64,000 bases of DNA. Origin: Eledone cirrhosa (Eukaryota). Under the pieces are notes generated by a model that was not told the origin of the DNA, searched no databases, and was given only the letters and a program-made list of their open reading frames with translations. The stretch lies in assembly GCA_964016885.1 (NCBI GenBank), contig OZ024741.1, positions 189,472,001 to 189,536,000 of the forward strand. The letters run 5' to 3'. The position numbers and the translations under genes are program-made. Below, piece by piece: positions 1 through 64,000 of the stretch (position 1 is its first letter; every line of letters starts with the position of its first letter).

Positions 1-858
1 GAAGAACATATACCAAGAACAACGTGTTGCTGTGTGATAAAAAAAATGTGTGCATATGCAGGCATGTAAAACAGCAAAGAATGTGAATGAACAAAAACCA
101 TGAGCAAGTAAATAGCAAAAGAGCACAAAACAAGTAAATGCATTCTACAAAGAAATATGTGAATGTAACAAACTGATAATTCAAAGTCAATCTAGGGGAG
201 CAGAGAAATTGCTCAATAAGTTCAAAGTTTTTCAAAGTCAAATAGTTCACACATCACCAGTGTACAGACACTAGTTCTATCTGAAAACTGAAAAAGAAGT
301 TTGTTAATGCCGTTAGGGGTTAGATGTATGGTGTTTTTGTGAGATTTCGTGGCCATCTTACCGTCCCGCCACACGGTAGTGTTGCTTATTGTTAAAGTAA
401 TGTCAAAGAATCTTCTGTAGAGTAGGAGTCACCAAATATGGCAGTCACGTCTGACGCCATAATGGTGAGAAAACTACTGTCTCAATTTCTCGCGTCCCTG
501 TGGTAACGAGACAGAAGGTATGGTGGTTGCGTCGGTAAAGTTACAAGCCGTTTTGAAATTTCCGATGTGTGGTGGTTGGCGTCGGTAAGGTTATGAAGCT
601 GCCACTCACTGTTCCCTGTATTGGTCAGTGATTAAACAACGCTGTCGCTGCTGCTGTCATTGTTGTTGTCAAGCGTAGCCATGACATGTCGGTAGCCATC
701 TTGAAATTTTTTCGTGGCGAAAAAGTTTTTGAAATACTGCTAATTTTTCAAAAATCTTAAAAGGAATATTCTGGATTTTCGCTATTGCGACGTGGCAATA
801 AAAGTCAAACTGAATGAATAAGAAGGGCTCCGCGATATTCTTACATCGGTCACCACTT
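1..858 (-). mobile_element. Internal 5' leader of the same LTR element, running off the left edge; no long ORF
   Basis: Follows the PBS. Shares the motifs AAAAATTAGCAGTATTTCAAAA (~726-748) and TTTCAAAACGGCT (~546-558) with the leader of the Gypsy at 34671-34697. Confidence 0.6.
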
Positions 859-1091
859 TAGCAGTATTAGTTGTAGATGTTATCGAGATACGAGTGACAT
901 AATAATTATTTCAACAGCAGAAATTAGAGATGAAATATACGTTTATTTTTTGATGTAGCACAAACAATGGTGTTGTACAGAGGCTGGTTTCTGGCGTGTG
1001 ATCAGTCGGCTTTCCAGTGGCTGTCTGTCTTTTCTTTCTGGCGTTCCTAACCGGCGTTGTTCTATCAAGGAGCGTGAGGCGTCTTACTACA
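859..1091 (-). mobile_element. 5' LTR (~233 bp) of a Gypsy-like LTR retrotransposon inserted into the Tx1/L1 RT region
   Basis: The minus strand starts TGTAGT at 1091, exactly where L1 RT homology stops (the same start as the 33961 LTR). It contains AATAAA, ends ...CTGCTA, and is followed by AAG-TGGTGACC, a tRNA-Trp-like PBS. Confidence 0.7.
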
Positions 1092-2310
1092 AGTCCGTCC
1101 AGCGCCCGACTATGCTGTTGGATGGCATGGACCTGCCTCACCAGGTGCAAGCCCACCGACTTTTCCTGGTTGATCATTGCTCCTGTCACCGCTTCGTATT
1201 CTCTTAGTGTAGTGCCGATCGCCTCGATGTGTTTGGCGTTTGACACCACTATGGTGACATCGTCTGCATATGCTGACACAGATCTTCCGCACCCTAGTTC
1301 ACACGGGACCCCCCTCAACGTCTCCAGTTTGTGCAGTAATGGCTCGAGAGTCAATACGTACAACAGGGACCGAGCACATGATGTTGAATGGTTCTGGGTG
1401 GACCAAGCACATGATGTTGAATGGTTCTGAAAGGTAACCATTCACTTTCACCACAGAGCAGATGTCGCTGTGCATGGCAGTGATCCAGCCTCTGAAGATG
1501 GGCCCAAAGCCAGCTGCCCTCAGGAGTGCCACCTGATAACGATGGTCGACCCTATCGAACGCTTTCGACTGATCTAAATTGATCAAGGAACCACCCGTGC
1601 CAGGTTCCCTAGCTACTCTCTCCACGATGTATCGCATGAGGTGGAGGTTGTTGTGGATGGATGTCTGGAATGGCGCATGTCTGCGCCTCTCCGACCAGAC
1701 CACCAACGACAAGCACCAACCTCTTTGCTAGCACCTTGGCCAAAATCTTGAACTCTGTGTTTAACAGAGTTATGGGCCTGAAATTATCTATGTTATCCCC
1801 CTTGTTCGGAGCAGGTTTGCAAGGCTTTTACACCCTCCTCCCCTATCCCTAATCCCACACAGTCCCAGCGTGCATCTAAGATCCCGTTCCAGTCGCCCAC
1901 TAACACTAAAGAGCGAGACGTTCCAAGAAAGGTCCCCAGACGCCGGAAGAAATCATTCCGCCCTGCTCCTGTCGGGGAATAGACGGCTACTAGCCTGAAA
2001 GCTTGCCCGTCTCCGCTGGTCACGTCCAGCACTACCAACTTACCTTCTGGGTTCAGGAAGATGGCCTGTATGGCGAGATCCAAGCCTCCCCAAAAAAGCA
2101 CAGCAACTCCTCCCCCCGATCCTGGACGGCTGGGAGATGCGTACACATCGTAGCCACCGAAGATCGGGGTGAAGGCTCGTGCTTCGGATATTCTGGTCTC
2201 GCTGATGGCCTCCACATCTATGTTTAGTGACCTGAGGTCATTGAGCAGGTGGCCCTGCTTCCATGACGACCCCAGGCCACGCGCATTTATGCTGCCTATT
2301 CTGAGGTCAT
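1092..2310 (-). pseudogene. LINE ORF2 remnant (APE endonuclease plus RT)
   Basis: ORF pieces 1793-2215, 1299-1712 and 911-1441 carry APE/RT motifs in different frames. A short tandem duplication lies at ~1374-1428. Confidence 0.85.
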
Positions 2311-2688
2311 GTTGAAAAGGAGTGGAAAAAGATGGGAAAGACCACTTACCTCACTTCTCATGGAGGAAGGATCGTTTTTCCGTCCTTCTCACTACTTGTG
2401 GCCTCCTCCGGAAGGATGTTTTTATAAATCCTCCTGGAGAGTGTTTGTCGGAAATCTCCGATGTCCTTGGGGAATTTTAATTTTAGTGTCGTGTACGTTT
2501 TCTGTGTGATGCGAGTGATTTGCATGTGTGGAGGTGATGTGAATTTTTGGGGTGTTGTGTAATTTATTTCTGTGATGCTGGTGTTGGATGTAGTGTAATA
2601 ATTGGTTATGGTTCAAATTTAATGCTGTGTAGTGTGTAGCGTTTTGGTTGCTTTGTTTTGTTTGCATTTGTTGTGGGTTTGTTTCTGT

Positions 2689-4283
2689 TTAGCTTGTTGG
2701 TGATTTTTGTGGTGTTGGTGATGGTGGTGTTGGAGTTAATGATGGTGATGGTGTTGGTGTTTGTGGTGATGGGGCTGGTGATGCTGGTGTGGGTGGCATA
2801 GATGTCTTAATTTGTTTGTTTGTTTGTTTGTTTGCTTCACCCTGCATTTTGTTTTTGGAGGGCGAAGGAAGAGGATTTTTTCTTTGGGGTTTTTTTTTCT
2901 TTTTTCCTGATACAGTATCCCACTCCTCCTCGTCGTCACAATCCGTCTCCAGTTTCAATAGGTCGGGGAGTAGAAAATCCTCCACATGCGCTGGTTTTGG
3001 TTGTGGCGTGGTGGATGGTGGAGGCGCTGGTGCTAATTCTGGCGCGATGGGTGCTGGTGGTGTTGGTTTTGCTACCGTTGCTGCTACAGTTGTTGCTGCC
3101 ATTTCTGCTGCTGGTTTTGATGGTTGAGTCACTGGGGTGGTAGGAGAGGTGGCCTCAACTTTTTAGTCTGAGGGCAGAAAGCCTTTAGGTGGGTTACTTC
3201 ACCACAAACGACACACCTAGGCCTTCTATCCTCAATGATGAGGTGGCTGCCGTCATTGAGCTCTCTCACCTCTGGAATTTCCTCAATGTTTTTTTTGGTT
3301 TGCTTGGATCAGGAGCTCCATCCCAGATCCGGACTAGTTCTCCTGCTTTACTTTTGTTACCTCAATTATTTTGGTGTTGGCCTCGATGTCAGCGAGGACG
3401 GCAGCCATTAGCCAGAGAATTTCGATGGCAGGCGGAAAGTGGGTCACCCTTATCTTCACGAGTCTCTGACCACAATAGCTTGGGACGAGTGTGAACTCGT
3501 CACTTCTTAATGGGGCCATGGAGTGTTCTCTGGCTTCCTGTGGGGTTCCAAAGAACACGTCCACGGTTCCATATTTCTGCCCACGCCTGATGTGGGTTTT
3601 TTCGCCCACACATGTCCCAAAGCTTTTTGTATCTGGGACTCGGATGCCCGTTCCACTCAGCGTGATTTTGTGTTTATCGTCCGATATGACACGGTGCATG
3701 GGCACCTATGCTCCATTTTATAAGATGGGGGGGGGGGGGCTGACCCTGTACCCATCTTTTTTTACCATTCGCTTGGCTTCATTCAATTCATCCTGGCTTA
3801 CCTCGATTGCTTCGCTTTTCTTAGCTGCTTTGGCAAACGACACATTTTGTTTTGCGCTGGTGTTGATGTTGTTGTTGTTATTCTCATTGTTGTTGTTGTT
3901 GCTGTTGTTTTTATTGTTATTTGTGGTGGTGTCAGTGGTGTTCAGCGTGGAAGAGTCGATTCTGGGTGAATCCATTTCGATGTCACGAGATATAATTTAT
4001 TTTTTGTTTCTATTGTCGCTGTGGTGGTGGTGGTGGTGGTATCAGTGGTGTTGGTTGTTCTTTTTGACATTGTGGTGGTAGTCGGGATCGCAGCTTTAAC
4101 ACCTGCAGCTATTGGTAATGGCGGGAAATCCACGTCTGTATGCAGCAAATTCAAATAATTGAGACTGCCATTAATTACATTTTCAGTATTGGCAACCGTG
4201 GCAAGGCTCACAATGGGGATGGTGGTGGGGGATGCTAGTCTGCTAGAAACAGGAGATTTGTCGTCCATGTTTTTTTTTTTCAA
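2689..4283 (-). pseudogene. LINE ORF1 remnant (low-complexity N-terminus, RRM-like segment, Pro-rich C-terminus)
   Basis: ORF pieces 3942-4283, 3718-3975, 3334-3705 (KYGTVDVFFGTPQEAREHS) and 2689-3132 lie upstream of APE, with frameshifts at homopolymer runs. Confidence 0.6.
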
Positions 4284-4486
4284 AGAAATATTTTGTTTGA
4301 TAAATAAAAATCTTTAAATTTTGGGCTCAAGGCCCCAATATTATTGAGTGTCCTTTTCAGAAAGCAATATATGTGAACTTATAATCACTTAACAACAAAA
4401 TCTTTCCATAACTGGCAATTTGAAACAACTGAAAACAACAAACCTTTACGGAGCTCACTATAATATGATTTCCTACGTAGGTCGCC

Positions 4487-5661
<1,175 letters not shown>

Positions 5662-5689
5662 GGAAGCACCAGAGATTATTGTATACAGC

Positions 5690-5930
5690 GCTCAGGTGCA
5701 CTACAACTCGTCAAAGGTGCATGTATAGTTCATAGAATAATATACAAATGTCAGGGAAGTGAATAGTGTGAGTCATGATATACATGTGTGCGTGTGTAAG
5801 GAGGGGGAATATTAGGTGTAGTGTTGGCGAATCTCAGGAAGCATGGAGGTTTTAAAGGATGCAGTGTTTCAACGGCTAATAACTGATGCAGGTAGTTTGT
5901 TCCATTCTTCAGCAACTCTGAGCGTGAAAA
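5690..5930 (-). mobile_element. CR1-clade LINE 3' end fragment
   Basis: Minus-strand translation FTLRVAEEWNKLPASVIS.NTASFK resembles the CR1 ORF2 C-terminal motif. Confidence 0.55.
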
Positions 5931-6200
5931 TATGAGATACCCCAACTGTGGAAAATGAAAAAGGTGAAGATAGTGCCGATTGTTGTTGGGGCCTTGGGGG
6001 CAGCATCAAAAGACATTAAGAGGAATATAAAGAAAATGGGAATTGAGTGTCTAGTAGAGCTATTGCAAAAGGTTTGCTTCCTTGGCACAGCCAGGATTAT
6101 CAATAAACTAGATAGTGGAAGAATACAAATAGCATGGTAATATAGGCCACAGGTAGCAATGCCACTACTCATGCAAGAATCCAGGAGTTCCAACCTATTA
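5928..6200 (+). mobile_element. Dong/R4-type LINE 3' end fragment (C-terminus of restriction-like endonuclease)
   Basis: KYEIPQLWKMKKVKIVPIVVGALG...LQKVCFLGTARII matches the R4/Dong C-terminal motif. Confidence 0.7.
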
Positions 6201-6226
6201 TAGGGATAAGTACGGCTATATATACA

Positions 6227-6364
6227 GGCATGGCTGTGTGGTTAAGAAGTTTGGGGTTTCGTCCTACAGAGTAGCACCCTCGGGAATGTCTTCTACTACA
6301 GCCTCAAGCCAACCAATGTTTTATGAGTGAATTTAGGAGTCAGAAACTGTAGAAGTTCACTGTA

Positions 6365-6446
<82 letters not shown>

Positions 6447-6450
6447 TGCA
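6227..6450 (+). mobile_element. Degenerate tRNA-derived SINE with (TG)n tail
   Basis: Head GGCATGGCTGTGTGGTTAAGAAG (A-box-like), followed by a long (TG)n. Confidence 0.5.
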
Positions 6451-7019
6451 TGTGTTTTCTTCTCATACATCTTTGCATTAACACCATTTAAATAAGTAGT
6501 CATTTGTTTATGTCCAACATAAACAGTATGCCTTAACAGTTCAGCAGTTCAATGAGTACTTTACTTTAAAAACAAAAAAAATGTAAGGCCTAACAGCAGG
6601 AAGTGTATTTGCCTGTAGAATACTGTCTCAAAATATTCATGTCCAACCGTTATCAGTACAGAAAAAGAGGATGTAAAAACAATGATAGCAGTAGCAATTC
6701 TACTATACTCCACCATTGCTACCATAACTGTAATCATGAATAATATCTTCTATCTGTTCAGTTCTATTCACTGGTATAAAGTCATGTTAACATTGCTAGC
6801 TACTAACTCTACCACAAGACAAAGGAGCCTCTACATGGTAACTTGACATACTAGAAATAGCAGCCAAATTGCCATCAAATCATATCCTACACATATCCTT
6901 TAGAATGAACATGTGTATAATGTGATCATGGGGTCCCAGCACATAGGAAAGCCACATGGGATGGTGATAGTTAAAATGTCTTTGATCATAAGGTCTGCTT
7001 AATCAAGGTTGACCTGGGA

Positions 7020-7170
7020 TCAAACAACAACAGCAACAGCTACTTCCACAATGACTAACACCACTACTACTGCTACTGCTAGCAACATTACTACTAGTAG
7101 TACTACCACTACCACATCCAACCACTATTACCACTTCCAATATAACCAACACCACTACCCACCACCAACA

Positions 7171-7238
<68 letters not shown>

Positions 7239-7241
7239 ATG

Positions 7242-7284
<43 letters not shown>

Positions 7285-7285
7285 T

Positions 7286-7319
<34 letters not shown>

Positions 7320-7335
7320 AATATATGTATGTATG

Positions 7336-7369
<34 letters not shown>

Positions 7370-7437
7370 TATATACATCACATGACATATAGTAATAGCT
7401 ATCTAACCCCTGCTAGCGTGGAAGATAGCCGTTAAAC

Positions 7438-7498
<61 letters not shown>

Positions 7499-7617
7499 CA
7501 TTAATACTATGCTAATATAAACATAGTTGCCTACTTCAGACAGTTTTAGATATCATGAGTGGGTGGGGGATGAATTGGTTCATGTTCTTCTAATATATAC
7601 ATACATACATACATACA

Positions 7618-7652
<35 letters not shown>

Positions 7653-8050
7653 TAATATTTTGGAAACTCTGCTTCGTAGAATCGAGACCTATCTGAGGAC
7701 CTTGTGATTTCAGAGTCAGGTTCGATCATTACATCGTCGCCAGAGAAACGATTATAATATATCTAATAAATTTTATTCGTTGCAACACTGATTCTCCATT
7801 TCTTATGTGATATATATATATATGTGTGTGTGTGTGTGAATGTGTGTGTGTCTGTGTGTCTGTCTGTGTACATATATGTGTGCTTGTGTGTGTTTGAGTG
7901 TGTTTGTGTGTGTTTGTGTGTGTGAGTGTGTGTGTGTGTGCATGTATGTGTGTGTCTGGGTGTCCGTGTGTGTATATGTGTGTGTGTGTGTGTCTGAGTG
8001 TCTGCATGTATAGATATGTGTGTGTGTGTATGTGTGTGTATGTGTGTGTA
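7020..8050. repeat. Compound microsatellite block: (ACT/ACC)n, (CA)n, (TA)n, (GAT)n, (CATA)n, (TG)n
   Basis: Directly visible simple repeats; these are the source of the spurious YIYI/HTHT ORFs. Confidence 0.95.
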
Positions 8051-8161
8051 GAAGTCATTTCTATATACATAATAAAGATGCCTATACTCTACCAATGTGT
8101 TGAGTACCTTTTTTAACTGTGGTTACCCCCTGGCGCAACTCCGGGAATCTCCATATATATA

Positions 8162-8990
8162 TGTAGCAAATAGAGATGTAGTGAAGTTGATGTTTTGGTT
8201 GTAGAGACAGAATGTAGAGTAGATATAGCAATGGAAGGAATTGGTTTATGTTTTTTGTTGTTCATTTGAGCGTGGCAGAGGTTATATAGTTTGTGTTGTT
8301 GGTTTGATGGGTGATTATAAAGAAGGTAAAATGTGTCCCATAATATAGCGCTGTGTGAAAAGCTGTGGAATGAACAAATAAAACATGATCACTACTAACA
8401 GAATTTTTATCAAGAAAATAGCTTACATCGAGTCTATTCAGACCTGTCAACTCTCCCCATCCAATGAGAGATCTCCCACCCACTTTAGGGTTGGTGAGAG
8501 ATGTCTTCTCTTGTGAAAATAGGTATAGCTTTCATTATGTAAAATTTCCCCATTTTGCCTCATTTCTCCCTGTTTGGGGACATTTTTTTTCATGGTACTC
8601 TCTGTTTGGGTTTTTAGAGGTTGGCAGGTCTGGCTATGGTTGATAAAACAGGAAAACAACAAAGAACCAAGTGGATTGTGTGTTATGTTTCTGTGGTTGG
8701 TTTGCGTGAATGTTGTAGTAGGCTGACCAGATGCATTGAACTAACCTCTATCGAAGTAGCCCTACCCTGTCAGAAGGGTTGGAGTGTTTAGCTAAGTGTT
8801 ACATTTCTCTACTTCTTGGGCAACTCAAAGTGATGTCCTTCTCTTCCAAGAAACCAGAGTTGAATGGCTTTAAGAAAATCTTATCTCCTTTAATCCCAAG
8901 TTAGCTAGTTTCTCCAGACTACTGGCACCAACATGAGATAAAGAAAAATACCACCTTGTGGGTCAGTATGTGTGGGGAGATTTCGCTACA
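8162..8990. mobile_element. Candidate solo LTR (~830 bp) inserted in (TA)n
   Basis: Begins TGTAGCAAAT and ends ATTTCGCTACA (TG...CA with imperfect inverted termini), with TATA on both sides. Confidence 0.5.
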
Positions 8991-9496
8991 TATATATGTA
9001 TTTATATATATCATCATCATTACCATCAACATCACTATTTCACATCTATTTTCCATGCTTGCATGGATTAGATGAGTTGTCATATTCTGAAGCCAGAGAG
9101 ATCAGATGACTGTGTCTCAATCATACATTCCATTTTTGGCTTGGTTCCTAAGACTATATATATACAATAGATTAGAAATCTATATAGAATTTTGCATGAT
9201 GACCATCTGCTAAAGAAAAAAGATTAAGAAATCTTGAAACAGCACTGTCTGTCATTCTCAACTGTACTGATAATTCTATGATATACACACAAAGAAAAAT
9301 AGACAAAATTTTTTTTTTTTGCTTCAAAAAAATAGTTTTCTTTGATAGCAAGGCTCTCCATATGTTTATTGTACATAGAAATATAGTATATGTTTATATA
9401 TTTTATACATATATATATATATGTTTATTCCAGGTTCAATCGGAGGTAACCACAGTAAGTAAGGTACTCAATACATAGCAGAGTATAAATGTTTAA

Positions 9497-9610
9497 TATA
9501 GAAATGACTTCTACAGGACTAGAAATCGTCAGGAAAGCCCAGGGCTTTCCTAATGATTTCCTCCAAATGAAACAGTTCTAGTCCTGTAGAAGCCATTTCT
9601 ATATTAAATA
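9497..9610 (+). repeat. Penelope-derived short inverted repeat with degenerate hammerhead core
   Basis: Arms AATATAGAAATGACTTCTACAGGACTAGAA / TTCTAGTCCTGTAGAAGCCATTTCTATATT. Core CTAATGA...GAAACAG-loop-CTGTA-GAAG. Related sequence occurs at 8051-8150 and 19140-19295. Confidence 0.55.
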
Positions 9611-9624
9611 TATATATATATATA

Positions 9625-10566
9625 AACAGAAAATTTCGCTCTACATGGCTGAATACAATAAATGTAATCTGAGTTTTTCAAATATTAATAATAACATTCA
9701 ATTCGATTGCAATGTTGCAAACAAGCCTCAATTTTATAGCCATGTCAGTAGAATGAACACTTCGTTCTTGCTCATGTGTTGGCATGTGAACAGAACTGCA
9801 GACACTAATGTTTCTGGGTATCACCCTTCATCAGTACAGCTCACTGTTCACCTGCCAAACTGTCAGAGCTAGTGAAAATATATGCTATTTTCAAAAATAC
9901 ACAGTGACTGATCGGCCTGATTTGCATATTAGCTCTGACAGTTTGGCAGGTGAACAGTGAGCTGTACTGATGAAGGGTGTGATACCCAGAAACATTAGTG
10001 TCTGCAGTTCTGTTCACATGCCAACACAAGAGCAAGAATGAAGTGTTCATTCTACTGACATGGCTATAAAATTGAGGCTTGTTTGCAACATTGCAAACAA
10101 ATCGAATGTTATTATTAATATTCGAAAAACTCAGATTACATTTATTGTATTCAGCCATGTAGACCAAAATTTTCTGTTTTATTTGAATTTGGCAAAGCCG
10201 GCCATTTATCACTCGTATACAGGAAACTGACTGGCCAGTCTGCTGATATGCAAATCTGGCTGATCAGTGGATCTGCTAATATGCAGATTTAACTGATCAG
10301 CCAGTCTGCTAATATGCAAATCAGGCCGATCAGTCGCTGTGTATTTTTGAAAATAGCATATATTTTCACTAGCTCTGACAGTTTGGCAGGTAAACAGTGA
10401 GCTGTACTGATGAAGCATTAGTGTCTGCAGTTCTGTTCGCATGCCAACACAAGAGCAAGAATGAAGTGTTCATTCTACTGACATGGCTGTAACATTGAGG
10501 CTTGTTTGCATAATTGCAAACGAATTGAATGTTATTATTAATATTCGAAAAACTCAGATTACATTT
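9625..10566. repeat. Triplicated ~250-300 bp unit in +/-/- orientation (fold-back)
   Basis: 9625-9871 is the reverse complement of 9930-10179, and a third reverse copy lies at ~10308-10566. ORFs 9645+ and 9841- share the peptide MAEYNKCNLSF. Confidence 0.9.
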
Positions 10567-11143
10567 ATATATATATACATTTCCCTAAAATGGCTGACTG
10601 AACTCACACATGCTTTTTCTCAAAAAGTGTTCTTTTCCATTCCTTCCTCTTCTAACTCTCTATCTTTCTATTTCCTTTTTTATTTCTTAGTGTATCTTCT
10701 GTTGAAGGACTAGTGTCTGAAACATAAAGACTATTTTCCTACTATATCAAACGTTAAACTAATATATTTCTTCATTTTAATGTGCTGTTTGCTTTGTTGT
10801 TTCCATTTACTTTTTGCATACATAATACAATGACGAAATTCAGTCAAATGGAATGTTGTGATAAGTGATATACACTGATGCAAGGCGATTGACTAAAACG
10901 CACTACTTTCATTTTATATCTATACTTCATTTGAGGATTTCATAATATAAATGAAGAAAAAAGAAACATTTAACTGATGATTTAACTCTAGCTATATTCA
11001 AATTAATGTTTAATATAAAAATTATTTCAAGTCCATTACACGTTTACATAAAAGTAAATTTGATCTTAGAACTTTTAAAACTCATTACTTAAATCTGTGC
11101 TTCTAGATAACAAAGGAATACAAAGAAGGAAAAAATTGGAAGC

Positions 11144-11217
11144 TGGCCAGAATGAGGATCAAACTCATAACATTTGGTTTATTAGCAGGATGTCTAATCA
11201 AACAGAGATAATCGACT
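11144..11217 (-). pseudogene. Degenerate tRNA-Ile(AAT)-like sequence
   Basis: The minus strand has the anticodon loop TGCTAATAA, T-arm GAGTTTGATCC and 3' end GGCCA, as in eukaryotic tRNA-Ile(AAU). The stems are heavily mutated. Confidence 0.55.
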
Positions 11218-11523
11218 TTTCATTGTTTAGAGTGTCTTTAGAAATTAAGGAGTAGACAGGACACAGACACACATACACGTGCTGAGACAAACATTATAAA
11301 AATATATAATAGATATATGAATGTAGTTAATAATAAAGGAGACTGTGAGACTAAGTATACTATACAAACTGAAGTATCAACTTTGTCAAATGATAAATAG
11401 AGCTACAAAATGTCAACACCAAACAGAAACAAAAAGATTTATTCTGGGACATCTTTTCTAACTTTATAAATAAATCATTTGCATTAGATACAAACACACA
11501 CTCTTACACATATGTGTGTGTGC

Positions 11524-11557
<34 letters not shown>

Positions 11558-11559
<2 letters not shown>

Positions 11560-12118
11560 TCATCATCATCATCATCATCACCGTTTTACGTCCGTTCTTC
11601 CACGCTAGCATGGGTTAGACGGGTTGTCCTGTTGTGGGCAGTGTCTGGTCGGCTGACCATGCCTTGCTCATACAGGAACTGATTTGGCTTGATTTCTACA
11701 GCTGGATGCCCTTCCTAACACCAACCTCATTTACAGTGAGTGCTGGGTGCTTTTTCGTGGCGCCTACATGTCCACTTTACAGTGTGGGCTGGGTGCTTTT
11801 TTGCCATGGCACCTCCACGACCACCTTGCGGTGAGGTGTGTGGGGGCATATTGTCTATATGCTTCAGCTTGTATCCATGGGAGGTCGGGTACTCTGTATT
11901 ACTAGTGACGCCAGAGGTCACAGTCGTGTGTCATCGCCTTTGAGAGGTGTAATTGGGTAAGGTCGGCTTTTATCACCTCATCCCAGGTCATCTTGGGTCT
12001 CCCCACTCTACAGTTTCCATCGACTTCTAGTGCTCTGCACCTTTTTATGCAGCTGTCATCCTTCATACGCATCACATGTCCATACCAACGCAACCGCCTC
12101 TCCTGCACACAGCATTTG
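11558..12118 (-). mobile_element. RTE-clade LINE 3' fragment with (GAT)n tail
   Basis: [14 protein letters not shown]...GRPKMTW; shared 3' UTR ending at CATCAT...CGTTTTACGTCC on the plus strand. Confidence 0.85.
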
Positions 12119-12119
12119 A

Positions 12120-12776
<657 letters not shown>

Positions 12777-12874
12777 ATGCTAATTGGGAGAGGAAACGAT
12801 ATATATTTTATCTGGTGATTCTATAGACATGTTTTAAGATATGTTACATATATATATATATACACATATATATA

Positions 12875-13853
12875 TCATCATCATCATCATCATCAACGTT
12901 TAACGTCCGTGTTCCACGCTTGCATGGGTTTGGACGGGGGTAGTCCCACTTGAGGCAAGAGTGATTGTCTTGCTCGCATAGGACTGTCTGGCAGGTTTTC
13001 TACAGTTGGATGCCCTTCCTAACACCAACCACATTTACAGTGTGGGTCTGGGAGGTTTTTACCGTGTTGCCTACACGGCCACATTACAGCGTGGACTGTG
13101 TGTTTTTTTGTCGTGACGCCTACACGATCTCATTTGTTTCGGCCTCGATGGCGCGGCACCAACATAACTTTACATAGAACGGGGTGGTGTGGATCGGGTG
13201 GGGGTGGTGGTGGTGGGACGGGGTGTATTTTGTTAGAGATGCCTACTGGCTGGAGTAGGTTTTACTATATATTTAGGTAAGGCGGGTCTTCTCTGTTACT
13301 GAGTACCGCCAAAGGTCTCGGTCCAGTGACATTGTCTTGGAGAGGTGTAAGTGTGTGATGTCGGAGTTTATCAGCTCGTCCCAGGTTTTTCTAGGTCTGC
13401 CTATTCCGTGACTACCGTCTATCTTTATTGCCCTGCACTTTGTTATACAGCTATCGACTTTCATGCGCATCACGTGTCCATACCAACGTAGCCTTCTCTC
13501 GAGTAAACAACATCTGATCCCTCTTATCTCTAATTTTTTCCTTAGTTCGTTTATGCTTTGCGGTTCACGTATAATACTATTACACATCCAGCGGAGCATG
13601 CAAGCTTCGTTCCTCTCTAGTCTGCGTATATCCTCTGCACACAATGCCCAGGTCTCACTGCCATGCAGCATTGCTGTTCGTATGCAGGCATCGTACAGCC
13701 TGGCTTTCATTTTTAGAGAGAACCCTTTAACAGCTAATAGTGGTATAAGCTCTCTGAACTTTTTCCAACCAGTTCTGACTCTAGCTACGGTACTTTCAGA
13801 GCACCCTCCCCCACTGCTGATTTTATCGCCCAGGTAACGGAAGCTGTCCACTA
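12875..13853 (-). mobile_element. RTE-clade LINE 3' fragment (~1 kb)
   Basis: ORF 13273-13917: [35 protein letters not shown]. (CAT)n tail at 12875. Confidence 0.9.
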
Positions 13854-13939
13854 TACATATATATATCATCATCCTCATCATCATCACCGTTTTACGTCCG
13901 TTCTTCCATGCTAGCATGGGTTATGATGATGATATATAT

Positions 13940-14268
13940 ATGGCTTAGTGGTTAGAGCATTGGCCTTGCAATCGAAAGGTTGTGAGTTCAATTCTCAGAC
14001 CGGGTGATGTGTTGTGTCCTTGAGCAAGACACTTTATTTCACATTGCTCCAGTTTACTCAGCTGTAAAAATGAGATGATAGGGACTGGGGTCCCTATCAT
14101 TCCACTGTAAAGTGGTCGTGTAGGTGCCATGGCAAAAAAGCACCCAGCACTCACTGTAAATGAGGTTGGTGTTAGGAAGGGCATCCAGCTGTAGAAATCA
14201 AGCCAGAATCAGTTCCCGTCCCACCCTTGCAAGCAGGGAAAAGTGGACGTAAAATGATGATGATGATG

Positions 14269-14272
<4 letters not shown>
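13940..14272 (+). mobile_element. tRNA-derived SINE with RTE-derived 3' tail
   Basis: A box TGGCTTAGTGG and B box GAGTTCAATTC; the 3' part matches the RTE 3' UTR (GTTAGGAAGGGCATCCAGCTGTAGAAA) and ends in (GAT)n. Confidence 0.8.
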
Positions 14273-14323
<51 letters not shown>

Positions 14324-14692
14324 GTTGTGAGTTCAATTCTCGGACCGGGTGATGTGTTGTCTCCTTGAGCAAAATACTTTATATCATATTGCTCCAGTTT
14401 ACTCAGCTGTGGAAATGAGTACCGGCCTGCCTGCCCAGCCAGTGGGATGGCGTTATCTTATGGCTGGTCACAGCACGACGTGCTGTGACCAGCGGCGCCG
14501 ATTGGCGCCCAACAGACTGGTCGGTCAAGGTGATCAAGGTGATATATATATACACGTTGATACAGACACAGATATAAATATCATCATCATCATCACCATC
14601 ATTGTTTTTATGCCAGCTTTTCCATAAATACATCTAGAAATACATATGGATACATGCATATATATGTTTCATTTCATTAATTCATTTCATTT

Positions 14693-15014
14693 CATTTTAC
14701 GTCCACTTTTCCCTGCTTGCAAGGGTGGGACAGGAACTGATACTGGCTTGATTTCTACAGCTGGATGCCCTTCCTAACACCAACCTCATTTACAGTGAGT
14801 GCTGGGTGCTTTTTTTCCGTGGCACCTCCACGACCACTTTGCAGTGGAATGATAAGGACCCCAGTCCCTATCATCTCATTTCTACAGCTGAGTAAAGTGG
14901 AGCAATGTGAAATAAAGTGTCTTGCTCAAGGAAACAACACATCACCCGGTCTGAGAATTGAACTCACAACCTTTCGATTGCAAGGCCAATGCTCTAACCA
15001 CTAAGCCATGTGCC
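14693..15014 (-). mobile_element. Second copy of the SINE/RTE-tail element, inverted relative to the 13940 copy
   Basis: Reverse complement of 13940-14255. ORFs 13945- and 14765+ give nearly the same peptide. Confidence 0.8.
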
Positions 15015-15769
15015 TCCATATGTTTATATATACATATATATAAATGTGTGTGGATATATATATATACACACACAGATGTGTCACGATAAAAAGCACCCAG
15101 TCCACACTGTAAAATGGTCGTATAGGTGACACAACAAAAAGCAGCTGGCCCACACTGTGAAGTGGTCATGTAGGTGTCACAACAAAAAGCACCCAGTGCA
15201 CCCTGTAAATGTGGTTGGCATTAGGAATGGCATCCAGCCATAGAAACCAAGCCAGAAAGAGTTCTGTGTGAGCAAAACATGGTCACCTGACCCAACTTAC
15301 CTCAAACGGGTCAACCCGTCTAACCCATAGAAGCATGGATGTGTCAAACAATGATGATTATGATATAAATATACATACACATGGTGGTTGCTTCATCTTT
15401 GCAGATGATTCCCATCTCCCTATGCACCCCCATCAACTGTCACCAACTCCAAATGTCTGTTCATCTACATTAGATGGCTTTTATGTCCAGCATTAGATTT
15501 GCACGGTCTGCAGTAAATGTGACAATCAAAAGATGTGCCCTCTTTTGGATTGATTGGCTCAGTTTGTGGGGTGTCATCTTTATGTACCCTCATATGCCTT
15601 TTAAGACCAGAGATTGATTTGTAGATCTTTTTGCACACACACATGTTGTCTCACCTAGATAGAGCTGCATACAGTTGGCTTTTTATGTGATTTTAAATGA
15701 GTGATGTACCCAGATTTAGAGAGCAGTAAATGACCACACACCTCACAAATCTAGCTCCCCATGTTCTTA

Positions 15770-16566
15770 TTGAGGTTCATACTGTGGCCTTTTTGAAGCT
15801 GACATTTAAGTTTTTCTTAGTCAAGATGTCTCTCTTCAAACCTTTTGCAGCTTTCCTTCACATGTCCTCTGCATTTACAACATTTTAAAGCAAACACTTC
15901 CTTGTTCTGAACTTCAAACTGTAGATCTTTAAGGTGGTTTTGATGCAATCTTTATATCTTTTTCTTGGTTTGTGTTGAGGGCGTTTCCCAATGTGCAATT
16001 GGCTGTAAAATAGTTGTTTTGGGGGTCTTTCATCATTCATGTGCACAACATAGCATACCAATGCATTTGAGAGGATATGATGGTAGATTCAATGCTTGTG
16101 CAACCAGCATCTATAAGGATTTGTTTGTCAGATATTTTTGTTTCCATTTGATGTTTAGGATTCGTCTTAAACACTTTTGATTAAAGTGTTCAAGCAAATT
16201 AAGGTGTCTACAATGTACTGTCCACGTTTCCAAAGAGTACAACAGAGCTCACTAATCTTGGTCTTGATATTGATCCATGATCTGCCCACACTCTCTTTCC
16301 AAGTTTTCCGAAGGCTACAGAGGCCTTCTGAATGTGCAGGTGTATTTCTGCACCATCCCTTGATAATGCACTAAGAGGTAAACAAAAATGTCAACTACAC
16401 CCAGCCTAGTCCTATGCACCATTATATTTGGTTCAATATATTCTTCCCCTGGTGATGTGATGAACATTAGCTTAGTCTTTTTTAGATTAATTCTCATGCC
16501 AAAGGCATTACAAGAAGCTGCAAAACAATCCATAATGTGTTGCATGTCATCTTGAGAGTGAGCCAT
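15770..16566 (-). mobile_element. Highly decayed RTE/BovB-like ORF2 3' region
   Basis: AHSQDDMQHIMDCFAASCNAFGMRINLKKTK, plus downstream CTLWKRGQY-like and LKWHT/QGKKRYKD-like remnants. Confidence 0.7.
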
Positions 16567-16915
16567 ATCATCATCATCCTCGATTAACGTCCATCTTCCA
16601 CACTAGCATGGGTTAGACAGGTCCCATTTAGAGGCAAGTTGTGTCAGGTAGCCGTGTCTCGCTCATATAGGGGTGTTTCTGGCTGGTTCTCTATGGCTGG
16701 ATGCCCTTCCTAACGCCGACCACATTGACAGTGTGGACTGAGTGCTTTTTGCCGTGTCTTTTACACATCCACTATACATTGTGGGCTGGGGCATATATGC
16801 TTCAGCTTGTGCTCGTGGGAAGTCAGGTCTTCTGTATTACTGCATATCGCCAGAGATCCCGGTCATGTGTCATCTCATCTGAGAGGTGCAATTGGGCTGC
16901 ATCGATCAGGGATTT
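16567..16915 (-). mobile_element. RTE 3' UTR fragment
   Basis: (CAT)n tail, CTAGCATGGGTTAGAC and GGATGCCCTTCCTAAC motifs shared with the other RTE copies. Confidence 0.7.
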
Positions 16916-17316
16916 TGAGACTAGAAACTGGTAGTGATGTAACCACTACCATGTTAGTCGATATATTGATCTAATGCGATCATTCAACCATCTAATTTAA
17001 ATATATATCAAATCAAAGGTTTCTTATCCGTCCTCTCTCATATGTGAAGTTCATAATTTACACCCGTTGAGAAGCTACTGTATGTATTATGATTTCTTCA
17101 CATTTTGTAGCGAAACATAATATATATTTATCATGTTTGTGTGTATATTGTTATAATGGAGGTTTGTACACTTTGAGTTATTCCTTTAATTAATTTGTAT
17201 ATACCACTTCATTTGTAGTTTTTATGTGCTTTACTAGGGTGGTATTTTATCCCCTATTATCTGACATAATTTATTATGTGCCTTTCTCTCATTACTATGA
17301 TTTATATATATATATA

Positions 17317-17660
17317 TCATCATCATCATCATCATCATCATTTTACATCCGCTTTTCCCTGCTTGCAAGGGTTGGACAACACAGCATCTCTCCAGTTATC
17401 ACAGTCTTTCGTCATCTCCTCGGTGAGTTTCACCGATCTGAGGTCTGCTCTCGCCACCTCCGCCCATGTTTTTCATGGTCTTCCTCTACTGCATCTTCCT
17501 TCTACTGGGATTTCTTGGCACTTCTTTATCCAGCAGTCATCCTCCATGCTCATCACATGTCCACACCATCTCAGCCTTCCCTCCTGCACACCACAACTTA
17601 TATCCAGTTTCTTTCTCAACTCGTCTATGCTTGGTCGTTCACGCACATTGGCATTGCACA
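17317..17660 (-). mobile_element. RTE 3' fragment
   Basis: RLRWCGHVMSMEDDCWIKKC...GRP with a (CAT)n tail. Confidence 0.8.
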
Positions 17661-18398
17661 TATATATATATATATACACATCATCACCATCACTGTTTAA
17701 CATCTATTTTTCTACACTTGCATGGGTTAGATGGGTCATCCACATTATGACAAGTCTGGCCATTTGACCGTACCGTACCTTGCTCAAACAGAATTGCATT
17801 TTGGCAGGGATTTTTACAGCTGGATACTCTTCCTAACACCAGCCACATTTACAGTGTGAAACTGGGTGGTCCTGTTATAAGACAAATCTGGCCAGATGGC
17901 CGGCCGTACCTTACACATATTAGGACTGTGTATTGATTGAGTTTTTATGGTTGCTGGATACCTTTCCAAACACCAACCACCTTTACAGTGGGTGGTCCCA
18001 TTTTGAGGGAGGTCTAGCCAGTTGGCCGTAACATGCTTTGCTCATAGTGGAAACAATCAACCATGTTTACAGTGTAGAACTGGGTGGCACCATTAGAAGG
18101 GGGGGGGGTCTAGTCAGTTTGCCGTGCTGTACCCAGCTAACAGTGGAATCGAAAATTGGGAGCTGGGAGGTCTCATGAGGGAGGTCTGGCCTGTTGGCCA
18201 CACCTTGCCTTGCTCATAATGGTGTCGTGTAACTAGGCGGTCCTGTAACGAGGCAAGTCTGGCTAGATGGCCGACCCTATCTTGCTCATATAGGGATTCA
18301 GTTTGCCACCTTGTACCCTGCTCACAGTGGAACTGTAAATTTGGGAGCTGGGTGGTTCCAGTATGAAGGAGGTCTAGCCTGTTGTGCCCTGCTTTGCT

Positions 18399-18482
<84 letters not shown>

Positions 18483-18515
18483 CACACACACACACACTCA
18501 TATATATATATATGC

Positions 18516-18576
<61 letters not shown>

Positions 18577-18623
18577 ATAAATAAGTGAGGCGGTTTTATT
18601 TGTACATCTTCATTTTATTGTCT

Positions 18624-18698
18624 AATTCATTATACCTATTTCAAAGTTGCAAAGGTAGTTATATAATAACCACTCTACATGTTTTCTTCAGATGAATT
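18624..18698 (-). ncRNA. Minimal type I hammerhead in a Penelope-like remnant (~18590-19080)
   Basis: Minus strand: AATTCAT-CTGAAGA...GAAA-TAGGTA-TA-ATGAATT. It has a 7-bp stem I, a short helix III and a weak stem II. Confidence 0.6.
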
Positions 18699-19298
18699 GA
18701 GATGTGTTTTTCTATCATTGATATGCTACTGGTTTAACATGTCATTACTCTCGCTGTCCAGTACTCATATGGATTGTTTCTTATTATAGCAGTTATATTT
18801 GGAGGAGGAGACAGTAATGTTGCTAGCTAGGGTATCAAATTACCAGAAGGGTTATTTGTTTCTTAGAATGGCTTGAAAGCACTGTTAATTTGCTTTTTTT
18901 TTAAATTTCTGGACTTAATTTTACGTATTTAGATTTCAATTGTAGGTATTAATAAATTGATAGTGAGGTTACAATACCGGGCGACACCTTACAGAGAAAA
19001 TAAATACAAACCGTAGAGTGCTACACCTCTGTTTACAAAAAAGTCAGCAGATTTTTATCAACCAACTTTCATCAACTGAATAACATATATATATATATGT
19101 GTGTATATATATGTGTGTGTGTATGTGTGTGTAGATTCCCATAGGGAATCGGAGAATTGACCACAGTTAAAGAAGGTACTCAATACATTTGTAGAACATA
19201 AGCATCTTTATTTTATATAGAAATGACTTCTATAAGTGTAGAACTGTTTGATTCAGTAAACAGTTCTGTAAAAGTCGTTTCTATATAAAATAAAAATG

Positions 19299-19330
<32 letters not shown>

Positions 19331-19331
<1 letters not shown>

Positions 19332-19533
19332 ATTAAAGATGAGAGATCGAAGTTTCTGTTCAACATATTTTATTCATAATCATGCATAAGATGTTTCCCA
19401 AATGACCAACTCAATGCCTTAATCAAATACAATCAGCTTCGACTCTGGGATCGATTTGTTCATCAGAAGCACATGTTACATGGGATTATGAATAAAATAT
19501 GTTAAGCTGAAACTTCAATCTCACATTGTTAAT
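19331..19533. repeat. Short inverted-repeat unit with degenerate hammerhead core (minus)
   Basis: 19331-19381 is approximately the reverse complement of 19484-19533. The minus strand has CTGATGA-aCAAAT...ATTTGg-GAAA. Confidence 0.5.
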
Positions 19534-19589
19534 ATAAACAATCTGCTCCTTATACCAATTAACAATTATGAACATGGTAAGTAACTGCT

Positions 19590-20680
19590 GTGGCATCTCG
19601 CGCTTTTCACTTGCTCTCAGGAGTGATTTTAAATAGAATAAAGGCTAACTTAGTGAACACTGTGTATCCTGAAAGCCAGTGCAGTTTCAGGGTTGGCCAT
19701 GGAAGTGTAGACATATTTAGATTGCAGGAAGTGCAGGATAATGCTCGCGAACATGAAACGATCACTACAAAGTATTTGTTGATCTCACAAAGGCCCTTGA
19801 TACAGTAACTCATGAGATACTATGGAAGGGCTTGGTAAAGCTTGGGGTACTTGCACAACTCTTTTGTATGTGGCAGAATGTTAGACCTCCTATTGGAAGC
19901 ATATCAATCAATTAAACAGTTTTCATGTGAGATGTCTGAGAAATTTCACATGCAAAATAAAATGGAATGATAGAGTGAAAAACAATGATAGCTTGTCTAT
20001 TTATAATATCACTAGCATAGACACTTTCCTAATCAACACTCAACTGAGGTGATGCAATCATGTTTTATGAAAGAATGATGATAGAATCCAAAAGCAAGTC
20101 TTTTATGGACTATTAGAAAATTCAAGACATAAGATTCATAGAGCATTACTACATTATAAAAACAAATTTAGGGATAATTTAAAATACTTCAACATAAACA
20201 GTAATGACTGAGAGGATATTGTAAAAAATCCTGAAATGGTTGAAGATTGTGCCATATAGGACTAGTAAATTTTAACCTTTTAGCATTTAAACTGGCCATA
20301 CAGGCCAGAATTCTCTCACCTCTTTCTGTTCAAACCAGCCATAACTGGCTGCTCATATTTATGTTAAGGTATTGTTCTCAAAATAAATAATTTTAAAATC
20401 CCGTAGATTCGATATTATGTGAGATAATTATGTGAAAAGAGTGTTTACCATGAAAATACAATAGTAAATATAGAGTAATGTAAATGCTAAAGGGTTAAAG
20501 CAGAAAGAGTTCTTCATCAAAACCAGTTACATGTAAACAGTCAATGAAATCATCAACAAATGAATAATCTGGCAAACTATTACTGACCCAATTGCTACAC
20601 AAAGTAATGTAAATGTGACATGTGCGATTTGTAAGTACCTATGTTAAGCACATACAGGACTAAAGACTGAAGCATAGTCT
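19590..20680 (+). mobile_element. Decayed RTE/BovB-like ORF2 with internal deletions
   Basis: ILNRIK...YPESQCSFR.GHGSVD, then DLTKALD- and LNSFHVRCLR-like remnants. Confidence 0.65.
20276..20494. mobile_element. piggyBac-like MITE (~220 bp) inserted in the RTE
   Basis: TTAA-CCTTTTAGCATTT...AAATGCTAAAGGG-TTAA; two more copies lie in the window. Confidence 0.8.
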
Positions 20681-20810
20681 CCCCATTGAATAAAATTCTT
20701 TGTACATATTTAACTTGTAAACAACGAAAACAAGTTAACTATATTGAGTGTAGGTGTTGTGTTAATATTGTATAATGGGATAATTCTCTGTGTTTGGTAG
20801 ATTACATATA

Positions 20811-20842
<32 letters not shown>

Positions 20843-22118
20843 CTGTTTAATGTTTATTTTCCATGCTTGCATGGGTTAGACGGCTGTCGCATGCTGAGGC
20901 CACACTGGTCAGCTAACTAGGTTCTGCTCATACACTTTTTGGGGGGGGTTTGGTTTCTACAGCTGTATGCCCTTCCTAAAGGCAACCACATTACAGAGTG
21001 TACTGGGAACATGGTTTCTATGGCTGGATGCCATTCCTAACAGCAACCACATTACAACAGATACTGGAAGCATGGTTTTTATGGCTGGATTCCCTTTCTA
21101 ATGGTAACCACATTATAGCAGATACTGGGAGCATGGTTTCTACAGCTGGATGCCCTTCCTAACAGCAACCATATTACAACAGATACTGGAATCATGGTTT
21201 CTATGATTGGATGCCCTTCCTAACACCAACCACTTTACAGCAGATACTGGAAACATTTTATTGTGACTCTGACACTACCACCTTACAGGGTGAACTAGGT
21301 GCTTTTTGCCATGGCACCAGCATTACCACTTTACTGGGTGGACTGGATACTTTTATTATAGCATTAGGGTGCTCAGTGCACTGCGGGAGATTGAGGCTGG
21401 AGGGGGAAGGAAGTAATGGTGGTGGCCTAAAGGGGAGCATTTATATACTGCTTGGGACATGTGGTTGGGTGGGTGGTTTCTGTCATTTTGGGCATGTCCC
21501 AGGCTTCCCTGGGTTGGGAGAGTGTTCCGGTGCAAGGGTTGAGCAAGGAAGGTGAATCAGTCGGGGTTCCTCTTAGATTTCCATACCAGCATGGGTTGCA
21601 TGAAGAGGTCAGAAGTATATTGGCTGATGAGGACCTGACAGTTACTCTATTTCCCTGCTTCTTCGGGTTTAGGATGGAGAAAAGGACCAGTGGCATGCTG
21701 GCAGGTATATCAGGAGTGTACTGGTGTATGGGTGATGGGACTGAAGTATTGTAACACCTCTCTGTTACTTCTGGTTAGGGTGGAGGGTGGTAGGTGGAAT
21801 AGCCATCTTGCTTTTGCAGCATTCATTCCACTTGCATGGGAAGGCAAGTTCCTTGTATAATGGAATATCGCCATTTTTTTCGGTTCTTTGTGAGGTACAG
21901 CTGCTTGAGGTCAGCCCTCAGTGCATCATCCCAGGTTTTCCTTGGTCTACCCCTTCCAAGGGTTCCTTTCACTTCAAGTGCCCTGTATTTTTTATGCAGA
22001 TGTAATTCTTTATACATATGACATGTCAATACAATTGCAGTCTCCTCTCCTATACACTGTACTTAGCGACTCTTCTGCCCAGTTTTTCTCTCAGCCCATT
22101 GATACTTTGTTGCTCTTT
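20811..22118 (-). mobile_element. RTE 3' fragments including a ~60-bp tandem array (~20950-21250)
   Basis: ORF 21823-22029 contains GRGRPRKTWDD. (CAT)n tail at 20811. About 5 tandem units of GGTTTCTAnnGCTGGATGCCCTTCCTAACAGCAACCACATTACA. Confidence 0.7.
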
Positions 22119-22309
22119 TATACTACTACTAGCAGAAGTGCCCGGCATTGCTCGAAGTTTAATTGCTTTAAAGTACTTTTAATGATTCCACTCAATTATG
22201 AATATTGAGGCATTGAAAGTAAATACGGGTAAGTTTGAAAATATACAACAATAGCATCTACTCACTATATGTCAGACTGGCAAGACTGCAGTGGTGCTGA
22301 ATAGAGGAG

Positions 22310-23910
22310 TCACAACACCTCTCTGTAGACCACATTTTTTGTTCTGCCTTTGGGTGCAAGTATGAATAAGTTCTGCTTGCATCCCACTCTTGAGTATGCG
22401 ACGTATAATTGGCCGTGTGAGAAGCACGGCTGGGCTAAATGCAGGCCTGCTGTTGATAGCGTTTGGCCTTGGGACTTATTGATTGACATCGCGAAGTAAA
22501 GTTTAACGGGGAATTGAAGTCGGCGCAGAGTACAGGGGCATTCCGTACCTGATGGAGTTAATGGTATTCTGGGTATGAAGACGTTTTCTCCAGCGCCGCA
22601 GCCCGTGAGAATTGTGGCTTCAATTACATGCGGCAGGAGGTTTCTTACCACTAACCGTGTTCCGTTGCAGAGACGTGGTGGTTCCAGGTTCCTCAACAGC
22701 ATGACTGGAGTCCCAACTTTGATGCGCAGTTCATGAGGTGGCAGTCCAGAGAGGTCCAAGGAATTGTAGGTACGGAGGTTTCCAGGAATGCGTTGCAGAA
22801 GGTCCTCATTGATTTTTGCAACTGAGACATTTTTGGGAGCCAATATGGCTCTATCACAGAGCCAACTCGTGTTTTTGTAGTTGGTCGCCATATCGGGAAA
22901 GACAGAGGCTGTGAGGTCGTCAACAGTGTCGACAACGGTGTCTACTTGCGAGACTGCCATTTCTCCAACTGCATCTGAAGGTGCAGTGCCGTCACCAACT
23001 GTTAAGAGGTCCTTTGAGAAGTCGGCTGCTGAGTGGTCACCGAGCAGTTGGGCACTCATGTTTGTTGTGAGGGTCAGGATTGTCACTTCCTTCCACAGGG
23101 GAGATGACTTAACGCAAGCCCCCACAGTGTCGGCCCTGGTGGCTTTTGGAACAACTGGAAGAGTTTGTCGAAAATCGCCATACAGCAGTAGAGGTACTCC
23201 CCCCATCGGCCGGTTGCATTCCCTGATGTCTCGTAGGGTCCTGTCTAATGCCTCAAGGGACCCTTTATGGGCCATTGTGCATTCGTCACACACAATTAGG
23301 TGGCATCTTTTCAAGACTTCAGCTTTGTCAGAGTCTTTGGTGATGTTGCAGGTAATTGTGTCATCTGAAGTCGTGTTGAATGGCAGTTTAAATGCGGAAT
23401 GAGCTGTCCTACCTCCAGACAGCAGAGTTGCGGCAATGCCAGAAGCCACAGCCAGGGCGATTCCTTTCTGCTGTCGCAATTTGGCGAGGAGGAGTTTATT
23501 GACGAATGTTTTACCAGTTCCTCCTGGGGCTTCCAAAAAGAAGATACCTCCTCTGCGTTGACGAATGGAAGTGCAAACTGTGTCATACGCCTGCCGTTGG
23601 TCCTGCAACAATTTCGGCTTGTTTTCGTTGATGAACAGTTCGAGGGCGTGGACGTCGTAGGCAGTTTCCTGAATTATGCACGTCGGAAGTTTGTCGGAGC
23701 CCGTTCGTTGACCTTTTGGCAGTCCATAGAATGGAAGGTCATTTCCGCCGGCAGTTAGGATTTTGTCCTCGATGTCAATGAGAGCTTTGTTGAAGAATTC
23801 GCCGCTGAGTCGTACATCGGAATGAGGGAGTAGCAGTTGTCCTTGGTGTATGTAGTCATCGGAAAGGTCCTCTTTGTATTTGTCCCATAAGGATGCAGGG
23901 TCGCTTAACT
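22310..23910 (-). pseudogene. Helitron Pif1-like SF1 helicase domain
   Basis: APGGTGKT, DECTM, GDFRQTLP, RLCNGTRL, INKSQGQT and HGQLYVA. Confidence 0.95.
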
Positions 23911-26900
23911 CAGTGGTCGCCAACATGGGTTCCGCAAAACAAACTCCGGGTTCCTTAAAAAAATAAATATTTACATTACCATTAATATTTTGGGTTTTCT
24001 GAAAAAGGTGCAAAGAAAATGCAAAAGGTGCAATGTATAAATGAACAAGTACTATTGTAGTGTACACAGGTTCCCCACTCCAATTCGTGGAAAACACTAC
24101 TTTCAGTTTCTCACTTGAATTAGCAGAAAAACACTGTTCTGAGATTCGTGGAAATTGAATACTTTCAATTTCATCAATTCTTGGAAAGACATAGTTTTCT
24201 GAATTCTGAGAATTTGACTACTACTAATTGAACTTAGAAATTGACCAATCACGAACAAGTAAATGTTGGTCGATGACAGCATAACTTTAAACTGAAAACT
24301 TCAGTTCAGCGAGGTCTCTCAGCCAAGAGACAGGGTCAGTTCGCTGTTCTCACAACGTAAGTTCAGTAGAATGTTTTCAATAGAGAACACGTTTTATCTG
24401 CTGTCCTCACAAAAGCTTTAAAGTCGTCTAAAGTTTCCTCACTGAGTGAACTCGCTTACTAGTCGTTTTCAACATGCATCCAGTTCCACAGACAATTCTA
24501 AATAAGAACACGTTACATTCTGTTGTACTTTGCACAGAAAATATAACGCCTGTAAAGTTTAGACTACTAACAAAGGTAATTTTGTATTCCATGCATACAC
24601 TATAAGCTTTGCCACACAATTATGTATTCATTTGATGACATCTGCATTCACAATTGAGAAATTACTTTATACAATAAATATATATGTCCACAAACATTTG
24701 ACTAAACTTTATTTGTTCCAATCTAATATATGTTTAACGCAGCCTAAAGCCTTCTTATATTATATCTAACTTTGAGTCAAAATAGATAGAAGATATCTGA
24801 ATTAATTTCCAATACCATCGTCACATCTACACTATCAGCTGATTTGCATTTTTTGCACCTTTTAGTATGGCGGATATTTAAATATATTTACATTACCAAT
24901 AATATTTAATACGACCCTAAAGTAGTATATGCAGGAAGTGCTGGACTCTGAAAAAAATTTCTTCTAGTTAACTGTAGATAAATAACGTTGATATGATGTC
25001 TACTGCAAAGAAGCTGAAGTTAGATACCAGCAGTAAGGTTAGACAGTGGTGTGATGATTATGTTAGATAAGGATTTCAAAAAGCTGACACTAAAAAAGAT
25101 ACACCAGATCAGCCCATGTGTTTGCTATGTTCAAAAGTTCTATCAAATAGCTGTTTAAATCCTGCAAAACTTAAAAGACACATTGATACTAATCACACCA
25201 ATGATAAAAACAAGTCACTGGAATACTTTACTTCGCTGAAAAACAACATAAAAAAATCACAAGCTAATATGTATGACTTGTTTTGTAAAAAGTCAGATAG
25301 AAATAAAGCTTTAACAAGAACATCTTTTGAGATTTCACATTTGATTGGTAAAAACAAGAAACCATTTACATTAGGAGAACAGTTAATTCTGCCAAGTATA
25401 AAAATTGCTACAGAGAATCTTTTTGAAAGCTGCAGTATTAAGGACAAAGAAAAATTAAGCCAGTTACCATTGTCAGCAAATACCGTAAAAAGAAGGATAA
25501 TTGATATTTCTTCTGATATAGAAAATCAGATACTAACTGCACTAAAGAAAAGCACATGTTTTGGTCTGCAAGTAGACGAAACTACGGATATTAATAACAA
25601 GGCTCAATTAATTTGCTATGTACGGTTTGTAGACCTTGATAAAAAAGAATTAGTAGAAGAGTATTTGTTTTGTCTGGCATTAGACATCACAACTAAAGGT
25701 CAAGATATATTCAATAAAATTGAAGAGTATTTTTTAAAAAATGGTGTATCTTGGAGCAAGTTGACTTCAATAACAACAGATGGAGCAGCTGCAATGACTG
25801 GTAAAAATTCTGGTTTGATTGCAAAAATTAAAGAACAGACCCCAAATTGTATTTCAAACCATTGTATGATTCATCGAGAGGTTTTGTGTTAAAAAAATTC
25901 AAAGACAGAAATGCTCAAATATTAAATGACCAGCTGAAAGACATTGTCAAAATTATCAATTTGATCCATGCAAGAGCAAAAAATTCTAGAATGTTTGAAT
26001 CTATTTGTGAATCTTCTGGAAGTAATTATAATAGATTATTATTGAACAACGATGTGCGTTGGCTGTCTTTTGGGGATGCTATGAAGAGAGTTTTTGAACT
26101 GAGAGAAGAAATAATAGTTTTTCTAAAAAAACAGAATGATGAAAGAGCAAGTGTATTAGAAACCAATGAATGGAATGTGCAACTCGCTTATTTAGTAGAC
26201 ATTTTTGGTGAACTGAACAAACTAAATAAGTGACTTCAGGGTAACAATGCAGATATTTTTACTTCAATCAATTTTATTACATATTTTCAATCAAAATTAA
26301 ACATCTTTATAAAAAGAATTGAATCGGACAATTACTTTCAAACCTTGAAATAGAGCTTAAAAAGAGAGAAAATTTTGACTCCAGCAATCTCAAGAAGATT
26401 ATTCTTTCTCATTTAAATGTGCTTTCCACAGGTTTTTCAGATTATTTTGACTTGATGGAAAAATATATTGTTAGCGGAAATTTATGGATAAAAAACCCGT
26501 TCACCGAGATCGAGCAGTTAGTGTCAGAAAATGACGCTGGAAATTGTAAACATTTACTACCTGCCCAATGCTTACATCAGTTGATGGATTTGAATTCAAA
26601 CGAAGACCTGAAAGTAATATTCGAAAGCAGAAAGAAAGAACTATGGATCGACTTATTCTTGATTGGGGAGTTTAATGAAATCAGCTAACTTGCATTGAAG
26701 TATTTGACTTTATTCCCATCTAGCTATTTGTGCGAAAAAGGGTTTTCGCAGTTGGTGGAAATCTGCACAAAGAAGAGGAATAAACTGTCAGCAATTGACG
26801 AGTGTATGAGACTGTCGATTTTCTAAACTCACTGATGAGGCGCAGCAGCAGAAAAGCCATTGTGTTCGATTACATACACACGCATGAAACACTAAAATAA

Positions 26901-27007
26901 ATAAATACTTTATTATTTTTTTTGAAAAGTTTTGTATTGTATAGGTTCCGTGAAGAATTCAAAATATTTAGAGGGTTCCTCGGTTTTAGAAAGGTTGGCG
27001 ACCACTG
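23911..27007 (+). mobile_element. hAT (Buster/Charlie family) DNA transposon
   Basis: 14-bp TIRs CAGTGGTCGCCAAC / GTTGGCGACCACTG. 8-bp TSD GCTTAACT/ACTTAACT with a central TA. Confidence 0.95.
24993..26830 (+). pseudogene. Disrupted hAT transposase (ZBED5/SCAND3-like)
   Basis: BED finger CLLC...LKRHIDTNH, LQVDETTD, TTDGAAAM, HCMIHRE, RWLS and YLCEKGFS; broken by stops and frameshifts. Confidence 0.9.
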
Positions 27008-27015
27008 ACTTAACT

Positions 27016-29978
27016 CACATGTCTGCAGTAGCACCGCAAAGAGTTGCCGAAGAGTTCACGCTGAGCGTATTGTAGCTGCCTCCGCCAATGTTGCATCCCA
27101 CTGAACGCCATCTTCCAGTCGACCCCGTTTAAGGCAGGCTGCGCGGAATGAAGTACAAAGCTCTCCGTCGATTGTTTTCATATCGTCGAAAGATGTCGGT
27201 CCTACCACGTCAAGCAGTAGAAGGCGGAGATAAAAGCATTCCTGTTGGTTAGGATGAATGGTGTACACTCTCCCAAGAGTAGGGGACATTTTAATGTCTG
27301 GATGTCCCTCGACGGGTTGTCCTTTCACCCTTCTTAACCAAATTCTGTTGTCTGTGTTCCATGTGTAGTATGATGGCACCTGAGAGTAGAAGAGGGTCTT
27401 GGCGAAGGGATCGTTTCGGCATAACTTAAAAAATGCCCTAAGTGTGGTGTCCTTGAGTTCCTCTGCTATCTCAGCAGCGGTGGAGGCGGTGAAGTAGACT
27501 CTTTGGTCGTTTTCAAGGTGCACCGCCAACTGTTTGATTGGGGGGTAGTTATGGTGTATTGCAAAGTAGAAGAATCGCCAGAACGCTTCATTGCTGCTGA
27601 TGTATCGGCCGACCTGGTATCGAATTACTTCGTCTCGGTTGTTCTCCATTGTAAGACCAAAGGACGCAGCATCGGACCCCTTATTGATATACTTGCAGAC
27701 GTACTTTATCGATTTGACGGAGTGGCAGTATTCAACGTTAATGTGGGCGTTAAACAATTTAAGCAGAAGTGGGCAGTAGGGTACAATCCACCGGTTGTCG
27801 ACGTTGTGATGTGGTATTTTCGCAACAATTCCTCCGTCCGCTGGCTCCCTGCGGCAGTATAATGGATAACCGTCGCCACCTGTCCAAGTTTCTCGGAGGA
27901 ATGGCCTAGGATACCTCTTCATGCACCTTCTTTCTTTAATGCATGGCGAATTCATATTGAAACCGTTTCCGCATGGCCCATGAACCATGTGAGCAGTGAC
28001 GATGTTGTGGAGTTCTCTGTCCAATTTTGGGTCGGGTATTTCTGCTGAAATGATGCTGTCAACGCTGCTTCCGTTGATTTTCGTTATCAGCCAAATGAGT
28101 AGGTGAGCGTGTGGCAGACCTCTCTTTTGCCACTCAACGGTGTATACGTAACACCTAACATCTCCAAAGGCCTTACCTGATTTTAGGAGTTCAATAAGTT
28201 TTGTCAACTTCAAGTGAAAGACTCGTGCCGTAAGATCGTGTCTGTCTGACGCCCTTTGTCCGGGGAATAATTCCGCTGTAATTTCATTCCACTTAAGGTT
28301 GCATGTTGAAGCGATGAAGAGATCCGGTCTGCCGTAGAGACGCACGTACGTCATAACATCCTCTGTGCGTTCACTCATGTATCGGGGACTCCCAATGAAG
28401 GTCGACGGAAGGATACAATGTTTTCCTAGGTTCTCGGGATTGACGTCATTCCTTACTCCATCCCGTAAGTGAATGTAGCTGTCCGAACGCAGGCGTGCTT
28501 GATTGTTCCTTATGTAGCACAGCCTTTCAGATTCCATCTTTGCGCACGTGTCTACAGCAAGCTGGTTGAAGAGTACTCTTGCACGGTGGAGTTGGTTAAA
28601 GCAGCATTCGCGGACCATGAATCGGTAGGTGTAGAATTGCATGGAGGAAACAGTTTTGTTGCTGTTGCACAAAGGAATTCCAAAGTGGTATCCGTCGTCA
28701 CCTAATGGGAAAAGTAGGGGATATTGGAATGCGTCGTAGGACCTATGCGTCTCGCTGATCCGTTGGAGACTATTGTCCCTACACTGAAGTATGATGTCCC
28801 GCTTGTTGTACTGTTCTCCCTCCATGAAGAAGCACAGCTATTTCATTGCACGTGGGAGTGTTAAAACGTCCGGCGTGGGTGCCTGGTGGTTTCCTGTCAG
28901 CGTCGATTATAACAGCAAAATTTGGCAACGGAGCAGCCTCCAATGCGCATTTAAAACTGCGAATGTAGTTGTTTTCGTGCAGCATTCTCTCGAGTTACAA
29001 CAGAATTTTCATGTCTGTGCCAGGCGAAATTGAAGCGCGTCGTTCCGCTTGGTCCAAATAGTCAGTGACAAAGTATAGCTGTAGGAACTGGGGCTGTCCG
29101 TCTGTCGTGGGCAGTAGCGAACCGATTCTGTGGTCAATTTGTCCTTGAACTTTAAAGGTAGGCATGAAGCCGTCCTCGCGTATGATGTTAGCTCCGAAAG
29201 GGGTCATTTGGAATGCAGCGTTGTATCTCCTGGAATATCGAAGGAAGTGTTCCGACTCCGCTGTGGCACCGGTCAGTAGAGACTTCAAAGGTTGTGGTAG
29301 TTCCTGTAGAAGAGGCAGTTTCACTTTGCCGTCAGAGCAGCACATCCCTGAAGTTTCCCCAGGCCATTTTTTTGCCCGACAATATTGGCAAATGACAGAC
29401 ATGGATCCAATCTGAACGTCTGGCATCAGTGCATAGTTTACTGTTGGGTCATAGTGGAAAGCCTTATGAGACCACTGAGTGCAACTGATCCTCTGTGTGC
29501 CTCGTTAAGCACTCATGCGGAGTGCGTTGGTGTTTAGCCTTTGTAATTGAATTTGCGCAGTCTCTGATGCGCGAACGGAAGCTGTTGAAGCGGCGTCCGT
29601 ACGTTGACGTCTGGAACGCTGCCCTTCGGCAGCACGTGATGCAGCAGTTGAGGCAGCATCTCTTCGTCGTCATCTGTAACGGTATTCTTCGTCCTCACCG
29701 TCACGTGCCACAGCGGTGGAGGCAGCATTTTTGCTTCATCATCGAGAATGTTGTTCATCAGTTTGCGCTGCACGTGCAACTGCAGTTACAAATGCATTTC
29801 CGGAAAGGCGGATGCTCCTCTTTTTTTCTGTCTCGGTTGCCCGGGTAATTGCATTTCGAGGTGAATTTTGTGACAACCGAGTCAATTTTTCTACGGACAA
29901 CTCTGTAGCTCTTCTTCGTTTGGCAGCAGAAGAAGCTTTAGTTTGGCGACTAAGTCGTGGTCTTTTTGGGGGTGGCAC
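27016..29978 (-). pseudogene. Helitron RepHel N-terminal part (Zn-finger and HUH Rep domain)
   Basis: CQYCRAKKWPGETSGMCC, RPDLF, VEWQKRGLPHAH and KYVCKYINKG, spread over ORFs 29739-29978, 28995-29426, 28779-28985 and 27056-28825. Confidence 0.92.
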
Positions 29979-30150
29979 GTTTGTTGTTTTATAAATTCAT
30001 CTGTTGCTTTTGAATATTTGTTATTTGATGTAAAATGTAACGTTTAGTGTTATCGGTTTTTTAAATTTTGATATTTGATGTATGACAAACGAAGAGGGTG
30101 AATGATCTATTATAGAGAGAAAAGATTTGTCGTTGTTCTAAACTGTAATG

Positions 30151-30455
30151 GAGACGGAGGCAGTAACCTTTTAAAGAGAGTTGCAGAGGAGATTGAGGGT
30201 AGTGAGAGGACTGAAGCGTGTAAGAGAGAGGGTTATCAAAGTTTGTGTCGCGTTCCTTCAGAGACGGAGGCAGTAACCTTTTAAAGAGAGTTGCAGAGGA
30301 GATTGAGGGTAGTGAGAGGAATGAAGCGTGTAAGAGAGAGGGTTATCAAAGTTTGTGTCGCGTTCCTTCAGAGACGGAGGCAGTAACCTTTTAAAGAGAG
30401 TTGCGGAGGAGATTGAGGGTAGTGAGAGGAATGAAGCGTGTAAGAGAGAGGGTTA
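30151..30455. repeat. ~110-bp tandem repeat (~2.7 copies) in the Helitron 5' region
   Basis: GAGACGGAGGCAGTAACCTTTTAAAGAGAG recurs at 30151, 30261 and 30371. Confidence 0.9.
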
Positions 30456-30831
30456 CAGCATGTATTTAGTTTTATCGATTTTTTTTCATAGAAACAGGAA
30501 AGTTTTGGCAAAAGTAATTACGCGTTGACCTGCCCTGGTAAATTTGGAGCACATTGGGAAAAAAATCATAAAAATCGGTAGAGAATGTGGAAATGCATAA
30601 AAACCATACACACACACACAGACAGACATCTACCGTTTTATATATATAGAGAGATGTGTACATGCGTATAATTACATTTATGTATCAGCTGTGCTAGGGG
30701 GAGGAATAAAATTCTAATTTTATTTATATATATATATGTATGTGTTCCGAAGAGATTGTTTTGGTAAAAACAGGAACAAGCTGGAGAAAGCTCTCAACAT
30801 TCATAGTTTTTAGTTATGATGGAGATTCAGT

Positions 30832-31066
30832 ATAATATCATTAATAAAGATGCTGATATTACATAAATAGTTTATTCATTATAATTATTTCAATGGTTCT
30901 CCCATGCTATCAAGATATAATTCATGCATTTGTTGTTATGAGAATGGTATCCTCAGATGAAATTTGATTTTGTGATATGCCGCCGGCAGGAAAGAACACA
31001 CGTCCTTTTGCTCGTGCGTCCAGCAGACATATGAGTTCCTGAAAGGGTCTCCCAGCAGTCGTGTTT
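30832..31066 (-). mobile_element. Penelope-like element 3' end with hammerhead (30875-30961)
   Basis: Minus-strand translation SKRTCVLSCRRHITKSNFI* resembles the PLE C-terminal NKRSE..SKCRH motif. It is followed by TTCAT-CTGAGGA...GAAA-TAATTA-TA-ATGAA. Confidence 0.65.
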
Positions 31067-31129
31067 ACTGGAGTAAAGTGCTATCCACCTGTCAATTAGC
31101 AAACTCAGGATTCACGCATACCCCATGGA

Positions 31130-33960
31130 ATTGGGGGCCGTAAATCAGCAGAAAGGTAACCCCTTAAGTATGTTGAGTTGATCTGTATCAAACGATAGTC
31201 TATGGGGTTGTAAATCAGCAGAAAGGTAACCCCTCAAGTATGTTGTGTTGATCTGTATCAAACGATAGACTATGGGGTCGTAAATCAGCAGAAAAGTAAC
31301 CCCTCAAGTATGTTGAGTTCATCTGTATCAAACAATAGTCTATGGGGTTGTAAATCAGCAGAAAGGTAACCCCTCAAGTATATTGTGTTGATCTGTATCA
31401 AATGATAGTCTATGGGGTTGTAAATCAGCAGAAAGGTAACCCCTCAAGTATGTTGTGTTGATCTGTATCAAACGATAGTCTATGGGGTCGTAAATCAGCA
31501 GAAAGGTAACCCCTCAAGTATGTTGTGTTGATCTGTATCAAATGATACTCTATGGGGTTGTAAATCAGCAGAAAGGTAACCCCTCAAGTATGTTGTGTTG
31601 ATCTGTATCAAACAATAGTCTATGGGGTTGTAAATTAGCAGAAAGTAACTCCTCAAGTATATTGTGTTGATCTGTATCAAACGATAGTCTATGGGGTTGT
31701 AAATCAGCAGAAAGGTAACCCCTCAAGTATGTTGTGTTGATCTGTATCAAACAATAGTCTATGGGGTTGTAAATCAGCAGAAAGGTAACCACTCAAGTAT
31801 ATTGCGTTGATCTGTATCAAATGATAGTCTATGGGGTTGTAAATCAGCAGAAAGGAAACCACTCAAGTATATTGCGTTGATCTGTATCAAATGATAGTCT
31901 ATGGGGTTGTAAATCAGCAGAAAGGTAACCCCTCAAGTATGTTGTGTTGATCTGTATCAAACAATAGTCTATGGGGTTGTAAATCAGCAGAAAGGTAACC
32001 CCTCAAGTATGTTGTGTTGATCTGTATCAAACGATAGTCTATGGGGTTGTAAATCAGCAGAAAGGTAACACCTCAAGTATATTGTGTTGATCTGTATCAA
32101 ACGATAGTCTATGGGGTTGTAAATCAGCTGAAAGGTAACCCCTCAAGTATATTGTGTTGATCTGTATCAAACGATAGTCTATGGGGTTGTAAATCAGCAG
32201 AAAGGTAACCCCTCAAGTATGTTGTGTTGATCTGTATCAAATGATAGTCTATGGGGTTGTAAATCAGCAGAAAGGTAACCCCTCAAGTATGTTGTGTTGA
32301 TCTGTATCAAACAATAGTCTATGGGGTTATAAATCAGCAGAAAGGTAACCCCTCAAGTATGTTGTGTTGATCTGTATCAAACGATAGTCTATGGGGTTGT
32401 AAATCAGCAGAAAGGTAACTCCTCATGTATATTGTGTTGATCTGTATCAAACGATAGTCTATGGGGTTGTAAATCAGCTGAAAGGTAACCCCTCAAGTAT
32501 ATTGTGTTGATCTGCATCAAATGATAGTCTATGGGGTTGTAAATCAGCAGAAAGGTAACCCCTCAAGTATGTTGTGTTGATCTGTATCAAACGATAGTCT
32601 ATGGGGTTGTAAATCAGCAGAAAGGTAACCCCTCAAGTATATTGTGTTGATCTGTATCAAACGATAGTATATGGGGTTGTAAATCAGCTGAAAGGTAACC
32701 CCTCAAGTATATTGTGTTGATCTGTATCAAACGATAGTCTATGGGGTTGTAAATCAGCAGAAAGGTAACCCCTCAAGTATGTTGTGTTGATCTGTATCAA
32801 ATGATAGTCTATGGGGTTGTAAATCAGCAGAAAGGTAACCCCTCAAGTATGTTGTGTTGATCTGTATCAAACAATAGTCTATGGGGTTGTAAATCAGCAG
32901 AAAGGTAACCCCTCAAGTATGTTGTGTTGATCTGTATCAAACGATAGTCTATGGGGTTGTAAATCAGCAGAAAGGTAACCCCTCAAGTATATTGTGTTGA
33001 TCTGTATCAAACGATAGTCTATGGGGTTGTAAATCAGCTGAAAGGTAACCCCTCAAGTATATTGTGTTGATCTGCATCAAATGATAGTCTATGGGGTTGT
33101 AAATCAGCAGAAAGGTAACCCCTCAAGTATGTGTTGATCTGTATCAAACGATAGTCTATGGGGTTGTAAATCACCAGAAAGGTAACCCCTCAAGTATATT
33201 GTGTTGATCTGCATCAAATGATAGTCTATGGGGTTGTAAATCAGCAGAAAGGTAACCCCTCAAGTATGTTGTGTTGATCTGTATCAAACGATAGTCTATG
33301 GGGTCGTAAATCAGCAGACAGGTAACCCCTCAAGTATGTTGTGTTGATCTGTATCAAATGATAGTCTATGGGGTTGTAAATCAGCAGAAAGGTAACCCCT
33401 CAAGTATATTGTGTTGATCTGCATCAAATGATAGTCTATGGGGTTGTAAATCAGCAGAAAGGTAACCCCTCAAGTATATTGTGTTGATCTGTATCAAACG
33501 ATAGTCTATGGGGTTGTAAATCAGCAGAAAGGTAACCCCTCAAGTATATTGTGTTGATCTGTATCAAACGATAGTCTATGGGGTTGTAAATCAGCAGAAA
33601 GGTAACCCCTCAAGTATGTTGTGTTGATCTGTATCAAACAATAGTGTATGGGGTTGTAAATCAGCAGAAAGGTAACCCCTCAAGTATGTTGTGTTGATCT
33701 GTATCAAACAATAGTGTATGGGGTTGTAAATCAGCAGAAAGGTAAACCCTCAAGTATGTTGTGTTGATCTGTATCAAACGATAGTCTATGGGGTTGTAAA
33801 TCAGCAGAAAGGTAACCCCTCAAGTATATTGTGTTGATCTGTATCAAACGATAGTATATGGGGTTGTAAATTAGCAGAAAGGTAACCCCTCAAGTATGTT
33901 GTGTTGATCTGTATCAAATGATAGTCTATGGGGTTGTAAATCAGCAGAAAAGTAACCCCT
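31130..33960. repeat. 70-bp satellite array, left arm (~40 copies)
   Basis: Unit TAAATCAGCAGAAAGGTAACCCCTCAAGTATGTTGTGTTGATCTGTATCAAACGATAGTCTATGGGGTTG, recurring at 31141, 31211, 31281 and onward. Confidence 0.97.
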
Positions 33961-34224
33961 TGTAGTGGCTGAGATGGTCGCTTGGCAACTAGCAGTTGCC
34001 TCCCCTTAACAACCCTTCAGGGAGCGGGGGCAAAAATACACCCGGACACAGACACAGGTTCACTCACTCTTTTTGGACCACGGACATGAACAGACGTGGA
34101 AAGATCCGCTCCTCAAAATATTGACGTTGTAGGAAATTTACTAAATTATTGCATTAAATAAAATGATTGTTAGACTTGATTGTGCATTTATTTATTCGAC
34201 AAAGAGAAACATCCCTTTTCTTTA
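33961..34224 (+). repeat. 5' LTR (TG...TA)
   Basis: Direct repeat of 39608-39871 with 3 mismatches seen by eye; followed by TTGGCGACCC. Confidence 0.95.
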
Positions 34225-34660
34225 TTGGCGACCCTGACCATAAAGAATGAAAACGCAGCCTATTTGAGTCCGAAATTCTTTTTAACGGCAATGTGGAATG
34301 GCTTAACATTTGGAATGTCCGAATCACTTAGCGTAAGTCCATAAAATTCATTATATTCCATTTGTTATAGCACGCATACAGACAAACACAAAAATACAAC
34401 ACACAAAAAAAAAAAATAAAGGATTTCTCTGGATATAGAACTTTGCTTCCAACATTCTGTGGAAATTACAAATGGAGATATTTCGTTTTCCCGCGTTCAG
34501 CTTGTCTTCTCCAATCCCAGCCATCTGATTGGCTGCATCGTGCCACATGACGGCTTCATCACGGACACATTTTTAAATCAGCCATCTTGGATTTTCTTAC
34601 CATTAATTTTCATAGAAAATGATTTTTTTTATTATTAAAATTTTCTTTAGAATATTTTTT

Positions 34661-35645
34661 TTTAAAGAAAAAAAATTAGCAGTATTTCAAAACGGCTACC
34701 ACCAATTACCAGCAATCAGCAGCAACACCTGGCTAACTATTGACCAACACCAAAAAGTCATCAAATACGTGGCACCATGAGTCAACATCATTGCCGTCCT
34801 TCGCAGGCGACATCAAGTTGTGGTTTGCGCAGCTGGAATGTTTCTTCGAATTGACGAAGACAAAGGAACAGCATAAGCTGAAGGTCCTGATCAATGGCCT
34901 ACCTGTTTCCTTGGCATTCTCGGTGAAGGACGTTGTGACGGATTTAGACGCCGACGTTACCTACGGCTCATTAAAAAAAGAAATCCTTCGCAGAAATACC
35001 AAGTCGGTAGAGAGCCGTTTTCGGGAGTTGTTGGACGATGCTCAAATGGGTGACAGGAAGCCGAGCTCCTATTTGCGACATTTGCGGGAGTTGAACGACT
35101 CCCAGGGGATTGACACCCCCTTCATAAAGCAACTTTTTTTGCGCACTTAGTGGTAGACGTGAGAAAAAAAGTTGCTTTATGAAGGGGGTGTCAATCCCCT
35201 GGGAGTCGCTCAACTCCTGCAAATGTCGCAAATAGGAGCTCGGCTTCCTGTCACCCATTTGAGCATCGTCCAACAACTCCCGAAAACGGCTCTCTACCGA
35301 CTTGGTATTTCTGCGAAGGATTTCTTTTTTTAATGAGCCGTAGGTAACGTCGGCGTCTAAATCCGTCACAACGTCCTTCACCGAGAATGCCAAGGAAACA
35401 GGTAGGCCATTGATCAGGACCTTCAGCTTATGCTGTAACTTTGTCTTCGTCAATTCGAAGAAACATTCCAGCTGCGCAAACCACAACTTGATGTCGCCTG
35501 CGAAGGACGGCAAATGATGTTGACTCATGGTGCCACGTATTTGATGACTTTTTGGTGTTGGTCAATAGTTAGCCAGGTGTTGCTGCTGATTGCTGGTAAT
35601 TGGTGGTAGCCGTTTTGAAATACTGCTAATTTTTTTTCTTTAAAA
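34661..35645. repeat. ~480-bp inverted duplication of the leader and gag N-terminus, with ~25-bp spacer
   Basis: ORFs 34740+ and 34971- encode the same peptide (LPSFAGDIKLWFAQLE...FIKQLF). The arms are 34661-35140 and ~35163-35645. Confidence 0.95.
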
Positions 35646-36001
35646 ATAGTTTAGAGAAGGATTCATTAGAGCAACTTGCCGCGTCCGCGGATAAGATACT
35701 TGAGGTGGACTCGAACAGCAATCAGCATAATTCTTATGTGGCTTCATCTTGCGTCCCTCCAAGCAGTTCTTCTGTGGCCGACGGCAAACGGTTAGAGTTG
35801 ATTGAAGCTCTCACCAAAATGGTAGAAGATTTGACGGTACATCACAGAGAGCCTTCTCAACGTTTGAGGTATCGTTCGCCGCCGTTCTCTATTCATCGCC
35901 AGCACTACAACGCAGGCAACAATAATTCTTCGTTGTGTTGGTATCATGCTAACTTCGGCAGTAGGGCACAACGTTGTCGCACGCCCTGTGATTACAAGTG
36001 A
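34777..36001 (+). pseudogene. gag: Gag, disrupted by the inverted duplication and a 1-bp deletion
   Basis: WFAQLE and KPSSYLRHL in the N-terminal part. The C-terminal part resumes at ~35646 (SLEQLAASADKILE) and ends in CWYHANFGSRAQRCRTPC (Cx2Hx9Cx3C). Confidence 0.85.
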
Positions 36002-36003
36002 TC

Positions 36004-39000
36004 GGGAAACGCAAAGCAGAGCCACTAGGAGCGGCTAGTGAACTCTGGGAAAACCGACCGAACCGCCATCTTTTCGTATACGACCTGCGGTCAAAAAAAT
36101 TTTTCCTTGTCGATACTGGCGCGTCGCTGAGTATTTGGCCAGTCAGTTATCTCAAAAAAAGCCCAGCCGAAGCAGATATAAATCTACGAGCAGTCAACCA
36201 CACGGCCATTCGAACGTATGGGCAAATTTCGCTTCCTCTTCGGTTAAAAAATTTGCGGCGTGATTTGAAGTGGAAGTTTACTATCGCCGACTTGCCATAC
36301 GCCATTTTGGGAGCGGATTTTCTCCACCATTTTTTCCTTGTTGTTGGACATTCGCAGACAACGCCTTGTTGATGCTGAAACAGGCCTTTCTTTCGAGGGT
36401 TCAGAGCCAGACGTCGCCACTGTCAGCTCTTCCTTTTTCTTGGCTGAAGTGGGCAACCAGTATCAAAGCCTGTTACATTCATTCCCTCAGTTGACGCAGG
36501 GAAAGTTACGAATTAATAGCCCTGATCATGCGATTGAACACTTCATATCTACTACAGGTCCACCTGTTTTCTCACGTCCTCGAAGATTGTCTACAGAGAA
36601 GTTGAAAGCTGCACGTCTTGAATTCGACCACATGCTGGAATTGGGAATAATTCGGCGCTCCACAAGTCCTTGGGCATCGCCTCTACATATGGTACCTAGA
36701 TCTTCTGGGGATTGGAGATCGACGGGTTACTACCGACGCTTAAACGCGATTACTGTGCCTGACCGTTATCCAATCCCGCATTTGCAGGATTTTGCATCGT
36801 CATTGCAGGGTTGCAGAATCTTTTCTAAGCTTGATTTGATCCGCGCTTATAATCAAATTCCCGTTAACAAGGAGGATATCCCAAAGACTGCTATTGCCAC
36901 TCCTTTCGGATCATTCGAGTTCCTCACTATGCCTTTCGGCCTTAGAAATGCTGCAAGTACCTTCCAACGATTTATGGATGATATTACTCAGGGCCTGGAT
37001 TTTGTGTACACGTATATCGATGACGTGTTGATTGCTAGTTCTTCTCCTCAGCAGCATTCAAAGCATCTAGATCTCGTATTTCGTCGTTTACAGAGATATA
37101 ATGTTCGAAATAATGCTTCCAAGTGTGTTTTCGGCTCGACTTCACTAACATTTTTAGGCCATCTGATTGACGCCGATGGTATTCGACCTCTTCCTGAGAA
37201 GGTTAAGGCAGTATCGGATTTGCCTCCGCCAAGTTCACTGCGTCAATTGCGTCAATTCCTGGGCCTTGTAAATTTTTATAGGCGATTCGTACCTGGTTGT
37301 TCCAAATTGCTGTTCTCGTTGACAGAGATTTTTAAGGGTTGCCGGCGTAAGAATATGGACATTTCCTTAAATAAAACGCAACTTGATGATTTTAAAAAAG
37401 TGAAAAAGGCGTTAGCGAACGCGTCTTTGCTCGCTCACCCAGTACCCAACGCCGAGCTATCGCTCTGTGTTGATGCTTCGGATAGTGCCGTGGGCGCAGT
37501 CTTACAGCAGAAGTGTGATGGGGTACAGCAACCACTCGAGTTCTTTTCGAGGAAGTTAAAGCCTGCCGAAACTCGCTATAGCACCTTTGGAAGGGAGCTA
37601 TTAGCAATTTATTTATCAGTGAAACATTTTGCTCATGTACTTGAAGGTAGAACATTCACCATTTTCACTGATCATAAACCCTTGACGTTTGCTCTTCGAA
37701 CTAAGGCAGACAAATACTCGACCAGAGAAACGAGACATCTGGACTTCATCTCACAGTTCACGGACGACATTCAACATATTCCGGGTTCTTTGAATACAGC
37801 GGCCGATGCGCTGTCTCGCCTGCCGATCGCATCGATTTCGTCTTCCGAGGAGATAGATTTACATCGAATGGCAGCTGCCCAACCCACTCTCGAATCGTTG
37901 GATGTTACATTGCCAGAGTTTGTACATTGCAAACTGAAATACATTCCGATCTCAACTGCTGACGGACAGATACTGTGTGATGTTTCGTTGGACTCACCAC
38001 GACCTCTAGTCCCAGTGGAACATCGACGAACTGCGTTTCTCGCTTTACATGGCATTTCTCACCCAGGAGTATCAGCCTCAGTAAAACTCATAACAGCCAG
38101 ATTTTTCTGGCCTGGTATGAGACGTGACATTGCTGCTTGGTGTCGTTCCTGTGTCGCTTGCCAACAAGCGAAAGTTCATAGACATGTTAAGGCTCCTCTC
38201 GGAACCTTCACCTGCCCCGATGCAAGATTTCGTCACATTCATGTGGACATCGTCGGCCCGTGGCCGGTTAGTCGTGGTTTTTCGTATCTTTTGACGATTG
38301 TTGACCGTTTTTCGCGTTGGCCTGAAGCCGTCCCTATAACAGATATCACCGCCGAAACCACAGCCGGTACTCTCGTATCTTCGTGGATCGCTCGTTTCGG
38401 TGTACCAACCACCATAACAACGGATCGTGGTCGTCAATTTGAGTCTAACCTCTTCCGAGAGCTAACCCAAATCCTGGGGGCTACTCGAATAAGAACCACG
38501 GCTTACCACCCAGCCTCAAACGGAATGGTGGAAAGATTCCACAGGCAGCTCAAAGTCTCCTTAAGGGCTTCCATGGACTCTTCACGTTGGAGCGAGTACC
38601 TACCCATTGTATTGTTGGGTATTCGGTCGACGGTAAAGGTGGACCTTGGGTTCTCCTCTGCCGAATTAGTTTATGGTACGCCTCTGGCGTTACCGGGGCA
38701 AATGCTGGCCCCTTTTGACCTGACTTCGCAGGACCCCGCTTCCTACGTGTCCCGGCTTCACTCTTATTTCAAGGATCTACCACCGATGGGCACTAGGAAG
38801 CAGACTGTAAAAACTGCCGTCCCAAGGGATATTGCCTTGTGGAGCCATGTGTTCGTTAGAGACGACGCCGTGAGACCCCCTCTTCAACGGCCGTACTCTG
38901 GACCCTATCGTGTGCTTGCTCGCACAGACAAACATTTCACAGTGGACATTCGGGGTTCCAGGGAAACGGTTTCCGTTGATCGTCTCAAACGAGCAAACCT

Positions 39001-39088
39001 GGACAATGACATAATGACACTTGAAACTCAAATGCCCCCCTCTTTTTCTTTGCCACACAGGCCTATTTCTTCCCCCCTCCCACCATAA
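36004..39088 (+). CDS. pol: Pol polyprotein (protease, RT, RNase H, integrase), with one frameshift near 36338
   Basis: [39 protein letters not shown]...[30 protein letters not shown] and the GPY motif. Confidence 0.92.
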
Positions 39089-39607
39089 ACACACAGAACT
39101 ACGACCCGTTCTGGGCGAAGGGTGCATTGGCCCCGTAAGCTATGCTATAAACTAAATTGTATTTTTTATTTTTTTATTTCCTTCCAATTGTTTTTGTTGT
39201 ACATTGCATTTTGTTACTTTTGGTTTCTTGACTGCCTACAGCAGTGTCAATATATTATATTTTGCGTAACATTACGACTGTTGTCAATTCTGACACAGTC
39301 CCTTTTTTTTTAGTGCATTTTTATAACTATGCTACATATGGCATTTTCATTGCCTAGCAAAACATTTTTTTTCTTGTTTATCGCATCTGGGGCCCCTTTA
39401 TTGCGAAGAGTGTTATCTTTTCATGCATTTTGCATCTTTTACTGTACGTTTTTTTTTGTTGTTTTTTTCTCTGTGTTAATGCTTGCAGACATGAACCTAT
39501 TTATTAACTTTTTTTTTTTAATTTGTTGATACATTCTTCTACATTTTGTAAACTACCTTCGCTTCATTGTTAACGATTGTTCGACAAAAAATCTGCTCCG
39601 AGGTGAA

Positions 39608-39871
39608 TGTAGTGGCTGAAATGGTCGCTTGGCAACTAGCAGTTGCCTCCCCTTAACAACCCTTCAGGGAGCGGGGGCAAAAATACACCCGGACACAGCC
39701 ACAGGTTCACTCACTCTTTTTGGACCACGGACATGAACAGACGTGGAAAGATCCGCTCCTCAAAATATTAACGTTGTAGGAAATTTACTAAATTATTGCA
39801 TTAAATAAAATGATTGTTAGACTTGATTGTGCATTTATTTATTCGACAAAGAGAAACATCCCTTTTCTTTA
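39608..39871 (+). repeat. 3' LTR
   Basis: Matches 33961-34224; followed by TSD CCCT and resumption of the satellite in phase. Confidence 0.95.
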
Positions 39872-40754
39872 CCCTCAAGTATATTGTGTTGATCTGTATC
39901 AAACGATAGTCTATGGGGTTGTAAATCAGCAGAAAGGTAACCCCTCAAGTATGTTGAGTTGATCTGCATCAAATGATAGTCTATGGGGTTGTAAATCAGC
40001 AGAAAGGTAACCCCTCAAGTATGTTGAGTTGATCTGCATCAAACGATAGTCTATGGGGTTGTAAATCAGCAGAAAGGTAACCCCTCAAGTATGTTGAGTT
40101 GATCTGCATCAAATGATAGTCTATGGGGTTGTAAATCAGCAGAAAGGTAACCCCTCAAGTATGTTGAGTTGATCTGCATCAAACGATAGTCTATGGGGTT
40201 GTAAATCAGCAGAAAGGTAACCCCTCAAGTATGTTGAGTTGATCTGCATCAAATGATAGTCTATGGGGTTGTAAATCAGCAGAAAGGTAACCCCTCAAGT
40301 ATGTTGAGTTGATCTGCATCAAACGATAGTCTATGGGGTTGTAAATCAGCAGAAAGGTAACCCCTCAAGTATGTTGAGTTGATCTGCATCAAATGATAGT
40401 CTATGGGGTTGTAAATCAGCAGAAAGGTAACCCCTCAAGTATGTTGAGTTGATCTGCATCAAACGATAGTCTATGGGGTTGTAAATCAGCAGAAAGGTAA
40501 CCCCTCAAGTATGTTGAGTTGATCTGCATCAAATGATAGTCTATGGGGTTGTAAATCAGCAGAAAGGTAACCCCTCAAGTATGTTGAGTTGATCTGCATC
40601 AAACGATAGTCTATGGGGTTGTAAATCAGCAGAAAGGTAACCCCTCAAGTATGTTGAGTTGATCTGCATCAAATGATAGTCTATGGGGTTGTAAATCAGC
40701 AGAAAGGTAACCCCTCAAGCATGTTGAGTTGATCTGTATCAAACGATAGTCTAT
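39872..40754. repeat. 70-bp satellite, right arm (~12.5 copies, dimeric)
   Basis: Same unit with fixed GAGTTGATCTGCATC, alternating AAATG/AAACG. Confidence 0.97.
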
Positions 40755-41276
40755 GCATAGCCAGAATCCAGTAGATAGTGGAAGCAATAAACAGAACTCT
40801 GAGGGTGGGTGAGGTATATACTTTGTTGACAGCGACATTCAAAACAACAGCTACAACAATAACAACAACAACAACAACGACAACAATAGCAAACACTGAC
40901 CAACGTCGCCTACACTGGCCACTGCAGTCGTAGTGATAGTAATACCCCACTTACAACAACAACAACAACCATTGCAATAAATGGAACTCTGAGGTAGGGC
41001 AATATACACTCTTGATGCCATCCATCCTCAAGACAACAGCGACAACAACAACAACGGCAACAACAGCAACACCACCCATTGTCCACACTGGTCATCACAG
41101 TAGTAGTGATATTAGTACCCAGCTAATGGCAACGAGTACATCCCTACCCAAGCACCAGGCAGCGGCAACACTAACAACAACAACAACAACAACAGTAATG
41201 AACCCATCACAGTGACGACGGCAACAAAAAAGGCCTGCTGGTGCGGGTCACCGTAAATAACCGTACTAACATAATT

Positions 41277-41461
41277 GTTTCTACTTTTGGCACAAGGCCA
41301 GCAATTACCCAGTGTATTACTGGTACTTTATTTTATCGACCCCGTAAGGATGAAAGGCAAAGTTAACCTCGGCGGGATTTGAACTCAGAATGGCAAGGGC
41401 CGTAACTCTATGCGTCAAAGCATGGCGTCCGACCCTCTACCGATACTGCCAATTCACCGCC
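41277..41461 (-). mobile_element. tRNA-derived SINE (second family, Meta-like central domain)
   Basis: Minus strand: GGCGGTGAATTGGCAGTATCGG (A box), GAGTTCAAATCC (B box), TTTGCCTTTCATCCTTACGGGGTCGATAAAA. A partial copy lies at 43524-43618. Confidence 0.75.
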
Positions 41462-41689
41462 ACTAACATAATAACCATGACAATCAGCGCTTCCACCCTA
41501 TGGCACAAGGCCAGCAACAATGACAGTGCAGAATAATAATTAACCTCAATAACAGTCAGTTGTAACTACATTGGTATTAATACTATCAACGGTGGGAACC
41601 ATGTCCGACAAAAAGGGCTGCTAGACTGTGGAAGTGAGCTGCAAGAAGCGAATATAGGAACAGAAACACATACAGATATAATTCAGGTA

Positions 41690-42015
41690 CACATATGGAG
41701 AACATAGGAACAAATGTAACAAACATTATACATAAATTCTAAAGTAGGTATACATATGGAGAATACGGAACAAGGAACAAGGGATATAAAACACAGACCC
41801 TCGGCTGGGAGACCCTTTCAGGAACTCATATGTCTGCTGGACGCATGAGCAAAAGGACGAGTGTTTTTTCCTGCTGGCGGCATATCACAAAATCAAATTT
41901 CATCTGAGGATGCCGTTCCATTCTCATAACAACAACATATGCATGGGAGAACCGTTGAAATAATTATAATGAATAAACGATTTATGTAACATCAGCATCT
42001 TTATTAATGTTATTA
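41690..42015 (+). mobile_element. Penelope-like 3' end with hammerhead (41899-41973), inverted partner of 30832-31066
   Basis: 41804-42015 is the reverse complement of the left copy. Peptide remnants YIWRIRNK and KRTSVFSCWRH. Core TTCAT-CTGAGGA...GAAA-TAATTA-TA-ATGAA. Confidence 0.65.
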
Positions 42016-42030
42016 TCATATATATATATA

Positions 42031-42403
42031 TCATCACAGTTTTACATCCGTTCTTCCACGCTAGCATGGGTTAGACTGGTTGTCCTGTTGTGGGTAGTGT
42101 CCAGTCGTCTTACATTGTCTTGCTCATACGGGAACTGATTCTGGCTTGATTTCTACAGCTGGATGCCCTTCCTAACACCTACCTCATTTACAGTGAGTGC
42201 TGGGTGCTTTTTTTGCCGTGGCACCTCCACGACCACTTTGCAGTGGAATGATAGGGACCCCAGTCCTATCATCTCATTTCTACAGCTGAGTAAACTGGAG
42301 CAATGTGTCTTGCTCAAGGAAACAACACATCACCCGGTCTGAGAATTGAACTCACAACCTTTCGATTGCAAGCCCAATGCTCTAACCACTAAGCCATCTG
42401 CCT
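42031..42403 (-). mobile_element. Third copy of the SINE/RTE-tail element
   Basis: Near-identical to 14693-15014, with a tail resembling that of the 11558 RTE. Confidence 0.8.
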
Positions 42404-43091
42404 TCACTATATGTATATATACACACACACACACACATACACACACATGAGTGGGTTTTTTTTATGTTGTAATATAAAAATGGAAATTGCTCAGTAGAAC
42501 CTTATGCTGCAAGTGTTTACTAATTTACTAATAATAGTAAACACTTGCAACATAAAGTTCTTTGTGTAAATTCTGTAGAATAAACAAGCATTACATCTGC
42601 TGTTTCTCTGCATTGTTTTTTCAGAACACCCCATACCTCCAGATTCTACAGATTATTCACCCAAACAGCAACCTGAATTGGCCCAGAGGATTTAATGGAA
42701 ATACACACAATCAACAGTCCTGGCCAATACCACCATCTATTGTCTACAAACTCTCTGACAATAATCCTAATCACAAGTGTTTTATTGTCATATCCATGTC
42801 CACATTTTGTGTTTTGAACATTATAAACTGATATTTGGTATTATACAGCCTGAAATTGTGTATTCCAGAATCTTGTATTCAGAACTTGTATAAGATGCAT
42901 TTTTAATTTTATATTTTTCACACTATTTACAAACACACGACAGTCATATCTTATTTTATACAACAAAAGCTATGTTTCATGCATCATATCAATATCGAAT
43001 ATTGTACCTGGTATTTCATTTGTGTAGCCTGAAGCTATGTATTCCAGAATCTTCTATTTACAACTATACATGCTGCATTTTTGTACTATAA

Positions 43092-43298
43092 CCCTTTAGC
43101 ATTTAAACCGGCTGTATCAGACCAGAATTCGCTCACCTCTTTCTGTTCAAACTGGTTGTAACCAGCCACTCATACTGATGTTAAGTATTGTTCTCAAAAT
43201 AAATAATATCAAAATCTCATAGATTCGATATTATGTGAGATAAAGCCTTTACATAGAAAATACAATAATAAATATAGAGTAATGTAAATTCTAAAGGG
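43092..43298. mobile_element. piggyBac-like MITE copy 2
   Basis: CCCTTTAG...CTAAAGGG-TTAA; internal sequence matches 20276-20494. Confidence 0.75.
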
Positions 43299-43878
43299 TT
43301 AATCTTGAAACATTGTGGTTCACATTTTGGTTCACATTTTTGTGGTTCACATTGTGGTTCACATTTTTTATATTGCAATTGGGACTTGGGTTTCTGCAAC
43401 ACAATCTTAAAATCTGCGACTTGGCATTGTAATGTAGTGAAGTGTGGATCTGGTGCTGATTTACAAAGGCCTGTTCTGATAAATATGTACTGGATGACAT
43501 TAAAGTATTGTATATAATTAATTGTTTCTACGTTAGGCACAAGGCCACCAATTAACCAGTGTATTACTGGTACTTTATTTTATCGACCCTGTAATGATGA
43601 AAGGCAAAGTTAACCTCGTATATAATTGTATATAATTGTATATAATTAATGGTGACATCTCCACCTCTGGCTTATAAACACTGGATACCAAAGTCCACAA
43701 TTGCTATTTTGAGAGTAGTGAAGAAAATTTGTAAGTAGTTAGATAGGTAGATAGGTAGGTAAGTGGGTAGACAGCTAGACAGACAGACAGACAGATAAAC
43801 AGATAGATAAATAGATAGATAGATTGACAGATAGATTAGATGGCTAGGTAGGTATGAAGGAAGGTAGGTAGCTACTGC

Positions 43879-43897
43879 ATATATATGTGTGTACGAT

Positions 43898-43929
<32 letters not shown>

Positions 43930-43940
43930 GTGTGTACGAT

Positions 43941-43986
<46 letters not shown>

Positions 43987-44063
43987 ACGATACACACACA
44001 CACATATATATATATATATGTGTGTACGATACACACACACATATATATATATGTGTGTACGAT

Positions 44064-44095
<32 letters not shown>

Positions 44096-44141
44096 GTGTG
44101 TACGATACACACACACATATATATATATATGTGTGTACGAT

Positions 44142-44193
<52 letters not shown>

Positions 44194-44415
44194 ACGATAC
44201 ACACACACATATATATATATATGTGTGTACGATACACACACACATATATATATGTGTGTGTACGATACACACACACATATATATATATATGTGTGTGTAC
44301 GATACACACACATATATATATATATGTGTGTGTACGGTACACACACACATATATATGTGTGTGTGTGTATGTATATATACATATACATATATGTATATAT
44401 ACACACACACACACA
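43879..44415. repeat. Minisatellite TGTGTACGATA(CA)n(TA)n, ~13 copies
   Basis: Fixed core GTACGATAC repeated with variable-length CA and TA tracts. Confidence 0.9.
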
Positions 44416-44731
44416 CAGAGTCTACGAAAGTCACCAAATTTATTTCAGCAAACTCTGGCCATTACCTACTCACTCAATGAGATAATAAGTTTGCAATTGT
44501 TATCATACAGAGTGCACACAATTAGTTAATTAGTTAGTATATTGGTAGTGTTATGTTAATAATGCCTCCATATCAAATTCCTGGATGGATCTCATTTGCG
44601 TGCAACATTCTATCTATAATGGTTATTAAAAGTGTTATATGCTGGGAATTGTATAATATAAACAAACGTTGTGTAATTTGGGCTGTTGCATGTCTTCAGT
44701 AGGCTGTCCATCTCAAAATTTTGGTCTTTAG

Positions 44732-44952
44732 CCCTTTAGCATTTAAGCTGTCCATATCCGGCCAGAATTCTCCCACTTCATTCTGTTCAAACCGGCCACA
44801 ATTGGCTGCATATACTTATGTTAAGCTATTGTTCTTAAAATAAATAATATCAAAATCTTGTAGCTTTGATATTATATGAGATGATTTTGTGAGATAAAGT
44901 GTTTACTGTGAAAATACAATAGTAAATAGAGAGTAATGTAAGTGCTAAAAGG
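44732..44952. mobile_element. piggyBac-like MITE copy 3
   Basis: CCCTTTAGCA...TGCTAAAAGG-TTAA; same internal sequence. Confidence 0.75.
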
Positions 44953-45261
44953 TTAAAGGGAACACAACTGCACAGAATGTTAGCTTGCCAAATCTAGCAG
45001 AGCAATACTGTTATGATACATGACCTCTAAAAAGGGGAAAAACCTCTAGTTGAGAAAAACAACATGTATTGGTGGGTAAAATTCAAAACCTGGAATTTCC
45101 ACCAACAAAAGAACTCAACCAGTTTCAAACATGCATACTCAAGGGCTGATTTGCAATATAAAATCGAACAATCAATATTCAATATATAATCAATATATAA
45201 AAAAAAATAGAAATGTTCCAACTTGCACATGAAGCATTTTAGTCATACTGGGAGTAATAAA

Positions 45262-45445
45262 TGTTTCTACATTTGGCACAAGGCCAGCAATTAACCAGTG
45301 CATTACATGTACTTTATTTTATCGACCCCATAAGGATGTAATGCAAAGTTAACCTCGGCAGAATTTGAACTCAGAACGTAAAGAGCCATAACTCTATGCT
45401 GCAAAGTATGGTGTCTGATGTTCTACAGATACTGCCAATCCACTA
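45262..45445 (-). mobile_element. SINE (same family as 41277), whose 5' head overlaps the first satellite monomer
   Basis: Collinear with 41277-41461 up to GATACTGCCAAT. Confidence 0.75.
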
Positions 45446-48400
45446 TACGAAAGTCACCAATCTCCAGCCACAACCCATTCAATCAATGACAAAATAAGTT
45501 TGCCAGATACTGCCAATCCACTATAAGAAAGTCACCAATCTCCAGCCACAACCCATTGAATCAATGACAAAATAAGTTTGCCAGATACTGCCAATCCACT
45601 ATAAGAAAGTCACCAATCTCCAGCCACAACCCATTCAATCAATGACAAAATAAGTTTGCCAGATACTGCCAATCTACTATAAGAAAGTCACCAATCTCCA
45701 GCCACAACCCATTCAATCAATGACAAAATAAGTTTGCCAGATACTGCCAATCCACTATAAGAAAGTCACCAATCTCCAGCCACAACCCATTCAATCAATG
45801 ACAAAATAAGTTTGCCAGATACTGCCAATCCACTTTACGAAAGTCACCAATCTCCAGCCACAACCCATTCAATCAATGACAAAATAAGTTTGCCAGATAC
45901 TGCCAATCTACTATAAGAAAGTCACCAATCTCCAGCCACAACCCATTCAATCAATGACAAAATAAATTTGCCAGATACTGCCAATCCACTATCGCGAAAG
46001 TCACCAATCTCCAGCCACAACCCATTCAATCAATGACAAAATAAGTTTGCCAGATACTGCCAATCCACTATAAGAAAGTCACCAATCTCCAGCCACAACC
46101 CATTCAATCAATGACAAAATAAGTTTGCCAGATACTGCCAATCCACTATACGAAAGTCACCAATCTCCAGCCACAACCCATTCAATCAATGACAAAATAA
46201 GTTTGCCAGATACTGCCAATCTACTATAAGAAAGTCACCAATCTCCAGCCACAACCCATTCAATCAATGACAAAATAAATTTGCCAGATGCTGCCAATCC
46301 ACTATCGCGAAAGTCACCAATCTCCAGCCACAACCCATTCAATCAATGACAAAATAAGTTTGCCAGATACTGCCAATCCACTATAAGAAAGTCACCAATC
46401 TCCAGCCACAACCCATTCAATCAATGACAAAATAAATTTGCCAGATACTGCCAATCCACTATAAGAAAGTCACCAATCTCCAGCCACAACCCATTCAATC
46501 AATGACAAAATAAGTTTGCCAGATACTGCCAATCCACTATAAGAAAGTCACCAATCTCCAGCCACAACCCATTCAATCAATGACAAAATAAGTTTGCCAG
46601 ATACTGCCAATCCACTATACGAAAGTCACCAATCTCCAGCCACAACCCATTCAATCAATGACAAAATAAGTTTGCCAGATACTGCCAATCCACTATAAGA
46701 AAGTCACCAATCTCCAGTCACAACCCATTCAATCAATGACAAAATAAGTTGGCCAGATACTGCCAATCCACTATAAGAAAGTCACCAATCTCCAGCCACA
46801 ACCCATTCAATCAATGACAAAATAAGTTTGCCAGATACTGCCAATCCACTATAAGAAACTCAGCAATCTCCAGCCACAACCCATTCAATCAATGACAAAA
46901 TAAGTTTGCCAGATACTGCCAATCCACTATACGAAAGTCACCAATCTCCAGCCACAACCCATTGAATCAATGACAAAATAAGTTTGCCAGATACGGCCAA
47001 TCCACTATAAGAAAGTCACCAATCTCCAGCCACAACCCATTCAATCAATGACAAAATAAGTTTGCCAGATACTGCCAATCCACTATAAGAAAGTCACCAA
47101 TCTCCAGCCACAACCCATTCAATCAATGACAAAATAAGTTTGCCAGATACTGCCAATCCACTATAAGAAAGTCACCAATCTCCAGCCACAACCCATTCAA
47201 TCAATGACAAAATAAGTTTGCCAGATACTGTCAATCCACTATAAGAAAGTCACCAATCTCCAGTCACAACCCATTCAATCAATGACAAAATAAGTTTGCC
47301 AGATACTGCCAATCCACTATAAGAAAGTCACCAATCTCCAGCCACAACCCATTCAATCAATGACAAAGTAAGTTTGCCAGATACTGCCAATCCACTATAA
47401 GAAAGTCACCAATCTCCAGCCACAACCCATTCAATCAATGACAAAATAAGTTGGCCAGATACTGCCAATCCACTGTAAGAAAGTCACCAATCTCCAGCCA
47501 CAACCCATTCAATCAATGACAAAATAAGTTTGCCAGATACTGCCAATCCACTATAAGAAAGTCACCAATCTCCAGCCACAACCCATTCAATCAATGACAA
47601 AATAAGTTTGCCAGATACTGCCAATCCACTATAAGAAAGTCACCAATCTCCAGCCACAACCCATTCAATCAATGACAAAATAAGTTGGACAGATACTGCC
47701 AATCCACTATAAGAAAGTCACCAATCTCCAGCCACATCCCATTCAATCAATGACAAAATAAGTTGGCCAGATACTGCCAATCCACTATAAGAAAGTCACC
47801 AATCTCCAGCCACAACCCATTCAATCAATGACAAAATAAGTTTGCCAGATACTGCCAATCCACTATAAGAAACTCACCAATCTCCAGCCACAACCCATTC
47901 AATCAATGACAAAATAAGTTTGCCAGATACTGCCAATCCACTATAAGAAAGTCACCAATCTCCAGCCACAACCCATTCAATCAATGACAAAATAAGTTTG
48001 CCAGATACTGCCAATCCACTATAAGAAAGTCAACAATCTCCAGCCCCAACCCATTCAATCAATGAGAAAATAAGTTGGCCAGATACTGCCAATCCACTAT
48101 AGGAAAGTCACCAATCTCCAGCCACCACCCATTCAATCAATGACAATATAAGTTGACCAGATACTGCCAATCCACTATAAGAAAGTCACCAATCTCCAAC
48201 CACAACCCATTCAATCAATGACAAAATAAGTTTGCCAGATACTGCCAATCCACTGTAAGAAAGTCACCAATCTCCAGCCACAACCCATTCAATCAATGAC
48301 AAAATAAGTTTGCCAGATACTGCCAATCCACTATAAGAAAGTCACGAATCTCCAGCCACAACCCATTCAATCAATGACAATATAAGTTTGCCAGATACTG

Positions 48401-51400
48401 CCAATCCACTATAAGAAAGTCACCAATCTCCAGCCACAACCCATTCAATCAATGACAAAATAAGTTTGCCAGATACTGCCAATCCACCATAAGAAAGTCA
48501 CCAATCTCCAGCCACAACCCATTCAATCAATGACAAAATAAGTTTACCAGATACTGCCAATCCACTATAAGAAAGTCACCAATCTCCAGCCACAACCCAT
48601 TCAATCAATGACAATATAAGTTTGCCAGATACTGCCAATCCACCATAAGAAAGTCACCAATCTCCAGCCACGACCCATTCAATCAATGACAATATAAGTT
48701 TGCCAGATACTGCCAATCCACTATAAGAAAGTCACCAATCTCCAGCCACAACCCATTCAATCAATGACAATATAAGTTTGGCAGATACTGCCAATCCACT
48801 ATAAGAAAGTCACCAATCTCCAGCCACAACCCATTCAATCAATGACAAAATAAGTTTGCCAGATACTGCCAATCCACTATAAGAAAGTCACCAATCTCCA
48901 GCCCCAACCCATTCAATCAATGACAAAATAAGTTGGCCAGATACTGCCAATCCACTATAGGAAAGTCACCAATCTCCAGCCACAACCCATTCAATCAATG
49001 ACAATATAAGTTGGCCAGATACTGCCAATCCACTATAAGAAAGTCACCAATCTCCAACCACAACCCATTCAATCAATGACAAAATAAGTTTGCCAGATAC
49101 TGCCAATCCACTGTAAGAAAGTCACCAATCTCCAGGCACAACCCATTCAATCAATGACAAAATAAGTTTGCCAGATACTGCCAATCCACTATAAGAAAGT
49201 CACGAATCTCCAGCCACAACCCATTCAATCAATGACAATATAAGTTTGCCAGATACTGCCAATCCACTATAAGAAAGTCACCAATCTCCAGCCACAACCC
49301 ATTCAATCAATGACAAAATAAGTTTGCCAGATACTGCCAATCCACTATAAGAAAGTCACCAATCTCCAGCCACAACCCATTCAATCAAAGACAAAATAAG
49401 TTTGCCAGATACTGCCAATCCACCATCAGAAAGTCACCAATCTCCAGCCACAACCCTTTCAATCAATGACAAAATAAGTTTGCCAGATACTGCCAATCCA
49501 CTATAAGAAAGTCACCAATCTCCAGCCACAACCCATTCAATCAATGACAATATAAGTTTGCCAGATACTGCCAATCCACCATAAGAAAGTCACCAATCTC
49601 CAGCCACAACCCATTCAATCAATGACAAAATAAGTTTGCCAGATACTGCCAATCCACTATAAGAAAGTCACCAGTCTCCAGCCACAACCCATTCAATCAA
49701 TGACAAAATAAGTTTGCCAGATACTGCCAATCCACTATAAGAAAGTCACCAATCTCCAGCCACAACCCATTCAATCAATGACAAAATAAGTTTGCCAGAT
49801 ACTGCCAATCCACTGTAAGAAAGTCACCAATCTCCAGCCACAACCCATTCAATCAATGACAAAATAAGTTGGCCAGATACTGCAAATCCACTGTAAGAAA
49901 GTCACCAATCTCCAGCCACAACCCATTCAATCAATGACAAAATAAGTTGGCCAGATACTGCCAATCCACTATAAGAAAGTCACCAATCTCCAGCCTCAAC
50001 CCATTCAATCAATGACAAAATAAGTTGGCCAGATACTGCCAATCCACTGTAAGAAAGTCACCAATCTCCAGCCACAACCCATTCAATCAATGACAAAATA
50101 AGTTTGCCAGATACTGCCAATCCACTATAAGAAAGTCACCAATCTCCAGCCACAACCCATTCAATCAATGACACAATAAGTTTGCCAGATACTGCCAATC
50201 CACTATAAGAAAGTCACCAATCTCCAGCCACAACCCATTCAATCAATGACAAAATAAGTTTGCCAGATACTGCCAATCCACTATAAGAAAGTCACCAATC
50301 TCCAGCCACAACCCATTCAATCAATGAGAAAATAAGTTTGCCAGATACTGCCAATCCACTATAAGAAAGTCACCAATCTCCAGCCACAACCCATTCAATC
50401 AATGACAAAATAAGTTGGCCAGATACTGCCAATCCACTGTAAGAAAGTCACCAATCTCCAGCCACAACCCATTCAATCAATGACAAAATAAGTTTGCCAG
50501 ATACTGCCAATCCACTATAAGAAAGTCACCAATCTCCAGCCACAACCCATTCAATCAATGACAAAATAAGTTGGCCAGATACTGCCAATCCACTGTAAGA
50601 AAGTCACCAATCTCCAGCCACAACCCATTCAATCAATGACAAAATAAGTTTGCCAGATACTGCAAATCCACTGTAAGAAAGTCACCAATCTCCAGCCACA
50701 ACCCATTCAATCAATGACAAAATAAGTTGGCCAGATACTGCCAATCCACTATAAGAAAGTCACCAATCTCCAGCCTCACCCCATTCAATCAATGACGAAA
50801 TAAGTTGGCCAGATACTGCCAATCCACTGTAAGAAAGTCACCAATCTCCAGCCACAACCCATTTAATCAATGACAAAATAAGTTTGCCAGATACTGCCAA
50901 TCCACTATAAGAAAGTCACCAATCTCCAGCCACAACCCATTCAATCAATGACACAATAAGTTTGCCAGATACTGCCAATCCACTATAAGAAAGTCACCAA
51001 TTTCCAGCCACAACCCATTCAATCAATGACAAAATAAGTTTGCCAGATACTGCCAATCCACTATAAGAAAGTCACCAATCTCCAGCCACAACCCATTCAA
51101 TCAATGACAAAATAAGTTTGCCAGATACTGCCAATCCACTATAAGAAAGTCACCAATCTCCAGCCACAACCCATTCAATCAATGACAAAATAAGTTGGCC
51201 AGATACTGCCAATCCACTGTAAGAAAGTCACCAATCTCCAGCCACAACCCATTCAATCAATGACAAAATAAGTTTGCCAGATACTGCCAATCCACTATAA
51301 GAAAGTCACCAATCTCCAGCCACAACCCATTCAATCAATGACATAATAAGTTTGCCAGATACTGCCAATCCACTATAAAAAGTCACCAATCTCCAGCTAC

Positions 51401-54400
51401 AACCAATTCAATCAATGACAAAATAAGTTTGCCAGATACTGCCAATCCACTATAGGAAAGTCACCAATCTCCAGCCACAACCCATTCAATCAATGACAAA
51501 ATAAGTTGGCCAGATACTGCCAATCCACTGTAAGAAAGTCACCAATCTCCAGCCACAACCCATTCAATCAATGACAAAATAAGTTTGCCAGATACTGCCA
51601 ATCCACTGTAAGAAAGTCACCAATCCCCAGCCACAACCCATTCAATCAATGACAAAATAAGTTTGCCAGATACTGCCAATCCACTATAAGAAAGTCACCA
51701 ATCTCCAGCCACAACCCATTCAATCAATGACAAAATAAGTTTGCCAGATACTGCCAATCCACTATAAGAAAGTCACCAATCTCCAGCCACAACCCATTCA
51801 ATCAATGACAAAATAAGTTTGCCAGATACTGCCAATCCACTATACGAAAGTCACCAATCTCCAGCCACAACCCATTCAATCAATGACAAAATAAGTTTGC
51901 CAGATACTGCCAATCCACTATAAGAAAGTCACCAATCTCCAGTCACAACCCATTCAATCAATGACAAAATAAGTTGGCCAGATACTGCCAATCCACTATA
52001 AGAAAGTCACCAATCTCCAGCCACAACCCATTCAATCAATGACAAAATAAGTTTGCCAGATACTGCCAATCCACTATAAGAAACTCAGCAATCTCCAGCC
52101 ACAACCCATTCAATCAATGACAAAATAAGTTTGCCAGATACTGCCAATCCACTATACGAAAGTCACCAATCTCCAGCCACAACCCATTGAATCAATGACA
52201 AAATAAGTTTGCCAGATACGGCCAATCCACTATAAGAAAGTCACCAATCTCCAGCCACAACCCATTCAATCAATGACAAAATAAGTTTGCCAGATACTGC
52301 CAATCCACTATAAGAAAGTCACCAATCTCCAGCCACAACCCATTCAATCAATGACAAAATAAGTTTGCCAGATACTGCCAATCCACTATAAGAAAGTCAC
52401 CAATCTCCAGCCACAACCCATTCAATCAATGACAAAATAAGTTTGCCAGATACTGCCAATCCACTATAAGAAAGTCACCAATCTCCAGTCACAACCCATT
52501 CAATCAATGACAAAATAAGTTTGCCAGATACTGCCAATCCACTATAAGAAAGTCACCAATCTCCAGCCACAACCCATTCAATCAATGACAAAGTAAGTTT
52601 GCCAGATACTGCCAATCCACTATAAGAAAGTCACCAATCTCCAGCCACAACCCATTCAATCAATGACAAAATAAGTTGGCCAGATACTGCCAATCCACTG
52701 TAAGAAAGTCACCAATCTCCAGCCACAACCCATTCAATCAATGACAAAATAAGTTTGCCAGATACTGCCAATCCACTATAAGAAAGTCACCAATCTCCAG
52801 CCACAACCCATTCAATCAATGACAAAATAAGTTTGCCAGATACTGCCAATCCACTATAAGAAAGTCACCAATCTCCAGCCACAACCCATTCAATCAATGA
52901 CAAAATAAGTTGGACAGATACTGCCAATCCACTATAAGAAAGTCACCAATCTCCAGCCACATCCCATTCAATCAATGACAAAATAAGTTGGCCAGATACT
53001 GCCAATCCACTATAAGAAAGTCACCAATCTCCAGCCACAACCCATTCAATCAATGACAAAATAAGTTTGCCAGATACTGCCAATCCACTATAAGAAACTC
53101 ACCAATCTCCAGCCACAACCCATTCAATCAATGACAAAATAAGTTTGCCAGATACTGCCAATCCACTATAAGAAAGTCACCAATCTCCAGCCACAACCCA
53201 TTCAATCAATGACAAAATAAGTTTGCCAGATACTGCCAATCCACTATAAGAAAGTCAACAATCTCCAGCCCCAACCCATTCAATCAATGAGAAAATAAGT
53301 TGGCCAGATACTGCCAATCCACTATAGGAAAGTCACCAATCTCCAGCCACCACCCATTCAATCAATGACAATATAAGTTGACCAGATACTGCCAATCCAC
53401 TATAAGAAAGTCACCAATCTCCAACCACAACCCATTCAATCAATGACAAAATAAGTTTGCCAGATACTGCCAATCCACTGTAAGAAAGTCACCAATCTCC
53501 AGCCACAACCCATTCAATCAATGACAAAATAAGTTTGCCAGATACTGCCAATCCACTATAAGAAAGTCACGAATCTCCAGCCACAACCCATTCAATCAAT
53601 GACAATATAAGTTTGCCAGATACTGCCAATCCACTATAAGAAAGTCACCAATCTCCAGCCACAACCCATTCAATCAATGACAAAATAAGTTTGCCAGATA
53701 CTGCCAATCCACCATAAGAAAGTCACCAATCTCCAGCCACAACCCATTCAATCAATGACAAAATAAGTTTACCAGATACTGCCAATCCACTATAAGAAAG
53801 TCACCAATCTCCAGCCACAACCCATTCAATCAATGACAATATAAGTTTGCCAGATACTGCCAATCCACCATAAGAAAGTCACCAATCTCCAGCCACGACC
53901 CATTCAATCAATGACAATATAAGTTTGCCAGATACTGCCAATCCACTATAAGAAAGTCACCAATCTCCAGCCACAACCCATTCAATCAATGACAATATAA
54001 GTTTGGCAGATACTGCCAATCCACTATAAGAAAGTCACCAATCTCCAGCCACAACCCATTCAATCAATGACAAAATAAGTTTGCCAGATACTGCCAATCC
54101 ACTATAAGAAAGTCACCAATCTCCAGCCCCAACCCATTCAATCAATGACAAAATAAGTTGGCCAGATACTGCCAATCCACTATAGGAAAGTCACCAATCT
54201 CCAGCCACAACCCATTCAATCAATGACAATATAAGTTGGCCAGATACTGCCAATCCACTATAAGAAAGTCACCAATCTCCAACCACAACCCATTCAATCA
54301 ATGACAAAATAAGTTTGCCAGATACTGCCAATCCACTGTAAGAAAGTCACCAATCTCCAGGCACAACCCATTCAATCAATGACAAAATAAGTTTGCCAGA

Positions 54401-57400
54401 TACTGCCAATCCACTATAAGAAAGTCACGAATCTCCAGCCACAACCCATTCAATCAATGACAATATAAGTTTGCCAGATACTGCCAATCCACTATAAGAA
54501 AGTCACCAATCTCCAGCCACAACCCATTCAATCAATGACAAAATAAGTTTGCCAGATACTGCCAATCCACTATAAGAAAGTCACCAATCTCCAGCCACAA
54601 CCCATTCAATCAAAGACAAAATAAGTTTGCCAGATACTGCCAATCCACCATCAGAAAGTCACCAATCTCCAGCCACAACCCTTTCAATCAATGACAAAAT
54701 AAGTTTGCCAGATACTGCCAATCCACTATAAGAAAGTCACCAATCTCCAGCCACAACCCATTCAATCAATGACAATATAAGTTTGCCAGATACTGCCAAT
54801 CCACCATAAGAAAGTCACCAATCTCCAGCCACAACCCATTCAATCAATGACAAAATAAGTTTGCCAGATACTGCCAATCCACTATAAGAAAGTCACCAGT
54901 CTCCAGCCACAACCCATTCAATCAATGACAAAATAAGTTTGCCAGATACTGCCAATCCACTATAAGAAAGTCACCAATCTCCAGCCACAACCCATTCAAT
55001 CAATGACAAAATAAGTTTGCCAGATACTGCCAATCCACTGTAAGAAAGTCACCAATCTCCAGCCACAACCCATTCAATCAATGACAAAATAAGTTGGCCA
55101 GATACTGCAAATCCACTGTAAGAAAGTCACCAATCTCCAGCCACAACCCATTCAATCAATGACAAAATAAGTTGGCCAGATACTGCCAATCCACTATAAG
55201 AAAGTCACCAATCTCCAGCCTCAACCCATTCAATCAATGACAAAATAAGTTGGCCAGATACTGCCAATCCACTGTAAGAAAGTCACCAATCTCCAGCCAC
55301 AACCCATTCAATCAATGACAAAATAAGTTTGCCAGATACTGCCAATCCACTATAAGAAAGTCACCAATCTCCAGCCACAACCCATTCAATCAATGACACA
55401 ATAAGTTTGCCAGATACTGCCAATCCACTATAAGAAAGTCACCAATCTCCAGCCACAACCCATTCAATCAATGACAAAATAAGTTTGCCAGATACTGCCA
55501 ATCCACTATAAGAAAGTCACCAATCTCCAGCCACAACCCATTCAATCAATGAGAAAATAAGTTTGCCAGATACTGCCAATCCACTATAAGAAAGTCACCA
55601 ATCTCCAGCCACAACCCATTCAATCAATGACAAAATAAGTTGGCCAGATACTGCCAATCCACTGTAAGAAAGTCACCAATCTCCAGCCACAACCCATTCA
55701 ATCAATGACAAAATAAGTTTGCCAGATACTGCCAATCCACTATAAGAAAGTCACCAATCTCCAGCCACAACCCATTCAATCAATGACAAAATAAGTTGGC
55801 CAGATACTGCCAATCCACTGTAAGAAAGTCACCAATCTCCAGCCACAACCCATTCAATCAATGACAAAATAAGTTTGCCAGATACTGCAAATCCACTGTA
55901 AGAAAGTCACCAATCTCCAGCCACAACCCATTCAATCAATGACAAAATAAGTTGGCCAGATACTGCCAATCCACTATAAGAAAGTCACCAATCTCCAGCC
56001 TCACCCCATTCAATCAATGACGAAATAAGTTGGCCAGATACTGCCAATCCACTGTAAGAAAGTCACCAATCTCCAGCCACAACCCATTTAATCAATGACA
56101 AAATAAGTTTGCCAGATACTGCCAATCCACTATAAGAAAGTCACCAATCTCCAGCCACAACCCATTCAATCAATGACACAATAAGTTTGCCAGATACTGC
56201 CAATCCACTATAAGAAAGTCACCAATTTCCAGCCACAACCCATTCAATCAATGACAAAATAAGTTTGCCAGATACTGCCAATCCACTATAAGAAAGTCAC
56301 CAATCTCCAGCCACAACCCATTCAATCAATGACAAAATAAGTTTGCCAGATACTGCCAATCCACTATAAGAAAGTCACCAATCTCCAGCCACAACCCATT
56401 CAATCAATGACAAAATAAGTTGGCCAGATACTGCCAATCCACTGTAAGAAAGTCACCAATCTCCAGCCACAACCCATTCAATCAATGACAAAATAAGTTT
56501 GCCAGATACTGCCAATCCACTATAAGAAAGTCACCAATCTCCAGCCACAACCCATTCAATCAATGACATAATAAGTTTGCCAGATACTGCCAATCCACTA
56601 TAAAAAGTCACCAATCTCCAGCTACAACCAATTCAATCAATGACAAAATAAGTTTGCCAGATACTGCCAATCCACTATAGGAAAGTCACCAATCTCCAGC
56701 CACAACCCATTCAATCAATGACAAAATAAGTTGGCCAGATACTGCCAATCCACTGTAAGAAAGTCACCAATCTCCAGCCACAACCCATTCAATCAATGAC
56801 AAAATAAGTTTGCCAGATACTGCCAATCCACTGTAAGAAAGTCACCAATCCCCAGCCACAACCCATTCAATCAATGACAAAATAAGTTTGCCAGATACTG
56901 CCAATCCACTGTAAGAAAGTCACCAATCTCCAGCCACAACCCATTCAATCAATGACAAAATAAGTTGGCCAGATACTGCCAATCCACTGTAAGAAAGTCA
57001 GCAATCTCCAGCCACAACCCATTCAATCAATGACAAAATAAGTTTGCCAGATACTGCCAATCCACTATAAGAAAGTCACCAATCTCCAGCCACAACCCAT
57101 TCAATCAATGACAAAATAAGTTGGCAAGATACTGCCAATCCACTATAAGAAAGTCACCAATCTCCAGCCACAAGCCATTCAATCAATGACAAAATAAGTT
57201 AGCCAGATACTGCCAATCCACTATAAGAAACTCACCAATCTCCAGCCACAACCCATTCAATCAATGACAAAATAAGTTTGCCAGATACTGCCAATCCACT
57301 ATAAGAAAGTCACCAATCTCCAGCCACAACCCATTCAATCAATGACAAAGTAAGTTTGCCAGATACTGCCAATCCACTATAAGAAAGTCACCAATCTCCA

Positions 57401-60400
57401 GCCCCAACCCATTCAATCAATGACAAAATAAGTTGGCCAGATACTGCCAATCCACTATAGGAAAGTCCCCAATCTCCAGCCACAACCCATTCAATCAATG
57501 ACAATATAAGTTGGCCAGATACTGCCAATCCACTATAAGAAAGTCACCAATCTCCAACCACAACCCATTCAATCAATGACAAAATAAGTTTGCCAGATAC
57601 TGCCAATCCACTGTAAGAAAGTCACCAATCTCCAGCCACAACCCATTCAATCAATGACAATATAAGTTTGCCAGATACTGCCAGTCCACTATAAGAAAGT
57701 CACCAATCTCCAGCCACAACCCATTCAATCAATGACAAAATAAGTTTGCCAGATACTGCCAATCCACTATAAGAAAGTCACCAATCTCCAGCCACAACCC
57801 ATTCAATCAATGACAAAATAAGTTTGCCAGATACTGCCAATCCACCATAAGAAAGTCACCAATCTCCAGCCACAACCCATTCAATCAATGACAAAATAAG
57901 TTTGCCAGATACTGCCAATCCACTATAAGAAAGTCACCAATCTCCAGCCACAACCCATTCAATCAATGACAATATAAGTTTGCCAGATACTGCCAATCCA
58001 CTATAAGAAAGTCAACAATCTCCAGCCACAACCCATTCAATCAATGACAATATAAGCTTGGCAGATACTGCCAATCCACTATAAGAAAGTCACCAATCTC
58101 CAGCCACAACCCATTCAATCAATGACAATATAAGTTTGCCAGATACTGCCAATCCACTATAAGAAAGTCACCAATCTCCAGCCACAACCCATTCAATCAA
58201 TGACAAAATAAGTTGGCCAGATACTGCCAATCCACTGTAAGAAAGTCACCAATCTCCAGCCACAACCCATTCAATCAATGACAAAATAAGTTTGCCAGAT
58301 ACTGCCAATCCACTATAAGAAAGTCACCAATCTCCAGCCACAACCCATTCAATCAATGACAAAATAAGTTGGCCAGATACTGCCAATCCACTGTAAGAAA
58401 GTCACCAATCTCCAGCCACAACCCATTCAATCAATGACAAAATAAGTTTGCCAGATACTGCCAATCCACTATAAGAAAGTCACCAATCTCCAGCCACAAC
58501 CCATTCAATCAATGACAAAATAAGTTGGCCAGATACTGCCAATCCACTATAAGAAAGTCACCAATCTCCAGCCACAACCCATTCAATCAATGACAAAATA
58601 AGTTTGCCAGATACTGCCAATCCACTATTAGAAAGTCATCAATCTCCAGCCACAACCCATTCAATCAATGACAAAATAAGTTTGCTAGATACTGCCAATC
58701 CACTATAAGAAAGTCACCAATCTCCAGCCACAACCCATTCAATCAATGACAAAATAAGTTGGCCAGATACTGCCAATCCACTGTAAGAAAGTCACCAATC
58801 TCCAGCCACAACCCATTCAATCAATGACAAAATAAGTTTGCCTGATACTGCCAATCCACTATAAGAAAGTCACCAATCTCCAGTCACAACCCATTCAATC
58901 AATGACAAAATAAGTTGGCCAGATACTGCCAATCCACTATAAGAAAGTCACCAATCTCCAGCCACAACCCATTCAATCAATGACAAAATAAGTTTGCCAG
59001 ATACTGCCAATCCACTATAAGAAAGTCACCAATCTCCAGCCACAACCCATTCAATCAATGACAAAATAAGTTTGCCAGATACTGCCAATCCACTATAAGA
59101 AAGTCACCAATCTCCAGCCACAACCCATTCAATCAATGACAAAATAAATTTGCCAGATACTGCCAATCCACTATAAGAAAGTCACCAATCTCCAGCCACA
59201 ACCCATTCAATCAATGACAAAATAAGTTTGCTAGATACTGCCAATCCACTATAAGAAAGTCACCAATCTCCAGCCACAACCCATTCAATCAATGACAAAA
59301 TAAGTTTGCCAGATACTGCCAATCCACTATAAGAAAGTCACCAATCTCCAGCCACAACCCATTCAATCAATGACAAAATAAGTTGGCCAGATACTGCCAA
59401 TCCACTGTAAGAAAGTCACCAATCTCCAGCCACAACCCATTCAATCAATGACAAAATAAGTTTGCCAGATACCGCCAATCCACTGTAAGAAAGTCACCAA
59501 TCTCCAGCCACAACCCATTCAATCAATGACAAAATAAGTTTGCCAGATACTGCCAATCCACTGTAAGAAAGTCACCAATCTCCAGCCACAACCCATTCAA
59601 TCAATGACAAAATAAGTTTGCCAGATACTGCCAATCCACTATAAGAAAGTCACCAATCTCCAGCCGCAACCCATTCAATCAATGACAAAATAAGTTTGCC
59701 AGATACTGCCCATCCACTATAAGAAAGTCACCAATCTCCAGCCACAACCCATTCAATCAATGACAAAATAAGTTGGCCAGATACTGCCAATCCACTATAA
59801 GAAAGTCACCAATCTCCAGCCACAACCCATTCAATCAATGACAAAATAAGTTTGCCAGATACTGCCAATCCACTATAAGAAAGTCACCAATCTCCAGCCA
59901 CAACCCATTAAATCAATGACAAAATAAGTTTGCCAGATACTGCAAATCCACTATAAGAAAGTCACTAATCTCCAGCCACAATCCATTCAATCAATGACAA
60001 AATAAGTTTGCCAGATACTGCAAATCCACTATAAGAAAGTCACCAATCTCCAGCCACAACCCATTCAATCAATGACAAAGAAGTTTGCCAGATACTGCCA
60101 ATCCACTATAAGAAATTCACCAATCTCCAGCCACAACCCATTCAATCAATGACAAAATAAGTTGGCCAGATACTGCCAATCCACTGTAAGAAAGTCACCA
60201 ATCTCCAGCCACAACCCATTCAATCAATGACAAAATAAGTTTGCCAGATACTGCCAATCCACTATAAGAAAGTCACCAATCTCCAGCCACAACCCATTCA
60301 ATCAATGACAAAATAAGTTTGCCAGATACTGCCAATCCACTATAAGAAAGTCACCAATCTCCAGCCACAACCCATTCAATCAATGACAAAATAAGTTTGC

Positions 60401-63400
60401 CAGATTGTGCCAATCCACTATAAGAAAGTCAACAATCTCCAGCCACAACCCATTCAATCAATGACAAAATAATTTTGCCAGATACTGCAAATCCACTATA
60501 AGAAAGTCACCAATCTCCAGCCACAACCCATTCAATCAATGACAAAATAAGTTTGCCAGATACTGCAAATCCACTATAAGAAAGTCACCAATCTCCAGCC
60601 ACAACCCATTCAATCAATGACAAAATAAGTTTGCCAGATACCGCAAATCCACTATAAGAAAGTCACCAATCTCCAGCCACAACCAATTAACTCAATGACA
60701 AAATAAGTTTGCCAGATACTGCCAATCCACTATAAGAAAGTCACCAATCTCCAGCCACAACCCATTCAATCAATGACAAAATAAGTTTGCCAGATACTGC
60801 CAATCCACTATAAGAAAGTCACCAATCTCCAGCCACAACCCATTCAATCAATGACAAAATAAGTTGGCCAGATACTGCCAATCCACTATAAGAAAGTCAC
60901 CAATCTCCAGCCACAACCCATTCAATCAATGACAAAATAAGTTGGCCAGATACTGCCAATCCACTGTAAGAAAGTCACCAATCTCCAGCCACAACCCATT
61001 CAATCAATGACAAAATAAGTTTGCCAGATACTGCCAATCCACTATAAGAAAGTCACCAATCTCCAGCCACAACCCATTCAATCAATGACAAAATAAGTTG
61101 GCGAGATACTGCCAATCCACTATAAGAAAGTCACCAATCTCCAGCCACAACCCATTCAATCAATGACAAAACAAGTTTGCCAGATACTGCCAATCCACTG
61201 TAAGAAAGTCACCAATCTCCAGCCACAACCCATTCAATCAATGACAAAATAAGTTTGCCAGATACTGCAAATCCACTATAAGAAAGTCACCAATCTCCAG
61301 CCACAACCCATTCAATCAATGACAAAATAAGTTTGCCGGATACCGCAAATCCACTATAAGAAAGTCACCAATCTCCAGCCACAACCCATTCAATCAATGA
61401 CAAAATAAGTTTGCCAGATACTGCCAATCCACTATAAGAAAGTCACCAATCTCCAGCCACAACCCATTCAATCAATGACAAAGAAGTTTGCCAGATACTG
61501 CCAATCCACTGTAAGAAAGTCACCAATCTCCAGCCACAACCCATTCAATCAATGACAAAATAAGTTTGCCAGATACTGCCAATCCACTATAAGAAAGTCA
61601 CGAATCTCCAGCCACAATCCATTCAATCAATGACAAAATAAGTTGGCCAGATACTGCCAATCCACTGTAAGAAAGTCACCAATCTCCAGCCACAACCCAT
61701 TCAATCAATGACAAAATAAGTTTGCCAGATACTGCCAATCCACTATAAGAAAGTCACCAATCTCCAGCCACAACCCATTCAATCAATGACAAAATAAGTT
61801 TGCCAGATACTGCCAATCCATTGTAAGAAAGTCACCAATCTCCAGCCACAACCCATTCAATCAATGACAAAATAAATTTGCCAGATACTGCCAATCCACT
61901 GTAAGAAAGTCACCAATCTCCAGCCACAACCCATTCAATCAATGACAAAATAAGTTTGCCAGATACCGCAAATCCACTATAAGAAAGTCACCAATCTCCA
62001 GCCACAACCCATTCAATCAATGACAAAATAAGTTGGCCAGATACTGCCAATCCACTATAAGAAAGTCACCAATCTCCAGCCACAACCCATTCAATCAATG
62101 ACAAAATAAGTTGGCCAGATACTGCCAATCCACTATAAGAAAGTCACCAATCTCCAGCCACAACCCATTCAATCAATGACAAAATAAGTTGGCCAGATAC
62201 TGCCAATCCACTGTAAGAAAGTCACCAATCTCCAGCCACAACCCATTCAATCAATGACAAAATAAGTTTGCCAGATACTGCCAATCCACTATAAGAAAGT
62301 CACCAATCTCCAGCCACAACCCATTCAATCAATGACAAAATAAGTTGGCGAGATACTGCCAATCCACTATAAGAAAGTCACCAATCTCCAGCCACAACCC
62401 ATTCAATCAATGACAAAACAAGTTTGCCAGATACTGCCAATCCACTGTAAGAAAGTCACCAATCTCCAGCCACAACCCATTCAATCAATGACAAAATAAG
62501 TTTGCCAGATACTGCCAATCCACTGTAAGAAAGTCACCAACCTCCAGCCACAACCAATTCAATCAATGACAAAATAAGTTTGCCAGATACTGCCAATCCA
62601 CTATAAGAAAGTCACCAATCTCCAGCCACAACCCATTCAATCAATGACAAAATAAGTTGGCCAGATACTGCCAATCCACTATAAGAAAGTCACCAATCTC
62701 CAGCCACAACCCATTCAATCAATGACAAAATAAGTTTGCCAGATACTGCCAATCCACTATAAGAAAGTCACCAATCTCCAGCCACAACCCATTCAATCAA
62801 TGACAAAATAAGTTTGCTAGATACTGCCAATCCACTATAAGAAAGTCACCAATCTCCAGCCACAACCCATTCAATCAATGACAAAATAAGTTGGCCAGAT
62901 ACTGCCAATCCACTGTAAGAAAGTCACCAATCTCCAGCCACAACCCATTCAATCAATGACAAAATAAGTTTGCCAGATACTGCCAATCCACTGTAAGAAA
63001 GTCACCAATCTCCAGCCACAACCCATTCAATCAATGACAAAATAAGTTTGCCAGATACTGCCAATCCACTGTAAGAAAGTCACCAGCCTCCAGCCACAAC
63101 CAATTCAATCAATGACAAAATAAGTTTGCCAGATACTGCCAATCCACTATAAGAAAGTCACCAATCTCCAGCCACAACCCATTCAATCAATGACAAAATA
63201 AGTTGGCCAGATACTGCCAATCCACTGTAAGAAAGTCACCAATCTCCTGCCACAACCCATTCAATCAATGACAAAATAAGTTTGCCAGAGACTGCCAATC
63301 CACTGTAAGAAAGTCACCAATCTCCAGCCACAACCCATTCAATCAATGACAAAATAAGTTTGCCAGATACTGCCAATCCACCGTAAAAAAAAGTCACCAA

Positions 63401-64000
63401 CCTCTAGCCACAACCAATTCAATCAATGACAAAATAAGTTTGCCAGATACTGCCAATCCACTATAAGAAAGTCACCAATCTCCAGACACAACCCATTCAA
63501 TCAATGACGAAATAAGTTGGCCAGATACTGCCAATCCACTATAAGAAAGTCACCAATCTCCAGCCACAACCCATTCAATCAATGACAAAATAAGTTTGCC
63601 AGATACTGCCAATCCACTATAAGAAAGTCACCAATCTCCAGCCACAACCAATTCAATCAATGACAAAATGAGTTTGCCAGATACTGCAAATCCACTATAA
63701 GAAAGTCACCAATCTCCAGCCACAACCCATTCAATCAATGACAAAATAAGTTTGCCAGATACTGCCAATCCACTATAAGAAAGTCACCAATCTCCAGCCA
63801 CAACCCATTCAATCAATGACAAAATAAGTTGGCGAGATACTGCCAATCCACTATAAGAAAGTCACCAATCTCCAGCCACAACCCATTCAATCAATGACAA
63901 AACAAGTTTGCCAGATACTGCCAATCCACTGTAAGAAAGTCACCAATCTCCAGCCACAACCCATTCAATCAATGACAAAATAAGTTTGCCAGATACTGCA
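45426..64000. repeat. 78-bp satellite array (>=18.5 kb, ~238 copies, continuing past the window edge)
   Basis: Unit CAGATACTGCCAATCCACTATAAGAAAGTCACCAATCTCCAGCCACAACCCATTCAATCAATGACAAAATAAGTTTGC, period 78 (45426, 45504 and onward). Confidence 0.98.

What the first reader, a model, noticed from the sequence alone, without database searches (positions are those of the whole stretch)
30832..42015. 70-bp satellite enclosed by outward-facing, hammerhead-bearing Penelope-like inverted ends
Seen: ~220-bp inverted repeats at 30832-31066 and 41804-42015 bracket the whole satellite and the Gypsy. Both retain TTCAT-CTGAGGA...GAAA-TAATTA-TA-ATGAA (5-bp stem I, palindromic ATAATTAT helix III) despite indels in the stem II loop, and the array starts only ~70 bp inside the left arm. 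Inference: one PLE-derived composite unit (~5 kb before the Gypsy inserted) in which a satellite amplified. A ribozyme-delimited cassette like this could move or process satellite RNA.
Basis: partly seen in the sequence, partly recalled or inferred. Interest (0 to 1): 0.7.

Follow-up and report, generated by a model that had tools for sequence, protein, structure and literature searches.

The report
Satellite grown inside dead Penelope copy
The two inverted, ribozyme-like ends belong to one old, truncated copy of a Penelope-type jumping gene, and the 70-base satellite is a piece of that gene's own tail that likely multiplied in place afterwards, so this is a satellite born from a transposon, not a mobile ribozyme cassette.

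Summary
The arms are real (86.5% over 230 nt) and both keep the hammerhead motif. Left arm, spacer, one 70-bp unit and the unmentioned 1.05 kb before the right arm are collinear in dispersed copies. Longer copies continue into a GIY-YIG endonuclease and an RT with Hydra-clade motifs. So this is one 5'-truncated Hydra-clade Penelope-like element (3' UTR only, about 1.5 kb) ending in the textbook inverted pseudo-LTR. That layout recurs in 13 of 84 clusters, usually with the tail on one arm only. The head-to-tail 70-bp junction exists only here and in one dimer elsewhere, so the array grew locally; a Gypsy then split it. The ribozymes sit on opposite strands, so no single RNA would be cut twice. 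One extra: two sister copies grew their own arrays (30 kb, 2.6 kb) from other 3' UTR segments. A 93-bp repeat junction is shared by three insertions with unrelated flanks, so short seeds probably travelled with the element. Arrays are not enriched over background. The scan noted similar PLE-end satellites and an inverted insertion on other DNA of this genome. Interest 0.25.

The parts
30743..30831 (-). One-sided 'tail' extension of the element's 3' end, running into a (TA)n target
   Evidence: Matches the tail in other copies; absent from the right arm; outer limit approximate
30832..31056 (-). 3' terminal arm (pLTR end) of a Hydra-clade Penelope-like element
30875..30961 (-). Minimal type I hammerhead motif; predicted cut between 30880 and 30879; two stem II pairs lost
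   Evidence: activity untested
31057..31133 (-). 3' UTR spacer between the arm and the 70-bp segment, same spacing in dispersed copies
31134..33960 (+). Left block of the 70-bp array (about 40 units, mean pairwise difference 4.5%); the unit is a single-copy segment of the PLE 3' UTR
33961..39871 (+). Gypsy-type LTR retrotransposon inserted into one unit; LTRs 33961-34224 and 39608-39871 (261/264 identical), TSD CCCT
39872..40755 (+). Right block of the array (12.6 units, 0.8% pairwise difference, alternating 140-bp dimer)
40757..41803 (-). Rest of the PLE 3' UTR up to the 5' truncation point, about 110 bp short of the endonuclease stop codon
41276..41461 (-). Later insertion of an abundant 190-bp SINE-like repeat, flanked by an 11-bp duplication (SINE label recalled from its B-box-like motif, not from a call)
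41804..42016 (+). Inverted, 5'-truncated copy of the arm (inverted pLTR), abutting the truncation point, no tail, ending in (TA)n
41899..41973 (+). Second minimal hammerhead motif; predicted cut after 41968; about 20-bp deletion and 5-bp insertion in stem II/loop
   Evidence: activity untested

Best explanation
This is one 5'-truncated copy of a Hydra-clade Penelope-like retrotransposon whose two outward-facing hammerhead arms likely arose in a single insertion, and one 70-bp segment of its 3' UTR then likely amplified in place into a private 53-unit array that a Gypsy element later split. Shown: collinearity with dispersed copies, continuation into endonuclease and RT in longer copies, the recurrent inverted arm, the one-sided tail, the locus-private array and the Gypsy TSD inside a unit. 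Inferred: (1) the PLE protein inserted about 1.5 kb into a (TA)n tract, copying the RNA 3' end onto both ends of the break, which gave the inverted arm; (2) a SINE inserted; (3) a tandem duplication, made here or already in the source RNA, expanded by slippage or unequal exchange; (4) the Gypsy inserted, at about one fifth to one third of the arms' divergence; (5) the right block re-homogenised as 140-bp dimers afterwards. The hammerheads are decaying relics with no role in the array.
For: Arm, spacer, single unit and downstream UTR are collinear in 41 of 42 clusters that hold the unit (maps). Copies run on into an endonuclease ORF and an RT. The 441-aa RT has 24 homologues at E<=1e-10; of 5 scanned, 2 hit RVT_1 and 1 hits GIY-YIG weakly. 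Hydra motifs in 37 loci chosen on the RT-EN linker: CxCx5C 11, CxxC-E 20, CxH 24, DKT 8, RWK 3 (definitions from PMC8557442). An inverted arm sits at the 5' truncation in 13 of 84 clusters with a 3' arm, and a direct second arm in 4. The tail lies on exactly one arm in 13 of 17 other two-armed loci, on neither in 4 and on both in 0; random pairing expects 46% (P=0.010). The window has the same one-sided tail. The head-to-tail junction gives 52-53 genome matches, all here except one dimer on C28. Arms differ at 12/205 sites against 3/264 for the LTRs.
Against: The tree of 51 arms is star-like and does not join the two arms as sisters. They share only three common variants; their distance is in the lowest 0.9% of 1275 pairs, but many of the copies were picked by likeness to the right arm. 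No empty-site allele was seen (could not bridge the locus). Pfam did not recognise the family's own RT or endonuclease. The C28 dimer shares the exact junction, which the 'made here' version does not explain. Array length rests on one assembly.
Confidence: 0.88

Rival explanations
1. Seed-and-grow refinement: the first 70-bp duplication arose in a source element, was retrotransposed as a dimer to at least two sites, and expanded only here. The element disperses short seeds, not arrays.
For: The C28 copy has the same junction and the same first-unit C>T variant. A complex 93-bp junction made of UTR and SINE sequence occurs at three insertions (27, 2 and 3 junctions) with different 5' ends, 3' ends and non-collinear flanks. 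The flanks of C28 and the window are unrelated.
Against: Both C28 units share a private variant that the window lacks. The UTR tree puts C28 with other copies, not with the window. Ectopic conversion or a recurrent slippage site would give the same picture.
Confidence: 0.4
2. One reading: a ribozyme-delimited unit that moves the satellite or processes satellite RNA.
For: Both core motifs are intact. Core sites carry fewer changes than other non-CpG sites (3.1% vs 6.2%), which points to selection while the family was mobile.
Against: No second array exists. The hammerheads lie on opposite strands, so one RNA gets at most one cut, and its two arms would likely pair with each other. Minimal PLE hammerheads were inactive as monomers (PMC4209133), and cleavage was not needed for insertion in vitro (PMC11167929). 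The ribozyme fold is 5-6 kcal/mol less stable than the best fold in both arms. The left stem II is damaged, and 16 of 51 arms are equally intact.
Confidence: 0.03
3. Two independent PLE ends happen to flank the array.
For: The family is abundant: 558 matches to the ribozyme 3' half at <=1 mismatch and 1772 first-look candidates. The arms are not resolved as sisters.
Against: The left arm is not independent of the array at all. The right arm abuts the truncation point; the chance within 100 bp is 3e-5, or 3e-4 at 20,000 copies. The one-sided tail fits a single event.
Confidence: 0.05

Closest known systems
Hydra-clade Penelope-like elements (Craig et al. 2021, PMC8557442; Hydra section read whole, other passages seen)
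   Same: C-terminal GIY-YIG endonuclease, CxCx5C linker, RWK and DKT motifs, CxxC and CxH around the conserved E/N, hammerhead, (TA)n targets, inverted 5'-truncated copy and one-sided tail
   Different: About 3.6-4.3 kb between direct arms against 'generally <3 kb'; 3' UTR about 1.4 kb and low-complexity; tail about 90-100 bp against 30-40 bp
[quoted passage not shown]
   Same: 5-bp helix I, long helix II, palindromic short helix III; that paper already reports dual motifs on opposite strands 100-700 bp apart
   Different: The consensus lacks G10.1-C11.1 and has U.U at the base of stem II, as described for an axolotl hammerhead (PMC7229834, passages); the spacing here was stretched to 11 kb by later events
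Satellites derived from retrotransposon 3' UTRs: Ogre/PisTR-A, HeT-A/18HT, L1/cetacean satellite, CR1/HinfI (review PMC9659126, passages)
   Same: A UTR segment becomes a tandem array; short internal arrays expand (also PMC12628747, passages)
   Different: The donor is a PLE ('Penelope' occurs 0 times in either review); the arrays stay single-locus and inside their parent copy
Non-LTR retrozymes (PMC7229834, passages; bioRxiv 10.64898/2026.07.22.740005, part 1 of 5 read)
   Same: PLE-related tandem DNA near type I hammerheads
   Different: Their units each carry a ribozyme in the same orientation; the 70-bp unit has none

Membership tests
Penelope-like element (EN+) | RT followed by C-terminal GIY-YIG endonuclease in the family | tested here: met
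   ORF pieces in longer copies; homologues; Pfam hits weak, family's own pieces not recognised. The window copy itself has lost the ORF.
Penelope-like element (EN+) | Direct or inverted pLTR from partial tandem insertion, frequent 5' truncation | tested here: met
   13 inverted and 4 direct of 84 clusters
Penelope-like element (EN+) | Tail on one end only | tested here: met
   Window plus 13 of 17 other two-armed loci
Penelope-like element (EN+) | Hammerhead motif in the pLTR | tested here: met
   Motif in the consensus and 35 of 51 cores intact; no Rfam hit
Hydra clade | CxCx5C linker, RWK, DKT, CxxC and CxH motifs | tested here: met
   11, 3, 8, 20 and 24 of 37 decayed loci
Hydra clade | Insertion into (TA)n | tested here: met
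   Both window ends; many copies
Hydra clade | Absence of the CCHH motif | not tested
   No alignment to reference endonucleases was made
Hydra clade | Placement in the Hydra clade on an RT tree | not tested
   No labelled reference PLE proteins were in hand
Neptune/Nematis clades | CX2-5CxxC linker | tested here: not met
   The linker reads CxCx5C; my first label 'Neptune-like' was dropped
Non-LTR retrozyme | A hammerhead in each tandem unit, same orientation | tested here: not met
   The 70-bp consensus has no CTGAnGA; the two motifs lie outside the array on opposite strands
Active hammerhead ribozyme | Self-cleavage | not testable with these tools
   The constrained fold is 5-6 kcal/mol above the best fold in both arms
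TE-derived satellite | Unit homologous to a single-copy internal TE segment, junction absent from the parent | tested here: met

The most novel reading that the evidence does not exclude
The long 3' UTR of this Hydra-clade PLE acts as a satellite nursery: short tandem duplications arise in source elements, are scattered by retrotransposition as 2-4-unit seeds, and a few then grow in place into 2.6-30 kb single-locus arrays still framed by their parent element. That would give dated natural replicates of satellite birth from a PLE.
Probability: 0.35. Interest if true: 0.45.

Novelty: new member of a known kind. Interest (0 to 1): 0.25.

Why it matters
The inverted ribozyme-bearing ends are the standard scar of Penelope-like insertion, so the striking geometry needs no new mechanism. 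What is useful is a clean record of satellite birth. The ancestral single-copy state survives in dozens of sister copies, the parent element frames the array, and nested insertions order the events. Two sister copies repeat the experiment with other segments. I found no paper describing arrays from a PLE 3' UTR (searches; listings only), but the same is well known for LINE and LTR donors.

Tried and rejected
Rfam at E<=1: no hammerhead among 124 matches. My regex hammerhead scans missed the family's own motif because of non-greedy matching, so they say nothing; column-wise tests replaced them. Pfam on the family's RT and endonuclease pieces gave nothing significant. Trees of arms (51 sequences) and of the UTR (36 of 45 rows kept after a coverage and identity filter) were star-like and resolved neither arm sisterhood nor a window-C28 link. 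Expression: no RNA holder listed. Enrichment of arrays in the PLE was not shown: 0 arrays in 127 kb of PLE against 7 in 592 kb of flank in 73 loci (the C9 and C12 array loci were left out of that set). Adding those two back gives 2 observed against 0.7-1.9 expected, P 0.15-0.57. A fixed inner start for inverted arms was not seen; the starts vary widely. The label 'Neptune' was rejected after reading the Hydra definition. Supplements of PMC8557442 (Hydra consensus sequences) were not opened and may already hold this family.

Full report
Observation. The two arms are real: 30832-31056 on the minus strand and 41804-42016 on the plus strand, 86.5% over 230 columns, and the only two copies in the window. 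Rfam reports no hammerhead in the window.

What the arms belong to. A search of the 3.0-Gb genome with the arm gave 1772 first-look candidates (40 scored), and a 26-nt piece of the ribozyme matches 558 places at up to one mismatch. Many arm hits lay next to hits of the 70-bp unit. Mapping showed arm, spacer, one unit and the 1.05-kb stretch in the same order in dispersed copies. Among 111 clusters in 863 kb of fetched DNA, 42 hold the unit and 41 of these carry the arm on the same strand. Beyond the point where the window copy stops, other copies continue into an endonuclease reading frame and then an RT. The RT has 24 homologues, two of them labelled from cephalopods, so the host is probably a cephalopod (inference). 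Weak RVT_1 and GIY-YIG hits appear in 3 of 5 homologues scanned. The motifs CxCx5C, RWK, DKT, CxxC and CxH and the (TA)n targets match the published Hydra clade (PMC8557442). The window copy is therefore the 3' UTR of a 5'-truncated Hydra-clade PLE on the minus strand.

Why there are two arms. PMC8557442 describes an inverted 5'-truncated copy beside the 5' end and a tail on one end only. PMC4209133 reports opposite-strand hammerhead pairs 100-700 bp apart. Here 13 of 84 clusters with a 3' arm have an inverted arm at the truncation point and 4 have a direct second arm (clusters can be split by later insertions, so this is a lower bound). In 17 other two-armed loci, picked by hand (one single-armed locus dropped), the tail is on exactly one arm in 13, neither in 4 and both in 0. 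With 30 of 85 arms tailed, random pairing expects 46% (P=0.010). The window fits: tail left, none right, no DNA between body and inverted arm, (TA)n on both sides. The chance of an unrelated arm within 100 bp is 3e-5, or 3e-4 at 20,000 copies. Against this, the arm tree is star-like and does not pair the two arms.

The satellite. The head-to-tail junction occurs 52 times at one mismatch and 53 times with a looser pattern; all are at this locus except one dimer on C28. An internal 28-mer matches 108 places; of the 100 listed, 53 are in this array and the rest are single apart from the C28 dimer and one inverted pair. The array is thus private. Removing it, the Gypsy and the 190-bp SINE-like insert leaves about 1.5 kb. 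Order of events: the arms differ at 12 of 205 sites (7 of 189 outside CpG) and the LTRs at 3 of 264, with TSD CCCT inside a unit. The right block is a near-perfect 140-bp dimer array (0.8% against 4.5% on the left), so turnover went on after the Gypsy arrived.

The ribozymes. The consensus has a 5-bp stem I, a stem II of 8 pairs with a C.C mismatch and U.U at its base, and the palindromic helix III. A U.U base is described for an axolotl hammerhead (PMC7229834). Core sites carry half the changes of other sites (19/612 against 457/7388), consistent with selection during the mobile phase. Retention in the window is ordinary (16 of 51 arms fully intact), and the left arm has lost two stem II pairs. 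The ribozyme fold is 5-6 kcal/mol above the best fold in both arms. Minimal PLE hammerheads showed no monomer activity, and cleavage was dispensable for insertion in vitro. Because the motifs are on opposite strands, a transcript across the locus has one sense ribozyme at most; it cannot be excised or circularised as retrozyme units are (inference from geometry).

What goes beyond the finding. Two sister copies hold their own arrays from other UTR segments. On C9 there is about 30 kb of 75/82-bp units inside an otherwise collinear copy (344 junction matches, the 100 listed all on C9). On C12 there are about 28 units of 93 bp. The 93-bp junction mixes UTR and SINE sequence and occurs at three insertions (27, 2 and 3 junctions) with different ends and non-collinear flanks, which suggests a source element carried 3-4 units. 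The C28 dimer shares the window's junction and a first-unit variant, but both its units carry a variant the window lacks, and the tree does not join the two copies; this is unresolved. Arrays are common in this genome anyway: 7 in 592 kb of flank against 0 in 127 kb of PLE in 73 loci, and 2 observed against 0.7-1.9 expected once C9 and C12 are added. No enrichment is shown.

Comparison and verdict. Satellites from retrotransposon 3' UTRs are known (PMC9659126, PMC12628747; passages), though neither review names Penelope, and my searches (listings only) showed no PLE case. Earlier notes of this scan describe an inverted PLE-type insertion with satellite and a satellite born from a PLE end on other DNA of this genome (unchecked). 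The finding is a real, well-preserved example of two known processes stacked at one locus: a new member of a known kind, interest 0.25.

Noticed in passing
G000:C9:10667025-10698270 (L110, L119-L121, L062): A sister PLE copy holds about 30 kb of 75/82-bp units grown from another 3' UTR segment, with the element collinear on both sides
   Followed up: partly
G000:C12:12906200-12908740, C12:14822570-14822700, C893:34865-35080: A chimeric UTR/SINE 93-bp repeat shared by three insertions with unrelated flanks (27, 2 and 3 junctions)
   Followed up: partly
window 45426-64000 and on through L130: A 78-bp satellite of at least 28 kb whose unit begins with the last 17 bp of the 190-bp SINE-like repeat at 45257-45443
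   Followed up: partly
window 34659-35646: A near-perfect foldback (about 485-bp arms, 99-100%, 23-bp loop) in the Gypsy gag region; real rearrangement or assembly artefact
   Followed up: no
window 22310-28837 (-), with 110-bp repeats at 30151-30455: Helitron-type Rep and PIF1 helicase frames just left of the element
   Followed up: no
L011, L013, L019, L021, L022, L025; window 41276-41461: The 190-bp SINE-like repeat often sits at the AT-rich 3' end or in the UTR of this PLE and shares about 17 bp with the UTR
   Followed up: no
L129 (C4:168.47 Mb) and L126 (C1:374.35 Mb): Frames of 403 and 273 aa resembling the C-terminal parts of other PLE families
   Followed up: no
window 33961-34224 and 39608-39871: The Gypsy LTRs end in TA rather than the usual CA (usual form recalled)
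   Followed up: no

What the first reader, a model, noticed from the sequence alone, without database searches (positions are those of the whole stretch)
34661..35650. Gypsy carrying a ~480-bp fold-back hairpin of its own leader and gag: a candidate built-in silencer ('killer') allele
Seen: the forward arm runs to a T-run at 35140, switches strand ~25 nt ahead (the spacer is the reverse complement of codons SRLPLSAQ, via T/A-run microhomology), copies back ~480 bp, then rejoins gag at ~35646. The arms differ at several sites, and only the inverted arm has the in-frame start MSQHHLPSF, so this is not a perfect-copy artefact. Known: inverted-duplicated TE derivatives such as maize Mu killer make hairpin RNA that silences the family in trans. 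Inference: LTR-driven transcription would yield long dsRNA against gag, giving siRNA or ADAR substrate.
Basis: partly seen in the sequence, partly recalled or inferred. Interest (0 to 1): 0.75.

Follow-up and report, generated by a model that had tools for sequence, protein, structure and literature searches.

The report
One-off fold-back in dead octopus Gypsy
One old, broken copy of an octopus jumping gene carries a 480-base back-to-front duplicate of its own start, likely a single copying slip; it would fold into a long RNA hairpin if transcribed, but it has not spread and likely does not silence its family.

Summary
The fold-back is in the assembly: arms 34659-35140 and 35164-35646, with a 23-nt spacer that is the reverse complement of the gag bases just ahead. 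It lies in a broken CsRn1-like Ty3/Gypsy copy (33961-39871) in a satellite array of an octopod genome. Compared with normal copies it is an out-and-back inter-strand template switch (order 3-1-2-4 of Loytynoja and Goldman): 2-3 nt microhomologies, 11 nt lost. It has not spread: each junction pattern hits 1 place in 3.0 Gb, against 32 for the normal junction. The arms carry 4 private changes, none shared and none A-to-G, so the event is about as old as the insertion. The copy is among the oldest in its family, and 22 of 36 relatives look younger than the hairpin. Molluscs are reported to lack the endo-siRNA pathway that Mu killer uses. Transcription, small RNAs and raw-read support remain untested. 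The scan has already noted similar fold-backs in other LTR elements of this and other genomes. Verdict: real, ordinary and likely inert.

The parts
31140..33960 (.). 70-bp satellite array, left part (about 40 units)
   Evidence: TRF
33957..33960 (+). Left 4-bp target-site duplication (CCCT)
   Evidence: other copies mostly show 4-bp duplications
33961..34224 (+). 5' LTR, 264 bp, TG...TA; AATAAA at 34157
34225..34240 (+). Primer-binding-site-like sequence right after the LTR (tRNA-Trp type by recall; tRNA not fetched)
34659..35140 (+). Forward arm: end of leader plus 5' gag (ATG at 34777; 1-nt loss near 34791 shifts the frame; private G>A at 35095)
   Evidence: Pfam DUF7041 E 5e-12
35138..35140 (.). 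First switch point: end of a T7 run, 3-nt TTT/AAA microhomology
35141..35163 (-). Inverted 23-nt spacer (gag sequence that normally follows the T-run; one private change at 35149)
35164..35646 (-). Inverted arm: antisense copy of the same leader and gag stretch (private changes at 35218 and 35437-35438)
34971..35528 (-). Minus-strand reading frame of 185 aa from the inverted ATG: about 130 aa of N-terminal Gag, then a tail read from the antisense of the forward arm
   Evidence: DUF7041 E 8e-11
35645..35646 (.). Return switch point: 2-nt AA microhomology, next to an imperfect 11/16 inverted match; 11 nt of gag lost
35647..36001 (+). 3' remainder of gag with CX2HX9CX3C (CHCC) motif at 35936-35989
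   Evidence: motif definition from PMC2582038 passage
35992..39088 (+). pol (protease, RT, RNase H, integrase), split by a 1-nt frameshift near 36330
39608..39871 (+). 3' LTR, 3 substitutions from the 5' LTR
39872..39875 (+). Right target-site duplication (CCCT)
39872..40755 (.). 70-bp satellite array, right part (about 13 units)
   Evidence: TRF

Best explanation
This is a single-copy inverted duplication inside a broken CsRn1-like Gypsy element, likely made by one out-and-back template switch at or soon after insertion, and it is likely inert as a silencer. Shown: the product reads leader-gag forward to a T-run, then 506 nt of the opposite strand starting about 25 nt ahead, then forward again about 37 nt past the first switch. 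Inferred: the growing strand's TTT end paired with AAA on an opposite-polarity template ahead of it, copied back to the leader's A/T tract, and returned through AA (perhaps helped by an imperfect inverted match there). Because the spacer is inverted, the template cannot have been the growing strand itself. I favour reverse transcription in the particle (second RNA or cDNA as template, about 60%) over later chromosomal replication (lagging-strand template, about 40%). The copy then decayed neutrally. If its LTR still fires, the RNA would form a 480-bp stem that in an octopus would more likely be edited by ADAR than diced into siRNA (inferred from the literature, untested).
For: [quoted passage not shown] One place in the genome for each junction pattern, 32 for the normal one; 0 of 39 other copies carry the duplication. 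Each arm has 2 private events and the arms share none; arm divergence 0.41-0.52% per lineage equals LTR divergence 0.57% (Fisher p 0.70); origin at insertion is favoured 1.9- to 3.8-fold over any later time. The copy has 35 private substitutions in 3925 bp, more than 34 of 36 relatives, so it left no offspring among them. 22 of 36 relatives are younger than the point estimate of the hairpin's age; 26 of 35 have fewer LTR differences than this copy. A younger subfamily (median 0.20% versus 0.61%, p 6e-5) expanded although the 36 relatives share a median 63% of the arm's 21-mers. Host is an octopod with two miRNA-type AGO and two PIWI loci found. No host-gene Pfam domain among 71 other frames of the window, so no read-through promoter is evident.
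Against: No read confirms the junctions. The hairpin's age rests on 4-5 changes (95% interval 0.11-1.06% for 4); at the lower bound only 3 of 36 relatives are younger. The copy's private changes are poorer in transitions than its relatives' (15 of 35 versus 344 of 549, p 0.03), which could mean some are assembly errors in a satellite region and would blur the dating. The 5' LTR is nearly unchanged, so transcription is plausible. If the allele is rare in the population, family activity in non-carriers says nothing about its effect in carriers. The 506-nt tract is far longer than the short events modelled in PMC5453318. The Argonaute search could miss a divergent siRNA-type gene, and short host exons or long introns would escape.
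Confidence: 0.75

Rival explanations
1. Antisense seed for piRNA or ADAR substrate: an LTR-driven transcript holds 506 nt of antisense gag, which is processed into piRNAs or edited, and dampens the family in carriers without a Dicer-2 route.
For: Two PIWI loci in the genome. In Drosophila an antisense transposon fragment in a cytoplasmic transcript is enough for piRNA production and trans-silencing (PMC13226689, passages). Molluscs have abundant piRNAs (PMC12479628, passages). Relatives share a median 63% of arm 21-mers. The window copy's own subfamily has no member younger than 0.33%.
Against: The antisense stretch would be paired in a near-perfect stem. In the fly study the effect needed host-gene transcription, and no host gene is evident here. 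The younger subfamily, about 98-99% identical over the gag part of the arm, kept expanding.
Confidence: 0.08
2. Assembly or long-read artefact: a fold-back chimeric read was built into the contig.
For: No read evidence for the junctions was obtained. The site is flanked by satellite arrays. Low transition share among private changes (p 0.03).
Against: The arms differ by substitutions private to each arm, including a CpG-type change and a dinucleotide change. The path returns to the forward strand at a precise microhomology with an 11-nt loss and an inverted spacer, the form of a described natural mutation class. LTRs, target-site duplication and flanks are otherwise regular.
Confidence: 0.07
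3. Mu-killer-like allele: hairpin RNA is diced to 21-22-nt siRNA and heritably silences the family in trans.
For: Shape matches: inverted duplication of the 5' transcribed part of the element behind its own promoter, as in the Ac killer p1-ww-id4, which seems to use the element's own promoter (bioRxiv 10.1101/2020.01.07.897926, passages). Fold of -965.7 kcal/mol. Mammalian oocytes make endo-siRNA with the miRNA machinery, a route PMC11114477 leaves open for Trochozoa.
Against: DICER2 and siRNA-type AGO reported lost in Mollusca and no endo-siRNA signature found (PMC11114477, PMC12479628). Only miRNA-type AGO and PIWI loci found here. The family stayed active after the estimated origin.
Confidence: 0.05
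4. Break-and-fold-back repair in the chromosome: a broken end folded back on its own T-run and primed synthesis, and the spacer was flipped later by recombination between the arms.
For: TTT/AAA 23 nt apart is the geometry of self-priming fold-back, and the 11-nt loss resembles end trimming. Other, older fold-backs lie in non-LTR DNA of this window (9624-10568).
Against: It needs a second event to explain the antisense spacer, whereas one inter-strand switch explains everything (PMC5453318).
Confidence: 0.05

Closest known systems
Template-switch mutation of type 3-1-2-4 (Loytynoja and Goldman 2017, PMC5453318; passages read)
   Same: Order of the four switch points, inverted repeat plus inverted spacer, only 2-3 nt identity at the switches, inter-strand template required.
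   Different: The copied tract is 506 nt rather than the short tracts modelled there, and it lies in a retroelement, so reverse transcriptase is a candidate polymerase.
Maize Mu killer and Ac killers (PMC3440606, abstract; bioRxiv 10.1101/2020.01.07.897926, passages)
   Same: Natural inverted duplication of the 5' transcribed part of a transposon that would give long dsRNA.
   Different: Those are DNA transposons in a plant with siRNA-directed methylation; their repeats include the terminal/promoter region, and dsRNA, siRNA and heritable trans-silencing were shown. Here the arms leave out the LTR, the host lineage reportedly lacks the endo-siRNA pathway, and the family went on expanding.
CsRn1 clade of Ty3/Gypsy elements (PwRn1, AgCR; PMC2582038, passages read)
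   Same: CHCC Gag motif, 4-bp target duplication, about 5.4-kb unit length in normal copies, PR-RT-RH-IN order, no env; named pol relatives at 57-60% are mostly flatworm proteins.
   Different: Octopod host; no tree with named CsRn1 members was built; this copy is rearranged and frameshifted.
Antisense-insertion piRNA sources (Tirant in Drosophila, PMC13226689; passages read)
   Same: Antisense retroelement sequence inside a transcript as a possible trigger.
   Different: There it sits unpaired in a host transcript; here it would be paired with its own sense arm and no host transcript is evident.

Membership tests
Transposon killer alleles (Mu killer, Ac killers) | Inverted duplication of part of the element | tested here: met
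Transposon killer alleles (Mu killer, Ac killers) | Transcribed into dsRNA from a flanking or own promoter | not testable with these tools
   No RNA data for the locus; 5' LTR nearly unchanged; no host-gene domain in the window
Transposon killer alleles (Mu killer, Ac killers) | siRNAs from the arms | not testable with these tools
   No small-RNA library available
Transposon killer alleles (Mu killer, Ac killers) | Host has a long-dsRNA-to-siRNA pathway | tested here: inconclusive
   Only miRNA-type AGO and PIWI loci found, in line with PMC11114477 and PMC12479628; Dicer genes not searched, and a divergent AGO could be missed
Transposon killer alleles (Mu killer, Ac killers) | Family activity stops in trans after the allele arises | tested here: not met
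   22 of 36 relatives younger than the hairpin's point age, 3 of 36 younger than its lower bound; caveat: population frequency of the allele unknown
Template switch type 3-1-2-4 | Switch-point order 3<1<2<4 with inverted repeat and inverted spacer | tested here: met
   against 28 normal copies; definition
Template switch type 3-1-2-4 | Short identity at both switch points | tested here: met
   3 nt and 2 nt
Template switch type 3-1-2-4 | Made at a chromosomal replication fork | tested here: inconclusive
   Timing favours origin at insertion only 1.9- to 3.8-fold
CsRn1 clade | Gag CX2HX9CX3C (CHCC) motif | tested here: met
   35936-35989
CsRn1 clade | 4-bp target-site duplication | tested here: met
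CsRn1 clade | tRNA-Trp primer-binding site | tested here: inconclusive
   A TGG-starting site follows the LTR; its likeness to tRNA-Trp is from recall, no tRNA was aligned
CsRn1 clade | Pol groups with CsRn1 in a tree | not tested
   Only a similarity list
ADAR-hyperedited retro-copied hairpin | Same-strand A-to-G changes in both arms | tested here: not met
   0 of 4 arm events (plus the spacer change) are plus-strand A>G

The most novel reading that the evidence does not exclude
A reverse-transcription slip gave an LTR retrotransposon its own silencer: the LTR still drives an RNA whose antisense gag arm seeds piRNAs (or Dicer-1 siRNAs) in an octopus, which would be a natural killer allele working in an animal lineage without the endo-siRNA pathway, and would explain why this copy's own subfamily has no recent members.
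Probability: 0.08. Interest if true: 0.7.

Novelty: new member of a known kind. Interest (0 to 1): 0.2.

Why it matters
As it stands, it matters little: it is a clean, long example of a known template-switch mutation in a dead transposon copy. Its use is as a test case. The arms carry private bases, so one small-RNA or RNA-seq library from a carrier could show what a cephalopod does with a 480-bp endogenous hairpin: dice it, feed it to PIWI, edit it, or ignore it. If it did silence its family, it would show that killer alleles can arise in LTR retrotransposons of animals that lack Dicer-2.

Tried and rejected
Sequencing runs: 8 listed, no RNA holder listed; no evidence on expression either way. 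Contigs of X1-X4 laid on 35115-35900 show only the family's normal joint and no listed piece across either junction; contigs drop rare variants and the animals may differ, so this is uninformative. Raw RAD reads X6-X8 plus X4 on 35115-39600: no raw-read depth over the first junction and 0-1 reads just beyond the second; reads at this copy's private sites nearly all show the family base, but too few molecules to test for 1 copy in about 40. RdRP search: no match, but its control also found none, so uninformative. ADAR scar in the arms: rejected. Propagation by retrotransposition: rejected. Arms copied from two different family members: no support; the arm-specific bases are private except one CpG-type change also seen in 1 of 28 copies; the LTR difference at 34052 is shared by only 1 other LTR. 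Truncated-Gag restriction factor from the minus-strand frame: considered; needs an antisense promoter for which there is no evidence. Two older retrovirology papers on reverse-transcription rearrangements, recalled from memory, were not held, so nothing is cited from them; searches (listings only) gave no paper on this exact reverse-transcription product, and (listing; passages of 2 of 8 papers read) gave no natural gag-hairpin killer of an animal LTR element. The library lacks most subscription papers, so this is not proof of absence. No supplements were read. Rows dropped: L067, L070 and L071 were left out of the private-change count (one LTR only, or 86-90% relatives); 4 of 39 copies lacked two LTR hits; one copy classed in the younger subfamily by the motif test aligns across the leader block.

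Full report
Observation. The window holds an inverted repeat with arms 34659-35140 and 35164-35646, 23 nt apart, 97.6% self-complementary over 990 nt. The arms differ at 5 positions in 4 events. As RNA it folds into one stem of -965.7 kcal/mol.

The element. It runs from 33961 to 39871 between 264-bp LTRs that differ at 3 sites, with a CCCT target duplication, inside a 70-bp satellite. Pfam finds DUF7041 in gag, protease, RT, RNase H and integrase, and no env. Gag ends in CX2HX9CX3C, the CHCC signature of the CsRn1 clade, which also has 4-bp duplications (PMC2582038, passages). The CsRn1 lead and that paper came from earlier scan notes. Named pol relatives are mostly flatworm proteins at 57-60%; no tree was built. 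The copy is broken by a 1-nt loss in the forward gag arm near 34791, by the rearrangement, and by a frameshift near 36330. A PIWI exon of the genome is 98% identical to Octopus bimaculoides and 97% to Argonauta, so the host is an octopod.

Anatomy against normal copies. A genome search with the arm gave 41 matches (40 of 249 candidates scored), two of them the window's arms. All 28 other loci fetched there are collinear. Against them the window reads forward to the end of a T7 run, then the opposite strand from about 25 nt ahead (TTT/AAA, 3 nt), back over 506 nt to the leader's A/T tract, then forward again through AA (2 nt), with 11 nt of gag lost. At the return point a normal copy has an imperfect 11/16 inverted match, tied for best among 1219 registers, though offset by a few bases in the A-run; this is suggestive only. 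The order of switch points is 3-1-2-4, which gives an inverted repeat with an inverted spacer, needs an inter-strand template, and with its mirror case made up 23% of 794 human-chimp events (PMC5453318, passages).

Not propagated. Exact patterns for the two junctions each match 1 place in the 3.0-Gb assembly, the window itself; the normal junction matches 32. None of 39 near-full-length other copies has the duplication or any strand switch beyond short A/T-rich or low-complexity matches of at most about 65 nt. The copy's 35 private substitutions in 3925 bp of its 3' part are shared with none of 36 relatives, so it has no offspring among them.

Age. Each arm has 2 private events and the arms share no private change. 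Arm divergence (0.41-0.52% per lineage) matches LTR divergence (0.57%; p 0.70). Origin at insertion is favoured 1.9- to 3.8-fold over a later time, which leans towards reverse transcription but does not prove it; several unchecked scan notes report similar slips in CsRn1-like elements of this genome and gag fold-backs in fungal copia elements. None of the arm changes is plus-strand A-to-G, so the DNA did not come from an edited hairpin RNA. Limits: the 95% interval on 4 events is 0.11-1.06%, and the copy's private changes are poorer in transitions than its relatives' (15 of 35 versus 344 of 549, p 0.03), so some may be assembly errors.

Did it stop the family? The copy is older than 34 of 36 relatives by private divergence; 22 of 36 fall below the hairpin's point age and 3 of 36 below its lower bound. 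Of 35 copies with two LTRs, 26 have fewer LTR differences than this one and 8 have no substitution. A younger subfamily (24 copies, median 0.20%) followed the window's own (12 copies, median 0.61%; p 6e-5), and relatives share a median 63% of the arm's 21-mers, so they would be targets. This argues against a fixed, effective killer. It cannot exclude an effect in carriers of a rare allele, and the lack of very young copies in the window's own subfamily is the one pattern that a silencer would also give.

Host machinery. [quoted passage not shown] PMC11114477 reports loss of DICER2 and siRNA-type AGO in Mollusca while leaving a miRNA-machinery route open (passages); PMC12479628 found miRNAs and piRNAs but no endo-siRNAs in 32 molluscs and suggests editing may melt dsRNA (passages). 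Here a Piwi-domain search (25 of 25 candidates scored) gave four loci: two AGO genes, one with an exon 57 of 62 identical to human AGO2 and the other 2 residues from it, and two PIWI genes. A piRNA route is the more plausible way for this locus to matter, since antisense fragments in transcripts suffice in Drosophila (PMC13226689, passages), but there the fragment is unpaired and carried by a host gene; no host-gene domain was found among 71 other frames of the window.

What was not obtained. No read-level confirmation and no expression data; see Tried and rejected. An artefact is unlikely given arm-private substitutions and a precise return junction, but stays open at about 7%.

Verdict. A real, single template-switch inverted duplication in a dead CsRn1-like element (0.75), shaped like a killer allele but failing the tests of spread and of family shutdown that could be run here. 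New member of a known kind; interest 0.2. The bold reading, a self-made silencer acting through piRNAs in an octopus, has probability about 0.08 and would deserve 0.7.

Noticed in passing
window 9624-10568: An older fold-back in non-LTR DNA: 9624-10179 is a 90% palindrome, and a third, direct copy lies at about 10308-10568.
   Followed up: partly
window 13940-15009: Two copies of a SINE-like repeat in inverted orientation (80%) with a third partial copy between them.
   Followed up: no
window about 22300-30460: Helitron on the minus strand (Helitron_like_N, PIF1 helicase) with a DUF4371 frame on the plus strand at 25071-25892 between the two Helitron frames, and a 110-bp tandem repeat at 30151-30455.
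   Followed up: no
window 30832-31056 and 41804-42016: Inverted 230-bp repeats (86.5%) bracket the 70-bp satellite and the Gypsy; possibly a DNA-transposon-like unit that carries the array.
   Followed up: no
window 45426-64000: 78-bp tandem array, at least 238 units, running off the window's end.
   Followed up: no
L033-L069 (family copies in G000): Two subfamilies: an older one with the window's leader and a younger one lacking about 30 nt of it (median private divergence 0.61% versus 0.20%).
   Followed up: partly
L057 (G000:C28:117485009-117491609): Copy whose two LTRs differ at 16 sites and lack a target duplication; likely a recombinant of two insertions.
   Followed up: no
L054 and L064 (both G000:C8, about 440 kb apart): Same flanking bases on both sides; likely one insertion duplicated with its surroundings.
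   Followed up: no
L056: An internal deletion of about 330 bp joins gag and pol into one long frame.
   Followed up: no
G000:C15:25.91 Mb, C23:2.33 Mb, C2:93.54 Mb, C24:1.10 Mb: Four Argonaute-family loci: two miRNA-type AGO paralogues and two PIWI.
   Followed up: partly
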